Shown: piece by piece, positions 1 to 64,000 of the stretch
Position numbering within the stretch: the first letter of the stretch is position 1
Layout: every line of letters starts with the position of its first letter
DNA from: Mesotaenium endlicherianum
Taxonomy: Eukaryota
Direction: 5' to 3'
NCBI GenBank assembly: GCA_009602735.1
Contig: WELA01001729.1
Coordinates: forward strand, 1 to 64,000
Length of the DNA stretch: 64,000 bases
The notes under the pieces: generated by a model
What the model was told of the DNA's origin: nothing
The model's input: the letters and a program-made list of their open reading frames with translations, nothing else
Database searches by the model: none
Made by a program: the position numbers and the translations under genes

Positions 1-3000
1 GGGTCGATGTGCATAGTGTGGGGAAGTTCTAGCTTGAAAGCAACGAGGTTGACTTGCTGGATAATCTTGAAGGGTCCCAAATACTTGGAGAGAACTTGCT
101 GCCGGAAGGCCTGTTGTTCAGGGTAACATTCTTGGATGATAGTAACACGTTGTCACCCACTCTATACGTAATATCTCTTCTGGATCTGTTTGCCAATCTT
201 GCTTGAGCATCTTGCGCGTGTTGTAGAGTTTTCTTCGCTGCTGTAAGGGCTGCTTCTAATGTCTCCATAAAATCTGTGGCTGCAGATACTTCATCAAGGC
301 CAGCCGTGAAGCTCAGCGGCGTGGTTGGATGGAAGCCATAGTTGAGGAAGAATAGGGACTCTTGGGTAGAGGCCTGCGTCGTGTTGTTGTAGGCAAACTC
401 CAGGGGGGTCAAGTACATGTCCCAATCTTGCCCTCGAGTAGACACGTAGGTCTTTAGAGAGGTCTTTAGAGTATAATTCATACGCTCGGTTTAAATGAGC
501 CATCTTGGTAAGCCTGTCCACCACCGTGAGTATTGCATTATGGCCTCGAGGTGTCACGGGCAGGTCCACAATAAGGACCATTGAGATGTCCGTCCATTGT
601 CTGTTGGGGATTGGTAGTGGTTGGAGGAGTCCTCCCAACCTTTTGCGATGATGGCTTGATTCTTTGGCATGTGTCACAGCTCCTGCAGTATTCCTTGACT
701 TGCTTAGACATGCCTGGCCAGCAATAAGTCCTGGCTAGAACGCCCGTGGTCCTTAGGATTCCGAAGTGTCCTCCAAGAGGGTTGTCGTGTGCTTCTCGTA
801 GAAGCAAGAGCCGGAGGTCTAAGTTATTAGGAACACATCTCTGGCCCGTGTCTTGCCTCACCCAATAATTGCCTTCTTGCTTCTTGTATGGGTCCAAGGC
901 TGCTCCTCCGTTCTTGTAGTAAGGGTCTCTTTCATAGGCGGCTGAAAATTGAGCTTCCAGATCTGTCTTCAGCGATGTCATCACTGCGTTTAATTGCAGT
1001 CTTGAGAGGGGGTCAGCCGGGTATGTCTTGCCGGGCTGGTACTGAATCGTGGTGTTGTATTATTGCAAGTATCCGCACCATCTTGCTTGTCTCCTTGAAA
1101 AATACGGCTGGGTCTGGAGGTGCTTTAACGCCTCGTGGTCCGTGGTAACCGGTACCTTGCGTCCTTCAACGTAGCAGCGCCAAAACTTCAAGGCATGTAC
1201 AATCGCCAATGCCTCTCGCTCCGTGGTTGTTTAATTTTGCTCGCCCGGATTTCGCTTCCTTGACTCGTAGGCAATGGGCTGCAGTCCCTTGCCGTGGTCT
1301 TGAAGCAGGATTGCTTCTATTGCATAGGAAGATGCATCGGCGATGACGTGGAAGGGCCAATCTGGGTTTGGACTTGGGAGTATGAGCACCGGGGATGTGG
1401 TCAATCTTTGCTTTAACTCTTGAAATGCCTCTTCCTCTTTCTCGGTCCATGTATATAGCCTGTCCTTCTTGAGTAGATCTGTCAGGGGGGCTGCTATGTG
1501 CGAGAAGCCTTGGATGAATTTTCTGTACCAATTGGCAAATCCCAAGAATNTGTACCATTTGGCAAGTCCAAAGAATGACTGGAGTTCTTTCTTGGTCGTG
1601 GGGGTTGGCCATTCCTCCACCACCGTGGTCTTCTTGGGGTCCATCTTGATGCCATCAGCAGTCACGTGGAGACCTAGGAACTCCACTTCTTGTTTGGCAA
1701 ACTCGCACTTTGACTCCTTCGCAAATAGCTTGTTTTGCTTCAATACTTCGAGGACTTCTTTCAAGTGTCTCGCATGCTCTTCAAGGGTCTTGCTGTAGAT
1801 AAGGATGTCATTGATGAATACCACCACAAATCTGTCCAACATGAGCTGAAATATGGTGTTCATCATAGTCATGAAAGTTGCTGGCGCATTGGTGAGTCCA
1901 AATGGCAGGACCATGGACTCAAAATGTCCATATCTTGACGTGAATGCCGTCTTCTCTATGTCCGGTTCTGCGATGCAAATCTGGTGGTAGCCGCTCCGTA
2001 AGTCAATCCTCGTGAAGTACTTGGCTCCAACCAGCCGGTCCATGAGCTCATCCATGCGCGGCAGCGGGTATCGATTCTTGATGGTCATCTTGTTGAGGGC
2101 GCGATAGTCCACACACATCCTCAAGGTACCATCTTTCTTCTTGACAAATAGCACCGGGGCTCCAAATGGCGACTTGCTAGGTCGAATGAAGCCATGCTCC
2201 AGTAGCTCCTTGATTTGCTTCTTGACTTCGTCTAGCTCCGTGTATGACATTTTGAACGTAGGCCGAGAGATGGGCTTGCTTCCGGGCTCCAACTCTATCT
2301 TGTGGTCTACGAATCTTTTGGGGGGTAGGCCCTTGGGCAATTCCGGGGAGAACACTTCTTTGTAGTCCTCAAAGACTTCTTGTATCTCCTTGGGAACGGG
2401 GCTGCCTTCTTGACTCTCGATGTCTTTCTTGATGTCTTTTGGCGTGATCAAGGCCAAAAGAAGCTCGTGTCCCTTCCTCACAAGTCTCTTGAGTTGGAGG
2501 GCGGACAATAGTATCTCGTGTGCCGGCTTCTGGATGTCTTGGGTCTGGATATTCTGGATTGCGCGCAAAATACAGATTCTTGAAGTGATGTCATTCTTGA
2601 TCTTGATAGTACCGGTCCTCCAATCAACTTGGGGGTTGTGCTTGGTCAACCAAGGCGTCCCTAGGATGACGTCGTACTTGCCCAATTGCATGGGGGAGAA
2701 CACTACTCTATCCTTGAAGGACTTGATAGAGAGTGCCAAGGGGTACGTCTTCTTGGAAGGGGTAGTATAGGAGAATCCATCGGGCATCATAATCTCCTCG
2801 TCGTGGTCAAGAGTTCGCATAGTAATACCGTGCTTGGTGGCAAAATCTGCAGCAATGAAGTTGCCTTGAGCTCCGCTATCCACCAAGATGTGGACCTTCT
2901 CTCCTCCAAGGTAACCTCTCAAACTCATTGGGGCTGGAACGTCGTCTTCAACGGGGGTCTCCACCTCACTTGGCGTGTTGCCTTCTCGTGAAGTGGGTCT

Positions 3001-3042
3001 TGGGGTGGTAGGCTCCTGGCCTACCGGCGCTGTCCGTTTTTT
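1..3042 (-). pseudogene. pol: Family A pol (protease, RT, RNase H, integrase), disrupted
   Basis: ORFs 1231-3099 (LVDSGA protease, [19 protein letters not shown] with degenerate catalytic motif, ADASSYAI), 538-984 (HDNPLGGH...CRSCDTC), 294-677, 29-481; stops, frameshifts and a ~200-bp integrase deletion near 491. Confidence 0.9.
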
Positions 3043-4301
3043 GACAACTTTTTGGGGCATGAAAGTGCACGATGGCCCTTTTCCTTGCAATAGAAGCATA
3101 GTCCAGCCGTCATGAGAGCTTCTTTTTCAGCCGGGGAGAGTCTTGCTTTCACTCCTTGCTGGTTTCTTGCATCATAAGTGTCATTGGAGGGTCTTCCACT
3201 CTTCCGGGCAGCCGCGGGGTCCCTTTTAATAACTCCGATTTCCATGGGTGTGGGTCCAGATTCGGATGTGGAAGGGGCTGCGTACACCCGCGTCGTCGGT
3301 ACCCGTGAAGATGAAGGCACGGAGTGCTTGAAATCCAAGGTATCCACCTTTTGGGCCACTTCAATGATCTTTGAGAAGTCCGTCAAGTCGCGTAACTCCA
3401 CTTCCTTTGCCACCTTGGGTTTGAGGCCAAAGATGTAACGGTCAATCTTCTCCTCGAGAGACATGTTGGGGATCTCAAGAGTGAGGGCGTGAAATCTGGA
3501 TGTATACTCTTGAACGGACGTCGTTTGCTTGAGATGGTGGAGCTTTCCTCGGGCAATCTTCTCCGCATTGATGGGCATGAATTGCTTCTTGAGGGCCTCA
3601 CGAAAATCTGCCCATCTTGCATATGATGGTGGGGGCTCTTGGCCGAGCATGGGGTGCGCCATAGCTTGATATATAGCCGCTTGATAGTTACGCCACCATG
3701 ATGTTGCTGCTCCTCTAAGTAAGGTAACGGCAAAGGGAACGTAGTCCTCCTCGGGTACTTCAAGGAACGCGAGGTACGTCTCCACTTGGTAGAGCCATAA
3801 ATTCAGGTTGGCACCTTTCCCGGGGTTGAAAGTGTCGGGTTTGCCGGGCTTGATGAGTTTCCTTGCTCTCGTTGGCTCTTGTGGAGGCGCTTGAGCCGGG
3901 GCTGGATTTTGAGCATTGCTCGCAATAGGGGCAACCATGGCAGCCATAGCTTCTCTTGACGCTTGCACGGTTGCTTCATAGGTGGCCAAGCCCACTTGGT
4001 TGTGGACGGTCATTAGGAAGGCTGCCCACTCATTTGCGGGAACTCCTTGTGGTGGGGTCAACTTTGCTATAGCGGCTGCCACGGGATTTGACGGTGCTCC
4101 TCCTTGTGGTGCTTCTTGTTGTTGCAGATTTCCTTGAGTAGGCTCTCCCATCGACGCTGGAGGAGGGTGTGCTCCTCCTTGTGGTGCTTCTTGTTGTTGC
4201 AGATTTTCTTGAGTGGGCTCTCCCATCGGCGCTGGAGGAGGGTGTCTTGGAGAGGAAGGGCTTCCTTCGAAAGCTTGCTGTTGGTCTTGAGGATCGGCCA
4301 T
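3021..4301 (-). CDS. gag: Family A Gag (retrotransposon capsid domain plus CCHC zinc knuckle), intact 426 aa
   Basis: [46 protein letters not shown]; identical to ORF 16923-18203. Confidence 0.95.
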
Positions 4302-4325
4302 CTTCTTGTGCTACCAAAGTGCCTA

Positions 4326-4337
4326 GCTCCGATACCA
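4326..4337 (-). promoter_or_regulatory. Primer-binding site (tRNA-iMet type) TGGTATCGGAGC of A1
   Basis: 1 nt from the LTR end CA. Confidence 0.9.
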
Positions 4338-4338
4338 C

Positions 4339-4828
4339 TGTAGTGAAACAGATAGATAAAGTACTTAGTAAAACAGAATACTTTATCTATTCAAGACAAG
4401 GATCTTTGAACAGAAGTGGTAGCTTCTTGAAAGATAGATGGCTTCTTGAAAGTTAATATATTTCTGGATTTTGGCAAGTACAAGAGTGAGTCTGGAATGT
4501 CTTTCTATGTTTTAGCTCTTGTTTATATACTTGCTACATAAGTAATTTCTAGGAAGGTGTATGTTGATGTGTTGGCACCCAACACATCCCAAAACTTGCC
4601 ACCTCTTTCTAGAATAATGTACACATGTCCTTTTGACCTAAAAATGGCACGTTTGACTTTTGCCACATGGAGTTCTTTTGGGTCCTTCCTCTAACTTCAA
4701 AAATGCCTCAAAAGGTTCAAAGGACATGAACCAAGTCACTAGAGTATCTCTTCACACTTGACTCCACACAATAATACTCCAATATATTCAAAAGCATTTA
4801 ACTATATGCAAAGTAATACACTTTGACA
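4339..4828 (-). repeat. 5' LTR of A1 (outer boundary approximate, U3 end diverged)
   Basis: Reverse complement of A2 LTR up to ~4817; possible TGTCAAAG terminus at 4828. Confidence 0.8.
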
Positions 4829-5577
4829 AAGTAAGTAAACTCGCATTGAAAGGGGCAGAGTGCCCTAGTGGAAGCGTAGTGACTCACGAGGAAAAGAACT
4901 AGTTGCAATTATACTAAAGAGTGCAGCAGTATATCACTAAGAAAGCTTAGGAAAATTACTTGACATTTTGATTAGCAAGAAACTGCTCACAAATGATGTA
5001 GGATGGAAGGTCTTGTCATTACAAACTCGTAGAAATTTACAAAAGTGAAAACTGATACAATGAAGTAGTTATGCCTATTTATAGTATTCTGATCTAAGTC
5101 CTCCTCTCTAGACGGGAGGGCTGCTTAGCAAAGTGTTTGTCAAATCGTCCCTTTCAGCATATTTGTGAATAGGCCACATCAGTCTCATCTGACGTGTGGG
5201 GTCGATTTGACGTCCACATGCATGCATCGAAATATCTAGATTATACTAACTTAGACGCGCTAGGCTAATCCGAAACTTCTAGGTAAATAGACCTAGTCGG
5301 CACTCCGCGTCAGCCGAACTTACGTGAAGGTTCGAGTTCACTCTAACGGGCCAGATCGCTCGACGTTGTCGGTCAATCCGACGGACGCGCTCACCGCGAA
5401 TTAAGAACAGTTGTCAACGGACCTCAAACTTCAGAAATCCGTAACTCTCTCAATACTGAACCAAACTCAGTGACCTTTATATCAAAATGACCACAAAAAT
5501 GCACTCTACAATTTCATGCAATCAAAACATACTGTCATTGAACTCAAAATTGCACTTTATAAACCTATGACCTTACA
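4829..5577 (-). repeat. 3' LTR of family C (partial, cut by A1)
   Basis: Begins TG immediately after polypurine tract GAGGAGGGGGATGA (5578-5591); non-coding; second LTR not in window. Confidence 0.65.
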
Positions 5578-7679
5578 TCATCCCCCTCCTCAAGATGCGA
5601 CGTCCTCGACGCATTCTGCAGATAACGTCTCAACTTACTCTTACAATGAGTCAAGTTGGCCTCCGGCTCCNTCCAAGTGTTGTTGTCCGCATGGTAGCCT
5701 TTCCACTTGACCAGATACTCTTGAACAAATCGTTGACCTCGCTTGACTCGTCGATCGCCGACAATCGCCTCCACTTCATACTCCAATACGTCATCGATCT
5801 CGACCGGTGGTGGCGGTGTAGGTAGTCGTCCTGGATGTCCTTCATTTGGATCAACTTATGCCCGCAAACAACTGACATTGAACACCTCATGGATACGCCA
5901 TCCTGAAGGAAGTTCCAACTTGTAGGTCACTGGATTAACCTGCTTGAGTACCACAAAGGGACCTGTAAATCGTGCCCGCAATTTCCTCTTGCCCGTGAAA
6001 GGTAGATTCTTTGTTGACAAGCGTACTTTGTTGCCCACATGAAACGTGACTTCCCTTGTGCTTGTTAGCATGCTTAACCTGCTCCTCTTGTGCTTTCCGA
6101 ATACACGTCTTTGCCATGTCCCAAGTCTTGGCCATCTGCTCCATAAACGCTTGTTTAGTAGGAACCTGAGTCTCCTTAGCCTTCTCCAACAAGATGTCCC
6201 CTGGATGATATACTTCTCTCCCATATACCACAGTGAATGGTGACTGCTTGGTCAATCCCTGCATGCTGTTGTTGTAGGCAAACTCCAATCCTGTCCCACT
6301 CTGAAGGGTCTTCCATAGTGACACTCCTGAGCACCTCTTGCAAAGTTCTGTTGAGCCTCTCACTCTGCCCGTCTGTCTGAGGATGATAGGAAGTGCTCAT
6401 ACCCAGCTTGGTCCCCATCAAAGTAAACAATGACCGCCAAAAGTTGCTAGTATACCTTGGATCCTGATCTGAAACAATCATCTTCGGCAATCCATGTAGC
6501 CTAAAAATATGATCAAAGAACAGCCGTGCCACATCTGCTGCCGTACAAGTCTCCTTCATGGGAATGAAGTGTGTTATCTTGCTGAGTCTATCAGACACAG
6601 CCCATACTACATCGTGCACTTGACCACTCGGTGGTAAAGATGTGATGAAGTCCATAGCAATCTTCTGCCAAGGATACTTTGGAACAGGCAGGGTTTGCAG
6701 GGTACCTCCCTTCTTTTGATTTGGTGTCTTGTTACGCTGGCACGCATTGCATCTCTTGATTCACTCCTCGATGTCCTTGTCCATATTTTTTGAATAGTAC
6801 TCTCGCTTCAGCACGCTTGTCGTCTTCTCGCTTCCAAAGTGTCCAGCATATAAGCAATCATGATGCTTCGCAAGTAGTAGGTCACGTAGCTCCTTGATGT
6901 CAGGTACCACCATTCTCTTGGAATCACCATAATACCATATGCCGTCCTTCTTCTGCATACTCGAGTTGAACTCAGCTGCTCCACCATCAGCAAACTTTGG
7001 GTCCTCCTCAAAGCCTCTCTGAAGCTTCTCCTTGAAGTCCATACTCTCCTTGATGACTGAGATAGCTGCAAGGTCACACCTCCTGGATAAAGCGTCTGCA
7101 GGGTTGATCTTCCCAGGTAAGTACTCAATCTTGTGGTCAAACTGTCGCAGAACCTCCATCCGCCTTGCTTGTTTTGGTGTCAACGTTGGCTGCGTCATGA
7201 ACTTCTCCAAGCTCTTGTGGTCGGTCTTTATGAACACCTTTCGACCGTCCATATAACATCGCCAATTCCTCAAAGCCTGGATAATAGCCAACATCTCCCG
7301 CTCGTGCGGTGCATAATTCTGCTCCGCAGGACTCAGCTTCCTGCTCTCATATGCCACAGGCTGCAATCCTTTGCCCTGGTCCTGAAGAAGAATGGCTCCC
7401 ACTGCGAAATTTGATGCATCCGTGATGATGGTGAAAGGAAGCTCTGGACTTGCAATTGCCAACACAGGTGCCTGTGTCAACAACTCCTTAATCTTCTCGA
7501 AGGCTTGCTGCTCCTTGTCACCCCATAGCCATTTCGCCTGCTTCTTTAACATGTCCGTGAGCGGTGCACACACCTCGGCAAATCCTTCAATGAAACGTCG
7601 ATAATAAATTGCCATGCCGAGGAAGCTCCTGAGTTGATAAATGTTGGCAGGTACCGACCAATCTCTGACTGCTTGCACC
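5565..7679 (-). pseudogene. pol: Family C pol 3' half: RT thumb, RNase H, integrase, chromodomain
   Basis: ORFs 6761-7678 (TDASNFAVG, TDHKSL), 6176-6655 (MDFIT, YHPQTDGQSER), 5856-6224 (GPF), 5565-5786 (YEVEAI...YLVKWKGY...TWE). Confidence 0.9.
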
Positions 7680-10600
7680 CAAGGTTGCGCCGTACGCCGT
7701 ATTGGCTGACCCTCGTACGCTTAATTAAGCGTATTGGGTCAGTTCGTCGTATTAAGCGTACGAATTTTTGACCCACACGTGCGCGACGTCAGGTTCACGT
7801 TCGACGTCCGATTTGTCTGCTAGGTTTGGCTCAGTGTTTTGTTTTTTTTCCAAAAACTCGTCGACCGCGATCAATTCACAAGAGACCAATAAAAGCTTTC
7901 CAGAAGTTCCAACGCTTTGCAGCAACGGTGGCAAATTGCTTCATGACGAAAGCATAGATGGCTAGAAACAAGAGACAATCGTGAGCAGGAGGGCCTATTC
8001 TTAAAGCTGTAGCTTTCGCAATTCTCGATCCTCAGTGCACGAATACGTTATCCCCCATCTCAAACCAGATAATAGTCTCCAAGGCATACCTATTACATAA
8101 GCAAGACTTAATACTACTGACTTTAACGACGTACTCCAAGACAAGACACTGATACAGCTCTTTCTGTTGCAAATGTCACGACATGTTGATTGCCTTCTTC
8201 ACTGGCATATATAAGACTGCTCTCCTGCTGTTGTCCGTGCAAGTGATGAGTCCCGTGGGGGATTGGGTGGGAGTGGGGGCACGGGAGGTGGGGTTTTGGG
8301 TGGGGTGGGGGTGTGCTAACATCTCAGCCTCAGCTGTCGCAGGAGTGACCGATCCGAGGACCGCCTCTTAGTTTAGTTCCTTTGCTTGCTAGGCACTTAG
8401 CTTGCAAGTCAATAGCCAGCACATGCACAACTGCGCATGAGCTTAAAGAGCTGCTTTTTGTTCTTAGATCCTCCTCTATGTGCAGGCCCAGCGTGGGCTC
8501 AATGCCGGCACGACAGCACTTCATGGGCCCAATGGACTCGGCAATACTTCTTGGTCCCTACTGTTGGACCTGCGGCCAAGCCATCTCTGGCAATGGTCCT
8601 GGTTTTGACAGAAAGAGGTGCGGGGTGTTGTCATCGTTTCATGCAGATGGTGAAGGGCAGCTTTACGGGAGTGTGTTTTCAACGGAAGTGAGGTTTGCTG
8701 CAACAAGCGCCCAAGTACGTGCAGCTCGTGATGCTGGTGGGGCCGGAGGTAAGTTGGTTGCATCCTCTCCATTCTTACCTTGTACTGGCACCGACGGGTG
8801 GGGGGGGGGGGCGGGGTCCAACATGCAGCCGTGCTTTTAGGATTTAGGATGTGCTTGTACCAACGGGTCGGCGGGCAGGCGCGCATGCACATCTGCTTAG
8901 AGGACACAAGAGTGCGTGCGCCAGAGTGAGACTCCCTGCCTGCACTGCTTCTGGCTGGCAGCATGTGACGCGCCTATGCTTGGGGCAAAGCCAGCAGTGT
9001 ATGATGCGCCTGCCCCCCTCTGGCTTCCTGTGCGCAGGTGTGTGCTGGGGGTGATTCCACTGGGCAGGGGCGCTCTTCTGTGGAAACCACGGGCAGCCTC
9101 CCCAGCGTGTGGGGGAGGCTGTCCAGGGGTTAGTACGGGGGGCGCCCACATTGCCAGTCCCCCTCTGCTTCTGCTGGGGGGGGGGGTGGGGCGACGGCGG
9201 CTGGCGCCCCCTACCTTCCCCCGGTCTAGTGCGTACGGGGGGCAGCGATAGCCGCCAACCCCTCTTGCTTTGATGTAGGAGGTGGGCTGTCTGGGGGTTG
9301 TGTGCGGGGCTCCGACGGCGGTGGCGGCACCCGTTTTGGCCGGGTGTGAGGGGGGGATGGCGCGCACGCGTGCACTTGTGCCCCTGCATGAATGTGCGAG
9401 CGAGCAGGGGGTGCGTGCGTGAATATCTTCATGTTCCAGCACATTGCGGTGCGTGCATTCTCCCCCTCCTCCACTATGTACCTGTGCATGTGTCACGCTC
9501 TCCGTCTTGCTGCAAGCCGGGGAAGGGGTGCTCTTTAGGCCATCCACGAAGGCACGCCAGTGGCCAATCAGCGTGGCTGTGCTGGTCTTGCACTCTTCCA
9601 AAAGCAGGGATCCTCTTCATGCAGGCTTCCCCCCCTCCTTGTTGTATGCTCTTCTTTGCTTCCTTCTGAGCTAGCTGGCTCATGTGGGGGTACTTGCTCG
9701 TCTAACCTCTGTGGCATGTGCTTTCAGACACGGTGCTGCCCACTTTCTTCTCTTATGTAAGGTCCTGGATGCTCATGCACAGAAAGCTGCACGCTCGCAT
9801 TGGCCCTGCGTGCTCGCGTGCTACGTGTGCATGCTCTTTCTGTCAATCCATTCTTCCCCTCATGGGCCTCATCTTGCGTGGCTTCTCGCCTCACCTAGCC
9901 TCGCCTCTTGCAAGCCCGCACCTGAGAGGTCGTCCTGCACCGTTGCAGCTGGTGATGACGCTAGTAATGAGCACGCTTTGCTGCACGGCCGTGAAGGTGA
10001 CAGACCAGCGCGTGCGCCTGGTAGCGAGGTGCTGACGGGCATCCGCGTGGTCAACTTTCAAGTACAACGGCTCGACGTCGTCGTTTTTGGCGCGCCTAGC
10101 CAGCCTGCACAAGGCAGAGATGGGCCGCACCGTCGGCGTCGCCTACCTGCTTCCGCCAACTCCACCGTCATGGTGCGCATTCTAAGTCCCGAATCTCCTC
10201 CCCTCTCCACGCGTCTTCCACTTTCCCACCTTTTCAGGCATCGACATAGGCGTGGGCAAGCAAGCACTGTTCACTGGGGGCCTACGGATCCTTGTGCCCC
10301 TTTTTGGGCAGTAACTGGTACTGGTCATTGGATTTGCCTGAGTTTCTTGCTTCCCACGTACCTGCTACCTGCCTTGCACTGTTGCTTTGCGAGGCAAGGA
10401 TGGCGTAGCTGTGAGGGCCAGCCTGGAGCATGCCGTGAGCCACGTGGCATGGCGCGACAAGCGCAGTGCACCTTCTTTGTCAAATCGCTTTTATGTACTT
10501 CAGCTGTGGCATGTCACTTTGGGGTGTTGCTTAGAGCTGGCGTGGTGTGTGGACACCTGACAGTAGTGGAGCAGAGCTGCCCGCACTCTACACGGCTACA

Positions 10601-11958
10601 TGCGTGTTCTTGCTGTTAGTTTTCTAGAGCATTGGCGCTGCCATGCGAGAGATGTGAGAGGTGGCTTTGAGGGAGGAGCAGGGTTACTGGTGTGCTCCAT
10701 AGGTGCGTGTGTGCGTGCGTTGTGTGTGTATGCGCTTGTGCAATTTGCCTGTCACTACAAGTCTGCAATACATGTGCGAGGCATTGCAGTGCATGTGTGG
10801 CCCCGTGCAATTCCTGACTCTCAACGCATATGTCTTGTTGTTGGTGCTGCTGGGGATGCTGTTGTGGCTGCAGGTTGTCAAGAAGCTGAGAGCAGGAGTG
10901 GCTGCGGCGCCGCACCGCCAGGCTGCAGCGCGTGTCGTGCTCGTTGGGTACCCTATTGCGGGTTGCCCCTACGACGAGGGGCTGTTGCGATAGGGGCAGC
11001 CCGCAGCAGCGCGCCCAACAGCATGCCAATGACTATGCTGCGCATGCCGCCACGCAACAGCGTGTGTAGTGCTCGTCGGGCACGCTGCTGCGGGTTGCCC
11101 CTCGTCGTGGCTATTGAACTCTATTAGCTATCATTCTTCACTTTACATTAGTTGGAAAAAGTAATCATGACAACGGTAGGATTTGCATGTCATTTGTATG
11201 ACCATTCCTTTGTAACCATCTAAGGTTGAACAAAAACAAAAAAAGTGCTAGGATATCTATATTTGCACACATGTGCCCAAAAAGCGGTCCATAATATATT
11301 GACCAAGTATAAGTTGCAACTTGTTTATTAATAATTACTGCGCATACGTATGTTCCGATAAGAAGTATGTACGTGTAGTTGGATATCATATCACTTACTA
11401 TAACAACATCCATGACATTCTCATGGACAAGAAGAGAACAATAATTGCATGTGAAGACCAGCGTAGACACAGCTAGCTGCAAAATGTCTAAAAAAAACAA
11501 TAAACCACAAATGAAGGATGAGATANCCACAAATGAAGAATGAGATAACTCAAAATGCCAAATACCACATGAAACCCAATGTAGACTTGTTTAAATGAAG
11601 GAGCACTACCTCTTATGGACGTAGTGGCTAGTTGCTCTCATATTAGTGTGCAATGTTCCAAGTTCACATCTCGTTAGTAGCAACCGCAAGATAAGTATGC
11701 CAAAAAAAAAAGTCTGTTTCAAAAGTTTTTCTGGAACACTTTTTTTTTTTTTTTTTTCTCCTGTTGAATAAAGTTTTGTTGCGTACAGTTGTACTTACAC
11801 GCGTGCGACGTTACCGTTGACGTTGTAACTAAACGTCGTGACGTCGACATTAGCACGTACTAAGCGTATTAAGCGTACTGAACCATTTTTGTACACATCG
11901 AACTTAGCGTACTAGCGTACGAAGCGTACTAAGCGTACAAGCGTACGGCGTAACCCTG
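7680..11958. mobile_element. Non-autonomous hAT-superfamily DNA transposon, 4279 bp
   Basis: 18-bp TIRs CAAGGTTGCGCCGTACGC (7680) / CAGGGTTACGCCGTACGC (rc of 11941-11958), 8-bp TSD CTTGCACC (7672-7679 and 11959-11966), subterminal AAGCGTA repeats; splits family C RT; no transposase seen. Confidence 0.88.
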
Positions 11959-11966
11959 CTTGCACC

Positions 11967-12476
11967 TTCTTCTGCTCCACCTTGACTCCTTCATCTCCCA
12001 CTATATGTCCAAGAAACGCGACTTCCTTGAGACAGAAGTCGTACTTGCTCATCTTCCCATATAACTTCTGATCTTTCAAGACCTCCAACACCTTCCTCAG
12101 ATGCTCCACATGCTCTTCCAAGGTCTTCAAATGGATCAAAATGTCGTCCAAAAATACCACCACAAACTGGTCCAAATAGGGTCTAAAGATACTATTCATC
12201 AGTCCCATAAATGTAGCAGGTGCATGAGTCAACCCAAACGGCATGAGTGTGAACTCGAATAAACCATAGCAAGTCCTGAAAGCAGTCTTCTGAACATCTC
12301 CTTCCACAATTTGTACCTGGCGATAGCCACTCCTCAAGTCGATCTTCGAGAAATACTTCGCCCCGACAAGCCTGTTAATCAACTCGTCCACTCGTGGAAA
12401 TGGGTACCTGTTCTTGATGGTGACCTTGTTGAGAGCCCGGTAGTCGACACACATCCTCATAGTCCCATCCTTCTTC
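11967..12476 (-). pseudogene. pol: Family C RT core
   Basis: [11 protein letters not shown]...[10 protein letters not shown]...MPFGLT...FLDDILI; continues into 6761-7678 once the hAT is removed. Confidence 0.92.
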
Positions 12477-15386
12477 GCTATGCAGTCTAGAGGGAGAGGT
12501 GGTTACTATCGAGGTGGCTATGGAAGAGGTGGTGGTAGGACTAAGCCAAGACCAGCCTCAGCAAAATCGATTTGCTGTCATTGCTAACAGCTGGGCCACT
12601 ACAGAGAGCAGTGTCTTAGCAAGCACCTTCCAAAGGTCAAGAGAAAGGACCAGCCTTTAGAAGACAGCAACAGTCAGTAATCCAGTCTACTGATTGTGAG
12701 GATGCTAGAGATAGTGAGTTGTCACTAGCTGTCCTTGTAGCAGGTATGATGGGTTATGTTGAACTGGATTCACTATGCATGCTTGACAAAAAGATAAAGG
12801 AGACCATCAGCAACATGGATTCTCAGAGAGTGCACACTCTGGATGATCTTGTTTCACCTGATGTCCAACATTTCTTTGCTAAGTCAGGAGAACAATGCGA
12901 AAGTCAGGAAAATTAAGTCCTCCCTACTCTACTGCATTGTATGATTGCAGGTAGGAAGGTGAGGGCATTTGTTGACGGAGGGGCGTCACATACTTTTATC
13001 CATAAGGACTTAGATAAGCAGCTGAGGCTGCCTACTGTCACCCAAGGGAATAGAAAAATATTCGTTGGAGATGCCTCAAGTATCCCGGGAGGGGTTATAA
13101 CCAAGCCTATTGAGGTCCAGTTAGATTCTAGCTTTGCAGTTCTAATTGAAACGCTTACATTTGAGGTACTCAACACAAGCTTCTATAATCTCGTGCTAGG
13201 CAGGTCCTGGCTTAATAGACATCAAGCTGAAGTGTGTTGGAGCAGAGGTATAGTTAAAGTGAGAGGAGCCAGTGATGGGCAGACTAACTTGGCACCCACC
13301 AGTGCTCTTCCTCTTGTCCTGTTTGGATGGCAGATGAAGGAAAAGAAGAGGTTTCCAGGAGGATGCAAATTGCTGAATGCAATGGAGTTCATTGAAAGCT
13401 GGAACCAGAAGGAAGATAGATTGTTATGTCTGAGATACCTCCTCAACGTAAATAAGTGGTTGAGAAAAAGATGAGACCTCCGAGCACCCTACTGCTGCAA
13501 AAATTGTTGCTCGATAAACTGATGTTTTTAATATGCCTTCAGGACTGCCGTCTAAGAGAGAAGTAGATCATAGGATTGATTTAGTACCTAAAAGTCAGCG
13601 ACCTTGGCAACGCACCTATGGCTGGTCTTATATGGAAAACGAAGAGTTGAAAACGCAGATTGCAGAGCCAGAGGAAAATGATTATATATCCCCCAGTGAA
13701 TCACCTTATGGTGCACCCATCCTGTTTGTTAAGAAAAAGGATGGTACTATGCGAATGTGCGTGGGTGTCAGAGCTCTTAACGGGATTACAGTAAAGAACA
13801 ACTATGCTTTACCCAGAATTGAGAACTTGCTTGATACCGTGTCTGGTGCTAAAGTGTTTAGTGAGATAGATCTCAAAAGTGGTTATCATTAAATCAGAAT
13901 TGCTGAGGGTGATGAACACAAGACTGCCTTCCGCACACGTTATGGACACTATGGTTTGGCTAACTATCATAGGAGATTCATTCATAATTACTCTACAAAG
14001 GCCAGTACACTGATTGATCTGACTAAGAAGGACATACGGTATGTGTGGGGGGAAGAGCAGCAAGATGCCTTCCAAACCCTTAAAGATGCTCGCTTTTCTG
14101 CCCCAGTGATGGCTGTGTGACTTCAGCAAACCTGTGCAGGTGGTTACTAATGCTTTGGACTTTGCCATGGGTGCTATTTTGTTGCAGCCTGCTGACAAAA
14201 CCACAAAGGATGGTAAGGTAAAGCAGGATTGGCACCCGGTGCTGTATGAGTCCATAAAATTTAACCCAGCTGAAATCAACTATTATGTGCATGATCGAGA
14301 GCTGCTTGCTATCATTCATGTGCTCAAACAGTGGAGAGCATACGTACTTGGTAAAGCTTTTAAGGTGATTACAGATCGTCTAGCTCTGACTCACTTTCAG
14401 AAGAAGTCCAAGCTGTTGAGGAGGGAGAACCGCTGGAGCCAAATGCAAGAGCAGTTCCAAGTCCAAATTGACTACAAACCAGGGAAGTTGAATCCTGCTG
14501 ATGCACTCTCCAGAAGACCTGACATGCAAGAAAAGAACTTCAGACAGCATGCTGTAGACAAAGTGCTTTGTGCACTCACTTCACTAAAGGTGAAAAAGTC
14601 CTTCCTGGAACAAGTTAGGAAAGCCTACCTTTCTGACCCAACATTTGAGCCCAGCCCCACTGATGGTGTGTGTCCTGCTACTGCACTCGGGTATAGACTA
14701 AAGCGAGGGGTCTCGGTGACTGAAACCACTTCAGGTAGACTAAAGCTAGTCATTCCGAATAACTTGGAAATAAGGTCACCCTTCCTGAGTCAAGCACATG
14801 ACAGTTTACTGGGTGGACATTTGGGGCAGGCCATAATTGTTGGTAAACTGGCAAAACATTATCATTAATATGGGTTGCCTCCGGAGATCTTGAAATATGT
14901 AAAGTCCTGTGATCAGTGTCAGAAAAAGAAGTCTAGACACACACCACCCAGGGGGCTATTACAACCACTGCCCATCCCAGCTGGACGCGAAGAAACAATA
15001 TCCATGGACTGGGTGGTAACACTACCAAGGATTGCCAATGGGCATGATTCTATACTGGTAGTAGTGAATAAATTGATAAAAATGGTCATTTTCATCCCCA
15101 CCACTATCAAAGTAACTGCGCTCGAAATTGCGAGACAGTTCTACAACCATGTAGTATGCCCACATGGGCTACCCTCTAACATCATCTCAGACAGAGACTC
15201 AAAATTTACCTCCAAATTCTGGAGAGTTTTAATGGGGTTAATGGAAGTGAAACAGCTGCTCACCACAACAAACTACCCTCAGACTGATGGACAGACTGAA
15301 AGAACTAACCGAGTTTTGCAGGAGGTGCTCAAAGCATATATTAACCAAAAACAAGATAATTAGGATGACCTGTCGCCTCAAATTCA
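12477..15386 (+). pseudogene. pol: B1 gag end and pol (protease FVDGGASH, RT with internal deletion near 13951, RNase H, integrase)
   Basis: ORFs 12941-13474, 13533-13892, 14134-14868, 14875-15363. Confidence 0.88.
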
Positions 15387-15388
15387 CT

Positions 15389-16087
15389 CAAATAGGCGAT
15401 TAACAATTAATGAAGATCTTTATATCAGCAAGTAATCTTTATGGTATTTTCTGTTAATTGATTAAACAGCAAAAGACAACTCTCTAGCAGTGGACAATAC
15501 TCGTAAGTCAAATGGAAGTAAATTAGCCTCAATAATGCAATCAGTAGACTCCCACATAAGCAAGGCTAGGAGACAGTGCATATCAATGGCTTCTCGCCTT
15601 GGATTCAGATCCCTCTCAGTAAGCTGTACAAGAGAGTTGGCCTCGTTTTCGAATGCCGAACTCGAGGGCAATACCTGGCATATGTACATGGAATGAGTTT
15701 GCTGTTCAACAGCCAGTGCGATGGCACCGCCAACCCGGAAGTTAACCACGATGGTAGGACCTCGGTTAACCAAATCCACCGCCATCTCCTATTATCCCGA
15801 ATCGCCATCCATCCTAAGGATGTCATCTGGCCATTCATCTAGCACACCACACTTAAATGCATATCTAGGCAGTTCACTGCTACCGAGTACGGAAGGCAGC
15901 TGGCTGACAAAGAATGTGTCAGCAAGCTGACCTAGTAGACTTCAGCCTGCTGCTCCCGGCTGAGTCATTAAACTGGTAATTATATAAAGTCCAACAAGCT
16001 CAATACGAACTAAGTCGAGGAGGCTGAACTTATTTAACTATTATATATAAATGAATATTATTTTTACCAATATACTGATTCATTACA
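15389..16087 (-). repeat. Family B solo-type LTR inserted antisense in B1 integrase (one end clipped by ~18 bp)
   Basis: Matches B LTRs, ends GATTCATTACA; integrase QIQ/FAVNSAVH sequence resumes at 16088. Confidence 0.88.
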
Positions 16088-16385
16088 CCGGTCAACTGTG
16101 AGGTGCACGCGTCAACAGAATAGATTCCCTTTGAACTTAGTCTGGGTAGAGTCCCTAAGTTTCCTTTAGATGTGCTAGGGGAGTCCTTAACTCACTCTGA
16201 GGGCATTGACAATCCGGTGTCTCTCCAATTAACTCAGGAGTTTGCAAACACCCTGTCAGAAGTCCAACACAATCTGCACAAAGCCCAGGAAAAGCAACAA
16301 AATACGCTAATCAACACCGTCGAGAGCTGACATTTTCAGAGGAAGATTTGGTCAAACTGCATTCTCAACACCTTTACCTGCCTGG

Positions 16386-16885
16386 TGTAGTGATTTGAGT
16401 TATTATATATTGGTTTGCACATATTTTAATGTTTTCAAATATATTTGGAGTATTGTGTGGAGTCAAGTGTGAATAGGTACTCTAGTAACTTGGTTCATGT
16501 CCTTTGAACCTTCCAAGGCATTTTCGAAGTTAGAGGAAAGACCTAGAAGAACTCCATGTGGCAAAAGTCAAATGTGCCATTTTTAGGTCAAAAGGACATG
16601 TGTACATTATTCTAGAAAGAGGTGGCAAGTTTTGGGATGTGTTGGGTGCCAACACATCAACATACACCTTCCTAGAAATTACTTATGTAGCAAGTATATA
16701 AACAAGAGCTAGAACATAGAAAGACATTCCAGAATCACTCTTGTACTTGCCAAAATCCAGAAATATATTAACTTTCAAGAAGCCATCTCTCTTTCAAGAA
16801 GCTACCACTTGTGTTCAAAGATCCTTGTCTTGAATAGATAAAGTATTCTGTTTTACTAAGTACTTTATCTATCTGTTTCACTACA
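16386..16885 (+). repeat. 5' LTR of A2
   Basis: Direct repeat of 22562-23064, TG...CA. Confidence 0.95.
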
Positions 16886-16886
16886 G

Positions 16887-16898
16887 TGGTATCGGAGC
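16887..16898 (+). promoter_or_regulatory. PBS TGGTATCGGAGC of A2
   Basis: Adjacent to the 5' LTR. Confidence 0.92.
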
Positions 16899-16922
16899 TA
16901 GGCACTTTGGTAGCACAAGAAG

Positions 16923-18203
16923 ATGGCCGATCCTCAAGACCAACAGCAAGCTTTCGAAGGAAGCCCTTCCTCTCCAAGACACCCTCCTCCAGCGCCGATG
17001 GGAGAGCCCACTCAAGAAAATCTGCAACAACAAGAAGCACCACAAGGAGGAGCACACCCTCCTCCAGCGTCGATGGGAGAGCCTACTCAAGGAAATCTGC
17101 AACAACAAGAAGCACCACAAGGAGGAGCACCGTCAAATCCCGTGGCAGCCGCTATAGCAAAGTTGACCCCACCACAAGGAGTTCCCGCAAATGAGTGGGC
17201 AGCCTTCCTAATGACCGTCCACAACCAAGTGGGCTTGGCCACCTATGAAGCAACCGTGCAAGCGTCAAGAGAAGCTATGGCTGCCATGGTTGCCCCTATT
17301 GCGAGCAATGCTCAAAATCCAGCCCCGGCTCAAGCGCCTCCACAAGAGCCAACGAGAGCAAGGAAACTCATCAAGCCCGGCAAACCCGACACTTTCAACC
17401 CCGGGAAAGGTGCCAACCTGAATTTATGGCTCTACCAAGTGGAGACGTACCTCGCGTTCCTTGAAGTACCCGAGGAGGACTACGTTCCCTTTGCCGTTAC
17501 CTTACTTAGAGGAGCAGCAACATCATGGTGGCGTAACTATCAAGCGGCTATATATCAAGCTATGGCGCACCCCATGCTCGGCCAAGAGCCCCCACCATCA
17601 TATGCAAGATGGGCAGATTTTCGTGAGGCCCTCAAGAAGCAATTCATGCCCATCAATGCGGAGAAGATTGCCCGAGGAAAGCTCCACCATCTCAAGCAAA
17701 CGACGTCCGTTCAAGAGTATACATCCAGATTTCACGCCCTCACTCTTGAGATCCCCAACATGTCTCTCGAGGAGAAGATTGACCGTTACATCTTTGGCCT
17801 CAAACCCAAGGTGGCAAAGGAAGTGGAGTTACGCGACTTGACGGACTTCTCAAAGATCATTGAAGTGGCCCAAAAGGTGGATACCTTGGATTTCAAGCAC
17901 TCCGTGCCTTCATCTTCACGGGTACCGACGACGCGGGTGTACGCAGCCCCTTCCACATCCGAATCTGGACCCACACCCATGGAAATCGGAGTTATTAAAA
18001 GGGACCCCGCGGCTGCCCGGAAGAGTGGAAGACCCTCCAATGACACTTATGATGCAAGAAACCAGCAAGGAGTGAAAGCAAGACTCTCCCCGGCTGAAAA
18101 AGAAGCTCTCATGACGGCTGGACTATGCTTCTATTGCAAGGAAAAGGGCCATCGTGCACTTTCATGCCCCAAAAAGTTGTCAAAAAACGGACAGCGCCGG
18201 TAG
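16923..18203 (+). CDS. gag: Family A Gag, intact 426 aa
   Basis: Capsid motifs, CCHC knuckle, ATG 24 nt after the PBS. Confidence 0.95.
16980..17129 (+). repeat. 75-bp tandem duplication in gag ([25 protein letters not shown] x2)
   Basis: Direct reading; also present in A1. Confidence 0.9.
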
Positions 18204-21200
18204 GCCAGGAGCCTACCACCCCAAGACCCACTTCACGAGAAGGCAACACGCCAAGTGAGGTGGAGACCCCCGTTGAAGACGACGTTCCAGCCCCAATGAG
18301 TTTGAGAGGTTACCTTGGAGGAGAGAAGGTCCACATCTTGGTGGATAGCGGAGCTCAAGGCAACTTCATTGCTGCAGATTTCGCCACCAAGCACGGAATT
18401 ACTATGCTAACTCTTGACCACGATGAGGAGATTATGATGCCTGATGGATTCTCCTATACTACCCCTTCCAAGAAGACGTACCCCTTGGCACTCTCTATCA
18501 AGTCCTTCAAGGATAGAGTAGTGTTCTCCCCCATGCAATTGGGCAAGTACGACGTCATCCTAGGGACGCCTTGGTTGACCAAGCACAACCCCCAAGTTGA
18601 TTGGAGGACCGGTACTATCAAGATCAAGAATGACATCACTTCAAGAATCTGTATTTTGCGCGCAATCCAGAATATCCAGACCAAAGACATCGAGAAGTCG
18701 ACACACGAGATACTATTGTCCGCCCTCCAACTCAAGAGACTTGTGAGGAAGGGACACGAGCTTCTTTTGGCCTTGATCACGCCAAAAGACATCAAGAAAG
18801 ACATCGAGAGTCAAGAAGGCAGCCCCGTTCCCAAGGAGATACAAGAAGTCTTGGAGGACTACAAAAAAGTATTCTCTCCGGAATTGCCCAAGAGCTTACC
18901 CCCCAAGAGATTTGTAGACCACAAGATAGAGTTGGAGCCCGGAAGTAAGCCCATCTCTCGGCCTACGTTCAAAATGTCATACACGGAGCTAGACGAAGTC
19001 AAGAAGCAAATCAAGGAGCTACTGGAGCATGGCTTCATTCGACCTAGCAAGTCGCCATTTGGAGCCCCGGTGCTATTTGTCAAGAAGAAAGATGGTACCT
19101 TGAGGATGTGTGTGGACTATCGCGCCCTCAACAAGATCACCATCAAGAATCGATACCCGCTGCCGCGCATGGATGAGCTCATGGACCGGCTGGTTGGAGC
19201 CAAGTACTTCACGAAGATTGACTTACGGAGCGGCTACCACCAGATTCGCATCGCAGAACCGGACATAGAGAAGACGGCATTCAGGACAAGATATGGACAT
19301 TTTGAGTTCACGGTCTTGCCATTTGGACTCACCAACACGCCAGCAACTTTCATGACTATGATGAACACCATATTTCAGCCGATGTTGGACAGATTTGTGG
19401 TGGTATTCATCGATGACATCCTTATCTACAGCAAGACCCTTGAAGAGCATGCGAGACACTTGAAAGAAGTCCTTGAAGTATTGAAGCAAAACAAGCTATT
19501 TGCGAAGGAGTCAAAATGCGAGTTTGCCAAACAAGAAGTGGAGTTCCTAGGTCTCCACGTGACTGCTGATGGCATCAAGATAGACCCCAAGAAGACCACG
19601 GTGGTGGAGGAATGGCCAACCCCCACGACCAAGAAAGAACTCCAGTCATTCTTGGGATTTGCCAATTGGTACAGAAAATTCATCCAAGGCTTCTCGCACA
19701 TAGCAGCCCCCCTGACAGATCTACTCAAGAAGGACAGGCTATATACATGGACCGAGAAAGAGGAAGAGGCATTTCAAGAGTTAAAGCGAAGATTGACCAC
19801 ATCCCCGGTGCTCACACTCCCAAGTCCAAACCCAGATTGGCCCTTCCACGTCATCACCGATGCATCTTCCTATGCAATAGGAGCAATCCTGCTTCAAGAC
19901 CAAGGCAAGGGACTGCAGCCCATCGCCTACGAGTCAAGGAAGCTAAATCCAGCCGAGCAAAATTATACAACCACGGAGCGAGAGGCATTGGCGATTGTAC
20001 ATGCCTTGAAGGTTTGGCGCTGCTACGTTGAAGGACGCAAAGTACTGGTCACCACGGACCACGAGGCGTTAAAGCACCTCCAAACGCAGCCGTATCTCTC
20101 AAGGAGACAAGCAAGATGGAGCGGATACTTGCAACAATACAACATCACGATTCAGTACCAGCCCGGCAAGACAAACCCGGCTGACCCCCTCTCAAGACTG
20201 CAATTAAATGCAGTGATGGTATCCCTGAAGACAGAGCTGGAAGCTTGATTTTCAGCCGCCTATGAAAGAGACCCTTACTACAAGAACGGAGAAGCAGCCT
20301 TTAGACCCCATACAAGAAGCAAGAAGGCAATTATTGGGTGAGGCAAGATACGAGCCAGAGATGTGTTCCTAATGACATAGACCTCCGGCTCTTGCTTCTA
20401 CGAGAAGCACACGACAACCCTCTTGGAGGACACTTTGGAATCCTAAGGACCACGGGCGTTCTAGCTAGGACTTATTGTTGGCCAGGCATGTCTAAGCAAG
20501 TCAAGGAGTACTGCAGGAGCTGTGACACATGCCAAAGAATCAAGCCATCATCGCAAAAGGCGGGAGGACTCCTCCAACCACTACCAATCCCCGAAAGACA
20601 ATGGACGGACATCTCAATGGACCTTATCGTGGACTTGCCCGTGACACCTCGAGGCCATAATGCAATAGTCACGGTGGTGGACAGACTTACTAAGATGGCT
20701 CATTTTATTCCCACGACGACTAAGGCTACAGCACCATAACTTGCAAGGCTCATCGTTGACAACATCTTCCGACTCCATGGACTACCATCAAGAATTGTGT
20801 CGGATAAAGATCCAAGATTCACAAGCCATTTCTGGAAAAATCTCTTCAAGAACTTGGGTACATTGCTGAATATGTCCACTGCCTACCACCCGCAATCAGA
20901 TGGGCAAACCGAGCGTATGAATCGTACTCTAAAGACCTCTCTAAAGGCCTACGTGTCTACCCTCGAGCAAGACTGGGACATGTACTTGACCCCCCTCGAG
21001 TTTGCCTACAACAACACTACGCAGGCCTCTACCCAAGAGTCCCCATTCTTCCTCAACTATGGCTTCCATCCGACCACGCCACTGAGCTTCACGGCTGGCC
21101 TTGATGAAGTACCTGCAGCCACAGATTTTATGGAGACATTAGAAGCAGCCCTTACAGCAGCAAAGAAAGCTCTACAACAGGCACAAGATGCTCAAGCAAG

Positions 21201-21792
21201 AGTAGCAAACAGGTCAAGAAGAGAAATTACGTACAGAGCGGGTGACAACGTGTTACTATCATCCAAGAATATTTCCCTGAACAACAGGCCTGCCGGCAGC
21301 AAGTTCTCTCCCAAGTATTTGGGACCCTTCAAGATTATCCAGCAAGTCAACCCCGTTGCTTTCAAGCTAGAACTTCCCCAGACTATGCACATCGACCCCG
21401 TATTCCACGCTTCCCTCTTCAAGCCATATGTACAACCCGACAACAAGTTCCCAGGACGTGTGACAACCCCACCAGCCCCAACAATAGTGGATGATCTGTT
21501 GCAGTACGAAGTGCAAGACATAGTGGCTATGAGAAATTTCAGGAGACAGCAGCAATACTTGATCAAGTGGAAAGGATATCCAGATTCGGAGAATAGTTGG
21601 GTGGCGGCGCACTACCTTGACAAAGTTCAGAGAAAGTTGAAGCGCTTCCATGCCGCCAACCCCCATCTTGGACCAGCCCCAAGTCTCTCTGCTAGAAGCT
21701 TAAATACTTCAGGGAGGCAGCCTGCCACCATCAAGAAGCAGCAGAAGACCCTTTGGAGGCAGCCTGCAAGAACAAGAAAGAGGAAAAATTGA
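18182..21792 (+). pseudogene. pol: A2 pol (PR-RT-RH-IN-chromodomain), -1 frame to gag; premature stops at 20248 and 20739 plus a frameshift
   Basis: ORFs 18125-20248 ([24 protein letters not shown]), 20338-20739, 20797-21792 (YHPQSDGQTER, GPF, YEVQDI...YLIKWKGY...SW). Confidence 0.93.
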
Positions 21793-22417
21793 CATTAGAC
21801 ACTCTTCTCTTCTCGCAATTTCTGGAAAGAAAACTAAAACTGCTATTGGTGATAGGTCTCTGCATAGTAAATTCTGAAAAATTACCTAGCTGTAGTCCAT
21901 GAGTAGCCGGTCATTTAGAATCCACGTTTGCTCAATTTGGAGCATTGGTGAGAGAGATATGATGCTCTAAGTAGAAGGGGGTCAGGCTGCTGGCATTGTT
22001 AGGACAGAATATGCCTTCTGACATTGTGCCCTCCCCTGAACTTGGAATGCTCTGAAACTCAAGACTCTGGTAGAACATCTTGCAGCGCCCAGTTTGAGAC
22101 TTAGTTTGCAGCATTTTGAGAAATATAGAAGGACTTATGATTTTCAGAAGTTTCTGCACAGATTTGGAGGAGTGCCTACTCTCTCAGCTCTCAACAACAC
22201 TCGAGACATGAGAATGCTCTCAAATTTGGTGACCCGGTAGAGTTCTCCAACACGGTCCGTCTGGGACTCGAATTTTTAGATTTGGTGCTGTTCTGTGGCC
22301 GCTATGAATTTTTGAAATTGTGGCAAATTCTGGGCCAACTTGTACAATTTTCTTTATCATTAAGGAGTAGGCTAGCCAATAAGGTCACACCACCTACGAC
22401 CTTGCCTAGTCTACCTT

Positions 22418-22523
22418 ACATGTGTAGCACCTGACTTGGCGCCTTTGACTAGTCCTCTCCACATGTGTGGCATCTGACTTGAAACTGTTGACTAGTTTGC
22501 TCCACATGTGTAAGACCTGACTG
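22418..22523 (+). repeat. 43-bp degenerate tandem repeat (~2.5 copies, ACATGTGT...CTGACT) upstream of the A2 PPT
   Basis: ACATGTG at 22418, 22461 and 22504. Confidence 0.8.
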
Positions 22524-22561
22524 GTCGCGCTGAGACGTCGCTTTTTCTATCGGGGGGGTGA

Positions 22562-23064
22562 TGTAGTGATTTGAGTTATTATATATTAGTTTGCATATAT
22601 TTTAATGTTTTCAAATATATTTGGAGTAGTATTGTGTGGATTCAAGTGTGAATAGGTACTCTAGTGACTTGGTTCATGTCCTTTGAACCTTCGAAGGCAT
22701 TTTCGAAGTTAGAGGAAAGACCTAGAAGAACTCCATGTGGCAAAAGTCAAATGTGCCATTTTTAGGTCAAAAGGACATGTGTACATTATTCTAGAAAGAG
22801 GTGGCAAGTTTTGGGATGTGTTGGGTGCCAACACATCAACATACACTTTCCTAGAAATTACTTATGTAGCAAGTATATAAACAAGAGCTAGAACATAGAA
22901 AGACATGGGAGAATCACTCTTGTACTTGCCAAAATCCAGAAATATATTAACTTTCAAGAAGCCATCTCTCTTTCAAGAAGCTACCACTTGTGTTCAAAGA
23001 TCCTTGTCTTGAATAGATAAAGTATTCTGTTTTACTAAGTACTTTATCTATCTGTTTCACTACA
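22562..23064 (+). repeat. 3' LTR of A2
   Basis: Follows G7 PPT; direct repeat of the 5' LTR. Confidence 0.95.
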
Positions 23065-23069
23065 CCTAA

Positions 23070-23476
23070 TGTGGTCAAGAAAAAGCTTGGTCCGATCTAG
23101 GTCGGTCCATATTCGATGGTGCGCTGTGTCGGTCGGAATGCTTACAAACTGACCATGTCAGCGGAATACAAGGGTCACCTTTTAATGTCTCCTTCCTGGA
23201 AGCATACATCAAAGGTGATACAGTGTTCATAGGTCGGTTACCTTCCAACCGGGACCGGTCCCCGCTGTCAGGGACGATGACCCTGAGGATTATGAGGTCA
23301 AGGAAAGTTTAGACGCTTGCTCTGTCTGTCGATCATCTAAATATGTCATGAAATACCTGGTCAGATGGAAGGGTTACGATGCCTTTGGGGATACTTGGGA
23401 ACTTAAGGACCATTTGACCAATGCCAAAGGGGCGTTGAAACGGTTCCACCTTCGGGCGACTGGCGCACCTTCCTAA
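23070..23476 (+). pseudogene. pol: B1 integrase C-terminus and chromodomain
   Basis: VVKKKLGP...GPY...YEV...YLVRWKGY...TWE...RFHLRA, homologous to 35631-36014. Confidence 0.85.
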
Positions 23477-23884
23477 CTGTCATTTCACTTGGCATAGGAC
23501 GGTGACAGGAGGTCCTGTCTCCATTTAAGTTGGGGCAATGTACAAGTAAAGGACAATTAGTGTGCGAGAAAGGGAGAGTTATTGACAGTAAAGTTTCAGC
23601 ATAGTGACAGATGTGACAGCCAGGCCCACATTAAGCTAAGTTGGCGGGTGCCCACCACTCGGAAGGATGAAGGGACCAGAACATCACCAAATCACTTAAC
23701 CTACCCTGCAAGCACAATCATTCGTTTATTCTCATTGTACTGTAGCTCCGTTAACTCCTAGTAACCACCCTATGAGGTAAAAGAGAGCAAACCTACTATA
23801 CTGATACGAACTTACTTCTCTTCTTGCAACTCCTGTGACAAAGATTGAGATCCTACTAACTTGTGCCATGGTTATATGTGCAGG

Positions 23885-25500
23885 ATGGCTCCCACCACAC
23901 AAACGGAAGACTGAAAGCGCAAGGTAGAAGAAGCCAGGTAGACAATGGAGCAATACCAGAAAGAGCTTGCGGCAACGTCCCTCACCAGGAGAGAACAAGA
24001 AAGGGTTCGCAGACAACAAGAGGCGGCAGAAGAAGCACAGAGGAAGAAGGAGCAGGAGGCGGATAATCTCAGGAAAGTTGAGGAGGAGAGACAGAGGAAA
24101 CAACAAGAAGAAGCGGCGGCAGCAGAGGAGGAGAGAAGGAAGAAGGCTGAAGCTGAGAAGCAGAAGAGCCTGGCCACTTATGGATATACTGTGGTGGGTG
24201 GCCAAACCTTTGATAACCTGAAGGAAGCATTACTAGCAGCCCAGGAGATCAACAAGGTGGAATAGAAAACAACGCTACAGAGACAAGGATCTGAACTTAT
24301 GGATAAGTACATTGAGACACACACTGGTATGGTCGTCTACGAAGATTATGCCAAAATGGTGGGGTATACAACAGAGCAGGCACGGTTCCTTGCAGAGGAC
24401 TCGGAAGATAAGCCAATACCAGTGCCTGGCATAGTGGGGAATGAGAGACTCATCAGGATGGTCAGCATGCAGCCCGATAGCTTTAAAGATGCAGTATTTT
24501 ACCTGAACTACTGCCAGCCTATGATGAAGTTGAGAAGAGGAGCTGGGAGTACTTGGCCAGGGAAATAGGGCAGCAGATGTTCTCCCCCCACTGGTTTCCT
24601 TGTAAGTTGAAAAAGGCTGAGCACGGGCCACAGTATTACGAGCAGCCCACAAACTGGAGGTGGATGACCGTCACTAACAGAAAGCAGGAGTGTGACCGGG
24701 CCCACTCAGATGACTTCCACTATGGGCTAGACGGCTACCTCATCCTACCACCTCACATTGCCCCTTGGGACCCCAGGCTGAATGGATGCCTAAGTAATAT
24801 GAATGCTAAGACCAAGGAGCACAGGAGGAGGGAAAGAGACTATTTCTCTAAGGGAAAGCATGCCTTTGTCAAATGGGCGAAGAATGTAGGGAGGATCGAT
24901 ATCAGCAGGCTGAAGGCCAAGCAACCCCCAGCTCGTCCTAAGAAAGGGCGGTCAGTAGATTTTTCCATGTCGACCAGGGAGCAAAATGACTTAGTGGACG
25001 AGACCCCTACCCTTTTAGAGGAGGAAAATGAAGAGGATGAGGAAGAGGGACAGGGCAGAGGAGAAGCATCAGGAGTTGGTACTCAGGAGACCTTAGGGCA
25101 GGCAGAAGCAGGAACTCTTAGGGCGCCAAGATCAGGTGTATGGAATGTGATCCCTACTATAGAGGCAACAGGAATCCGCACTCGTTCTTTTAGCCTACCT
25201 GCCCAAGCAAGGGAAGAAGCTGATCTAACTGTTCATGGCAGCAGAGAAAGGCAAAAATCCCCAGAGGACAGGGGTACCAAAAGAAGTAGCCAGAGGTATG
25301 CTGGCCACCTCCTTCAGTTAAGAACATGTACCTCTTGCCAATCAATTTCAGCATCCTACCGGAATGTCGGTGTATGTGGGCATTAACGCCCAGGTTGTTG
25401 AAGGGTAGGCTACCATCCTTCGTTCTCCTCAAAGCCCAATTTTAGAACAAACAGGGTTCTTTAGAATGCCAGCTGACAGAGCTAGAGTGCTGTCCAGATC
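23885..25500 (+). pseudogene. Family B accessory ORF, divergent version (stops/frameshifts; 3' end approximate)
   Basis: ORFs 23945-24265, 24299-24568, 24553-25386 align in order with 33744-35357 (DKYIE, DYA.VGYT, DSFKD, WRWMT, LPPHIA.WDPRL.G, FSKGKHA..KWA). Confidence 0.85.
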
Positions 25501-25784
25501 TAGGTCCGAATCTCACTCTTCTGATCCTGGAGCCCCAAGAACAACCCCCTAAATATCAGAACCATCCTCCAGTCAAGCCTTGCTGGAGATCTCTCTGTTT
25601 GCACCCCACAACAGAAGTGGACTGAGGGTGGAGGAGACAATTCCCTGTCACTAGTGATCCCCACAGCTATGCAACAGTGTTGAAGCAAGAGGCAGGTGGT
25701 GGGGGATTAGTTCTGTTAGTTCCCTGACCAGATAATTCTACAGCTTAATATTGTCGAGGCGATAAAAATTTAAGTTAGAGGGAT

Positions 25785-26502
25785 TGTAATGAATCAGTAT
25801 ATTGGTAGATATAATATTCATTTGACTATATAGTTAGTTAAGTTCAGCCTGCTGAACCTTAGTCAATATTCCGTCTGCTGGACTTTATATACTTATCAAT
25901 TTAATGACTCAGCCGAGAGCAGCAGGCTGAAGTCAATTTAGATCAGCTTGCTGATGCATTCTTTGAGAGCCAGCTGACTTCCGTACTCGGTAGCAGCGAG
26001 CTGCCTAGATATGCATCTAAGTGTGATATGCTAGATGAATGGCCAGATGACATCCTTGGGATGGATGGCGATTCGGGATGATGGGAGATGGTGGTGGGTT
26101 TGGTTAACCGAGGTCCTACCAACGTGGTTAACTCCCAGGTAGGCGGTGGCATCGCACTTGCCGTTGAACAGTAAACTCATTCCATGTACATATGCTAGGT
26201 ATTGCTCTCGAGTTCGGCATTCGGAAACGAGGCCAACTCTCTTGTACAGCTTACGGAGGGAGATCTGAATGCAAGGTGAGAAGCCATTGATACGCACTGT
26301 CTTCTAGCCTTGCTTATGTATGACTTTACTGATCGCATTATTGATGCTAGTTTACTTGCATTTGACTTGCGAGCATTATCCACTGCTAGTGTGTTGTCTT
26401 TTCCTGTTTAATAAGTTTACAGAAAATACCATAAAGACTACTCGCTGATATAAGGATCTCTGTTAATTTTAAATCGCCTATTTGGTAAGTCAATTCATTT
26501 CA
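25785..26502 (+). repeat. 3' LTR of B1
   Basis: TGTAATGAATC...ATTCATTTCA after PPT AAGTTAGAGGGAT. Confidence 0.92.
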
Positions 26503-27008
26503 ACTTCGCACATGTGAGTATATTGACATAATGCTTATTTAGTGTTGTATTTGTACATGCAATTAATGAAAGAAATAATAAACTGATTCATTACAGTGGC
26601 TAAGAGCAAATGGCTCAAGTCCGGCCGGCATAGATGCTATAGGTTCAAAGGTTTGTAAGTTGGACATTGTAAAATTTATGCAAAAATCTTGGTGGGCAAT
26701 TTTCAATGTATTTGGCGTTGCTTGTTGACTTGCTCAGACGTCATTTTTGTAAACTATAACTTGTTCAAATTGCATGCTACTGAACTTTGGCAAAAGCCTG
26801 TTTGGAAGTAACGCTTCTGTCCTTGTGAGGAAAATTGAGTAGCAATTTTTTTTTTGCAAATTACTAATAATAAGAGCTAAGGTGGAAAGGTGACTTGGTG
26901 TGAGTAACACCAAGTGCTAACCCTCAAATTGGCTTGTGCCATTGCAGGATGACCAACAATGGTCAGTCCCAGGCACTCTGCCACCAATACATGTCACATG
27001 TGCGAAGG

Positions 27009-27754
27009 TGAAATGAATCGACTTACCAAATAGGCGATTAACAATTAATAAAGATCTTTATATCAGCAAGTAATCTTTATGGTATTTTTCGTTAACTGGT
27101 TTAACGGCAAAGGACAACACACTAGCAGTGAATAATACTCGTCAGTCAAATGAGAGTAAACTAGCATCAATAATGCAAATCAGTAAACTCATACATAAGC
27201 AAGGTTAGAAGACAGTGCGTATCAATGGCTTCTCGCCTTGGATTCAGATCTCTCTTAGTAAGCTGTACAAGAGAGTTGGCCTCGTTTCCGAATGCCGAAC
27301 TCGAGAGCAATGCCTAGCATATGTACATGGAATGAGTTTACTGTTCAACGGTCAGTGCGATGGCACCGCCTACCCGGGAGTTAACCACGTTGGTAGGACC
27401 TCGGTTAACCAAATCCACCGCCATCTCCCATCATCCCGAATAGCCATCCATCATGGGGATGTCATCTGGCCATTCATCTAGCAGGTGGTACTTAGATGCA
27501 TATCAAGGCAGTTCGCTGCTACCGAGCACGAAAGTCAGCTGGCTGTCAAAGAATGTGTCAGCAAGCTGACTTAAGTTGACTTCAGCCTGCTGCTTTTGGC
27601 AGAGTCATTAAACTGATAATTATATAAAGTCCAGCAGACTGAACATTAACCAAAGTTCAGCAGACTGACTACTAACTAAAGTTCAGCAGGCTGAACTAAA
27701 TTAACTATTATATTTAAATGAATATCATATCTACTAATATACTGATTCATTACA
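27009..27754 (-). repeat. Family B solo LTR
   Basis: Complete termini, 5-bp TSD GAAGG (27004-27008, 27755-27759). Confidence 0.93.
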
Positions 27755-28269
27755 GAAGGTCGATTGATCACGCTGATTTTCCACGTGCAGGGATGCACCG
27801 ACCAGTCGACTAGGCAAAGAACACACTCGTGAAGGGCCACTGACACATCAACCAGATGAGCGGCACACGTGCCGGAGAGCAACACACGTGCCCTGGTTTT
27901 GACATGGTCAGGCACGACATTGTCTTTCACATTGGATCGATGGTGAATTGCAACATTGTGGGGGAGCGACGAAATGCTATCCACAACGCGACTTCAAACA
28001 ACCAAGCCGGGCGATAAAATCAAACGTCAAGGTGACGTCGGCGACGTTCTTCAACGTCAAACAAAATCAAAAGTGCACAAGAAACACCTACAAGCCATGG
28101 TTGCCACCCACAGAGAACGCCTAAAGAATAAAGGAGAGCACAACTCGCTTGGATCGGCAGCACACCCTCTTTTCTTCTTCCAAAGCACACCCTCTCTTCC
28201 TCTCCCAACCTCTCGCGGCGCTAATTTTTGGGGCTTTTTGAGTAATATATATCAAAATGGTTGGAAAGT

Positions 28270-28989
28270 TGAAATGAATCGACTTACCAAACAGGCTATT
28301 AACAATTAATGAAGATCTTTATATCAGCAAGTAATCTTCATGGTATTTTCTGTTAAGTGATTAAACAGCAAAAGACAACACACTAGCAGGGGACAATACT
28401 CGCAAGTCAAATGGAAGTAAACTAGCATCAATTATGCAATCAGTAAACTCATACATAAGCAAGGCTAGCAGACAGTGTGTAATTATGGCTTTTTGCCTTG
28501 GATTCAGATATCTCTCCGTAAGCTAAAGTAGAGAGTTGGCCTCGTTTCCAAATCCCAAACTCGAGAGCAATACCTAGCATATGTACATGGAATGAGTTTA
28601 CTGTTCAACGGCCAATGCGATGGCACCGCCTACCCGGGAGTTAACCACGTTGCTAGGACCTCGGTTAACCAAATCCACCGCCATATCCTATCATCCCGAA
28701 TCGCCATCCATCCTAAGGATGTCATCTGGCCATTTTTCTAGCACACCACACTTAGATGCATATCTAGGCAGTTCGCTGCTGTCGAGTACGGAGATCAGCT
28801 GGCTGTCAAAGAATGTTTAAGCAAGCTGACCTAAGTTGACTTCGGCCTGCTGCTCCCGGCTGAGTCATTAAACTGATTATTTTATAAGGTCCAGCAAACT
28901 CAATATTGACTAAAGTTTAGCAGGCTAACATTATTTAACTATTATATATAAAATGGATATTATATCTACCAATATACTGATTCATTACA
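28270..28989 (-). repeat. 3' LTR of B2
   Basis: B LTR termini; PPT at 28990-29004. Confidence 0.92.
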
Positions 28990-29160
28990 ATCCCTCCAAC
29001 TTAACAGGTTGTCGCCTTGACAACACTAACACTGAGTACATGGTTTTCTTCAACTCAAAGTATTGACCTCCCTCCCACCACCTCTTGCTCTAACACTGAT
29101 GCCTAACTGTGGGAATCACTAGTAACAGAGTGCTGTCTCTCCGCCCTCAATCTACTGCCC

Positions 29161-30837
29161 TTATGAGGGAGATGTTCCTGGGGCTCTACGGTTAGGGGAG
29201 CGAGATCGGAAGCCAGACCTCCTCTTTCTGTCTTGGATTCTCCTGAAGCTTGGGGGCTCCGAGTAAGGGGAATCAAGGGGAGAACGCAGTAACTGGGCTA
29301 TATCCTTGTGCACAGTTTGAAAATGAAGGGAGGCAGCCTTCTTCTGGGCATCCCTCAAACTGACAGGTACATATATCGGCATCCCAGAAGGAAGTTGCAT
29401 GACATGAGCCAAGGGCACATGTCCTCTCTACGAGGAAGATGCTGACAGGCCTCTGGCTATCTCTCTAGCAGCCCTCCTGTCTGCCCTGTCTGACTGGGTC
29501 TTTGCGCCTGCGGATGGGCTCTGTCCTCTGGCAGTTCTAACCAAGTGATATCTTCCTTTTCAGCAAGCTGGTGCAGGGCTATGTCTGCCCTGGCTAACCC
29601 AGTCTTCTCCATTACAGGGGATGTGGCAGGTGTCTGGGTCACAGCGGGGCTAGTGTCCTCTTCCTCGCCTTCCTCCTCTTCTTCCTCTAACTCCTCTTCT
29701 TCCCTCGGCTCCTCTGAGACTGCTAGTCTCCTCTGTCAGCTGCTCTAGCTCTTCCCGAGAAAAAGAATACCCCACTGACCTTCCCCTTTTGGGTGCTGGT
29801 AGGGGCTGTTGAGACCTGACCGCATACTGGTCTTTCTCTCCCTGCTTGCTTGCCCATTTGGCATAAGCGTGCTTCCCTTTAGAGAATGACTCTTGGGCCC
29901 TGCTCCTGTCCTCCTGCATTTCTTGACTCATGCAGTCTCTTACTCCATCCAATCTTGGGTCCCAAGCTGCAATGTGAGGAGGCAACACTATGTTCCCCTG
30001 TAGGTCTATTAGGAAATCTTCCTCCCCTGCCCTGTCATTTTGCTGGTCCCTCATGTTGATGGTCATCCACCGCCAATCGATGGGTTTCTGGAAGAAGGCA
30101 GGGTCTGTCCTTTTCAGCGTACAAGGGTACCAGTGCCCTGCGAAGTCCAGCTGAGTGGTTTCCCTGGCCAAGAATTCCCAGCTCCTTCTCTCCACCTCAT
30201 TATACATGGCCTTGAACCTGTTATGGGATGTGGAGTCCTTAAAGCTGTCCGCGTCCATGGGGATCATCATGATGACCCTATCTTTCCCCCAGATACCCGG
30301 AATTGATACAGCTCCTTCCTCATTCACTTGCGCCATTGCCTTGGCCTCTCTGACCGTACATCCTACCATCCTGGCATAATCGTGGTAGAGGAGGACGCCT
30401 GTGCTGACCTCTGTATACTTGTCAAAGTTTTTGGATGTCTCCCCTTCCCTCTGCAGGATGTCCTTCTGCGACTCACTGCGACTGCTGTGGGCATACTTGA
30501 AGGCCTCCTCCAGTAGATCAAAGCCCTTGCCCAGCACTGTGTAGCGGTAGCTGGTGATTCTCCTTTGTTCTTCTTTAGCCTGCTGCTTCCGCCTCTCCTC
30601 AGCTTGCCTCTCCTCTGCCTTCTTGGCCTCCACTGCAGCTTATCTGTCCAGTTCTTCCTGCCTCAACCTGGCCTGTTCCTCCTCCTCCTCCTTCTTCTGT
30701 GCCTCCCGCTGTTGTTGGAGTCGTGGTGATTCCCGAGCGGAGATGGAGGATAATTCCTTGTCGCCACGGAATTGCAAGTATTATGCATGTGCCTTTTCCG
30801 CTCTTCTCTTCCTCTTAAGTTCCGACTTCTGAGTCAT
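29161..30837 (-). pseudogene. Family B accessory ORF, B2 copy (two early stops, frameshifts)
   Basis: ORFs 29650-30633, 29457-29642, 29161-29418 homologous to 33744-35357. Confidence 0.88.
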
Positions 30838-31190
30838 CATGCTCAATCATAAACACAATGCAATCTGTGAAGTCATGGTACTTTGCCGCTACTGAGTACC
30901 CTTGGTGGAGAAGAACGTGGTAGGGAGAGTTCCAAGTGTGTAATATCTTGTGTGAGTGAGTGTAATAGGAGAACTGAGTCAGAGAGAAAAAGTGAGTGTT
31001 AGCGCAGATTGAGTGTGCAGAGTGGTTACATAAAAATTTGCTGGCTGATCCCGAGACAGAACACAAACCCTCCAACTTAATTTTAAGGTGGGCTGCCTAT
31101 CACAACTATCACTATCTATCACTAACTGTCACGTTCCCCTCCAACTTCCGTGGAGGTCCTGTCACCAATCCATGGCGGCTGAAATAACAG

Positions 31191-32880
31191 TTAGGGAGGT
31201 GTGCCAGCCGCCCGAAGGTGGAACCGCTTCAACGCTCCTTTGGCATTGGTCTGTTGGTCTTTAAACTCCCAAGTGTTCCCAGAGGCATCGTACCCCTTCC
31301 ATCTAACCAGGTACTTCATGACATATTTAGATGATCGACGAACTGAGCGTGCGTCAAAAATCTCCTCAACCTCATACTCCTCAAAGTCACCATGCCTGAC
31401 AGCGGGTACCGGTCCCGGTTGGACAGGTAACAGACCTGTGAACAGTGTGTCACCTTTGATGTACGGTTCCAGGAAGGAGACATTAAAGACTGGGTGACCC
31501 TTGTGATCTGCTGACATGTTCAGTTTGTAAGCATTCTGACCGACACGGCGCACCATCAAATATGGGCCGACCCAGACCGGACCAAGCCTTTTCTTGACCA
31601 CACCAAGCAGGTACAGGTGTTGAGAATGCAGTTTGACCAAATCGTCCTTAGAAAATGTCAGCTCTCGACGGTGCTGATTAGCGTATTTTTGTTGATTTTC
31701 TTGGGCTTTGTGCAGGTTTTGTTGGACTTTCGGCAGGGTGTCAGCAAACTCTTGGATTAACAGTTTGGAGATCGGATTGTCAATCCCTTCAAGGTGAGTA
31801 AAAGACTCTCCTAGTAAATCTAAAGGAAACTTAGGGCCTCTACCCAAGCTCAGTTCAAAAGGAGTCTTGCCCGTTGATGCGTGCACCGCACTGTTGACCG
31901 CGAACTGGATTTGAGGCAACAGGTCATCCCAGTTGTCTTGTTTTTGGTTAACATATGCTCTCAGCACCTCTTGCAGAACTCGGTTACTTCTTTTAGTCTG
32001 CCCATCAGTCTGAGGCTGGTTTGCTGTGCTGAGCAGCTGTTTGACTCCCTTTAACCCCATTAAAGCTCTCCACAACTTAGAGGTAAATTTTGTGTCTCTG
32101 TGTGAGATGATATTAGAGGGTAGCCCATGTTGGCATACTACATGGTTGTAGAACTGTCTCGCTGTTCCGAGTGCAGTTACTTTGACAGTTGTGGGGATGA
32201 AAATGCCCATTTTTGTCAGTTTATCCACTACTACCCGTATCTAATCATGCCCATTGGCAGTTCATGGTAGTATTACTACCTAGTCCATGAAACTTGTTTT
32301 CCGGCGTCCAGCTAAGATGGGCAGTGGTTGTAAAAGACCCCCCGGTGGTGTGTGCCTAGACTTATTTCTCTAACACTGATCACAAGACTTCACATATTTC
32401 AAGACCTCCCGAGGCAACCCATCCCAATGATAATGTTTTGCAAGTTTGCCAACAATTTTGGCCTGCCCCAAATGTCCACCCAGTAAACTGTCATGCGCTT
32501 GACTCAGTAAGAGGGACCTCATTTCCAAGTTATTAGAAATGACCAACTTCAGTCTACCTGAAGTGGTTTTAGTCACCGAGACCCCTCCCTTAAGCCTATA
32601 CCCGAGTGCAGTAGCAGGACACACACCATCAGTGAGGCTGGGCTCAAATGTTGGGTCCGAAAGGTCGGCTTTCCTAAGTTGTTCAAGGAAGGACCTTTTC
32701 ACCTTTAGTGAAGTGAGTGCACGAAGGACTTTATCTACAGCATGCTGACTAAAGTTCCTTTCTTGCAAGTCAGGTCTTCTAGAGAGTGCATCAACAGGAT
32801 TCAACTTCCCTGGTTTGTAGTCGATCTGGACATGGAACTGCTCCAGCATCTAGCTCCAGCGGTTCTTCCTCCTCGACAGC
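31191..32880 (-). pseudogene. pol: B2 integrase plus chromodomain
   Basis: ORFs 32370-32849 (HDSLLGGH...CDQC), 31191-32228 (PQTDGQT, GPY, YEVEEI...YLVRWKGY...TWE). Confidence 0.9.
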
Positions 32881-33601
32881 TGAAATGAATCGACTTACCA
32901 AATAGGCGATTAACAATCAATAAAGATCTTTATATTAGCAAGTAATCTTTATGGTGTTTTCCGTTAACTGGTTAAACGGCAAGGACAACACACTAGCAGT
33001 GAATAATACTCGTAAGTCAAATGCGAGTAAACTAGCATCAATAATGCAAATCACTAAACTCATACATAAGCAAGGTTAGAAGACAGTGCGTATCAATGGC
33101 TTCTCGCCTTGGATTTAGATCGCTCTCAGTAAGCTGTACCAGAGAGTTGGCCTCGTTTTTAAATGCCGAACTCGAGAGCAATGCCTAGCATATGTACATG
33201 GAATGAGTTTACTGTTCAGCGGTCAGTGCGATGGCACCGCCTACCCGGGAGTTAACCACGTTGGTAGGACCTCGGTCAACCAAATCCACTGCCATCTCCC
33301 ATCATCCCGAATCGCCATCCATCATAGGGATGTCATTTGGCCATTCATCTAGCATACCACTCTTAGATGCATATCGAGGCAGTTCGCTGCTACCGAGTAC
33401 GGAAGTCAGCTGGCTGTCAAAGAATGTGTCAGCAAGCTGACTTAAGGTGACCTCAGCCTGCTACTTCCGGCCTGAGTCATTAAACTGATATTAAATATGA
33501 AGTCCAGCAGACTGATCATTAACTAGAGTTCAGCAGGCTGAACTTATTTAACTATATTCTTTATAAGAATATTATGTCAACCAGTATACTGATTCATTAC
33601 A
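32881..33601 (-). repeat. 3' LTR of B3
   Basis: Direct repeat of 40947-41667. Confidence 0.95.
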
Positions 33602-33743
33602 ATCCCTCCAACTTATCATGTTGTCGCCTCGGCAACACTAACACTAATAACAGCGTGCTATCCCTTCCAACCCTATCCTACTGCCATACGGAGGGAGATG
33701 TTCCTGAGGCTCTATACTCAGGGGAGCCAGACCTCCTCCTGTC

Positions 33744-35348
33744 TTAGGGTCTTCTGAAGCCTGTCAGAAAGGGAGGTTCCGTGTAAGGACCTCGCGAAGA
33801 ACGCAGTAACTGGGCTGTTTCCTCCTGCACAGTCTGGAGGGAGGCCGCCTTCTCCTGGGCAGCCCTCAAACTGACAGGTACGTATATCGGCATCCCAGAA
33901 GGATGTTGCATGACATGAGCCAAGGGTACATGCCTTCTCTGCGAGGGAGATGCTGGTAGGCCTCTGGCTATTTTTCGAGCAGCCCTCGTGTCTGCCCTGT
34001 CTGACTGGGTCTCCTTGCCTGGAGAGGGGCTGTGTCCTCTGGCAGTTCCCAGCCAAGTGATATCCTCCTCTTGAGCGAGTTGCTGCGGGGCCAACCCCGT
34101 CTTCTCCCTTATAGGGGATGTGGCAGGTGTCAGGATCACGGCGGGGCTATTGTGTTCCTCCTCGCCTTCCTCCTCGTCTTCCTCCAACTCCTCCTCCTCG
34201 CCGTCCCCGGGTTCCTTTGAGACTTCTGGGGTCTCCTCTGTCAGCTGCTCCACCTCTTCCCGAGAAAAAAAATATCCTACTGACCTTCCCCTATTGGGTG
34301 CTGGTGGGGGTTGCTGAGTCCGGACCACATAGAGGTCCTTTTCCCCCTGCTTACTTGCCCATTTGGCATAAGCGTGCTTCCCTTTGGAGAATGACTCTCG
34401 GGCCCTGCTTCTGTCCCCCTGCATTTCTTGGCTCATGCAGTCTCTGACTCCATCTAATCTTGGGTCCCAAGCCGCAATGTGTGGGGGCAATACTATGTTC
34501 CCCTTTAAGTCTGTCAGGAAATTCTCATCCGTCGCCCTGTCATTCTGCTTGTCCCTCATGTTGATGGTCATCCACCGCCAATCAGTGGGCTTTTGGAAGA
34601 AGGCAGCGTCTGTCTTTTTAAAAGTACAAGGGTACCAGTGCCCTGCAAAGTCCAGCTGACTGGTTTCCCTGGCCAAGAATTTCCAGCTCCTCCTCTTCAC
34701 CTCATTGTTCATGGCCTTGAACCTGTTGTGGGGTGTTGAGTCCTTGAAGCTGTCCGCGTCCATGGGGATCATCCTGATGACCCTATCTTCCCCCCAGATA
34801 CCAGGAATCGAGACAGTCCCTGCTTCGTTCACTTGGGTCATTGCCTTGGCCTCTCCGATTGTATATCCTACCGTCCTGGCGTAATCGTGGTAGAGGAGGA
34901 GCCCTGTGCCGACCTCTATATACTTGTCAAAGTTTTTGGATGTCTCCCCTTCCTTCTGGAGGATTTCCTTCTGCGACTCACTGCGACTTCTCTGGGCATA
35001 CTTGAAGGCCTCCTCCAGTAGATCAAAGCCCTTGCCCAGCATCGTGTAGCGGTAGCTGCTGATTCTCCTCTGTTCTTCTTCTTCAGCCTGCTGCTTTCGG
35101 TTCTCCTGAGCTTGCCTCTCCTCCTCTGCTTTCTTGGCCTCCTCTGCAGCTTTTCTGTCCATTTCTTCCTGCCTCAGTATGGCCAGTTCCTCCTCCTCCT
35201 TCTTCTCCTGTGCCTCCCGCTGTTGTTGGAGTCGTTGTGATTCCCGAGCGGAGATGGAAGATGATTCGATGTCTCCACGAAATTGCAAGTATTTTGCATG
35301 TGCCTCTTCCGCCCTCCTCTTCCATTTGAGTTCCGACTTTTGAGTCAT
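33744..35348 (-). CDS. Family B accessory protein of unknown function (~534 aa from first ATG; true C-terminus uncertain)
   Basis: Open 537-codon frame between pol stop and PPT, same strand as pol; E/K/Q/R coiled coil, globular aromatic-rich core, acidic tract; homologues in three other copies. Confidence 0.85.
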   Translation of the reverse strand: MTQKSELKWKRRAEEAHAKYLQFRGDIESSSISARESQRLQQQREAQEKKEEEELAILRQEEMDRKAAEEAKKAEEERQAQENRKQQAEEEEQRRISSYRYTMLGKGFDLLEEAFKYAQRSRSESQKEILQKEGETSKNFDKYIEVGTGLLLYHDYARTVGYTIGEAKAMTQVNEAGTVSIPGIWGEDRVIRMIPMDADSFKDSTPHNRFKAMNNEVKRRSWKFLARETSQLDFAGHWYPCTFKKTDAAFFQKPTDWRWMTINMRDKQNDRATDENFLTDLKGNIVLPPHIAAWDPRLDGVRDCMSQEMQGDRSRARESFSKGKHAYAKWASKQGEKDLYVVRTQQPPPAPNRGRSVGYFFSREEVEQLTEETPEVSKEPGDGEEEELEEDEEEGEEEHNSPAVILTPATSPIREKTGLAPQQLAQEEDITWLGTARGHSPSPGKETQSDRADTRAARKIARGLPASPSQRRHVPLAHVMQHPSGMPIYVPVSLRAAQEKAASLQTVQEETAQLLRSSRGPYTEPPFLTGFRRP

Positions 35349-35630
35349 CCTGCTCAATCATAAACACAATGTATTAGTGAAGTCATGATATTTTGCCGCT
35401 ACTGGGTGCCCTTGATGAAGAGGAAGAGTTCCTAGTGTGGAATACCTGGTGTGAGTGAATATAAGGGAAAATTGAGTTGGAGAGTGAGTGTGACCGCAGG
35501 TTGAGTGTGTAATATGGTGATCAAAGAATACCACAGAATACCACTTCCTCCAACTTAATTTTAAAGGTGGGCTGCCTGTCACAACTGTCACTAACTGTCG
35601 CATCCCCCTCCGTGTCAACTGAAATGACTG

Positions 35631-38600
35631 TTAGAAAGGTGCCCCAGCCGCCCGAAGGTGGAACCGTTTCAACGCCCCTTTGGCATTGGTCAGCTGGTCT
35701 TTAAATTCCCAAGTGTCCCCAGAGGCATCGTAACCCTTCCATCGGATGAGGTACTTCATGACATATTTAGACGATCGACGGACCGAGCGAGCGTCTAAAA
35801 TCTCATCGACCTCATACTCCTCAGGATTGCCGTCCCGGACAGCGGGGACCGGTCCCAATTGGACAGGTAACCGCACTGTGAACAATGTATCACCTTTGAT
35901 GTATGGTTCCACGAAGGAGACATTAAAGACCGGGTGACCCTTACAGTCAGCTGACATGTTCAGTTTGTAAGCATTCTGACCGACACGACGTACCACCGAA
36001 TATGGACCGACCATACAGGGCCAAGCTTTTTCTTAACCACACCAGGGAGGTACAGGTGCTGAGAATGCAGTTTGACTAAATCGCCCTTAGAAAATGTCAG
36101 CTCCCGACAGTGTTGATTAGCGTATTTTTGTTGGTTTTCTTGGGCTTTGTGCAGGTTTTGTTGGACTTCTGACAGGGTGTCAGCAAACTCCTGAGTTAAC
36201 TGGAGGGAGACCGGGTTGTCAATCCCTTCAGGGTCAGTTAAAGACTCCCCCAGTACATCTAAAGGAGACTTAGGGACTCTACCCAGGCTGAGATCGAAAG
36301 GAGTCTTGCCCGTTGACGTGTGCACCGCACTGTTGACCGCAAACTGAATTTGAGGCAACACGTCATCCCAATTATCTTGTTTATGATTAATATATGCCCT
36401 CAGCACCTCCTGCGGAACTCGATTAGTTCTTTCAATCTGCCCATCAGTTTGAAGGTGGTTTGCTGTGCTGAGCAGCTGTTTGACTCCCATTAACCCCATT
36501 AAAGCTCTCCAGTACTTAGAGGTGAATTTTGGTCTCTATCTGAGATAATATTAGAAGGTAGCCCTTGTTGGCATACTACATGGTTGTAAAACTGTCTCGC
36601 TGTTTCGAGTGCAGTTACTTTGACAGTTGTGGGGATGAAAATGACCATTTTTGTCAGTTTATCCGCGACTACCAATATCGAATCATGCCCATTGGCAGTT
36701 CGTGGCAGTGTGACCACCCAGTCCATGGATATAGTTTCCCAGCGGCCAACTGGGATGGGCAGTGGTTGCAAGAGACCTCCGGGTGGTGTGTGTCGAGACT
36801 TATTTCTCTGACACTGGTCACAGGACTTGACATATTTCAAGACCTCCCGGGGTAACCCCTCCCAATGATAATGTTTTGCCAGTTTGCCAACAGTTTTGGC
36901 CTGCCCCAAATGTCCACCCAGGAGACTGTCATGAGCTTGACTCAGTAAGAGAGACCTTATTTCCAAGTTATTAGGAATGACCAGCTTCAGCCTGCATGAA
37001 GTGGTTTCAGTCACCCAGACCCCTCCCTTAAGCTTATACCCGAGTGCAGTAGCACGACACACACCAGTTGTGGGGCTGAGCTCAAATGTTGGGTCAGAAA
37101 GGTAGGCTTTCCTAAGTTGTTCTAGGAAGGACTTTTTCACCTTTAGTGAAGTGAGTGCACACAGGACTTTATCTACAGCGTGCTGACTAAAGTTCCTTTC
37201 TTGCAAGACAGGTCTTCTAGAGAGTGAATCAGCAGGATTCAACTTTCCTTGTTTGTAGTCGATCTGGACTTGGAACTGCTCCAGCATCTGGCTCCAGCGG
37301 TTCTCCCTCCTCGACAGCTTGGACTTCTTCTGAAAGTGGGTCAGAGCTAGACGATCGGTAATCAACTTAAAGGCTTTACCATGTAAGAATGCTCTCCATT
37401 GTTTGAGTACATGAATGATAGCTAGCAGCTCTTTATCATGCACTGAGTAATTAATCTCCGCTGGATTAAATTTCATAGACTCATACAACACAGGATGCCA
37501 CTCCTGCCGTACCTTACCATCCTTTGTGGTTTTGTCAGCAGGCTGCAACAAAATAGCACCCATGGCAAAGTCAGAGGCATCAGTAACCACCTGCACCGGT
37601 TTGCTGGGGTCATACACGGCTAGCACTGGGGCGAAACAAAGGGCATCTTTAAGGGCCTGGAAGGCAGCCTGCTGGTCTTCCCCCCACACATACCCAATGT
37701 CTTTCTTAGTAAGGTCAGTCAGTTTACTGGCCTTTGTGGAATAATTATCAATAAATCTCCTATAGTAGTTAGCCAACCCGAGGAAGGATCTGACTTCAGA
37801 GACGAACTGTGGTACTGGCCAGTCCCGTATGGTCTGGACTTTCTTAGGATCCACACTGATGCCCTCTTTACTGACAACGTGGCCTAAGAATTCAATACTT
37901 TCCTTCAAGAAATCACACTTGCTCATTTTAGCATATCAGTGATTTTTCCGCACAGTGTCCAGGACTGTTTTTAAGTGTCCAGTGTGCTGAGCTTCATCTT
38001 TAGAGAAAATTAAAATATCATCCAGGAAAACTTGCACAAACTTATCCAAATAAGGTCTGAAAATGTCATTCATAGCACCCATGAAGGTAGCCGGAGCATT
38101 AGTCAGTCCAAATGGCATCACGTTGAAGTCATAGTGTCCATAACGTGTGCGGAAGGCTGTCTTGTGTTCATCTCCCTCAGCAATTCTGATTTGATGATAA
38201 CCACTCTTGAGATCTATCTTACTGAAAACCTTAGCTGCAGACAGGGTATCAAGCAAGTCCTTGATTTTGGGTAAAGCATACTTGTTCTTTACTGAATTCT
38301 GTTCAGGGCTCTGTAATCCACACATATTCGCATACTGCCATCCTTTTTCTTAACAAATAGGATGGGTGCGTCGTACGGTGATTTACTGGGAGAAATATAA
38401 CCATTTTCCTCCAGCTCTGCAATCTGTGTTTTAACTCCTCACTCTCCAAATAAGACAAGCCATACGTGCGTTGCCAAGGTGGCTATTTACCCGGTAATAA
38501 ATCAATCCGATGATCTACTTCCCTCTTAGCGGGAAGTCCTGGAGGCATATTAAATACATCCGTGTACTGAGCAACAATTTTTGCAGCAGTAGGGTGCTCC

Positions 38601-39437
38601 GGAGGGTTTACCTTTTTTCTCAACCACTTCTTCAGGTTGAGGAGGTACCTCTCTTAGCAGCAGACAGAACATTCTGTCTTCCTTCTGGTTCCAGCTTTTG
38701 ACGAACTCCATTGCATTCAGCAACTTGCATCCTTCTGGAAGCCTCTTCTTTTCCTTCATTTGCCATCCACACAGGACAAGAGGAAGAGCACTGGTGGGTG
38801 CCAAGTCAGTCTGCCCATCACTGGCTCCTCTCACTTTAACTGTACCTCTGCTCCAACACACTTCAGCTTGATGTCTATTAAGCCAGGACCTGCCTAGCAC
38901 GAGATCATAAAAGCCAGTGTTGAGTACCTCAAATGTAAGCGTTTCAGTTAGAACTGCAATGCCAGAACCTAACTGGACCTCAATAGGCTTGGTTATAACT
39001 CCTCCCGGGATACTTGAGGCATCTCCAAGGAATATTTTTCTATTCCCTTGGGTGACAGTAGGCAGCCTTAGCCGCTTAACTAAGTCCTTGTGGATTTAAG
39101 TATGTGACGCCCCTCCATCAACAAATGCCCTCACCTTTCTACCTGCAATCATGCAATGCAGTAGGATAGGGGGGATTGTCATTTCCTGACTTTCGCATTG
39201 TTCTCCTGACTTAGCAAATAAATGTTGGACATCAGGTGGAACAAGAGCATCCAGAGTGTGCACTCTCTGGACGTCTATATTACTGATGGTCTCCTTTATC
39301 TGTTTGTCAGGCATGCATAGTGAATCCAGTTCAGCAGGACCCATAATACCTGCTACGAGGGCAGCTAGTGACGACTCACTATCTCTAGCATCCTCACAGT
39401 CAGTAGACTGGATTACTGACTGTTGCTGTCTTTTAAA
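35631..39437 (-). pseudogene. pol: B3 pol (PR, RT, RH, IN, chromodomain) with several frameshifts/stops
   Basis: ORFs 39096-39344, 38550-38900, 37936-38325 (FLDDILI), 36499-37926, 35960-36499, 35631-36014. Confidence 0.92.
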
Positions 39438-40912
39438 GGCTGGTCTTTTCTCTCGACCTTAGGCAGGTGCCTGACCGGACACTGTTCTCTGTAGTGGCCT
39501 TTCTGCTGACAATGGTAGCAAGTAGATTTTGCTGAGGCTGGTCTCGGGTTAGTCCTACCACCACCCCTGCCATAGTCGCCTCGAGAGGACCCACCTCTAC
39601 CTCTAGACTGAATAGCATTGTACTCATACTCATATTCATCACCCTGATTATCCTCAGCCTGGTCTCCTTCAACTGCATTGTAGGAACCGTGGGGCTTTTT
39701 GACAATCTTAGACACCAAAGCGTTACTCTGGCGCTTGTGATTGAACTGCTGCTGATCCCAGGCGTCAGCATCCTGGATCAAGTCAGCCAGTTTCTCATAC
39801 TTTTTCTCAGCAAAATGACCAGAGACCTCGGATTTCAAGCCATACCTGAAGTATGCTATCCTATACCGTTCTGGCAAATCAGGCTGCTTCATCATGTTCT
39901 CTTGGAACTTTTGAGCAAACTCAGCAACTGAAGTGGTCTGCTTCAGTGTCAGGGAGATCATCGCATAGATAGCTTTCTCCTGCTGATTGATGACATCAAA
40001 CTTCTCATGCAACTTCTTGACAAACTCTACCCACGTAGGGTCCCCGAGTNCCCGAGTTGCCGAGCCTTACGCTCCCCCTTCCAGTAAAGCCACCAATCTG
40101 CGGCACTGCCTTTCAGTAGCGCACCGGTGTGCCTGACCTTCTCGTCATCTTGCAGTTCTGGGTAGTTCTCCACCCACTGCTCAACATCCGCGAGAAACTT
40201 GATCAGGTAATATTTTCTGTTTCCCTCAGGATCATATTCCTGGGGAGGTTTCGGCTTGGGCTTACTAGGCCCTCGGCCACCACCACTAGTGGTTTGAGAC
40301 CCCAGTTGGTCTCTGTCCCGCAGTAGGGACATTATGATTCTTTTGTCCTCCTGCTGGGACTGATACATGGTCGCCATTTGCGACTTCATTCGGACGAACA
40401 TTGCTCCTTAGTCTACACTCTGGGGTGGTAGATAAGCAAATGCAGCAGCAGCATTGGCATCTACTCGCTGAGTAGTGTCCTCTACAATCCCTCTCGCTCC
40501 TGCAGCAGCAATTCCTGCCGCATTCAGCCGGTCACGTATTTGACCTAGGGGTACATTGAGTTGTACAGCAGGAGGTGGGCTCACAACATTGGCCCTTGAT
40601 GCCATAAGTTNTGGATGCCATAAGTTCTTCAACCGTGCGCTCGTCAGCGAGCTGTCCTTCCCTCCTTTCTGTATCCTCAGCAGCCTTTGCTAATTGTTCA
40701 GCTAATCTGGCTCTCTCCTCCTCAGCTTGCTGTGCTGCGACTGCGGCAATAGCAGCTGCTTCATCTGTAGCCTCTCTAGCTGCAGTATCCGCGACTGTTT
40801 CAGAATAGGTACGGGTTCCCGCTACATGGCTTTCCGCCTGGTTTTTGACATTCTCGTTATCCTGGTTCTCCATGTCTCGGGAGTTGCTAGTTTGTGACCT
40901 CGTCCTTACCAT
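39413..40912 (-). pseudogene. gag: B3 gag (MVRTRSQ start, capsid, RGG tract, CYHCQQKGHYREQC knuckle); two breaks coincide with N gaps, plus a stop at 40408
   Basis: ORFs 40532-40912, 40408-40632, 40027-40401, 39413-40012. Confidence 0.88.
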
Positions 40913-40933
40913 ACAAAGAAGACTACGATAACT

Positions 40934-40945
40934 GCTCCGATACCA
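40934..40945 (-). promoter_or_regulatory. PBS TGGTATCGGAGC of B3
   Basis: 1 nt from the 5' LTR end. Confidence 0.92.
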
Positions 40946-40946
40946 C

Positions 40947-41667
40947 TGAAATGAATCGACTTACCACATAGGCGATTAACAATTAATAAAGATTTTTATT
41001 GCAGCAAGTAATCTTTATGGTATTTTTCGTTAACTGGTTAAACGGCAAGGACAACACACTAGCAGTGAATAATACTCGTAAGTCAAATGCGAGTAAACTA
41101 GCATCAATAATGCAAATCAGTAAACTCATACATAAGCAAGGTTAGAAGACAGTGCGTATCAATGGCTTCTCGCCTTGGATTCAGATTGCTCTCAGTAAGC
41201 TGTACCAGAGAGTTCGCCTCGTTTTCGAATGCCGAACTCGAGAGCAATGCCTAGCATATGTACATGGAATGAGTTTACTGTTCAACGGTCAGTGCGATGG
41301 CACCGCCTACCCGGGAGTTAACCACGTTGGTAGGACCTCGGTTAACCAAATCCACCGCCATCTCCTATCATCCCGAATAGCCATCCATCATAGGGATGTC
41401 ATCTGGCCATTCATCTAGCATACCACACTTAGATGCATATTGAGGCAGTTCGCTGCTACCGAGTACGGAAGTCAGCTGGCTATCAAAGAATGTGTCAGCA
41501 AGCTGACTTAAGGTGATCTCAGCCTGCTACTTCCGGGCTGAGTCATTAAACTGATATTAAATATGAAGTCCAGCAGACTGATCATTAACTAGAGTTCAGC
41601 AGGCTGAACTTATTTAACTATATTACTTAAACAAATATTATAACAACCAGTGTATTGATTCATTACA
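40947..41667 (-). repeat. 5' LTR of B3
   Basis: TGTAATGAATC...GATTCATTTCA termini on minus strand. Confidence 0.95.
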
Positions 41668-44600
41668 ACAGCTTGGACTTCTTCTGAAAGTGGGTCAGAG
41701 CTAGATGATCTGTAATCACCTTAAAGGCTTTACCATGTAAGTATGCGCTCCACTGTTTGAGCACATGAATAACAGCTAGGAGCTGTTTATCATGCACTGA
41801 GTAATTAATCGCTGCTGGATTAAATTTCATATACTCGTACAACACAGGTTGCCATTCCTGCCTTACATGGTTGTCGAACTGTCTTGCTGTTTCGAGTGCA
41901 GTTACTTTGACAGTTGTGGGGATGAAAATGACCATTTTTGTTAGTTTATCCACGACTACCAGTATCAAATCATGCCCAGTAGCATTTCGTGGCAGTGTGA
42001 CCACCCAGTCTATGGATATAGTTTCCCAGCGTCTCGCTGGGATGGGCAGCGGTTGCAAGAGACCTCTCGGTGGTGTGTACCTAGATTTATTTCTTTGACA
42101 CTAATCACAGGATTTCACATATTTCAAGACCTCTCGGGGCAACCCCTCCCAATGATAATGTTTTGCCAGTTTGCCAACAGTTTTGGCCTGCCCCAAATGC
42201 CTACCGAGTAAACTGTCATGTGCTTGACTCAATAAAGGGACTTTATTTCCAAGTTATTAGGAATGACCAGCTTCAGCTTGCCTGAAGTGGTTTCAGTCAC
42301 CCAGACCCCTCCCTTAAGTTTATACGCAAGTGCAGTAGCACGACACACACATCAGCAGGATTCAACTTCCCTGGTTTGTAGTCGATCTGGACTTGGAACT
42401 GCTCCAGCACCTGGCTCCAGCAATTCTCCCTCCTCGACAGCTTGGACTTCTTCTAAAAGTGGGTCAAAGCTGGACGATCTGTAATCAACTTAAAGGCTTT
42501 ACCATGTAAGAATGCTCTTCACTGTTTGAGCACATGAATGATAGCTAGCAGCTCTTTATCATGCTTTGAGTAATTAATCGCTGCTGGAATAAATTTCATA
42601 TACTCGTACAACACATGTTGCCATTCCTGCCTTACCTTACCGTCCTTTGTGGTTTTGTCCGCAAGCTGCAACAAAATAGCACCCATGGCAAAGTCAGAGG
42701 CATCAGTGACCACCTGCACCGGTTTGCTGGGGTCATACACGGCTAGCACTGGGGCAGAACAAAGGGCATCTTTAAGGGTCTGGAAGGCAGCCTGCTACTC
42801 TTCCCCCCACGCATACCCTATATCTTTCTTAGTAAGGTCAGTCAGTTTACTGGCCTTTGTGGAGTAATTCTCAATAATTTTCCTATAGTAGTTAGCACCA
42901 GACAGGGTATCAAGCAAGTCCTCGATTCTGGGTAAAGCATACTTGTTCTTTACCGTAATTTTGTTCAGGGCTCAATAATCCACACACATCCGCATATTGC
43001 CACCTTTTTTTTAACAGATAGGATGGGTGCGCCGTAAGGTGATTTACTGGGGGATATATAACCATTTTCCTCAAGCTCTGCAATCTGTGTTTTCAACTCC
43101 TCGCTCTCCACATAAGACAAGCCATAAGTGCGTTACCAAGGTGGCTGATTACCCGGTAATCAATCAATCCGATGATCTACTTCCCTCTTAGGGGGTAGTC
43201 CTGGAGGCATATTAAATACATCCGTGTACTGAGCAACAATTTTTGCAGCAGTAGGGTGCTCCGGAGTGCTTACCTTTTTCTCCACCACTTCTTCAGGTTG
43301 AGGAGGTACCTCTCTTAGCAGCAGACAGAACATTCTGTCTTCCTTCTGGTTCCAGCTGTCGATGAACTCCATTGCATTCAGCAATTTGCATCCTCCTGGA
43401 AGCCTCTCCTTTTCCTTCATCCGCCATCCGTACAGGACAAGAGGAAGAGCACTGGTGGGTGCCAAGTTAGTCTGCCCATCACTGGCTTCTCTCACTGTAA
43501 CAATACCTCTACTCCAACACACTTCAGCTTGATGTATGTTAAGCCAAGACCTGCCTAGCACGAGATCATAAAAGCTAGTGTTGAGTACCTCAAATGTATG
43601 CGTTTCAGTTAGAACTGCATTGCCAGAACCTAACTGGACATCAATAGGCTTGGTTATAACTCCTCTCGGGATACTTGAGGCATCTCCAAGGAATATTTTT
43701 CTATTCCCTTGGGTGATAGTTTGCAGCCTTAGCCGCTTAACTAAGTCCTTATGGATGAAAGTATGTGACGCTCCTCCGTCAACAAATGCCCTCACCTTCC
43801 TACCTGCAATCATACAATGTAGTAGAGTAGGGGAGACTGAGTTTTCCTGACTTTCGCATTGTTCTCCTTACTTGGCAAGGAAATGGTGGACATCAGGTGG
43901 AACACAATCATTCAGAGTGTGCTTTCTCTGGGGATCTATATTGCTGATGGTCTCACTTATCTGTTTTCCAGGCATGCATAGTGAATCCAGTTCAACAGGA
44001 CCCATAATACCTGCTACGAGGGCAGCTAGTGACAACTCACTATCTCCAGCCTCCTCACAATCAGTAGACTGGATTACTGACTGTTAATGTCTTTCAAAGG
44101 CTGGTCCTTTTTCTCGACCTTTGGAAGGTGCTTGACTGGACACTGCTCTTTGTAGTGACCCAGCTGCTGGCAATGGAAGCAAATCGATTTTGCTGAGGCT
44201 GGTCTTGGCTTAATCCTACCATTACCTCTTCCATAGCCACCTCGAAAGTAACCACCTCTCCCTGTAGACAGCATAGCATATGCTCATACTCATACTCATT
44301 AGCCTGATTGTCCTCAGCCTGGTCTCTTGCAATTGCATTGTAGGAACCGTGTGGCTTTTTGACAATCTTAGGCACCAAAGTATTACTCTGGCGCTTGTGA
44401 TTGAACTGCTGCTGATCCCAGGCGTAAGCATCGTGGATCAAGTCAGTCAGTTTCTCATATTTCGTTTCAGCAAAATGACCTGAGACTTTGGATATCAACC
44501 TATACCTGAAGTATGATATCCTATATCGCTCTGGCAACTCTGGCTGCTTCATCATGTTCTCTTGGAACTTTTGAGCAAACTCAGCAACTGAAGTGGTCTG

Positions 44601-44865
44601 CATCAATGTCAGGGAGATCATTGCATAGATAGCTTTCTCCTGCTAATTGATAACATCAAACTTCTCATGTAGCTTCTCGACAAACTCTACCCAAGGAGGG
44701 TCACCGAGTTGTTGAGCCATTTGCTCTTCATTCCAATACAGTCACCAGATTGCTGCAGTGCCTTTCAGTAGAGCACCAGTGTGCCTGACCTTCTCGTAAT
44801 TTTGCAGCTTTGGGTAATTCTCCAGCCACTGCTTAACATCAGCGAGAAACTTGATCATGTAATAC
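41668..44865 (-). pseudogene. B2 scrambled RNase H/integrase/RT/protease/gag fragments
   Basis: Chimeric ORF 41663-42058 (integrase fused to RNase H), 42519-42749, 43160-43813, 44094-44621. Confidence 0.85.
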
Positions 44866-47800
44866 TGTTGAAAATCTTCATCTGTCATTGCTTACTCGTT
44901 CTATAACAAGACAAATTCTTCACTTGCAGCTCATACACACCACATATAAGCATGCACACGACACCAAGAGGAGCACTCTCTTTCTCGGGGGCTCAACTCT
45001 TTCTTACTCAAGTGTATTCCTTACAAGTTTCTCTGCCCTTCTATATTCACATTTGTGGCTGCTAACCTACCTCGAACTAATCGACAGTCCTGGTCATCAA
45101 ATGCCCCACACATCAACACTCTCAACCAACATTAGCTGGACTCGACCGACCACACACTTCAGTCAACCTCCACACATGTGAACGCACATACTAAGCATTT
45201 AGAGCTAGGACTGCTCATTTTCTACACTCCCTCTCAGTTCTAATCTATTTGCTTACTATCTCTTTTAGTCCAAGCATCTCAGCACACCATTGGTGCTTTA
45301 CTCTAGGAACAGCCTTTGTCAAGGCATCAGCCACCATCTTATCAGTTCTAACAAACTTGAACTCTACACTACCATCAAGCACACACTCCCTGCACTTATG
45401 ATATTGAACATCTATATGTTTACTCCTGGCATGCTCAACAGGGTTCTTTCCTAATGCAATGCAGCTCTGACTATCACTTAAAATAATAGTGGGTCTCTTC
45501 TGCTCATAGCCCAGGTCCTCCAGAAGTTTTCTCAGCCACAGTGCCTCTCTCACTGCCTGTGAGGCTGCCATATACTCTGCCTCCATGGACGACAAGGCCA
45601 CCACCTTTTGTCTCTTGCTCTTCCAGGTCACAGCACCCTTAGCCAAAGAGAATGCATAGCCTGTTGTAGACTTCCGAGTGTCTATGTCTCCTCCCCAGTC
45701 AGCATCACTGCACCCTTCTAGCCTCACACTGTTACTTCCTCCAAGGTGCAACCACAGGTTTGGTGTCCCCTTGAGATATCTCAGGATCCTCTTCATAGCC
45801 TCCCAGTGTGCAGGGCCTGGATTCTCCATGAACTGACTCACTATCCCGACTGCGTTAGCAATATCAGGACGTGTGCACACCATCAGATACATGATACTAC
45901 CTGCAACCTTCCTCATGGGCACCTGAGACATCATCTCCCACTCATGCTCATCCTTAGCACACATACTCGAGCTCAGCTTGTGCTTAGGATCAAGGGGCAC
46001 ACTGACAGGCTTACAACCCATCATATCAAACCTCTCCAGCACTGTCTGCAAGTAGGCTGGCTGACCCAGCATTACAATCCTCTTGGCCCTGTCTCTCTTC
46101 ACCTAAATGCCAAGCAGGAACTGTACCTCTCCGAAGTCCTTCATGTCGAAGGCACGACTCAGGGCATCCTTCACCTTCTACACCTCCACCATCTTCTTGC
46201 CAACGAGCAGCACGTCATCAACATATAGTACCAGCATCACCCTGTCATCACCTGCTCCCTTCGTATACAAACTGCTGTCAGCATTGGACTTCACAAATCC
46301 CTCACCATAAAGAAAGGAGTCTATCTTCTGGTTCCACATTCTTGGAGACTGCTTCAGTCCATACAGGGACTTCTTCAGCTTGCACACCTTCTTCGGGAAC
46401 TTCTCATCAATGAATTCCTCTGGCTGCTCCATGTAGACCTCCTCCTCCAGCTCTCCATACAAAAATGCAGTCTTCACGTCCATCTGATGCATCTCCATAT
46501 CCTCCACTGCGGCAATCTGCGCCACGACTCTCACTGTGGCAATCTTGGCAACTGGTGCAAAAGTCTCATGATAGACTTCTCCCTCTGTCTGGGAGTAGCC
46601 TTTTGCCACAAACCGCGCCTTGTATCCGTCCACTAATCCATCTACCTTCCTCTTCTTCCTGTAGATCCACCTGCCTCCCACAACCTTCTTACCAGGTGGC
46701 AGCTCTGCGAGGTCCCATGTCTCATTCTTTGCCAGTCACTCCATCTCTTCCTCAGAAGCCTTTCTCCACTTAGCTGCTTCCTTTGTTCGCATAGCAGCCT
46801 CAAAGGTCTTGGGCTCTGAGTCGTCTACCATGTAGACCACCTCACTCTCTACAGCATCCTCCTCAGCCATTGACTCAGCCACACTTACATACTCATCAAA
46901 GCCAAATCTGGCAGGTGGCACACTCTCTCTTCTTGAGTGTCTAGATGGGCCATGGCTCTCTCCACTAGTGGACGCTTCTCCTCTTGCAGGTGATCTGGAG
47001 CTCCTCTCAGCTCCCTCTGTTGCTTCTGGCTCCCTGCCTGCCAGTCTCCTTGATCTTCTCTTCTCTGGTGCTGTCGCTCCCTGAGGTCGTGGACTTGTTC
47101 TCTTCCTCTCCTGTGCTGCTCCCTCTAAGAGTCTAGGTCTTGTTCTCTCCCCAATGAACTTGACCTCGTCCTCAGAATCAGAGGCTGCTCCCTCTTGCTC
47201 ATCACTCCTTGATTCAGGCTCCTCCTGAGCTTCAATGCCTGGTTGCGGCATCTCTGGTAGTGCCTGAGCTTCAGCAGCAGGGGCAGCTCTTGCAGCAGCT
47301 TGAAGCCGAGTCTCAACTTTGCTCTGCTCTTCTCCCTCTGGTATAAACTCTTCATAGAGTCTAGAGCTCCCAGGGTCCAGCACCTTCTTGTTGAAGATCA
47401 CATCTCTGCTCACGATCACTTCTCCTGTTCTCACTTTCACCAGCCCATATCCTTTGCTGTTGGTGTCATAGCCCACGAGTACACACCTCTCAGACTTGGG
47501 TTGCAGCTTGTGCCTCTTGTCCAAGGGAATATGGGACCACACCTCTGTCCCGAAGACTCTCAACTCTTGCACAGAGAGTTTCTTCCCACTCCAGACCTCC
47601 TCAGGAATCCTTCCACCAATAGCAGCCGAAGGCAGCCTGTTACTCACATACGCAGCAGTGTTTACAGCTTCTGCCCACAAGCTCACGTTCTGACCAAACG
47701 CAAAGATCATCGCTCTTGCAGCCTCCACAAGAGTCCTGTTCTTCCTCTCAGCAACTCCATTCTGCTGAGGAGAGTAAGTGATAGTCAGCTCATGCTTGAT

Positions 47801-50100
47801 TCCTTTGTCCCTCAGAAACTTGTCAAAGTAGCCGTTGACATACTCAGACCCATTATCAGTCCTCAGGGTCTTGATCTTTTTTCCCAACTGCTTCTCCACG
47901 GATGCCTTGTACTTCAAGAACTTCTCATACGCCTGATTCTTGGTTCTCATGAAATACACCTCAGTCTTCCTGGAGTAGTCATCTGTGAAGGTGATGTAAT
48001 TCAAGTTTCTTGACGATCTGGCTGTTACATTAGCAGGTCCCCACACATCTGAGTGAACCAACCCCAGCAGCTCACTAGCCCTTGAAGCTTCTCCCTTTGG
48101 GAATGCCTTCCTGGCCTGCTTCCCCATCTGACATCCCCTGTTGAATTCTAAACTCTACCCTATAAAGTCTGGCAGCCCTCTCTCCTTGTCTTGTGCCATC
48201 TGCTTCAATCTCTGCTCACTCACATGTCCCAGCCTCTGGTGCCACAGGTTGATGTCACTTTCCAGCTTGGTACCTCCCTGTGCACCAAGTGCAAACTCAA
48301 CCTGAAGAACCTGGTCCATTACATATAGAGCAATCTCAGTTTGGCACTGGATTTTAAACAAGCTGCCTTGAACACTTGACTTCACAGCCTTCATTACCAC
48401 ATCACCGTCCGAGTCCATGACTCGACACTCACTTCCTTCAAACACCACTGTGTTTCCAAGGGCTGTGGTCTTTGGCACTGAAAACAGATTCTTCACTAGT
48501 CCCGGACAGTGAAGCACATCCTGCATCGTAAACTTGTGCCTCCTCTTGCCTAGCTGTGTCATGACTACCACCTTTTTAGTTCCAATCCCTTGCAGCAGCA
48601 TGCCATCACCAACTCTGACTGGCACTGGACTGTAGGACTTGTAGTCGAGCATGATCTCTCTCCTGGGAGTGGCATGTCTTGAAGCTCCTGAGTCAACAAA
48701 CCAGGCATCCTCATCCTGCTCGCTGCACACCAGTGACTCCTCTATAGTAACAGCATTGGCATTTTCTTCAGCATCGTGAAGGGAAGTACCTTCTCTCTTC
48801 TGGCTGCAATCCCTGGCCAGATGTCCCTTCTTGTTGCACGTGAAGCACACTGCATTCTCGCAGCTTGGTGCAGAATGTCCTGTCTTCCCACAAATGAAGC
48901 ATCTCCCTTTCTTGCTTCCATCTCTTTTGCCTTGATAGCCTCCTCTATGAGATCCGGACCTCCTTTCTCCCCATCCTTCTCCTTGCCGACTGGAACTGGC
49001 CACGCTAAGCTCTTCCGTCTGCTCCACTAGCTGATTGCCCACCAGACGAAACTTCCTGTCTCCAAACATGAGTAGAGCCTGTTCAGTGGATGAGCTTGCC
49101 TTTCCTTTGGTCTCCAACTGAACCTCCTTAATGAGCAACTTGGATTCAATGTTCTCCATGGTGAGTTCAACAATTGTCAGAACTGACAGGGAGTCTCTGA
49201 AGGTCTCAAACTTTGAATCCAATCCATTCAGAGCTTGAATCACCTGATCTTCTTGATTCACCTCCAAGGCTTTTAATTCCTCACACACTTCTCTGATGCG
49301 GGAGAAGTAAGACTGCACGCTCTCTCCCTCTTCTTGCTTCAACAGAGCAAACTTCTTCTTAAAGGTGCCTCTGTTAGCAACACTATACTGCTGGTGCAGG
49401 TTCTTCAACGACTCCCACATCGCTGTGCTGGTCTCTAAATTCAGCACTCTCATGTAGGTCTCCTGACCCAAGCTCCTTGTAAGCAGATCAAATGCATGTG
49501 CCTCCCTCTTTCGCCATGCAACTCTAGCTGCTCCATTCGCAACATACGCTTCTCTGGTTGCTGCATCAGCATTTGCAGCGGGCACTTGGAGTGGATCTGG
49601 GATCTTTTCATTTCCAAGCACTATCTCCTTGAGATCATGTCTGGCTAACTGTGCACACACTCTTCGCGACCACACAAGATACTCAGTACCCTTCCCATCG
49701 AAGTGCGGGAGCCGAGAGTTAGAACCTGCTCCGATACTATGTTGAAAATCTTCATCTGTCATTGCTTACTCGTTCTATAGCAAGACAAATACTTCACTTG
49801 CAACTCATACACAGCACATATAAGCATGCACACGACACCAAGAGGAGCACTCTCTTTCTCGGGGGCTCAACTCTTTCTTACTCAAGTGTATCCCTTACAA
49901 GTTTCTCTGCCCTTCTATATTCACATTTGTGGCTGCTAACCTACCTCGAACTAATCGACAGTCCTGGTCATCAGAAGCCCTACACATCGACACTCTCAAC
50001 CAACATTAGCTGGACTCGACCGACCACACACTTCAGTCAACCTCCACACATGTGAACGCACATACTAAGCAATTAGAGCTAGGAGTGCTTATTTTCTACA
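44866..50100 (-). mobile_element. Ty1/copia LTR retrotransposon, full length (5235 bp), inserted in B2 gag
   Basis: 361-bp LTRs 44866-45226 and 49740-50100 (about a dozen substitutions by eye), TSD AATAC, PBS-like TAGTATCGGAGC, PPT GAGAGGGAG, IN before RT. Confidence 0.96.
45245..49762 (-). pseudogene. Copia gag-pol polyprotein, broken into four ORFs
   Basis: Two CCHC knuckles, WFVDSGASRH protease, LWHQRLGH, LVHSDVWGP/LRTDNGSEY integrase, YKARFVAKGYSQ and LYVDD RT, SDADWGGD RNase H. Confidence 0.95.
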
Positions 50101-50395
50101 AATACTTTTTGTTTCCCTCAGGATCATAGTCCAGGGGAGGTTTTGGCTTAGGCTTACTAGCCCCTCTGCCACCACCACCCGTGGTCTGAGAACCCAGTTG
50201 GTGTCTGTCACACAGCAATGCCTCATGATCCTTTTGTCCTCCTGTTGGGACTGATACATACTCGCCATTTGCGATTGCATCGTCACGAGTAAGGCTCCCA
50301 GATCTACGTTCTGAGCTGGTAGCCCAGCAAACGCAGCAGGAACAACATTAGCTCGATTAGAACCAGCTTCGGCATTCTCGATTGTTGTCGCTCTG

Positions 50396-53300
50396 TTTAC
50401 ACTTTCTTAGGATCCACACTAATACCTTTCCTACTGACAACGTGTCCTATGAATTCAATACTCTCCTTCAATAGATCACACTTGCTCAATTTAGCATATA
50501 ATTGAATCCTTCTGAGAGTGTCCATTATTGTCTTCAAGTGTTCGGCATGCTTAGATTCACTTTTAGAGAAAATTAGTGATCTGATGATAACCACTCTTGA
50601 GATCAATCTTACTAAACACTTTAGTACCAGACAATGTATCAAGCAAGTCCTTTTTTCAGGGCAAAGCATACTTGTTCTGTACTGTGATTCTGTTCAGACC
50701 TCTGTAATCCACACACATTCGCATACTGCCATCCTTTCTCTTAACAAATAAGATGGGTGCGTCATATGATGATTTACTGGGAGAAATATATCCATTCTCC
50801 TCCAACTCTGCAATTTGTGGTTTTAACTCTTCACTTTCCACATAGGACAAGCAAGCCATAAGTGCGTTGCCAAGGTGACTGACTCCCAGATAACAGATCA
50901 ATTTTATGATCCACCTCCCTTTTGGGGAGCAGTCCTGGAGGCAGCTAACAAACATCATCATCTTGAACAACAATGTTTGCAGCTGCAGGGTGCTCCGGAG
51001 GGCTCACCTTTTTCTCAACCACTTCTTCAGGTTAAGGAGGTACCTCTTCAAGCAGCAGACATAACATTATGTATTCCTTCTGGTTCCAGCTTTGGACAAA
51101 GTCCATTGCATTCAGCAACTTGCATCCTCCTGGAAGTCTTTCTTTTGCTTCATTTCCCATCCATACAGGACAAGAGGAAGAGCACTGGTGGGTGCCCAGT
51201 TAGTCTGCCCATTGCTGGCTCCTCTCACTTTGATTGTACCTTTGCTCCAATACACTTGCTCCAACTTTATGTCTATTCAGTTAGGATCTTCTTAGCACGA
51301 GATCGTAGAAGCTAGTGTTGAGTACCTCAAATGTAAGCGTTTCAGTTACAATTGCAATGCCAAAACCTAACTGGACCTCCATAGGCTTGGTTAGAACTCC
51401 TCCCGGAATACTTGAGGTATCTCCAAGAAATATTATTCTATTCCTTTGGGTGACAGTAGGCATAGGCAGCCTTAGCCGCTTAACTGATTCCTTATGGCTA
51501 AAAGTATGTGACGCTCCTCCGTCACAAATGCTCTCACCTTCCTACCTGCAATCATACAATGCAATAGGATAGGGGGGACTGACTTTTTCTGACTTTCGCA
51601 TTGTTCTCCTGACTTAGCAAAAAAATGTTAGATATCAAGTGGAACAAGACCTTCCAGAGTGTGCACTCTTTGGAGATCTATATCGCTGATGGCCTTCTTT
51701 ATCTGTTTGCCAGGCATGCATAGTGAATCTAGTTCAGCGGGACACATAGTACCTGCTACGAGGGCAGCTAGCAACGATTCACTATCCCTAGCAACCTCAC
51801 AGTCAGTAGATTGGATTTACAACTGTTGCTGTCTTTAAAAGACTGATCCTTTCCCTCGACCTTTGGCAGGTGCTTTCTAGGACACTACTCGCGGTAGTGA
51901 CCTACCTCCTGGCAATGGTAGATTTTGCTGAGGCTGGTCTCGGCTTAGTCCTACCACCACCTCTTCCGTAGCCACCTCGAGAGTATCCACCTCTTCCTCT
52001 ACACTGCATGGCATACTCGTACTCATCACTCTGATCATCCTCAGCTTGATCTCCTTCAACTGCATTGTAGAAACCATGTGGCTTTTTGACAATCTTGAAT
52101 ACCAAAGCATTACTCTGGCGCTTGTGATTGAACTGCTATTGATCCCAGGCATCAGCATCCTGGATCAAGTCAGCCAGTTTCTCATATTTCTTTTCAGCAA
52201 AATGACCTGAGACCTCGGACTTCAAGCCATACTTGAAGTACGCTATTCTATATCGCTTTGGCAATTCCGGTTGCTTCATCATGTTTTCCTGGGACTTTTT
52301 AGCATACTCAGCATATGAAATGGTCTGCTTCAGTGTCAGGGTGATCATCGCATAGATAGCTTTCTCTTGCTGATTTATCACATCAAACTTCTCATGCGGC
52401 TTCTCAACAAACTCTACCCAAGTAGGGTCACGGAGTTATTGAGCCTTACGCTCTGCTTTCCAGTAAATCCACCAGTGTGCTGCATTGCCTTTTAGTAGAG
52501 CACCGGTGTGCGTGACCTTCTCGCAGTCCTGCAGCTCTGGGTAGTTTTCCAGCCACTGCTCAAGATCAGCGAGAAACTTGATCAGAGGGTTCTTTTGGTT
52601 TCCTTCAGGGTCATAGTCCTGAGGAGGTTTTGGCTTAAGCTTACTCGGCCCTCTGCCATTACCACCAGTGGTGTGAGAACCCAATTGGTCTCTGTCACGT
52701 AACAATGCCATCATGATCCTTTTGTCCTCCTGTTGGGACTGATACATGGTCACCATTTCCGATTGCATTTGCACGAATAATGCTTCCAGATCTACATTCT
52801 GAGGTGATAATCTAGCAAACGCAGCCGCAGCAGCATTAGCTCGATGAGTAGCAGCTTTGGCGTTCCCGATTGCTGTTGCTCCGGCTATGCTAGTTGCACT
52901 AAGTTGTCTGCAAATATGAGGAAGAGGTACAACAGTAGGTACAGCAGGAGGTTGTTTTGGAGATTGGCCCTTTCTGCCATTTGCTCCTCCACCGTCCTTT
53001 TTTGCAGGAGCCCTCCTATTTGCTGCTTCTTCTACTTCTTGGCTGGACGTTCATCCTCAGCGACGTGAGCTGCTACTGCAGCAAGAGCTGCTGCTTCTTC
53101 TGCAGCTTTTCCATTTCCTGCATCATGCAGCGTTTCTAAATAGGTGCTGGGTCCAAAGACGCGACTTTTGCCTTGCCCTCCTTCAATGTTATCACTGCTC
53201 TCACCCTCTATTTCACGAGAGTTACTAGCTTCAGACCTCGTCCTTACCATACAAAAAGACTGCGATAACCAGCTTCGATACTAATGAATCAACTTACTAA

Positions 53301-53590
53301 TAGGCAATCAACAATTAATAATAGATCTTTATATCAGCAAGTAAACTTTATGACATTTTTTGTTAATTGATTAAACAGCAACAGACAACTTACTAGCGGT
53401 AAACACTACTCATAAGTAAAATGCAAGTAAACGAGCATCAATCATGCAATCAATTTACTCATACATAAGCAAGGTTAGAAGACAGTTTGCATCAATTGCC
53501 TCTTGCCTTAGATTCAAATTTCTCTCCGTAAGCTGTATAAGAGAATTGGCCTCGTTTCAAAATGCCAAACTGGAAAGCAATACCTAGCCT
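50396..53590 (-). mobile_element. Family B copy B4, old degenerate fragment (partial 5' LTR, decayed PBS, gag, PR, deleted RT)
   Basis: ORFs 53032-53250 (MVRTRS), 52436-52774, 52136-52381, 51281-51463, 50656-50973; LTR-like 53285-53590. Confidence 0.82.
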
Positions 53591-54050
53591 AAAGATAACT
53601 CGAGGTACTTAGATCGCGCGCCATTTGTACTTATACAATTCGAACAGACACTTCCGATCATATTCCGCAACGTGTCGCAAGCGCCGCATCCGGTCACGCG
53701 ACGGATCGTTACACTCCTCCCACCTAAAAGTGTGCACGTCCCGGGCACTCATGCTCCGGCACCCGTGAGGGACATTATTTTGGGATAGTGTCCTTTCTTC
53801 GCACAATCCAAAGATCGCCGTACGGTCGTACCATCGACGAGTTTCGCACCCCGCGGTATTTTAACTCTCGTCTCCTGAACACGATTGCGTACGTTTGCGC
53901 TCCGATACCAATGTAGCGATACGAACAAAAAGGTAACTCGAGGTACTTAGATCGCGCGCCAATTGTACTTATACACTTCACACCAACATTTTCGATCGCA
54001 TTCCGCGACGTGTCCACGCGCCGCATCCGACCACGCGGCGGATCGTTACA
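53591..54050 (-). mobile_element. TRIM (terminal-repeat retrotransposon in miniature)
   Basis: 139-bp LTR 53912-54050 (TGTAACGAT...ATCGCTACA), second copy 53591-53713 clipped, PBS 53899-53910, PPT GGTGGGAGGAG 53714-53724, ~200-bp non-coding interior. Confidence 0.85.
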
Positions 54051-54650
54051 ATAAAGATCTTTTAATAATTGTTGATCACCTATTTGATTCATTTCAGCGG
54101 TATCGGAGCCGGTTTTGTATGGTAAGGACGAGGTATCAAGCTAGTAACTCTCGTGAAATGGAGGGTGAGAACAGTGATAACATTGAAAAAGGGCAAGGCA
54201 AAAGTCGCGTCTTTGGACTCCGCACCTATTTCGAAACGCTGCATGATGCACGAAATGGAGAAGCTGCAGAGGAAGCAGCAGCTCTTGCTGCAGTAGCAGC
54301 TCACGTTGCTGAGGATGAACGTCTAGCCAAAGAGGTAGAAGAAGCAATAAACAGGAGGGCCCCTGCGGAATGGACGGTGGAGGAGAAAATTGCAGAAAGG
54401 GCCAATCTCCAAAACCAACCTCCTTCTGTACCTACTGATATACCTCTTCCTCAGATTTGCAGACAACTTAGTGCAACTAGCATAGCCGGAACAGCAGCTA
54501 CTTGGAATGCCGAAGGTGCTATTGATCGAGCTAATGGTGCTGCGATTGCGTTTGCTGAATTACCACCTCAGAATGTGGATCTGGGAGCATTATTCGTGCA
54601 AATGCAATCGGAAATGGTGACCATGTATCAGTCCCAACAGGAGGACAAAA
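54051..54650 (+). mobile_element. Family B fragment B5: LTR end, PBS, 5' gag
   Basis: GATTCATTTCA-G-CGGTATCGGAGC then ATG at 54119 (MVRTRYQASNSRE). Confidence 0.82.
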
Positions 54651-54860
54651 GTGTGAGGTTATGAAAGTGTAGTTTGTTTCTTTCTAGTATTTTATGTGCA
54701 TAGAGTGTAAGTTTAGAAGAACTTTGGCCTTTTTTCACGTCATTTGGACAAGTATTGAGATAGTTATGAATTCTGGAAGTTTTTAGTGAGTTTTTAATGT
54801 CACAGATTCTATTTAGTGACAAGGACAGGTTTAGTGACGAAAATTTTGGTTGGAGTCTAG

Positions 54861-55580
54861 TGAAATGAATCGACTTACCAAATAGGCGATTAACAATTAA
54901 TAAAGATCTTTATATCAGCAAGTAATCTTTATGGATTTCTCGTAAACTGATTAAACGGCAGAAGGACAACACACTAGCAGTGAACAACCCTCGTAAATCA
55001 AATGCGAGTAAACTAGCATCAATAATGCACTCAGTAAACTCATACATAAGCAAGGTTAGAAGACAGTGCGTATCAATGGCTTCTCGCCTTGGATTCAGAT
55101 CTCTCTCAGTAAGCTGTACAAGAGAGTTGGCCTCGTTTCCGAATGCCGAACTAGAGAGCAATGCCTAGCATATATACATGGAATGAGTTTATTGTTCAAC
55201 GGCCAGTGCGATGGCACCGCCTACCCAGGAGTTAACCACGTTGGTAGGACCTCGGTTAACCAAATCCACCGGCATCTCCCATCATCCCGAATCGCCATCC
55301 ATCATAGGGATGTCATCTGGCCATTCATCTAGCATACCACACGCGGATGCATATTGAGGCAATTCGTTGCTACCGAGTACGGAAGTCAGCTGGCTGTCAA
55401 AGAATGTGTCAGCAAGCTGACTTAAGCTGACTTCAGCCTGCTGCTTTCGGCTGAGTCATTAAACTGATATTAAATATAAAGTCCAGCAGACTGAATATTA
55501 ACTAGAGTTCAGCAGGCTGAACTTGTTTAACTGTTATATTTGAATGAATATTACATCAACCAATATACTGATTCATTACA
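54861..55580 (-). repeat. 3' LTR of B6
   Basis: B LTR termini, PPT 55581-55595. Confidence 0.93.
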
Positions 55581-55650
55581 ATCCCTCCAACTTAACATGT
55601 TGTCGCCTCGACAACACTGACACAGGGTACATAGGTTTCCCCAACTGAAA

Positions 55651-57353
55651 TTACTGATCCCTCTCCCATCCAGCTTGCTGTGCCCCTGGCCCTCCGCCCT
55701 TAGAAGGGAGATGCCCCTGGGGCCCTATGGTCAGGGGAGTCAGCCCTCTTCCTATCTTGGGGTCTTCTGAAGCCTGTCGGAGAGGGAGGTTCCGTGTAGG
55801 GACCCGGCGGAGAACGCAGTAACTATGCTGTTTCCTCCTGCACGGTCTGGAACTGAATGGAGGCAGGCTTCTCCTGGGCATCCCTCAAACTGACTGGTAC
55901 ATATACCGACATCCCAGAAGGATGTTGCATGACATGAGCTAAGGGTACATGCCCTCTATGCGAGGGAGATGCCGGCAGGCCTCTGGCTATTTCTCTAGCA
56001 GCCCTCCTGTCTGCCCTGTCTGACTGGGTCTTCGTGCCTGGAGATGGGTCTTGTCCTCTGGCAGTTCCCAGCCAAGTGATATCCTCCTCCTCAGCGAGTT
56101 GCTGTAGGGCCAACCCCGTCTTCTCCCTTCCAGGGGATGTGGCAGGTGTCAGGATCACGGCGGGGCTAGTGTCCTCTTCCTCGCCTTCCTCCTCTTCTTC
56201 CTCAAACTCCTCTTCTTCCCCTGGCTCCTCAGAGACTGCTAGTCTCCTCTGTCAGCTGCTCTAGCTCTTCCCGAGAAAAAGAATACTCCACTGACCTTCC
56301 CCTTTTGGGTGCTGGTGGGGGCTGTTGAGTCCTGACCGCATACAGGTCTTCCTCTCCCTGCTTGCTTGCCCATTTGGCATAAGCGTGCTTTCCTTTAGAG
56401 AATGACTCTTGGGCCCTGCTCCTGTCCTCCTGCATTTCTTGACTCATGCAGTCTCTTACTCCATCCAATCTTGGGTCCCAAGCTGCAATGTGAGGAGGCA
56501 ACACTATGTTCCCCTGCAGGTCTGTTAGGAGTTCTTCCTCCCCTGCCCTGTCATTTTGCTGGTCCCTCATGTTGATGGTCATCCACCGCCAATCGATGGG
56601 TTTCTGGAAGAAGGCAGGGTCTGTCCTTTTCAGCGTACAAGGGTACCAGTGCCCTGCGAAGTCCAGCTGAGTGGTTTCCCTGGCCAAGAATTCCCAGCTC
56701 CTTCTCTCCACCTCATTATACATGGCCTTGAACCTGTTATGGGATGTGGAGTCCTTAAAGCTGTCCGCGTCCATGGGGATCATCCTGATGACCCTATCTT
56801 TCCCCCAGATACCCGGAATTGATACAGCTCCTTCCTCATTCACTTGCGCCATTGCCTTGGCCTCTCTGACCGTACATCCTACCATCCTGGCATAATCGTG
56901 GTAGAGGAGGACGCCTGTGCTGACCTCTGTATACTTGTCAAAGTTTTTGGATGTCTCCCCTTCCCTCTGCAGGATGTCCTTCTGCGACTCACTGCGACTG
57001 CTGTGGGCATACTTGAAGGCCTCCTCCAGTAGATCAAAGCCCTTGCCCAGCACTGTGTAGCGGTAGCTGGTGATTCTCCTCTGTTCTTCTTTAGCCTGCT
57101 GCTTCCGCCTCTCCTCAGCTTGCCTCTCCTCTGCCTTCTTGGCCTCCACTGCAGCTTATCTGTCCAGTTCTTCCTGCCTCAACCTGGCCTGTTCCTCCTC
57201 CTCCTCCTTCTTCTGTGCCTCCCGCTGTTGTTGGAGTCGTGGTGATTCCCGAGCGGAGATGGAGGATAATTCCTTGTCGCCACGGAATTGCAAGTATTAT
57301 GCATGTGCCTTTTCCGCTCTTCTCTTCCTCTTAAGTTCCGACTTCTGAGTCAT
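55651..57353 (-). pseudogene. Family B accessory ORF, B6 copy
   Basis: ORFs 56229-57149, 55823-56158, 55651-55881; same early stops as the B2 copy. Confidence 0.88.
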
Positions 57354-57706
57354 CATGCTCAATCATAAACACAATGCAATCTGTGAAGTCATGGTACTTT
57401 GCCGCTACTGAGTACCCTTGGTGGAGAAGAACGTGGTAGGGAGAGTTCCAAGTGTGTAATATCTTGTGTGAGTGAGTGTAATAGGAGAACTGAGTCAGAG
57501 AGAAAAAGTGAGTGTTAGCGCAGATTGAGTGTGTAGAGTGGTTACATAAAACTTTGCTGGCTGATCCCGAGACAGAACACAAATCCTCCAACTTAATTTT
57601 AAGGTGGGCTGCCTATCACAACTATCACTATCTATCACTAACTGTCACGTTCCCCTCCAACTTCCGTGGAGGTCCTGTCACCAATCCATGGCGGCTGAAA
57701 TAACAA

Positions 57707-60700
57707 TTAGGGAGGTGTGCCAGCCGCCCGAAGGTGGAACCGCTTCAACGCTCCTTTGGCATTGGTCTGTTGGTCTTTAAACTCCCAAGTGTTCCCAGAG
57801 GCATCGTACCCCTTCCATCTGACCAGGTACTTCATGACATATTTAGATGATCGACGAACAGAGCGTGCGTCAAAAATCTCCTCAACCTCATACTCCTCAA
57901 AGTCACCATGCCTGACAGCGGGTACCGGTCCCGGTTGGACAGGTAACAGACCTGTGAACAGTGTGTCACCTTTGATGTACGGTTCCAGGAAGGAGACATT
58001 AAAGACTGGGTGACCCTTGTGATCTGCTGACATGTTCAGTTTGTAAGCATTCTGACCGACACGGCGCACCACCGAATATGGACCGACCCAGACCGGACCA
58101 AGCCTTTTCTTGACCACACCAAGCAGGTACAGGTGTTGAGAATGCAGTTTGACCAAATCGCCCTTAGAAAATGTCAGCTCTCGACGGTGCTCATTAGCGT
58201 ATTTTTGTTGATTTTCTTGGGCTTTGTGCAGGTTTTGTTGGACTTTCGACAGGGTGTCAGCAAACTCTTGGATTAACAGTAGGGAGATCGGATTGTCAAT
58301 CCCTTCAAGGTGAGTAAAAGACTCCCCTAGTAAATCTAAAGGAAACTTAGGGCCTCTACCCAAGCTCAGTTCAAAAGGAGTCTTGCCCGTTGATGCGTGC
58401 ACCGCACTGTTGACCGCGAACTGGATTTGAGGCAACAGGTCATCCCAGTTGTCTTGTTTTTGGTTAACATATGCTCTCAGCACCTCTTGCAGAACTCGGT
58501 TACTTCTTTTAGTCTGCCCATCAGTCTGAGGCTGGTTTGCTGTGCTGAGCAGCTGTTTGACTCCCTTTAACCCCATTAAAGCTCTCCAGAACTTAGAGGT
58601 AAATTTTGAGTCTCTGTCTGAGATGATATTAGAGGGTAGCCCATGTTGGCATACTACATGGTTGTAGAACTGTCTCGCTGTTCCGAGTGCAGTTACTTTG
58701 ACAGTTGTGGGGATGAAAATGCCCATTTTTGTCAGTTTATCCACTACTACCCGTATCGAATCATGCCCATTGGCAGTTCATGGTAGTATTACTACCTAGT
58801 CCATGAAACTTGTTTTCCGGCGTCCAGCTAAGATGGGCAGTGGTTGTAAAAGACCCCCCGGTGGTGTGTGCCTAGACTTATTTCTCTAACACTGATCACA
58901 AGACTTCACATATTTCAAGACCTCCCGAGGCAACCCATCCCAATGATAATGTTTTGCCAGTTTGCCAACAATTTTGGCCTGCCCTTGTCCACCCAGTAAA
59001 CTGTCATGCGCTTGACTCAGTAAGAGGGACCTTATTTCCAAGTTATTAGAAATGACCAGCTTCAGTCTACCTGAAGTGATTTTAGTCACCCAGACCCCTC
59101 CCTTAAGCCTATACCTGAGTGCAGTAGCAGGACACACACCATCAGTGAGGCTGGGCTCATATGTTGGGTCCAAAAGGTCGGCTTTCCGAAGTTGTTCAAG
59201 GAAGGACTTTTTCACCTTTAGTGAAGTGAGTGCACGAAGGACTTTATCTATAGCATGCTGACTAAAGTTCCTTTCTTGCAAGTCAGGTCTTCTAGAGAGT
59301 GCATCAACAGGATTCAACTTCCCTGGTTTGTAGTCGATCTGGACTTGGAACTGCTCCAGCATCTAGCTCCAGCGGTTCTCCCTCCTCGACAGCTTGGACT
59401 TCTTCTGAAAGTGAGTCAGAGCTAGATGATCTGTAATCACCTTAAAAGCATTACCATGTAAGTATGCTCTCCACTATTTGAGCACATGAATGATAACAAG
59501 CAGCTCTTATCATGCACGAAATAGTTAATTTCAGCTGGGTTGAAATTCATAGACGCATACAGCGCCGGGTGCCACTCCTGCCGTACCTTACCATCCTTTG
59601 AGGTTTTGTCAGCAGGATGCAACAAAATAGCACCCATGGCAAAGTCAGAAGCATCAGTAATCTTTTACACCGGATTGCTGGGGTCATACACGGCTAGCTC
59701 TGGGGCAGAACAAAGAGCATCTTTAAGGGTCTGGAAGGCAGCCTGCTGCTCTTCCCCCCACACATACCCTATGTCTTTCTTAGTAAGGTCAGTCTTTGTG
59801 GAATAATTCTCAATCAATCTCCTATAGTAGTTAGCCATCCCAAGGAAGGATCTAACTTCAGAGACAGACTGTGGTACAGGCCAGTCCCTTATGGTTTGGA
59901 CTTTCTTAGGATCCACTCTGATGCCTTCTCTTTTGACAACGTGATCTAAGAATTCAATACTTTCCTCGAAGAAATCACACTTGCTCATTATAGCATATAA
60001 CTGATTTGTTCTTTGAGTGTTCATGACTGTCTTTAAGTGTTCAGCATGAGCTTCATCTTTAGAGAAAATTAAAATATCATCCAGGAAGACTTGCACAAAC
60101 TTATCCAAGTTAGGTCTGAAAATGTCATTCATAGCACCCATGAAGGTTGCAGGAGCATTAGTCAGTCCAAATGGCATCACGTTGAACTCATAGTGTCCAT
60201 AACGTGTACGGAAGGCAGTCTTGTGTTCATCTCCCTCAGCAATTCTGATTTGATGATAACCACTCTCGATATCTATCTTACTGAACACTTTAGCACCAGA
60301 CAAGGTATCAAGCAAGTCCTCGATTCTGGGTAAAGCAAACTTGTTCTTTATTGTAATTCTGTTAAGAGCTCTGTATTTAACACACATCCGCATACTTCCA
60401 TTCTTTTTCTTAACAAAGAGGATGGGTGCGCCATAAGGTGATTTACTGGGGGGAATGTAACCATTTTCCACAAGCTCTGCGATTTGTGCTTTCAACTCTT
60501 CGCTCTCCACATAAGACAAGCCATAAGTACGTTGCCAGGGTGGCTGACTCCCAGGTACCAAATCAATCCTGTGATCTACTTCCCTCTTAGGGGGTAGTCG
60601 TGGAGGCATATCAAACATCATTGTATTGAGCAACAATTTTTGCAGCAGTAGGGTGCTTCGGAGGGTTTACGTTTTTCTCAACCACTTCTTCAGGTTGAGG

Positions 60701-63700
60701 AGGTACCTCTCTTAGCAGCAAACAGAACATTCTGTCTTCTTTCTGGTCCCAAATTTTGGATGAACTCCATTGCATTCAGCAATTTGCATCCTCCTAGAAG
60801 CCTCTTCTTTTCCTTCATTTGCCATCCACACAGGACAAGAGGAAGAGCACTGGTGGGTGCCAAGTCAGTCTGCCCATCACTGGCTCCTCTCACTTTAACT
60901 GTACCTCTGCACCACCACGCTTCAGCTTGATGTATGTTAAGCCAGAACCAGCCTAGCACGAGATCATAAAAGCCAATGTTGAGTACCTCAAATGTATGCG
61001 TTTCAGTTAGAACCGCAATGCCAGAACCTAACTGGACCTCAATAGGCTTGGTTATAACTCCTCCCGGGATACTTGAGGCATCTCCAAGGAATATTTTTCT
61101 ATTCCCTTGGGTGATAGTTTGCAGCCTTAGCCGCTTAACTAAGTCCTTATGGATGAAAGTATGTGACGCTCCTCCGTCAACAAATGCCCTCACCTTCCTG
61201 AATGATAGCTAGCAGCTCTTTATCATGCACTGAGTAATTAATCGCTGCTGGAATAAATTTCATATACTCGTACAACACAGGTTGCCATTCCTGCCTTACA
61301 TGGTTGTAGAACTTTCTTGCTGTTTCGAGTGTAATTACTTTGACAGTTGTGGGGATGAAAATGACCATTTTTGTCACTTTATCCACGACTACCAGTAACG
61401 AATCATGCCCATTAGCAGTTCGTGGCAGTGTGACCACCCAGTCCATGGATATAGTTTCCCAGCGTCCCGCTGGGATGGGCAGCGGTTGCAAGAGACCTCT
61501 CGGTGGTGTGTGCCTAGATTTATTTCTTTGACACTAATCACCGGATTTCACATATTTCAAGACCTCTCGGGGCAACCCCTCCCAATGATAATGTTTTGCC
61601 AGTTTGCCAACAGTTTTGGCCTGCCCCAAATGCCCACCCAGTAAACTGTCATGTGCTTGACTCAATAAAAAGGACTTTATTTCCAAGTTATTAGGAATGA
61701 CCAGCTTCAGCCTGCCTGAAGTGGTTTCAGTCACCCAGACCCCTCCCTTAAGTTTATACCCGAGTGCAGTAGCACGACACACACCAATAGTGGGGCTGGG
61801 CTCAAATGTTGGGTCAGAAAGGTAGGCTTTCCTAAGTTGTTCAAGGAAGGACTTTTTCACCTTTAGTGAAGTGAGTGCACACAGGACTTTATCTACAGTA
61901 TGCTGACTAAAGTTCCTTTCTTGCAAGTCAGGTCTTCTAGAGAGTGCATCAACAGGATTCAACTTCCATGGTTAGTAGTCGATCAGGACTTGGAACTGCT
62001 CCAGCATCTGGCTCCAGCGGTTCTCCCTCCTCGACAGCTTGGACTTCTTCTGAAAGTGGGTCAGAGCTAGACGATCTGTAATCAACTTAAAAGCTTTACC
62101 ATGTAAGAATGCTCTCCANGGCTTTACCATGTAAGAATGCTCTTCACTGTTTGAGCACATGAATGATAGCTAGCAGCTCTCTATCATGCACTGAGTAATT
62201 AATGGGTGCTGGAATAGATTTCATATCTCTGTACAACACAGGTTGCCATTCCTGCCTTACCTTACCATCCTTTGTGGTTTTGTCCGCAGGCTGCAACAAA
62301 ATAGCACCCATGGCAAAGTCAGAGGCATCAGTGACCACCTGCACCGGTTTTCTGGAGTCATACACGGCTAGCACTGGGGCAGAACAAAGGGCATCTTTAA
62401 GGGTCTGGAAGGCAGCCTGCTGCTCTTCCCCCCACGCATACCCTATATCTTTCTTAGTAAGGTCAGTCAGTTTACTGGCCTTTGTGGAGTAATTCACAAT
62501 AATTTTCCTATAGTAGTTAGCACCAGACAGGGTATCAAGCTAGTCCTCGATTCTGGGTAAAGCATACTTGTTCTTTACCGTAATTCAGTTCAGGGCTCTG
62601 TAATCCACACACATCCGCATACTGCCATCCTTTTTCTTAACAAATAGGATGGGTGCGCCGTAAGGTGATTTACTGTTGGATATATAACCATTTTCCTCAA
62701 GCTCTGCAATCTGTGTTTTCAACTCCTCGCTCTCCACATTAGACAAGCCATAAGTGCGTTACCAAGGTGGCTGATTACCCGGTAATCAATCAATCCGATG
62801 ATCTACTTCCCTCTTAGGGGGTAGTCCTGGAGGCATATTAAATACATCCGTGCACTAAGCAACAATTTTTGCAGCAGTAGGGTGCTCCGGAGTGCTTACC
62901 TTTTTCTCCACCACTTCTTCAGGTTGAGGAGGTACCTCTCTTAGCAGCAGACAGAACATTCTATCTTCCTTCTAGTTCCAGCTGTCGATGAACTCCATTG
63001 CATTCAGCAATTTGCATCCTCCTGGAAGCCTCTCCTTTTCCTTCATTTGCCATCCGTACAGGACAAGAGGAAGAGCACTGGTGGGTGTCAAGTTAGTCTG
63101 TCCATCACTGGCTCCTCTCACTTTAACAATACCTCTACTCCAACACACTTCAGCTTGATGTATGTTAAGCCAGGACCTGCCTAGCACAAAATCATAAAAG
63201 CCAGTGTTGAGTACCTCAAATGTATGCGTTACAGTTAGAATTGCAATGCCAGAACCTAACTGGACCTCAATAGGCTTGGTTATAACTCCTCCCGGGATAC
63301 TTGAGGCATCTGCAAGGAATATTTTTCTATTCCCTTGGGTGATAGTTTGCAGCCTTAGCCGCTTAACTAAGTCCTTGTGTTAAGAAGTATGTGACGCCCC
63401 TCCGTCAACAAATGCCCTCACCTTCCTACCTGCAATCATGCAATGCAGTAGGATAGGGGAGACTGTCTTTTCTTGACTTTCGCATTGTTCTCCTGACTTG
63501 GCAAGGAAATGTTGGACATCAGGTGGGACACGATCATTCAGTGTGTGCTTTCTCTGGGGATCTGTATTGCTGATGGTCTCACTTATCTGTTTTCCAGGCA
63601 TGCATTGTGAATCCAGTTCAACAAGACCCATAATACCTGCTACAAGGGCAGCTAGTGACAACTTACTATCTCTAGCCTCCTCACAATCAGTAGACTGGAT

Positions 63701-64000
63701 TACTGACTGTTAATGTCTTTCAAAGGCTGGTCCTTTCTCTCGACCTTTGGAAGGTGCTTGACTGGACACTGCTCTCTGTAGTGACCCAGCTGCTGGCAAT
63801 GGAAGCAAATCGATTTTGCTGAGGCTGGTCTTGGCTTAATCCTACCTTTACCTCTTCCATAGCCACCTCGAGAGTAACCACCTCTCCCTGTAGACAGCAT
63901 AGCATTATGCTCATACTCATACTCATTACCCTGATTGTCCTCAGCTTGGTCTCCTGCAATTGCATTGTAGGAACCGTGTGGCTTTTTGACAATCTTAGGC
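57707..64000 (-). pseudogene. pol: B6 pol/gag fragments
   Basis: Chromodomain, integrase, RNase H, RT (FLDDILI), protease (FVDGGASH) twice, gag knuckle CFHCQQLGHYREQC. Confidence 0.88.

Follow-up and report, generated by a model that had tools for sequence, protein, structure and literature searches.

The 64-kb stretch of DNA analysed here (the window) contains LTR retrotransposons nested in one another, and one of the families, family B, raises the question of how two deeply diverged versions of a single accessory gene came to lie on similar backbones. The original prediction, made for the copy B1, offered two answers: long-term purifying selection on the encoded protein together with modular exchange between subfamilies, or divergence driven by conflict with the host.

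Family B Is a Chromovirus with an Orphan ORF between pol and the 3' LTR

Family B belongs to the Ty3/gypsy chromoviruses and has an orphan sense ORF after pol and before the 3' LTR, and a long ORF of this kind was present in all four copies that retain their 3' end (B1, B2, B3, and B5; Table 1). The domain order in the ORFs of B3 and B5 was gag, PR, RT, RH, and IN. Pfam matches were obtained to RVT_1, RT_RNaseH, Integrase_H2C2, and SH3_Tf2-1, and gag and PR, to which the scanned family-B pieces gave no Pfam match, were called by eye. A chromodomain was detected at the C-terminus of the B5 integrase (PF00385, E 2.8e-8), and B1 and B3 contain the same region, in which Y, W, and Y (by eye) occupy what we take to be the cage positions. 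The complete copy B3 contains the PBS TGGTATCGGAGC, presumably a tRNA-Met-type match. According to the accessible part of PMC6317226, the only plants with this cage state are algae and the non-seed groups, and the Tcn1 clade is self-priming without a tRNA PBS, from which B3 differs in having one. From the cage state, the host of family B would probably be an alga or a non-seed plant. The best relatives of the family-B pol showed 38-44% identity, the only named match being a Closterium protein (38%). Part of the sequence of the B3 3' region was present in four organisms.

Table 1. Positions in the window of the family-B features discussed and of the elements nested in B1.
Feature	Position	Strand	Remarks
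B1 gag end, PR, RT (part deleted), RH, IN N-terminus	12477..15386	+	decayed; 5' end lost
Family-B LTR inside B1 integrase	15389..16087	-	last 19 nt missing; no TSD
B1 integrase, middle piece	16089..16391	+	
Family-A chromovirus nested in B1 integrase	16385..23064	+	LTRs identical at 491/501; no accessory ORF
B1 pol end: IN SH3 region, chromodomain, stop	23070..23476	+	
Degenerate PPT-like copy, then TGTA, behind short hairpin	23525..23542	+	by eye
B1 internal copy of 3' polypurine tract (11/12)	23637..23648	+	left edge of diverged block against B3
Branch-point-like TACTAAC and acceptor-like CAG/G just before ATG	23854..23884	+	spacing as in B3
B1 accessory ORF, diverged allele, pseudogene	23885..25552	+	at least 4 stops, 2 frameshifts
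Conserved core: HWxPC, WRWMT, LPPHIAxWDPRL, FSKGKHA, PxxGRSV	24155..25005	+	45% aa identity to B3
C-terminal conserved island HVPLA..QHP.GM..YV	25325..25378	+	
B1 true PPT	25771..25784	+	right edge of diverged block
B1 3' LTR, TG...CA	25785..26502	+	88-89% identical to six other B LTRs
B2 accessory ORF, B3-type, with stops	29180..30837	-	3' end approximate
B3, complete element	32881..41667	-	LTRs 95.3% identical; 5-bp TSD GCTGT; PBS; PPT; TG...CA
B3 accessory ORF	33744..35348	-	open, 534 aa
B3 internal PPT copy	35546..35557	-	
Donor-like G/GTAAGT, 19 nt before end of B3 5' LTR	40959..40965	-	
B5 accessory ORF, B3-type	55690..57353	-	two early stops common to B2; 3' end approximate

B1 Carries a Diverged and Broken Allele of the Accessory ORF

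B1 spans 12477-26502 (+) and is split by an antisense family-B LTR and a 6.7-kb family-A element, and its pieces are in register with B3. The antisense LTR (15389-16087) stops exactly before the donor-like GTAAGT, and a few target bases are gone.

The start codon of the B1 accessory ORF, the pol stop, and the C-terminal HVPL island were located at the predicted positions. When the 534-aa B3 protein was compared with B1 by tblastn, identities of 41% (aa 10-204) and 37% (aa 215-461) were obtained with a combined E of 1e-82, and of 36% (aa 454-533) with E 3e-7. The homology expected from end to end was thus borne out, but the alignment runs only across breaks: the B1 ORF, which reaches about 25552, is interrupted by in-frame stops (at 23912, 23939, 24263, and 25406) and by frameshifts near 24500-24520 and 25290-25325, and its state as a pseudogene had been overlooked. 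The damage to B1 pol is comparable; after its insertion, B1 would have undergone neutral decay, pol and ORF alike. Over 263-264 codons of the core, B1 was 45-46% identical to the other copies, close to the 40-45% first estimated by eye, and six of the nine Trp residues of B3 are kept. The backbone proved as similar as had been claimed, with B1 pol 84-87% identical to the family copies and the LTR 88-89%.

The stop of the B3 ORF lies about 20 codons short of the end found in B1, B2, and B5. B2 (28270-32881) and B5 (54861-59394) share 98-99% identity, and their stops as well, over a stretch that starts in pol and ends halfway through the accessory ORF, where they diverge; the break lies at about B3 position 34300, and the 3' end and LTR of B5 are nearer to B3, so that B5 switches partner within the accessory ORF. 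This pattern is likely to reflect chromosomal duplication or conversion, and because of the shared stops and the high identity B2 and B5 count as one sample. The family is also mosaic elsewhere, B1 being nearer to B2/B5 in RH-IN and nearer to B4/B6 in gag.

Silent Sites of the B1 Accessory ORF Are Saturated

In the ORF core, the comparison of B1 with B2, B3, and B5 gave a pS of 0.71-0.73, which is saturated, and a dN of 0.43-0.44. The pol dS of the same pairs was 0.20-0.38 in RH-IN, 0.29-0.38 in IN-chromodomain, 0.39-0.51 in RT, and 0.10 in PR. Between B3 and B2 or B5, the ORF was pol-like (dS 0.33-0.35, dN 0.07). The four-fold degenerate sites were also compared, with short overlaps between reference ORFs counted twice in the pol counts. 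B1 differed from B3 at 48 of 76 sites in the ORF vs 102 of 416 in gag-pol (p 2e-10), and from B5 at 50 of 78 vs 68 of 378 (p 2e-15), whereas the proportions were alike between B3 and B2 (34/153 vs 49/249, p 0.61) and between B3 and B5 (36/185 vs 85/497, p 0.50). Modular exchange, the first of the two proposed answers, is therefore supported by silent sites that are saturated in the B1 ORF and reach only 0.10-0.51 in pol. Since the B1 allele is saturated and the B3-B2 ORF is pol-like, rapid evolution was rejected. B1 is an old allele joined to a young backbone, and the allele coalesces far deeper than its flanks.

The dN/dS of the ORF was at most 0.16-0.19, or about 0.2, and net positive selection on the ORF was rejected. 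The identity between B1 and B3 at codon positions 1, 2, and 3 was 0.60, 0.70, and 0.43 in the ORF vs 0.92, 0.90, and 0.79 in RH-IN. The long purifying selection proposed for the accessory protein, which acted on both allele types, was thus upheld by both the low ratio and the order of the codon positions, the second being best kept and the third worst.

In trees built from native DNA stretches, the B1 branch had a length of 0.82 for the ORF vs 0.07-0.08 for pol. In the RH-IN tree with outgroups, a placement of B1 outside a group formed by the remaining B copies, as their sister, was not rejected (p-AU 0.24), and the LTR clade test (p-AU 1e-4) carries no evidence on B1, as it is driven by a solo LTR nesting among B3/B5. 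The comparison of silent divergence and trees proposed with the original prediction thus found unlike dS in ORF and pol; the incongruence of the trees appears to lie in branch length, topological conflict among the copies in the window being unproven.

The Diverged Block Lies between Two Polypurine Tracts

The DNA identity of B1 to B2, B3, and B5 fell from 0.87 at the pol end to 0.62-0.64 in the block and returned to 0.88 in the LTR; shuffled DNA scored in this way gave 0.58, and the B3-B2 identity was about 0.75-0.95 throughout. The diverged block is therefore real, but its left edge, which had been placed right after the pol stop, is a zone that extends to the internal PPT copy: the change-point was at 23486 against B2/B5 and at 23655 against B3, and 74-87% identity persists at 23600-23650. 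The right edge was mapped to 25700-25779, in agreement with the predicted return of similarity near the PPT, and in the comparison with B2 a shoulder of 70-80% begins at about 25500.

A search for the 12-mer of the 3' PPT with at most one mismatch returned 12 matches vs 0.31 expected, comprising the four true PPTs, six matches just after pol, and two in family-A pol. The internal copy lies 70-160 nt past the pol stop in all four copies, and B2 and B5 contain a second one. The diverged block of B1 has its internal copy of the tract on the left and the true PPT on the right. The former might serve as another plus-strand start, mark where the element ended before it gained the gene, or simply offer the last homology available for a template switch.

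Proposed Origin of the B1 Chimera

Taken together, we consider it likely that B1 combines an anciently diverged 3' gene with a recently shared pol/LTR backbone, probably acquired as one block by two RT template switches near the PPT copies. RNAs of two B lineages would have been co-packaged, and RT would have changed templates once within the conserved end of pol and again in the PPT/LTR, the crossovers being confined to the flanks because the block is too diverged for internal recombination. As for the mechanism (RT switch vs genomic conversion), template switching would be the most likely. Template-switch mosaics arising by copy-choice between co-packaged RNAs are described for Ty1 and ONSEN in the accessible part of PMC6894440. 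Within the window, the B1-type block is a single, broken copy, and no donor lineage was seen there.

Contig depth, which is not a copy number, was summed for the B3-type block (6 bins) and for gag-pol (17 bins) at 88% likeness in two runs from different organisms. The ratio of block to gag-pol was 0.29 in run X1 and 0.19 in run X5, and the two depth ranges did not overlap. This deficit fits a situation in which most copies carry another block or none.

As the main alternative, the same chimera might have been made in the chromosome by ectopic gene conversion or unequal recombination of inserted copies, either by entry of a distant relative's block into B1 or by replacement of its pol and LTR. 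In that case B1 would represent no transposing subfamily but a hybrid that arose once. The nest is dense, and the shared stops and 98-99% identity of B2 and B5 up to about 34300 point to duplication or conversion in it. Nevertheless, we regard a chromosomal origin as improbable, since the edges of the B1 block lie at reverse-transcription landmarks and the depth deficit of the B3-type block, seen in both organisms, points to many copies being different in this region.

The other proposed answer, rapid evolution of the accessory protein in the B1 lineage under host conflict and without recombination, would account for an amino acid identity of 45% vs 80-85% in pol, and the pol tree allows B1 as a sister lineage. 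Anti-silencing arms races of transposable elements have been published, and VANC binds sequences of its own family specifically and causes demethylation. However, such evolution would lift dN and not dS, yet the silent sites are saturated, which largely refutes it; the untranslated flanks, which it would have spared, are like the silent sites scrambled to the same extent as the protein, the dN/dS is low, and the B3-B2 ORF, where it should also be visible, shows no acceleration, its dN of 0.07 equalling that of pol. Host-conflict-driven divergence did not withstand these results and is very improbable.

Local hypermutation, long decay of the B1 3' part, or a low-complexity alignment artefact, as might be suspected from a pseudogene with an E/K/R/Q-rich N-terminus, is hardly credible, because the non-repetitive core aligns at E 1e-82, Trp codons are retained, second codon positions are better conserved than third (which refutes it), the B1-B3 substitutions in the ORF spread over all 12 change types with no dominant class, and B1 pol is similarly broken yet 84-87% identical.

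Splice-like Motifs at the LTR and the Start Codon

As a weaker step of the template-switch scenario, the ORF may be read from a spliced subgenomic RNA that joins a donor in the last part of the 5' LTR to an acceptor at the ATG. All six full-length LTRs end in G/GTAAGT followed by 13 nt. In an ungapped, ATG-anchored comparison of B1 and B3, ACTAA was at equal distance and GCAGG immediately 5' of the ATG, the flank being otherwise near background. Both acceptor-side motifs were absent from B2 and B5. The pair of motifs would predict a message spliced from the LTR donor to the acceptor at the ATG. No spliced reads over B3 were detected in the poly-A runs X23 and X24, which gave 274 and 389 reads on the whole of B3 and an ORF depth of 0-3.3, which is too thin. 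Spliced messages are typical for the ORF3s of bdelloid LTR retrotransposons in the accessible part of PMC5408684, and the env-like RNA of Bagy2 is spliced (PMC7264820).

The poly-A reads pile on the LTR in both directions (32881 and 41231-41528), with a recurring flank at the LTR end in 39 and 58 reads, which suggests that an LTR copy elsewhere is transcribed together with host sequence.

The Accessory Protein

The accessory protein has an E/K/R/Q-rich N-terminus and a 280-aa core in which HWxPC, WRWMT, LPPHIAxWDPRL, and FSKGKHA are invariant. Its further parts are a basic motif, PxxGR, a tract of 51% acidic residues, and the C-terminal island. By composition, the N-terminus appears coiled-coil-like. 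No transmembrane segment was found, the maximal 19-residue hydropathy being 0.65 in B3 and 0.59 in the B1 pieces, and an env or env-like ORF was rejected for this reason. The predicted product is thus a soluble, membrane-free protein in which the putative coiled coil would be followed by a globular core, the basic motif, and the acidic tract.

None of the four accessory proteins matched a Pfam family at E 0.01, and the extra ORF of Retand/Ogre/Athila (Transposase_28, plant mobile domain, Athila ORF-1) was rejected as a candidate given the absence of Pfam matches and the chromodomain of the carrier. No match was found to PHROGs (0 of 3 accessory proteins) or PDB sequences, and none of 1044 candidates from a set of 5.8 billion proteins was homologous (lengths 293-935 only). 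A profile search of 1.84 billion representatives yielded a single match (E 4e-4), which was a tandem-repeat protein and was discarded. The ESM Atlas gave no match at 0.9 or above; its SPOK2_N cluster (0.85, 142 shared features) was at chance level. VANC-like anti-silencing proteins showed no sequence match. Metagenomes were scanned by protein (136 stretches, 0 confirmed) and by the PPT-LTR motif (0). With AlphaFold mean pLDDT values of 40 and 46 and no Foldseek match under E 6, no fold is claimed.

The accessory protein of Grande shows nuclear localisation (PMC7264820; accessible part of PMC11963269). By analogy with it and from the composition, the family-B protein may tentatively be regarded as a soluble nuclear trans-acting regulator or anti-silencing factor, a role to which we give somewhat less than even weight.

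Comparison with Known Systems

The extra ORFs of plant elements, named eORF-3'F (Neumann 2019, accessible part of PMC6317226) and aORF-3S (Vicient and Casacuberta 2020, PMC7264820), resemble the family-B ORF in being long, in sense orientation 3' of pol, and without a database homologue. In the accessible parts of these sources they are carried by SIRE and Athila/Ogre/Tat, whereas the family-B carrier is a chromovirus and its protein has no membrane segment. Family B further differs in presenting two homologous alleles of 45% identity on near-identical backbones, which makes the alternative of fast evolution or separate acquisition directly testable. To this open question of Neumann et al., the present results add a third answer: under long purifying selection, the rate of evolution of the ORF does not exceed that of pol, and its hypervariable look stems from the transfer of old alleles from one backbone to another. 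Family B also provides an orphan protein family whose invariant motifs are well defined.

Env swapping in endogenous retroviruses (accessible part of PMC10536682) is similar in that the history of pol is not shared by the module located between it and the 3' LTR, and Ty1 and ONSEN (PMC6894440, in part) likewise have mosaic copies. In family B, however, the swapped gene is not env, and the partner blocks are near-random in DNA, so that the conserved flanks alone are used. The ORF3s of bdelloid elements are also non-env modules gained and lost, but in the accessible part of PMC5408684 they are unrelated captured enzymes or env and family-specific, whereas in family B a single orphan gene exists in two alleles. 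The additional PPT copy of family B recalls the central PPT of retroviruses and Ty1, but it does not lie within pol; it follows pol and borders the accessory gene. As far as the accessible part of PMC5371799 goes, no central PPT is known in Ty3. In the literature searched, which covered few subscription papers, no paper was found that describes a chromovirus whose 3' ORF had its alleles swapped. The PPT-bounded block, the acceptor-like motif before the ATG in both alleles, and the B3-type depth deficit are new here.

A wider reading, which we hold to be rather unlikely, is that family B maintains, in balanced polymorphism and on a single backbone that recombines freely, several ancient, functionally distinct alleles of the orphan gene, with a purpose-like cassette bounded by PPTs and splicing from LTR to ATG. 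If it were true, this chromovirus would rotate interchangeable counter-defence modules, as retroviruses swap envelopes.

Other Elements in the Window

The protease region (38550-39095 and homologous stretches) had a dS of 0.04-0.24 in all B pairs vs mostly 0.15-0.5 elsewhere, and no overlapping ORF common to the copies was found in it; a constraint at the RNA level or a recent sweep may lie behind the low dS. A B-like fragment of the gag N-terminus (+, 53951-54664) adjoins an inverted gag copy.

A third gypsy family (about 5550-12476, -) truncates the 5' end of B1 and is itself interrupted at about 7690-11960 by a 4-kb insert, rich in GC and repeated at its ends, which is DNA-transposon-like by eye; the 314-aa ORF of this insert at 9675 had no Pfam match. 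The family-A chromovirus is present in two copies (493-4818 and 16385-23064) that are in opposite orientation, 97% identical, and without the accessory ORF. A Ty1/copia element at about 44866-50100, with long ORFs and few stops, is nested in a B-family gag region.

What the first reader, a model, noticed from the sequence alone, without database searches (positions are those of the whole stretch)
33744..35348. Chromovirus family carrying an unrecognised, non-env accessory gene between pol and the 3' LTR
Seen: a ~535-codon sense-strand ORF after the chromodomain stop in full-length B3, and at the same position in B1, B2 and B6. Architecture: ~100-aa E/K/Q/R coiled coil, ~250-aa globular core (DKYIE..TG, DYA..VGYT, DSFKD, HW(Y/F)PC, WRWMT, LPPHIA.WDPRL.G, FSKGKHA..KWA), acidic/disordered linker, short conserved C-terminal motif. 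No signal peptide or hydrophobic TM stretch. It stays open in B3 while B3 pol has several disruptions. Established: chromoviruses normally encode only gag-pol; extra ORFs are better known from Athila, Tat/Ogre and SIRE. Inference: an element-encoded accessory factor (anti-silencing, targeting or particle trafficking are candidates). I do not recognise the domain.
Basis: partly seen in the sequence, partly recalled or inferred. Interest (0 to 1): 0.88.

Follow-up and report, generated by a model that had tools for sequence, protein, structure and literature searches.

The report
Orphan third gene in algal-type chromovirus
A high-copy gypsy-type jumping gene carries, after its polymerase gene, an intact extra gene that is under purifying selection and matches no known protein; it is likely made from a spliced RNA and may help the element's full-length RNA leave the nucleus, but extra genes at this position are a known kind of add-on.

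Summary
The ORF is real: 534 codons (33744-35348, minus strand), sense to gag-pol, between the chromodomain stop and the PPT of a full-length chromovirus (B3). It evolved under purifying selection: core dN/dS 0.18-0.20, against 0.21-0.43 for pol. No homolog was found in Pfam, PHROGs, PDB, two protein databases or three contig collections; AlphaFold failed (pLDDT 35). Corrections: only B3 is intact; B2 and B6 share lesions and are not independent; the N-terminus looks like a charged single helix, not a coiled coil; Tekay chromoviruses already have 3' sense ORFs (18% in REXdb). New here: the family carries two deeply diverged versions of the gene (45% amino-acid identity, synonymous sites saturated) on a backbone 86-88% identical, both at high depth in public DNA. 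Both keep a branch-point motif exactly 23 nt before an AG that abuts the start codon, and a perfect donor motif sits in U5. This predicts an env-style spliced mRNA for a non-membrane protein. Splicing was not observed: two polyA RNA runs show only trace reads. Best guess is a CERV/Rev-like nuclear regulator of the unspliced RNA (about 0.3). New variant of a known kind.

The parts
40947..41667 (-). B3 5' LTR (721 bp, TG...CA)
   Evidence: LTR pair differs at 34 of 722 aligned sites, K=0.049
40959..40965 (-). Predicted splice donor G|GTAAGT in U5, 18 nt inside the LTR end
   Evidence: GTAAGT at this place in 7 of 7 LTR copies with an intact end; the eighth copy is cut there. Use as a donor is inferred
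40934..40945 (-). Primer-binding site, plant tRNA-iMet type (assignment recalled)
39413..40912 (-). gag (broken in B3); its ATG is followed by a second donor-like GTAAG
39431..39437 (-). Slippery-type heptamer TTTAAAA at the gag/pol overlap (predicted -1 frameshift)
   Evidence: inferred
35631..39437 (-). pol: protease, RT, RNase H, integrase, SH3-like, chromodomain (broken in B3)
   Evidence: Pfam hits on B3, B2 and B6 frames
35544..35556 (-). Second, PPT-like copy upstream of the extra gene
   Evidence: also in B2 and B6, two copies each; degenerate in B1
35349..35379 (-). Predicted 3' splice site: branch-point heptamer, 23 nt, AG, then one G and the ATG
   Evidence: same spacing in B1 at 23854-23884; both signals degraded in B2/B6; splicing not observed
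33744..35348 (-). Extra ORF, type I, 534 aa, intact (B3)
35061..35249 (-). aa 34-96: E/K/R-rich charged single alpha-helix-like segment
34269..35060 (-). aa 97-360: conserved Trp-rich orphan core; ends in a P-K-[KR]-G-R NLS-like motif (intact in B1, B2, B6; N for K in B3)
   Evidence: the NLS reading is from a recalled consensus
33870..33932 (-). aa 473-493: short C-terminal motif shared with B1
   Evidence: DNA of a second organism label covers it in type II
33602..33614 (-). 3' polypurine tract
32881..33601 (-). B3 3' LTR; 5-bp target duplication ACAGC at 32876-32880 and 41668-41672
29239..30837 (-). B2 copy, type I, broken
55760..57353 (-). B6 copy, type I, broken, shares lesions with B2
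23854..25465 (+). B1 copy, type II (diverged version) with its predicted acceptor, broken

Best explanation
The ORF is a conserved third gene of this chromovirus family, likely translated from a spliced subgenomic RNA and predicted to encode a soluble nuclear protein that would help the unspliced genomic RNA escape splicing or nuclear retention, as CERV does for the nematode element Cer1. Shown: intact ORF, purifying selection, high depth of two diverged versions in public DNA, no membrane segment, no homolog found. Inferred: (1) functional element gene, about 0.9; (2) expression by splicing from the U5 donor (40964) to the acceptor at 35350, which would remove PBS and gag-pol as a 5.6-kb intron and put the ORF's ATG one base after the junction, about 0.6; (3) nuclear location, about 0.5; (4) a role in export or stabilisation of unspliced RNA rather than another trans-acting role, about 0.3 overall. 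The protein would act in trans, so copies that lost it (B2/B6) could still be carried along.
For: dN/dS of the core 0.20 (95% bootstrap 0.13-0.31) B3/B2, 0.18 (0.11-0.29) B3/B6, about 0.18 B3/B1 with dS saturated; pol controls between different copies 0.21-0.43. Only the reading frame shows the synonymous excess (42 syn/38 non-syn against 9-18/62-67 in four other frames and 33/43 in the antisense frame that shares third positions), and it stays without CpG sites (29/23). 7 of 9 distinct indels keep the frame, P=0.008. DNA run X1: mean depth 183k on the type II ORF and 153k on the 90 nt before its ATG, against 23k and 9k on its 5' and 3' UTRs; organism C also covers 23820-24075. Branch motif plus acceptor directly before an ATG occurs at 7 of 2290 ATGs in the window; two are the two ORF types and three are one pol site in three copies. 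The 8.8-kb sense strand has 7 donor-consensus hits; the U5 one is kept in 7 of 7 intact LTR ends. [quoted passage not shown]
Against: No spliced read and almost no RNA on the gene: in two polyA runs (about 6% and 12% read) the type I core had depth 0-0.2 except one bin at 6 in X24 (6 reads, 2 start places); type II had at most 0.9 in single bins; no RNA joint was listed. No sequence link to CERV or Rev was found in any search, and no RNA-binding or export motif was identified. The U5 donor lies next to the terminal inverted repeat, so its conservation may reflect the integrase attachment site. The splice pattern was noticed first and counted afterwards. The NLS-like motif is degenerate in B3, the only intact copy. 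Family A in the same window has no such ORF, so chromoviruses here do not need one.
Confidence: 0.3

Rival explanations
1. Anti-silencing or counter-defence factor: the protein acts in trans on the element's DNA or small RNAs to relieve methylation or RNA silencing (as recalled for VANC proteins and viral silencing suppressors).
For: Two old, exchangeable versions on one backbone (45% aa identity, dS about 2.4, while LTR and integrase are 86-88% identical) fit a host-facing module. The family is CpG-depleted (o/e 0.5) and nearly silent in the RNA runs. A silencing role was suggested for Tekay 5' ORFs (PMC11728184, passages).
Against: dN/dS about 0.18, no sign of positive selection; no similarity to a known suppressor.
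Confidence: 0.25
2. Particle or pre-integration-complex cofactor: the long charged helix acts as a spacer linking the core to Gag or integrase for nuclear import, trafficking or target choice.
For: Architecture of helix, folded core, acidic linker and short conserved C-terminal motif suits an adaptor; retroviral accessory proteins in import are cited as a model in PMC7264820.
Against: The integrase already carries a chromodomain with the three aromatic-cage positions; a Tudor/PWWP-like idea for aa 222-290 got no Pfam support at E<=10.
Confidence: 0.2
3. Real gene, but expressed from an internal promoter or by re-initiation; the splice-like motifs are chance or belong to a short 5' UTR intron. 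Function as in any of the above.
For: 282-nt spacer with donor-like AG|GT sites about 100 nt before the acceptor in B3 and B1; Grande gene23 has its own promoter.
Against: The local donor-like site of B1 lies in a bin with depth 3k against 153k for the acceptor bin, so it is not conserved in the family.
Confidence: 0.12
4. Env-like or cell-to-cell movement protein.
For: Env position and predicted env-style splicing.
Against: No signal peptide or TM stretch; no viral match.
Confidence: 0.05
5. Captured host or foreign gene fragment that is carried passively or was recently domesticated.
For: Three of four copies are broken; the host proteome could not be searched (no genome held).
Against: Selection acts between element copies; coding part conserved across very many copies while UTRs drift; no cellular homolog; not expressed like a host gene.
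Confidence: 0.06

Closest known systems
[quoted passage not shown]
   Same: Position, orientation, family-wide presence, lack of a known domain; splicing reported for Bagy2; Retand sense ORFs also lack TM regions.
   Different: Host element is a chromovirus with a group I chromodomain; no TM; no match to Athila ORF-1, Transposase_28 or plant mobile domain.
Tekay chromovirus extra ORFs (REXdb: 33% 5'F, 12% 5'R, 18% 3'F, 8% 3'R of 782; sunflower and grass 5' ORFs, PMC11728184)
   Same: Conserved orphan ORF in a chromovirus, helical plus disordered parts, NLS-like motif.
   Different: Described Tekay ORFs are 5' and in seed plants; this element is not near the four seed-plant pol sequences in my tree and has the aromatic cage; REXdb lists no extra ORF for Chlamyvir, Tcn1, Galadriel, Reina or CRM.
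CERV of C. elegans Cer1 (PMC10309623)
   Same: About 520-aa non-env orphan at the env position of a Ty3/gypsy element, spliced mRNA, helical N-terminus, candidate NLS.
   Different: CERV is a fusion with gag exons and has a G-protein-like domain; no sequence link found; here splicing and function are only predicted.
Antisense 3' ORFs (Grande gene23, RIRE2, Retand, fungal Boty)
   Same: Accessory gene between pol and 3' LTR; gene23 is nuclear.
   Different: Opposite strand, own promoter.

Membership tests
Chromovirus (Ty3/gypsy) | LTR-gag-PR-RT-RH-INT order with PBS, PPT and target duplication | tested here: met
Chromovirus (Ty3/gypsy) | Chromodomain at the integrase C-terminus | tested here: met
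   PF00385 E=2e-8 on the B2 frame; same segment in B3
Chromovirus, group I chromodomain clades (Chlamyvir, Tcn1, Galadriel) | Three aromatic-cage residues | tested here: met
   Y, W and Y at the three positions by eye in B2/B3/B6, compared with the clade table
Chlamyvir clade | Groups with Chlamyvir in an RT/RH tree; gag-stop-pol layout | tested here: inconclusive
   B3 is a long branch with support 0.17-0.64 among unnamed hits, no REXdb references in the tree; gag/pol overlap rather than a single stop; best named hits Tetradesmus and Closterium at 40-46%
Tcn1 clade | Self-priming, no tRNA PBS (83% of members) | tested here: not met
   tRNA-Met-type PBS (table)
aORF-3S / eORF-3'F | Forward ORF of 250 codons or more between pol and 3' LTR, outside tandem repeats | tested here: met
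   534 codons; definition
aORF-3S / eORF-3'F | Present in many copies of the family | tested here: met
   4 of 4 B copies in the window that keep a 3' end; X1 depth type I 268k, type II 183k, pol 786k
env / env-like | Signal peptide and transmembrane segment | tested here: not met
   max KD19 0.65; no dedicated predictor available
env / env-like | Spliced subgenomic mRNA | tested here: inconclusive
   signals present; no RNA coverage at the junction
CERV/Rev-like export factors | Sequence or fold homology | tested here: inconclusive
   no hit in any search; AlphaFold models unusable; no direct pairwise comparison with CERV was run
CERV/Rev-like export factors | Binds unspliced genomic RNA and is needed for its export | not testable with these tools
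   needs bench work

The most novel reading that the evidence does not exclude
An algal-type chromovirus has independently evolved a complex-retrovirus layout: a U5 donor splices out PBS and gag-pol to express an orphan-fold regulator that licenses export of the unspliced genome, and the family keeps two ancient, exchangeable versions of this regulator cassette on one recombining backbone.
Probability: 0.15. Interest if true: 0.8.

Novelty: new variant of a known kind. Interest (0 to 1): 0.5.

Why it matters
The function of non-env extra ORFs in plant-lineage LTR retrotransposons is an open question (PMC7264820). This one is unusually tractable: an intact 534-aa copy, clear purifying selection, two diverged versions that mark the conserved residues, and a precise splice junction to test. 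If confirmed it would extend spliced accessory genes to group I chromoviruses, where the REXdb survey lists none, and add an orphan protein domain. The class itself is known, and this scan has noted similar orphan ORFs in other genomes, which caps the surprise.

Tried and rejected
Homology: Pfam, PHROGs, PDB sequences (one xylanase at E=1.4, rejected), phage genomes (74), 5.8-billion-protein search with the whole protein (7; lengths 293-935) and with the core alignment (47; lengths 41-462), proteins above 935 aa not searched; 1.84-billion representatives (17): 1 hit, P0001, a Thr-rich repeat protein matching one 30-45 aa stretch several times, rejected as chance. Contig scans: metagenomes (29, 56), viral (57), prokaryote genomes (58): 74, 136, 26 and 50 pattern matches, none confirmed. 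These collections hold few algal genomes, so the blank is weak evidence of true orphan status. Structure: AlphaFold single sequence pLDDT 35.5, 5-row alignment 34.4; no fold search or complex prediction was run on such models. The ESM Atlas gave no answer, so language-model look-alikes remain unchecked. Tudor/PWWP-like barrel at aa 222-290: a by-eye resemblance from memory, no Pfam support. No whole genome is held, so copy number, linkage to B LTRs and ORF-less copies could not be counted directly. No RNA holder was listed by the run index. RNA depth at 33957-34225 comes from host reads matching the acidic repeat (loose ends) and was discarded. Clade placement by tree was unresolved (119 of 121 proteins kept). 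Literature: 7 full-text searches listed no paper describing a sense 3' ORF in an algal chromovirus; subscription papers, including Steinbauerova 2011, are not held.

Full report
Observation. The ORF exists as described: 33744-35348 on the minus strand, 534 aa. It lies in element B3 (32881-41667), which has two 721-bp LTRs differing at 34 of 722 aligned sites (K=0.049), a 5-bp target duplication, a tRNA-Met-type PBS, gag, PR-RT-RH-INT with SH3-like and chromo domains and a PPT. The ORF is sense to gag-pol and starts 282 nt after the pol stop. Its length is far beyond chance (longest open frame in 2000 simulations 433 codons, observed 537). The PBS type (recalled) and the best named pol hits, Tetradesmus and Closterium at 40-46%, suggest a green alga or other non-seed green plant; this is inference.

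Copies. All four B copies in the window that keep a 3' end carry the gene. Only B3 is open. B2 and B6 share two stops and a 2-nt deletion and are 96-100% identical over about 3.1 kb but 83-90% over their 3' ends, so they count as one lineage, probably homogenised by conversion or recombination. B1 is different in kind: its chromodomain region and LTR are 86-88% identical to B3, but the stretch between pol stop and PPT does not align by blastn, and its ORF core is 45% identical in protein and 58% in DNA with synonymous sites saturated (dS about 2.4, against 0.38 in pol). The family therefore holds two old versions of the cassette (type I, type II) on a younger shared backbone, most simply by cassette exchange. 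A PPT-like copy sits just upstream of the cassette.

Selection. Nei-Gojobori dN/dS for the core (aa 101-360) is 0.20 and 0.18 for B3 against B2 and B6, with bootstrap upper limits of 0.31 and 0.29; N-terminal helix 0.33-0.37, tail 0.40-0.42; pol controls 0.21-0.43 (the near-identical B2/B6 integrase pair gave 0.79 on 14 differences and is uninformative). The synonymous excess is specific to the reading frame and persists without CpG sites. Seven of nine distinct indels keep the frame (P=0.008). In public DNA run X1, summed contig depth is 268k on the type I ORF, 183k on type II, 786k on pol and 1.7 million on the LTR, while listed single long contigs have depth 50-150. The tool warns that this is no copy number, and B1 is a poorer bait (381k on its chromodomain against about 690k for B3), so I read only that both types are very abundant and together could cover most family members. 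For type II the coding part is 8-20 times deeper than its UTRs.

Protein. Residues 34-96 are 54% E/K/R with 3 of 18 hydrophobic heptad core positions and 29 i+3/i+4 E-K/R pairs: a charged single alpha-helix is a better reading than a coiled coil. The core (97-360) is Trp-rich and conserved between types, ending in P-K-[KR]-G-R, an NLS-like motif by recalled consensus, altered in B3. An acidic linker and a 21-residue conserved motif follow. No hydrophobic segment exists. No homolog was found in Pfam, PHROGs, PDB, phage genomes, two very large protein collections or three contig collections; the single hit was a repeat artefact. Both AlphaFold runs failed (pLDDT 35.5, 34.4), so the fold is unknown.

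Expression signals. A downstream sense ORF needs splicing, an internal promoter or re-initiation. In both types the ATG is preceded by GCAG-G, with a branch-point heptamer (TACTAAC in B1, CACTAAT in B3) exactly 23 nt upstream, inside UTRs that otherwise do not align. That pattern precedes 7 of 2290 ATGs in the window; two are these genes, three are one pol site repeated. Both signals are degraded in the dead B2/B6 lineage. The 90 nt before the type II ATG have X1 depth 153k against 3k in the bin before. A perfect donor, G|GTAAGT, lies 18 nt inside the U5 end in 7 of 7 intact LTR ends, and another donor-like site follows the gag ATG. Splicing from U5 would yield an mRNA without PBS or gag-pol, as for retroviral env. 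This is prediction. Two polyA RNA runs with the same species label as X1 (about 6% and 12% read) show LTR reads at depth up to 43, antisense-looking reads over integrase, and only traces on the ORF: 6 reads from 2 start places on type I in X24, depth under 1 in single bins on type II, and no listed RNA joint. Gag-pol sense depth is also low (0-10), so the family is nearly silent there; this argues against a constitutive host gene and leaves splicing untested.

Mechanism. I commit to a trans-acting nuclear regulator of the element's own RNA, in the manner of CERV, at about 0.3. No homology supports the comparison. Anti-silencing (0.25) fits the two exchangeable versions; a particle or integration cofactor (0.2) fits the adaptor-like layout; env-like function (0.05) and passive cargo (0.06) are unlikely.

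Known context. [quoted passage not shown] In the REXdb survey (PMC6317226: passages, section 9 and three supplementary files) Tekay chromoviruses have forward 3' ORFs in 18% of 782 elements, while Chlamyvir (44), Tcn1 (1500), Galadriel, Reina and CRM have none listed; the Athila row of that table looks column-shifted, so the Tekay split by position carries some doubt. Tekay 5' ORFs are described in PMC11728184 (passages). PMC9289625, PMC3350952 and PMC6338049 (passages) added nothing closer. Seven searches listed no description of such a gene in an algal chromovirus. This scan's notes hold 11 findings with similar words in at least 5 other genomes, none similar in sequence and none in this genome.

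Verdict. A real, selected, orphan accessory gene; new variant of a known kind. The two-version cassette and the precise splice prediction raise it above a routine extra ORF; lack of expression, fold and function keep it at 0.5.

Noticed in passing
window 39431-39437 (-): gag and pol of family B overlap at a TTTAAAA heptamer that fits a -1 ribosomal frameshift, unlike the gag-stop-pol layout typical of Chlamyvir.
   Followed up: partly
window 35544-35556, 31069, 31138, 57585, 57654: PPT-like copies about 60-140 nt after the pol stop (one in B3, two in B2 and B6): central PPT or relic of the 3' end from before the cassette was gained.
   Followed up: partly
window 29770-32875 and 56260-59394: B2 and B6 are 96-100% identical over about 3.1 kb but 83-90% in their 3' parts and LTRs: likely gene conversion or recombination between copies 26 kb apart.
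   Followed up: partly
window 35302-36915 and 23070-23524: PolyA reads over the integrase/chromodomain appear antisense to the element and stop near the start of the extra ORF; sense LTR reads appear to end near 33165 (strand inferred from host reads).
   Followed up: no
window 16383-23064 and 1-4818: Family A chromovirus (LTRs K=0.02), nested in B1's integrase, has no ORF of 150 codons in its 770-nt 3' region; its pol groups near Closterium elements in my tree.
   Followed up: partly
window 7680-11960: A GC-rich (58-62%) stretch with inverted-repeat-like ends rich in CGTACG interrupts the RT of a third gypsy element; possibly a non-autonomous DNA transposon or host fragment.
   Followed up: no
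window 44866-50100: Full-length copia element (361-bp LTRs, K=0.034) with stronger CpG depletion (o/e 0.3) than the gypsy elements.
   Followed up: no
whole window: CpG is depleted (o/e 0.5) but CHG is not (1.1), unlike the recalled pattern of land-plant repeats.
   Followed up: no
window 26909-26955 (+): A branch-point plus TGCAG|GATG motif like that of the extra ORF lies in non-B sequence between two LTRs; may be a host exon boundary.
   Followed up: no
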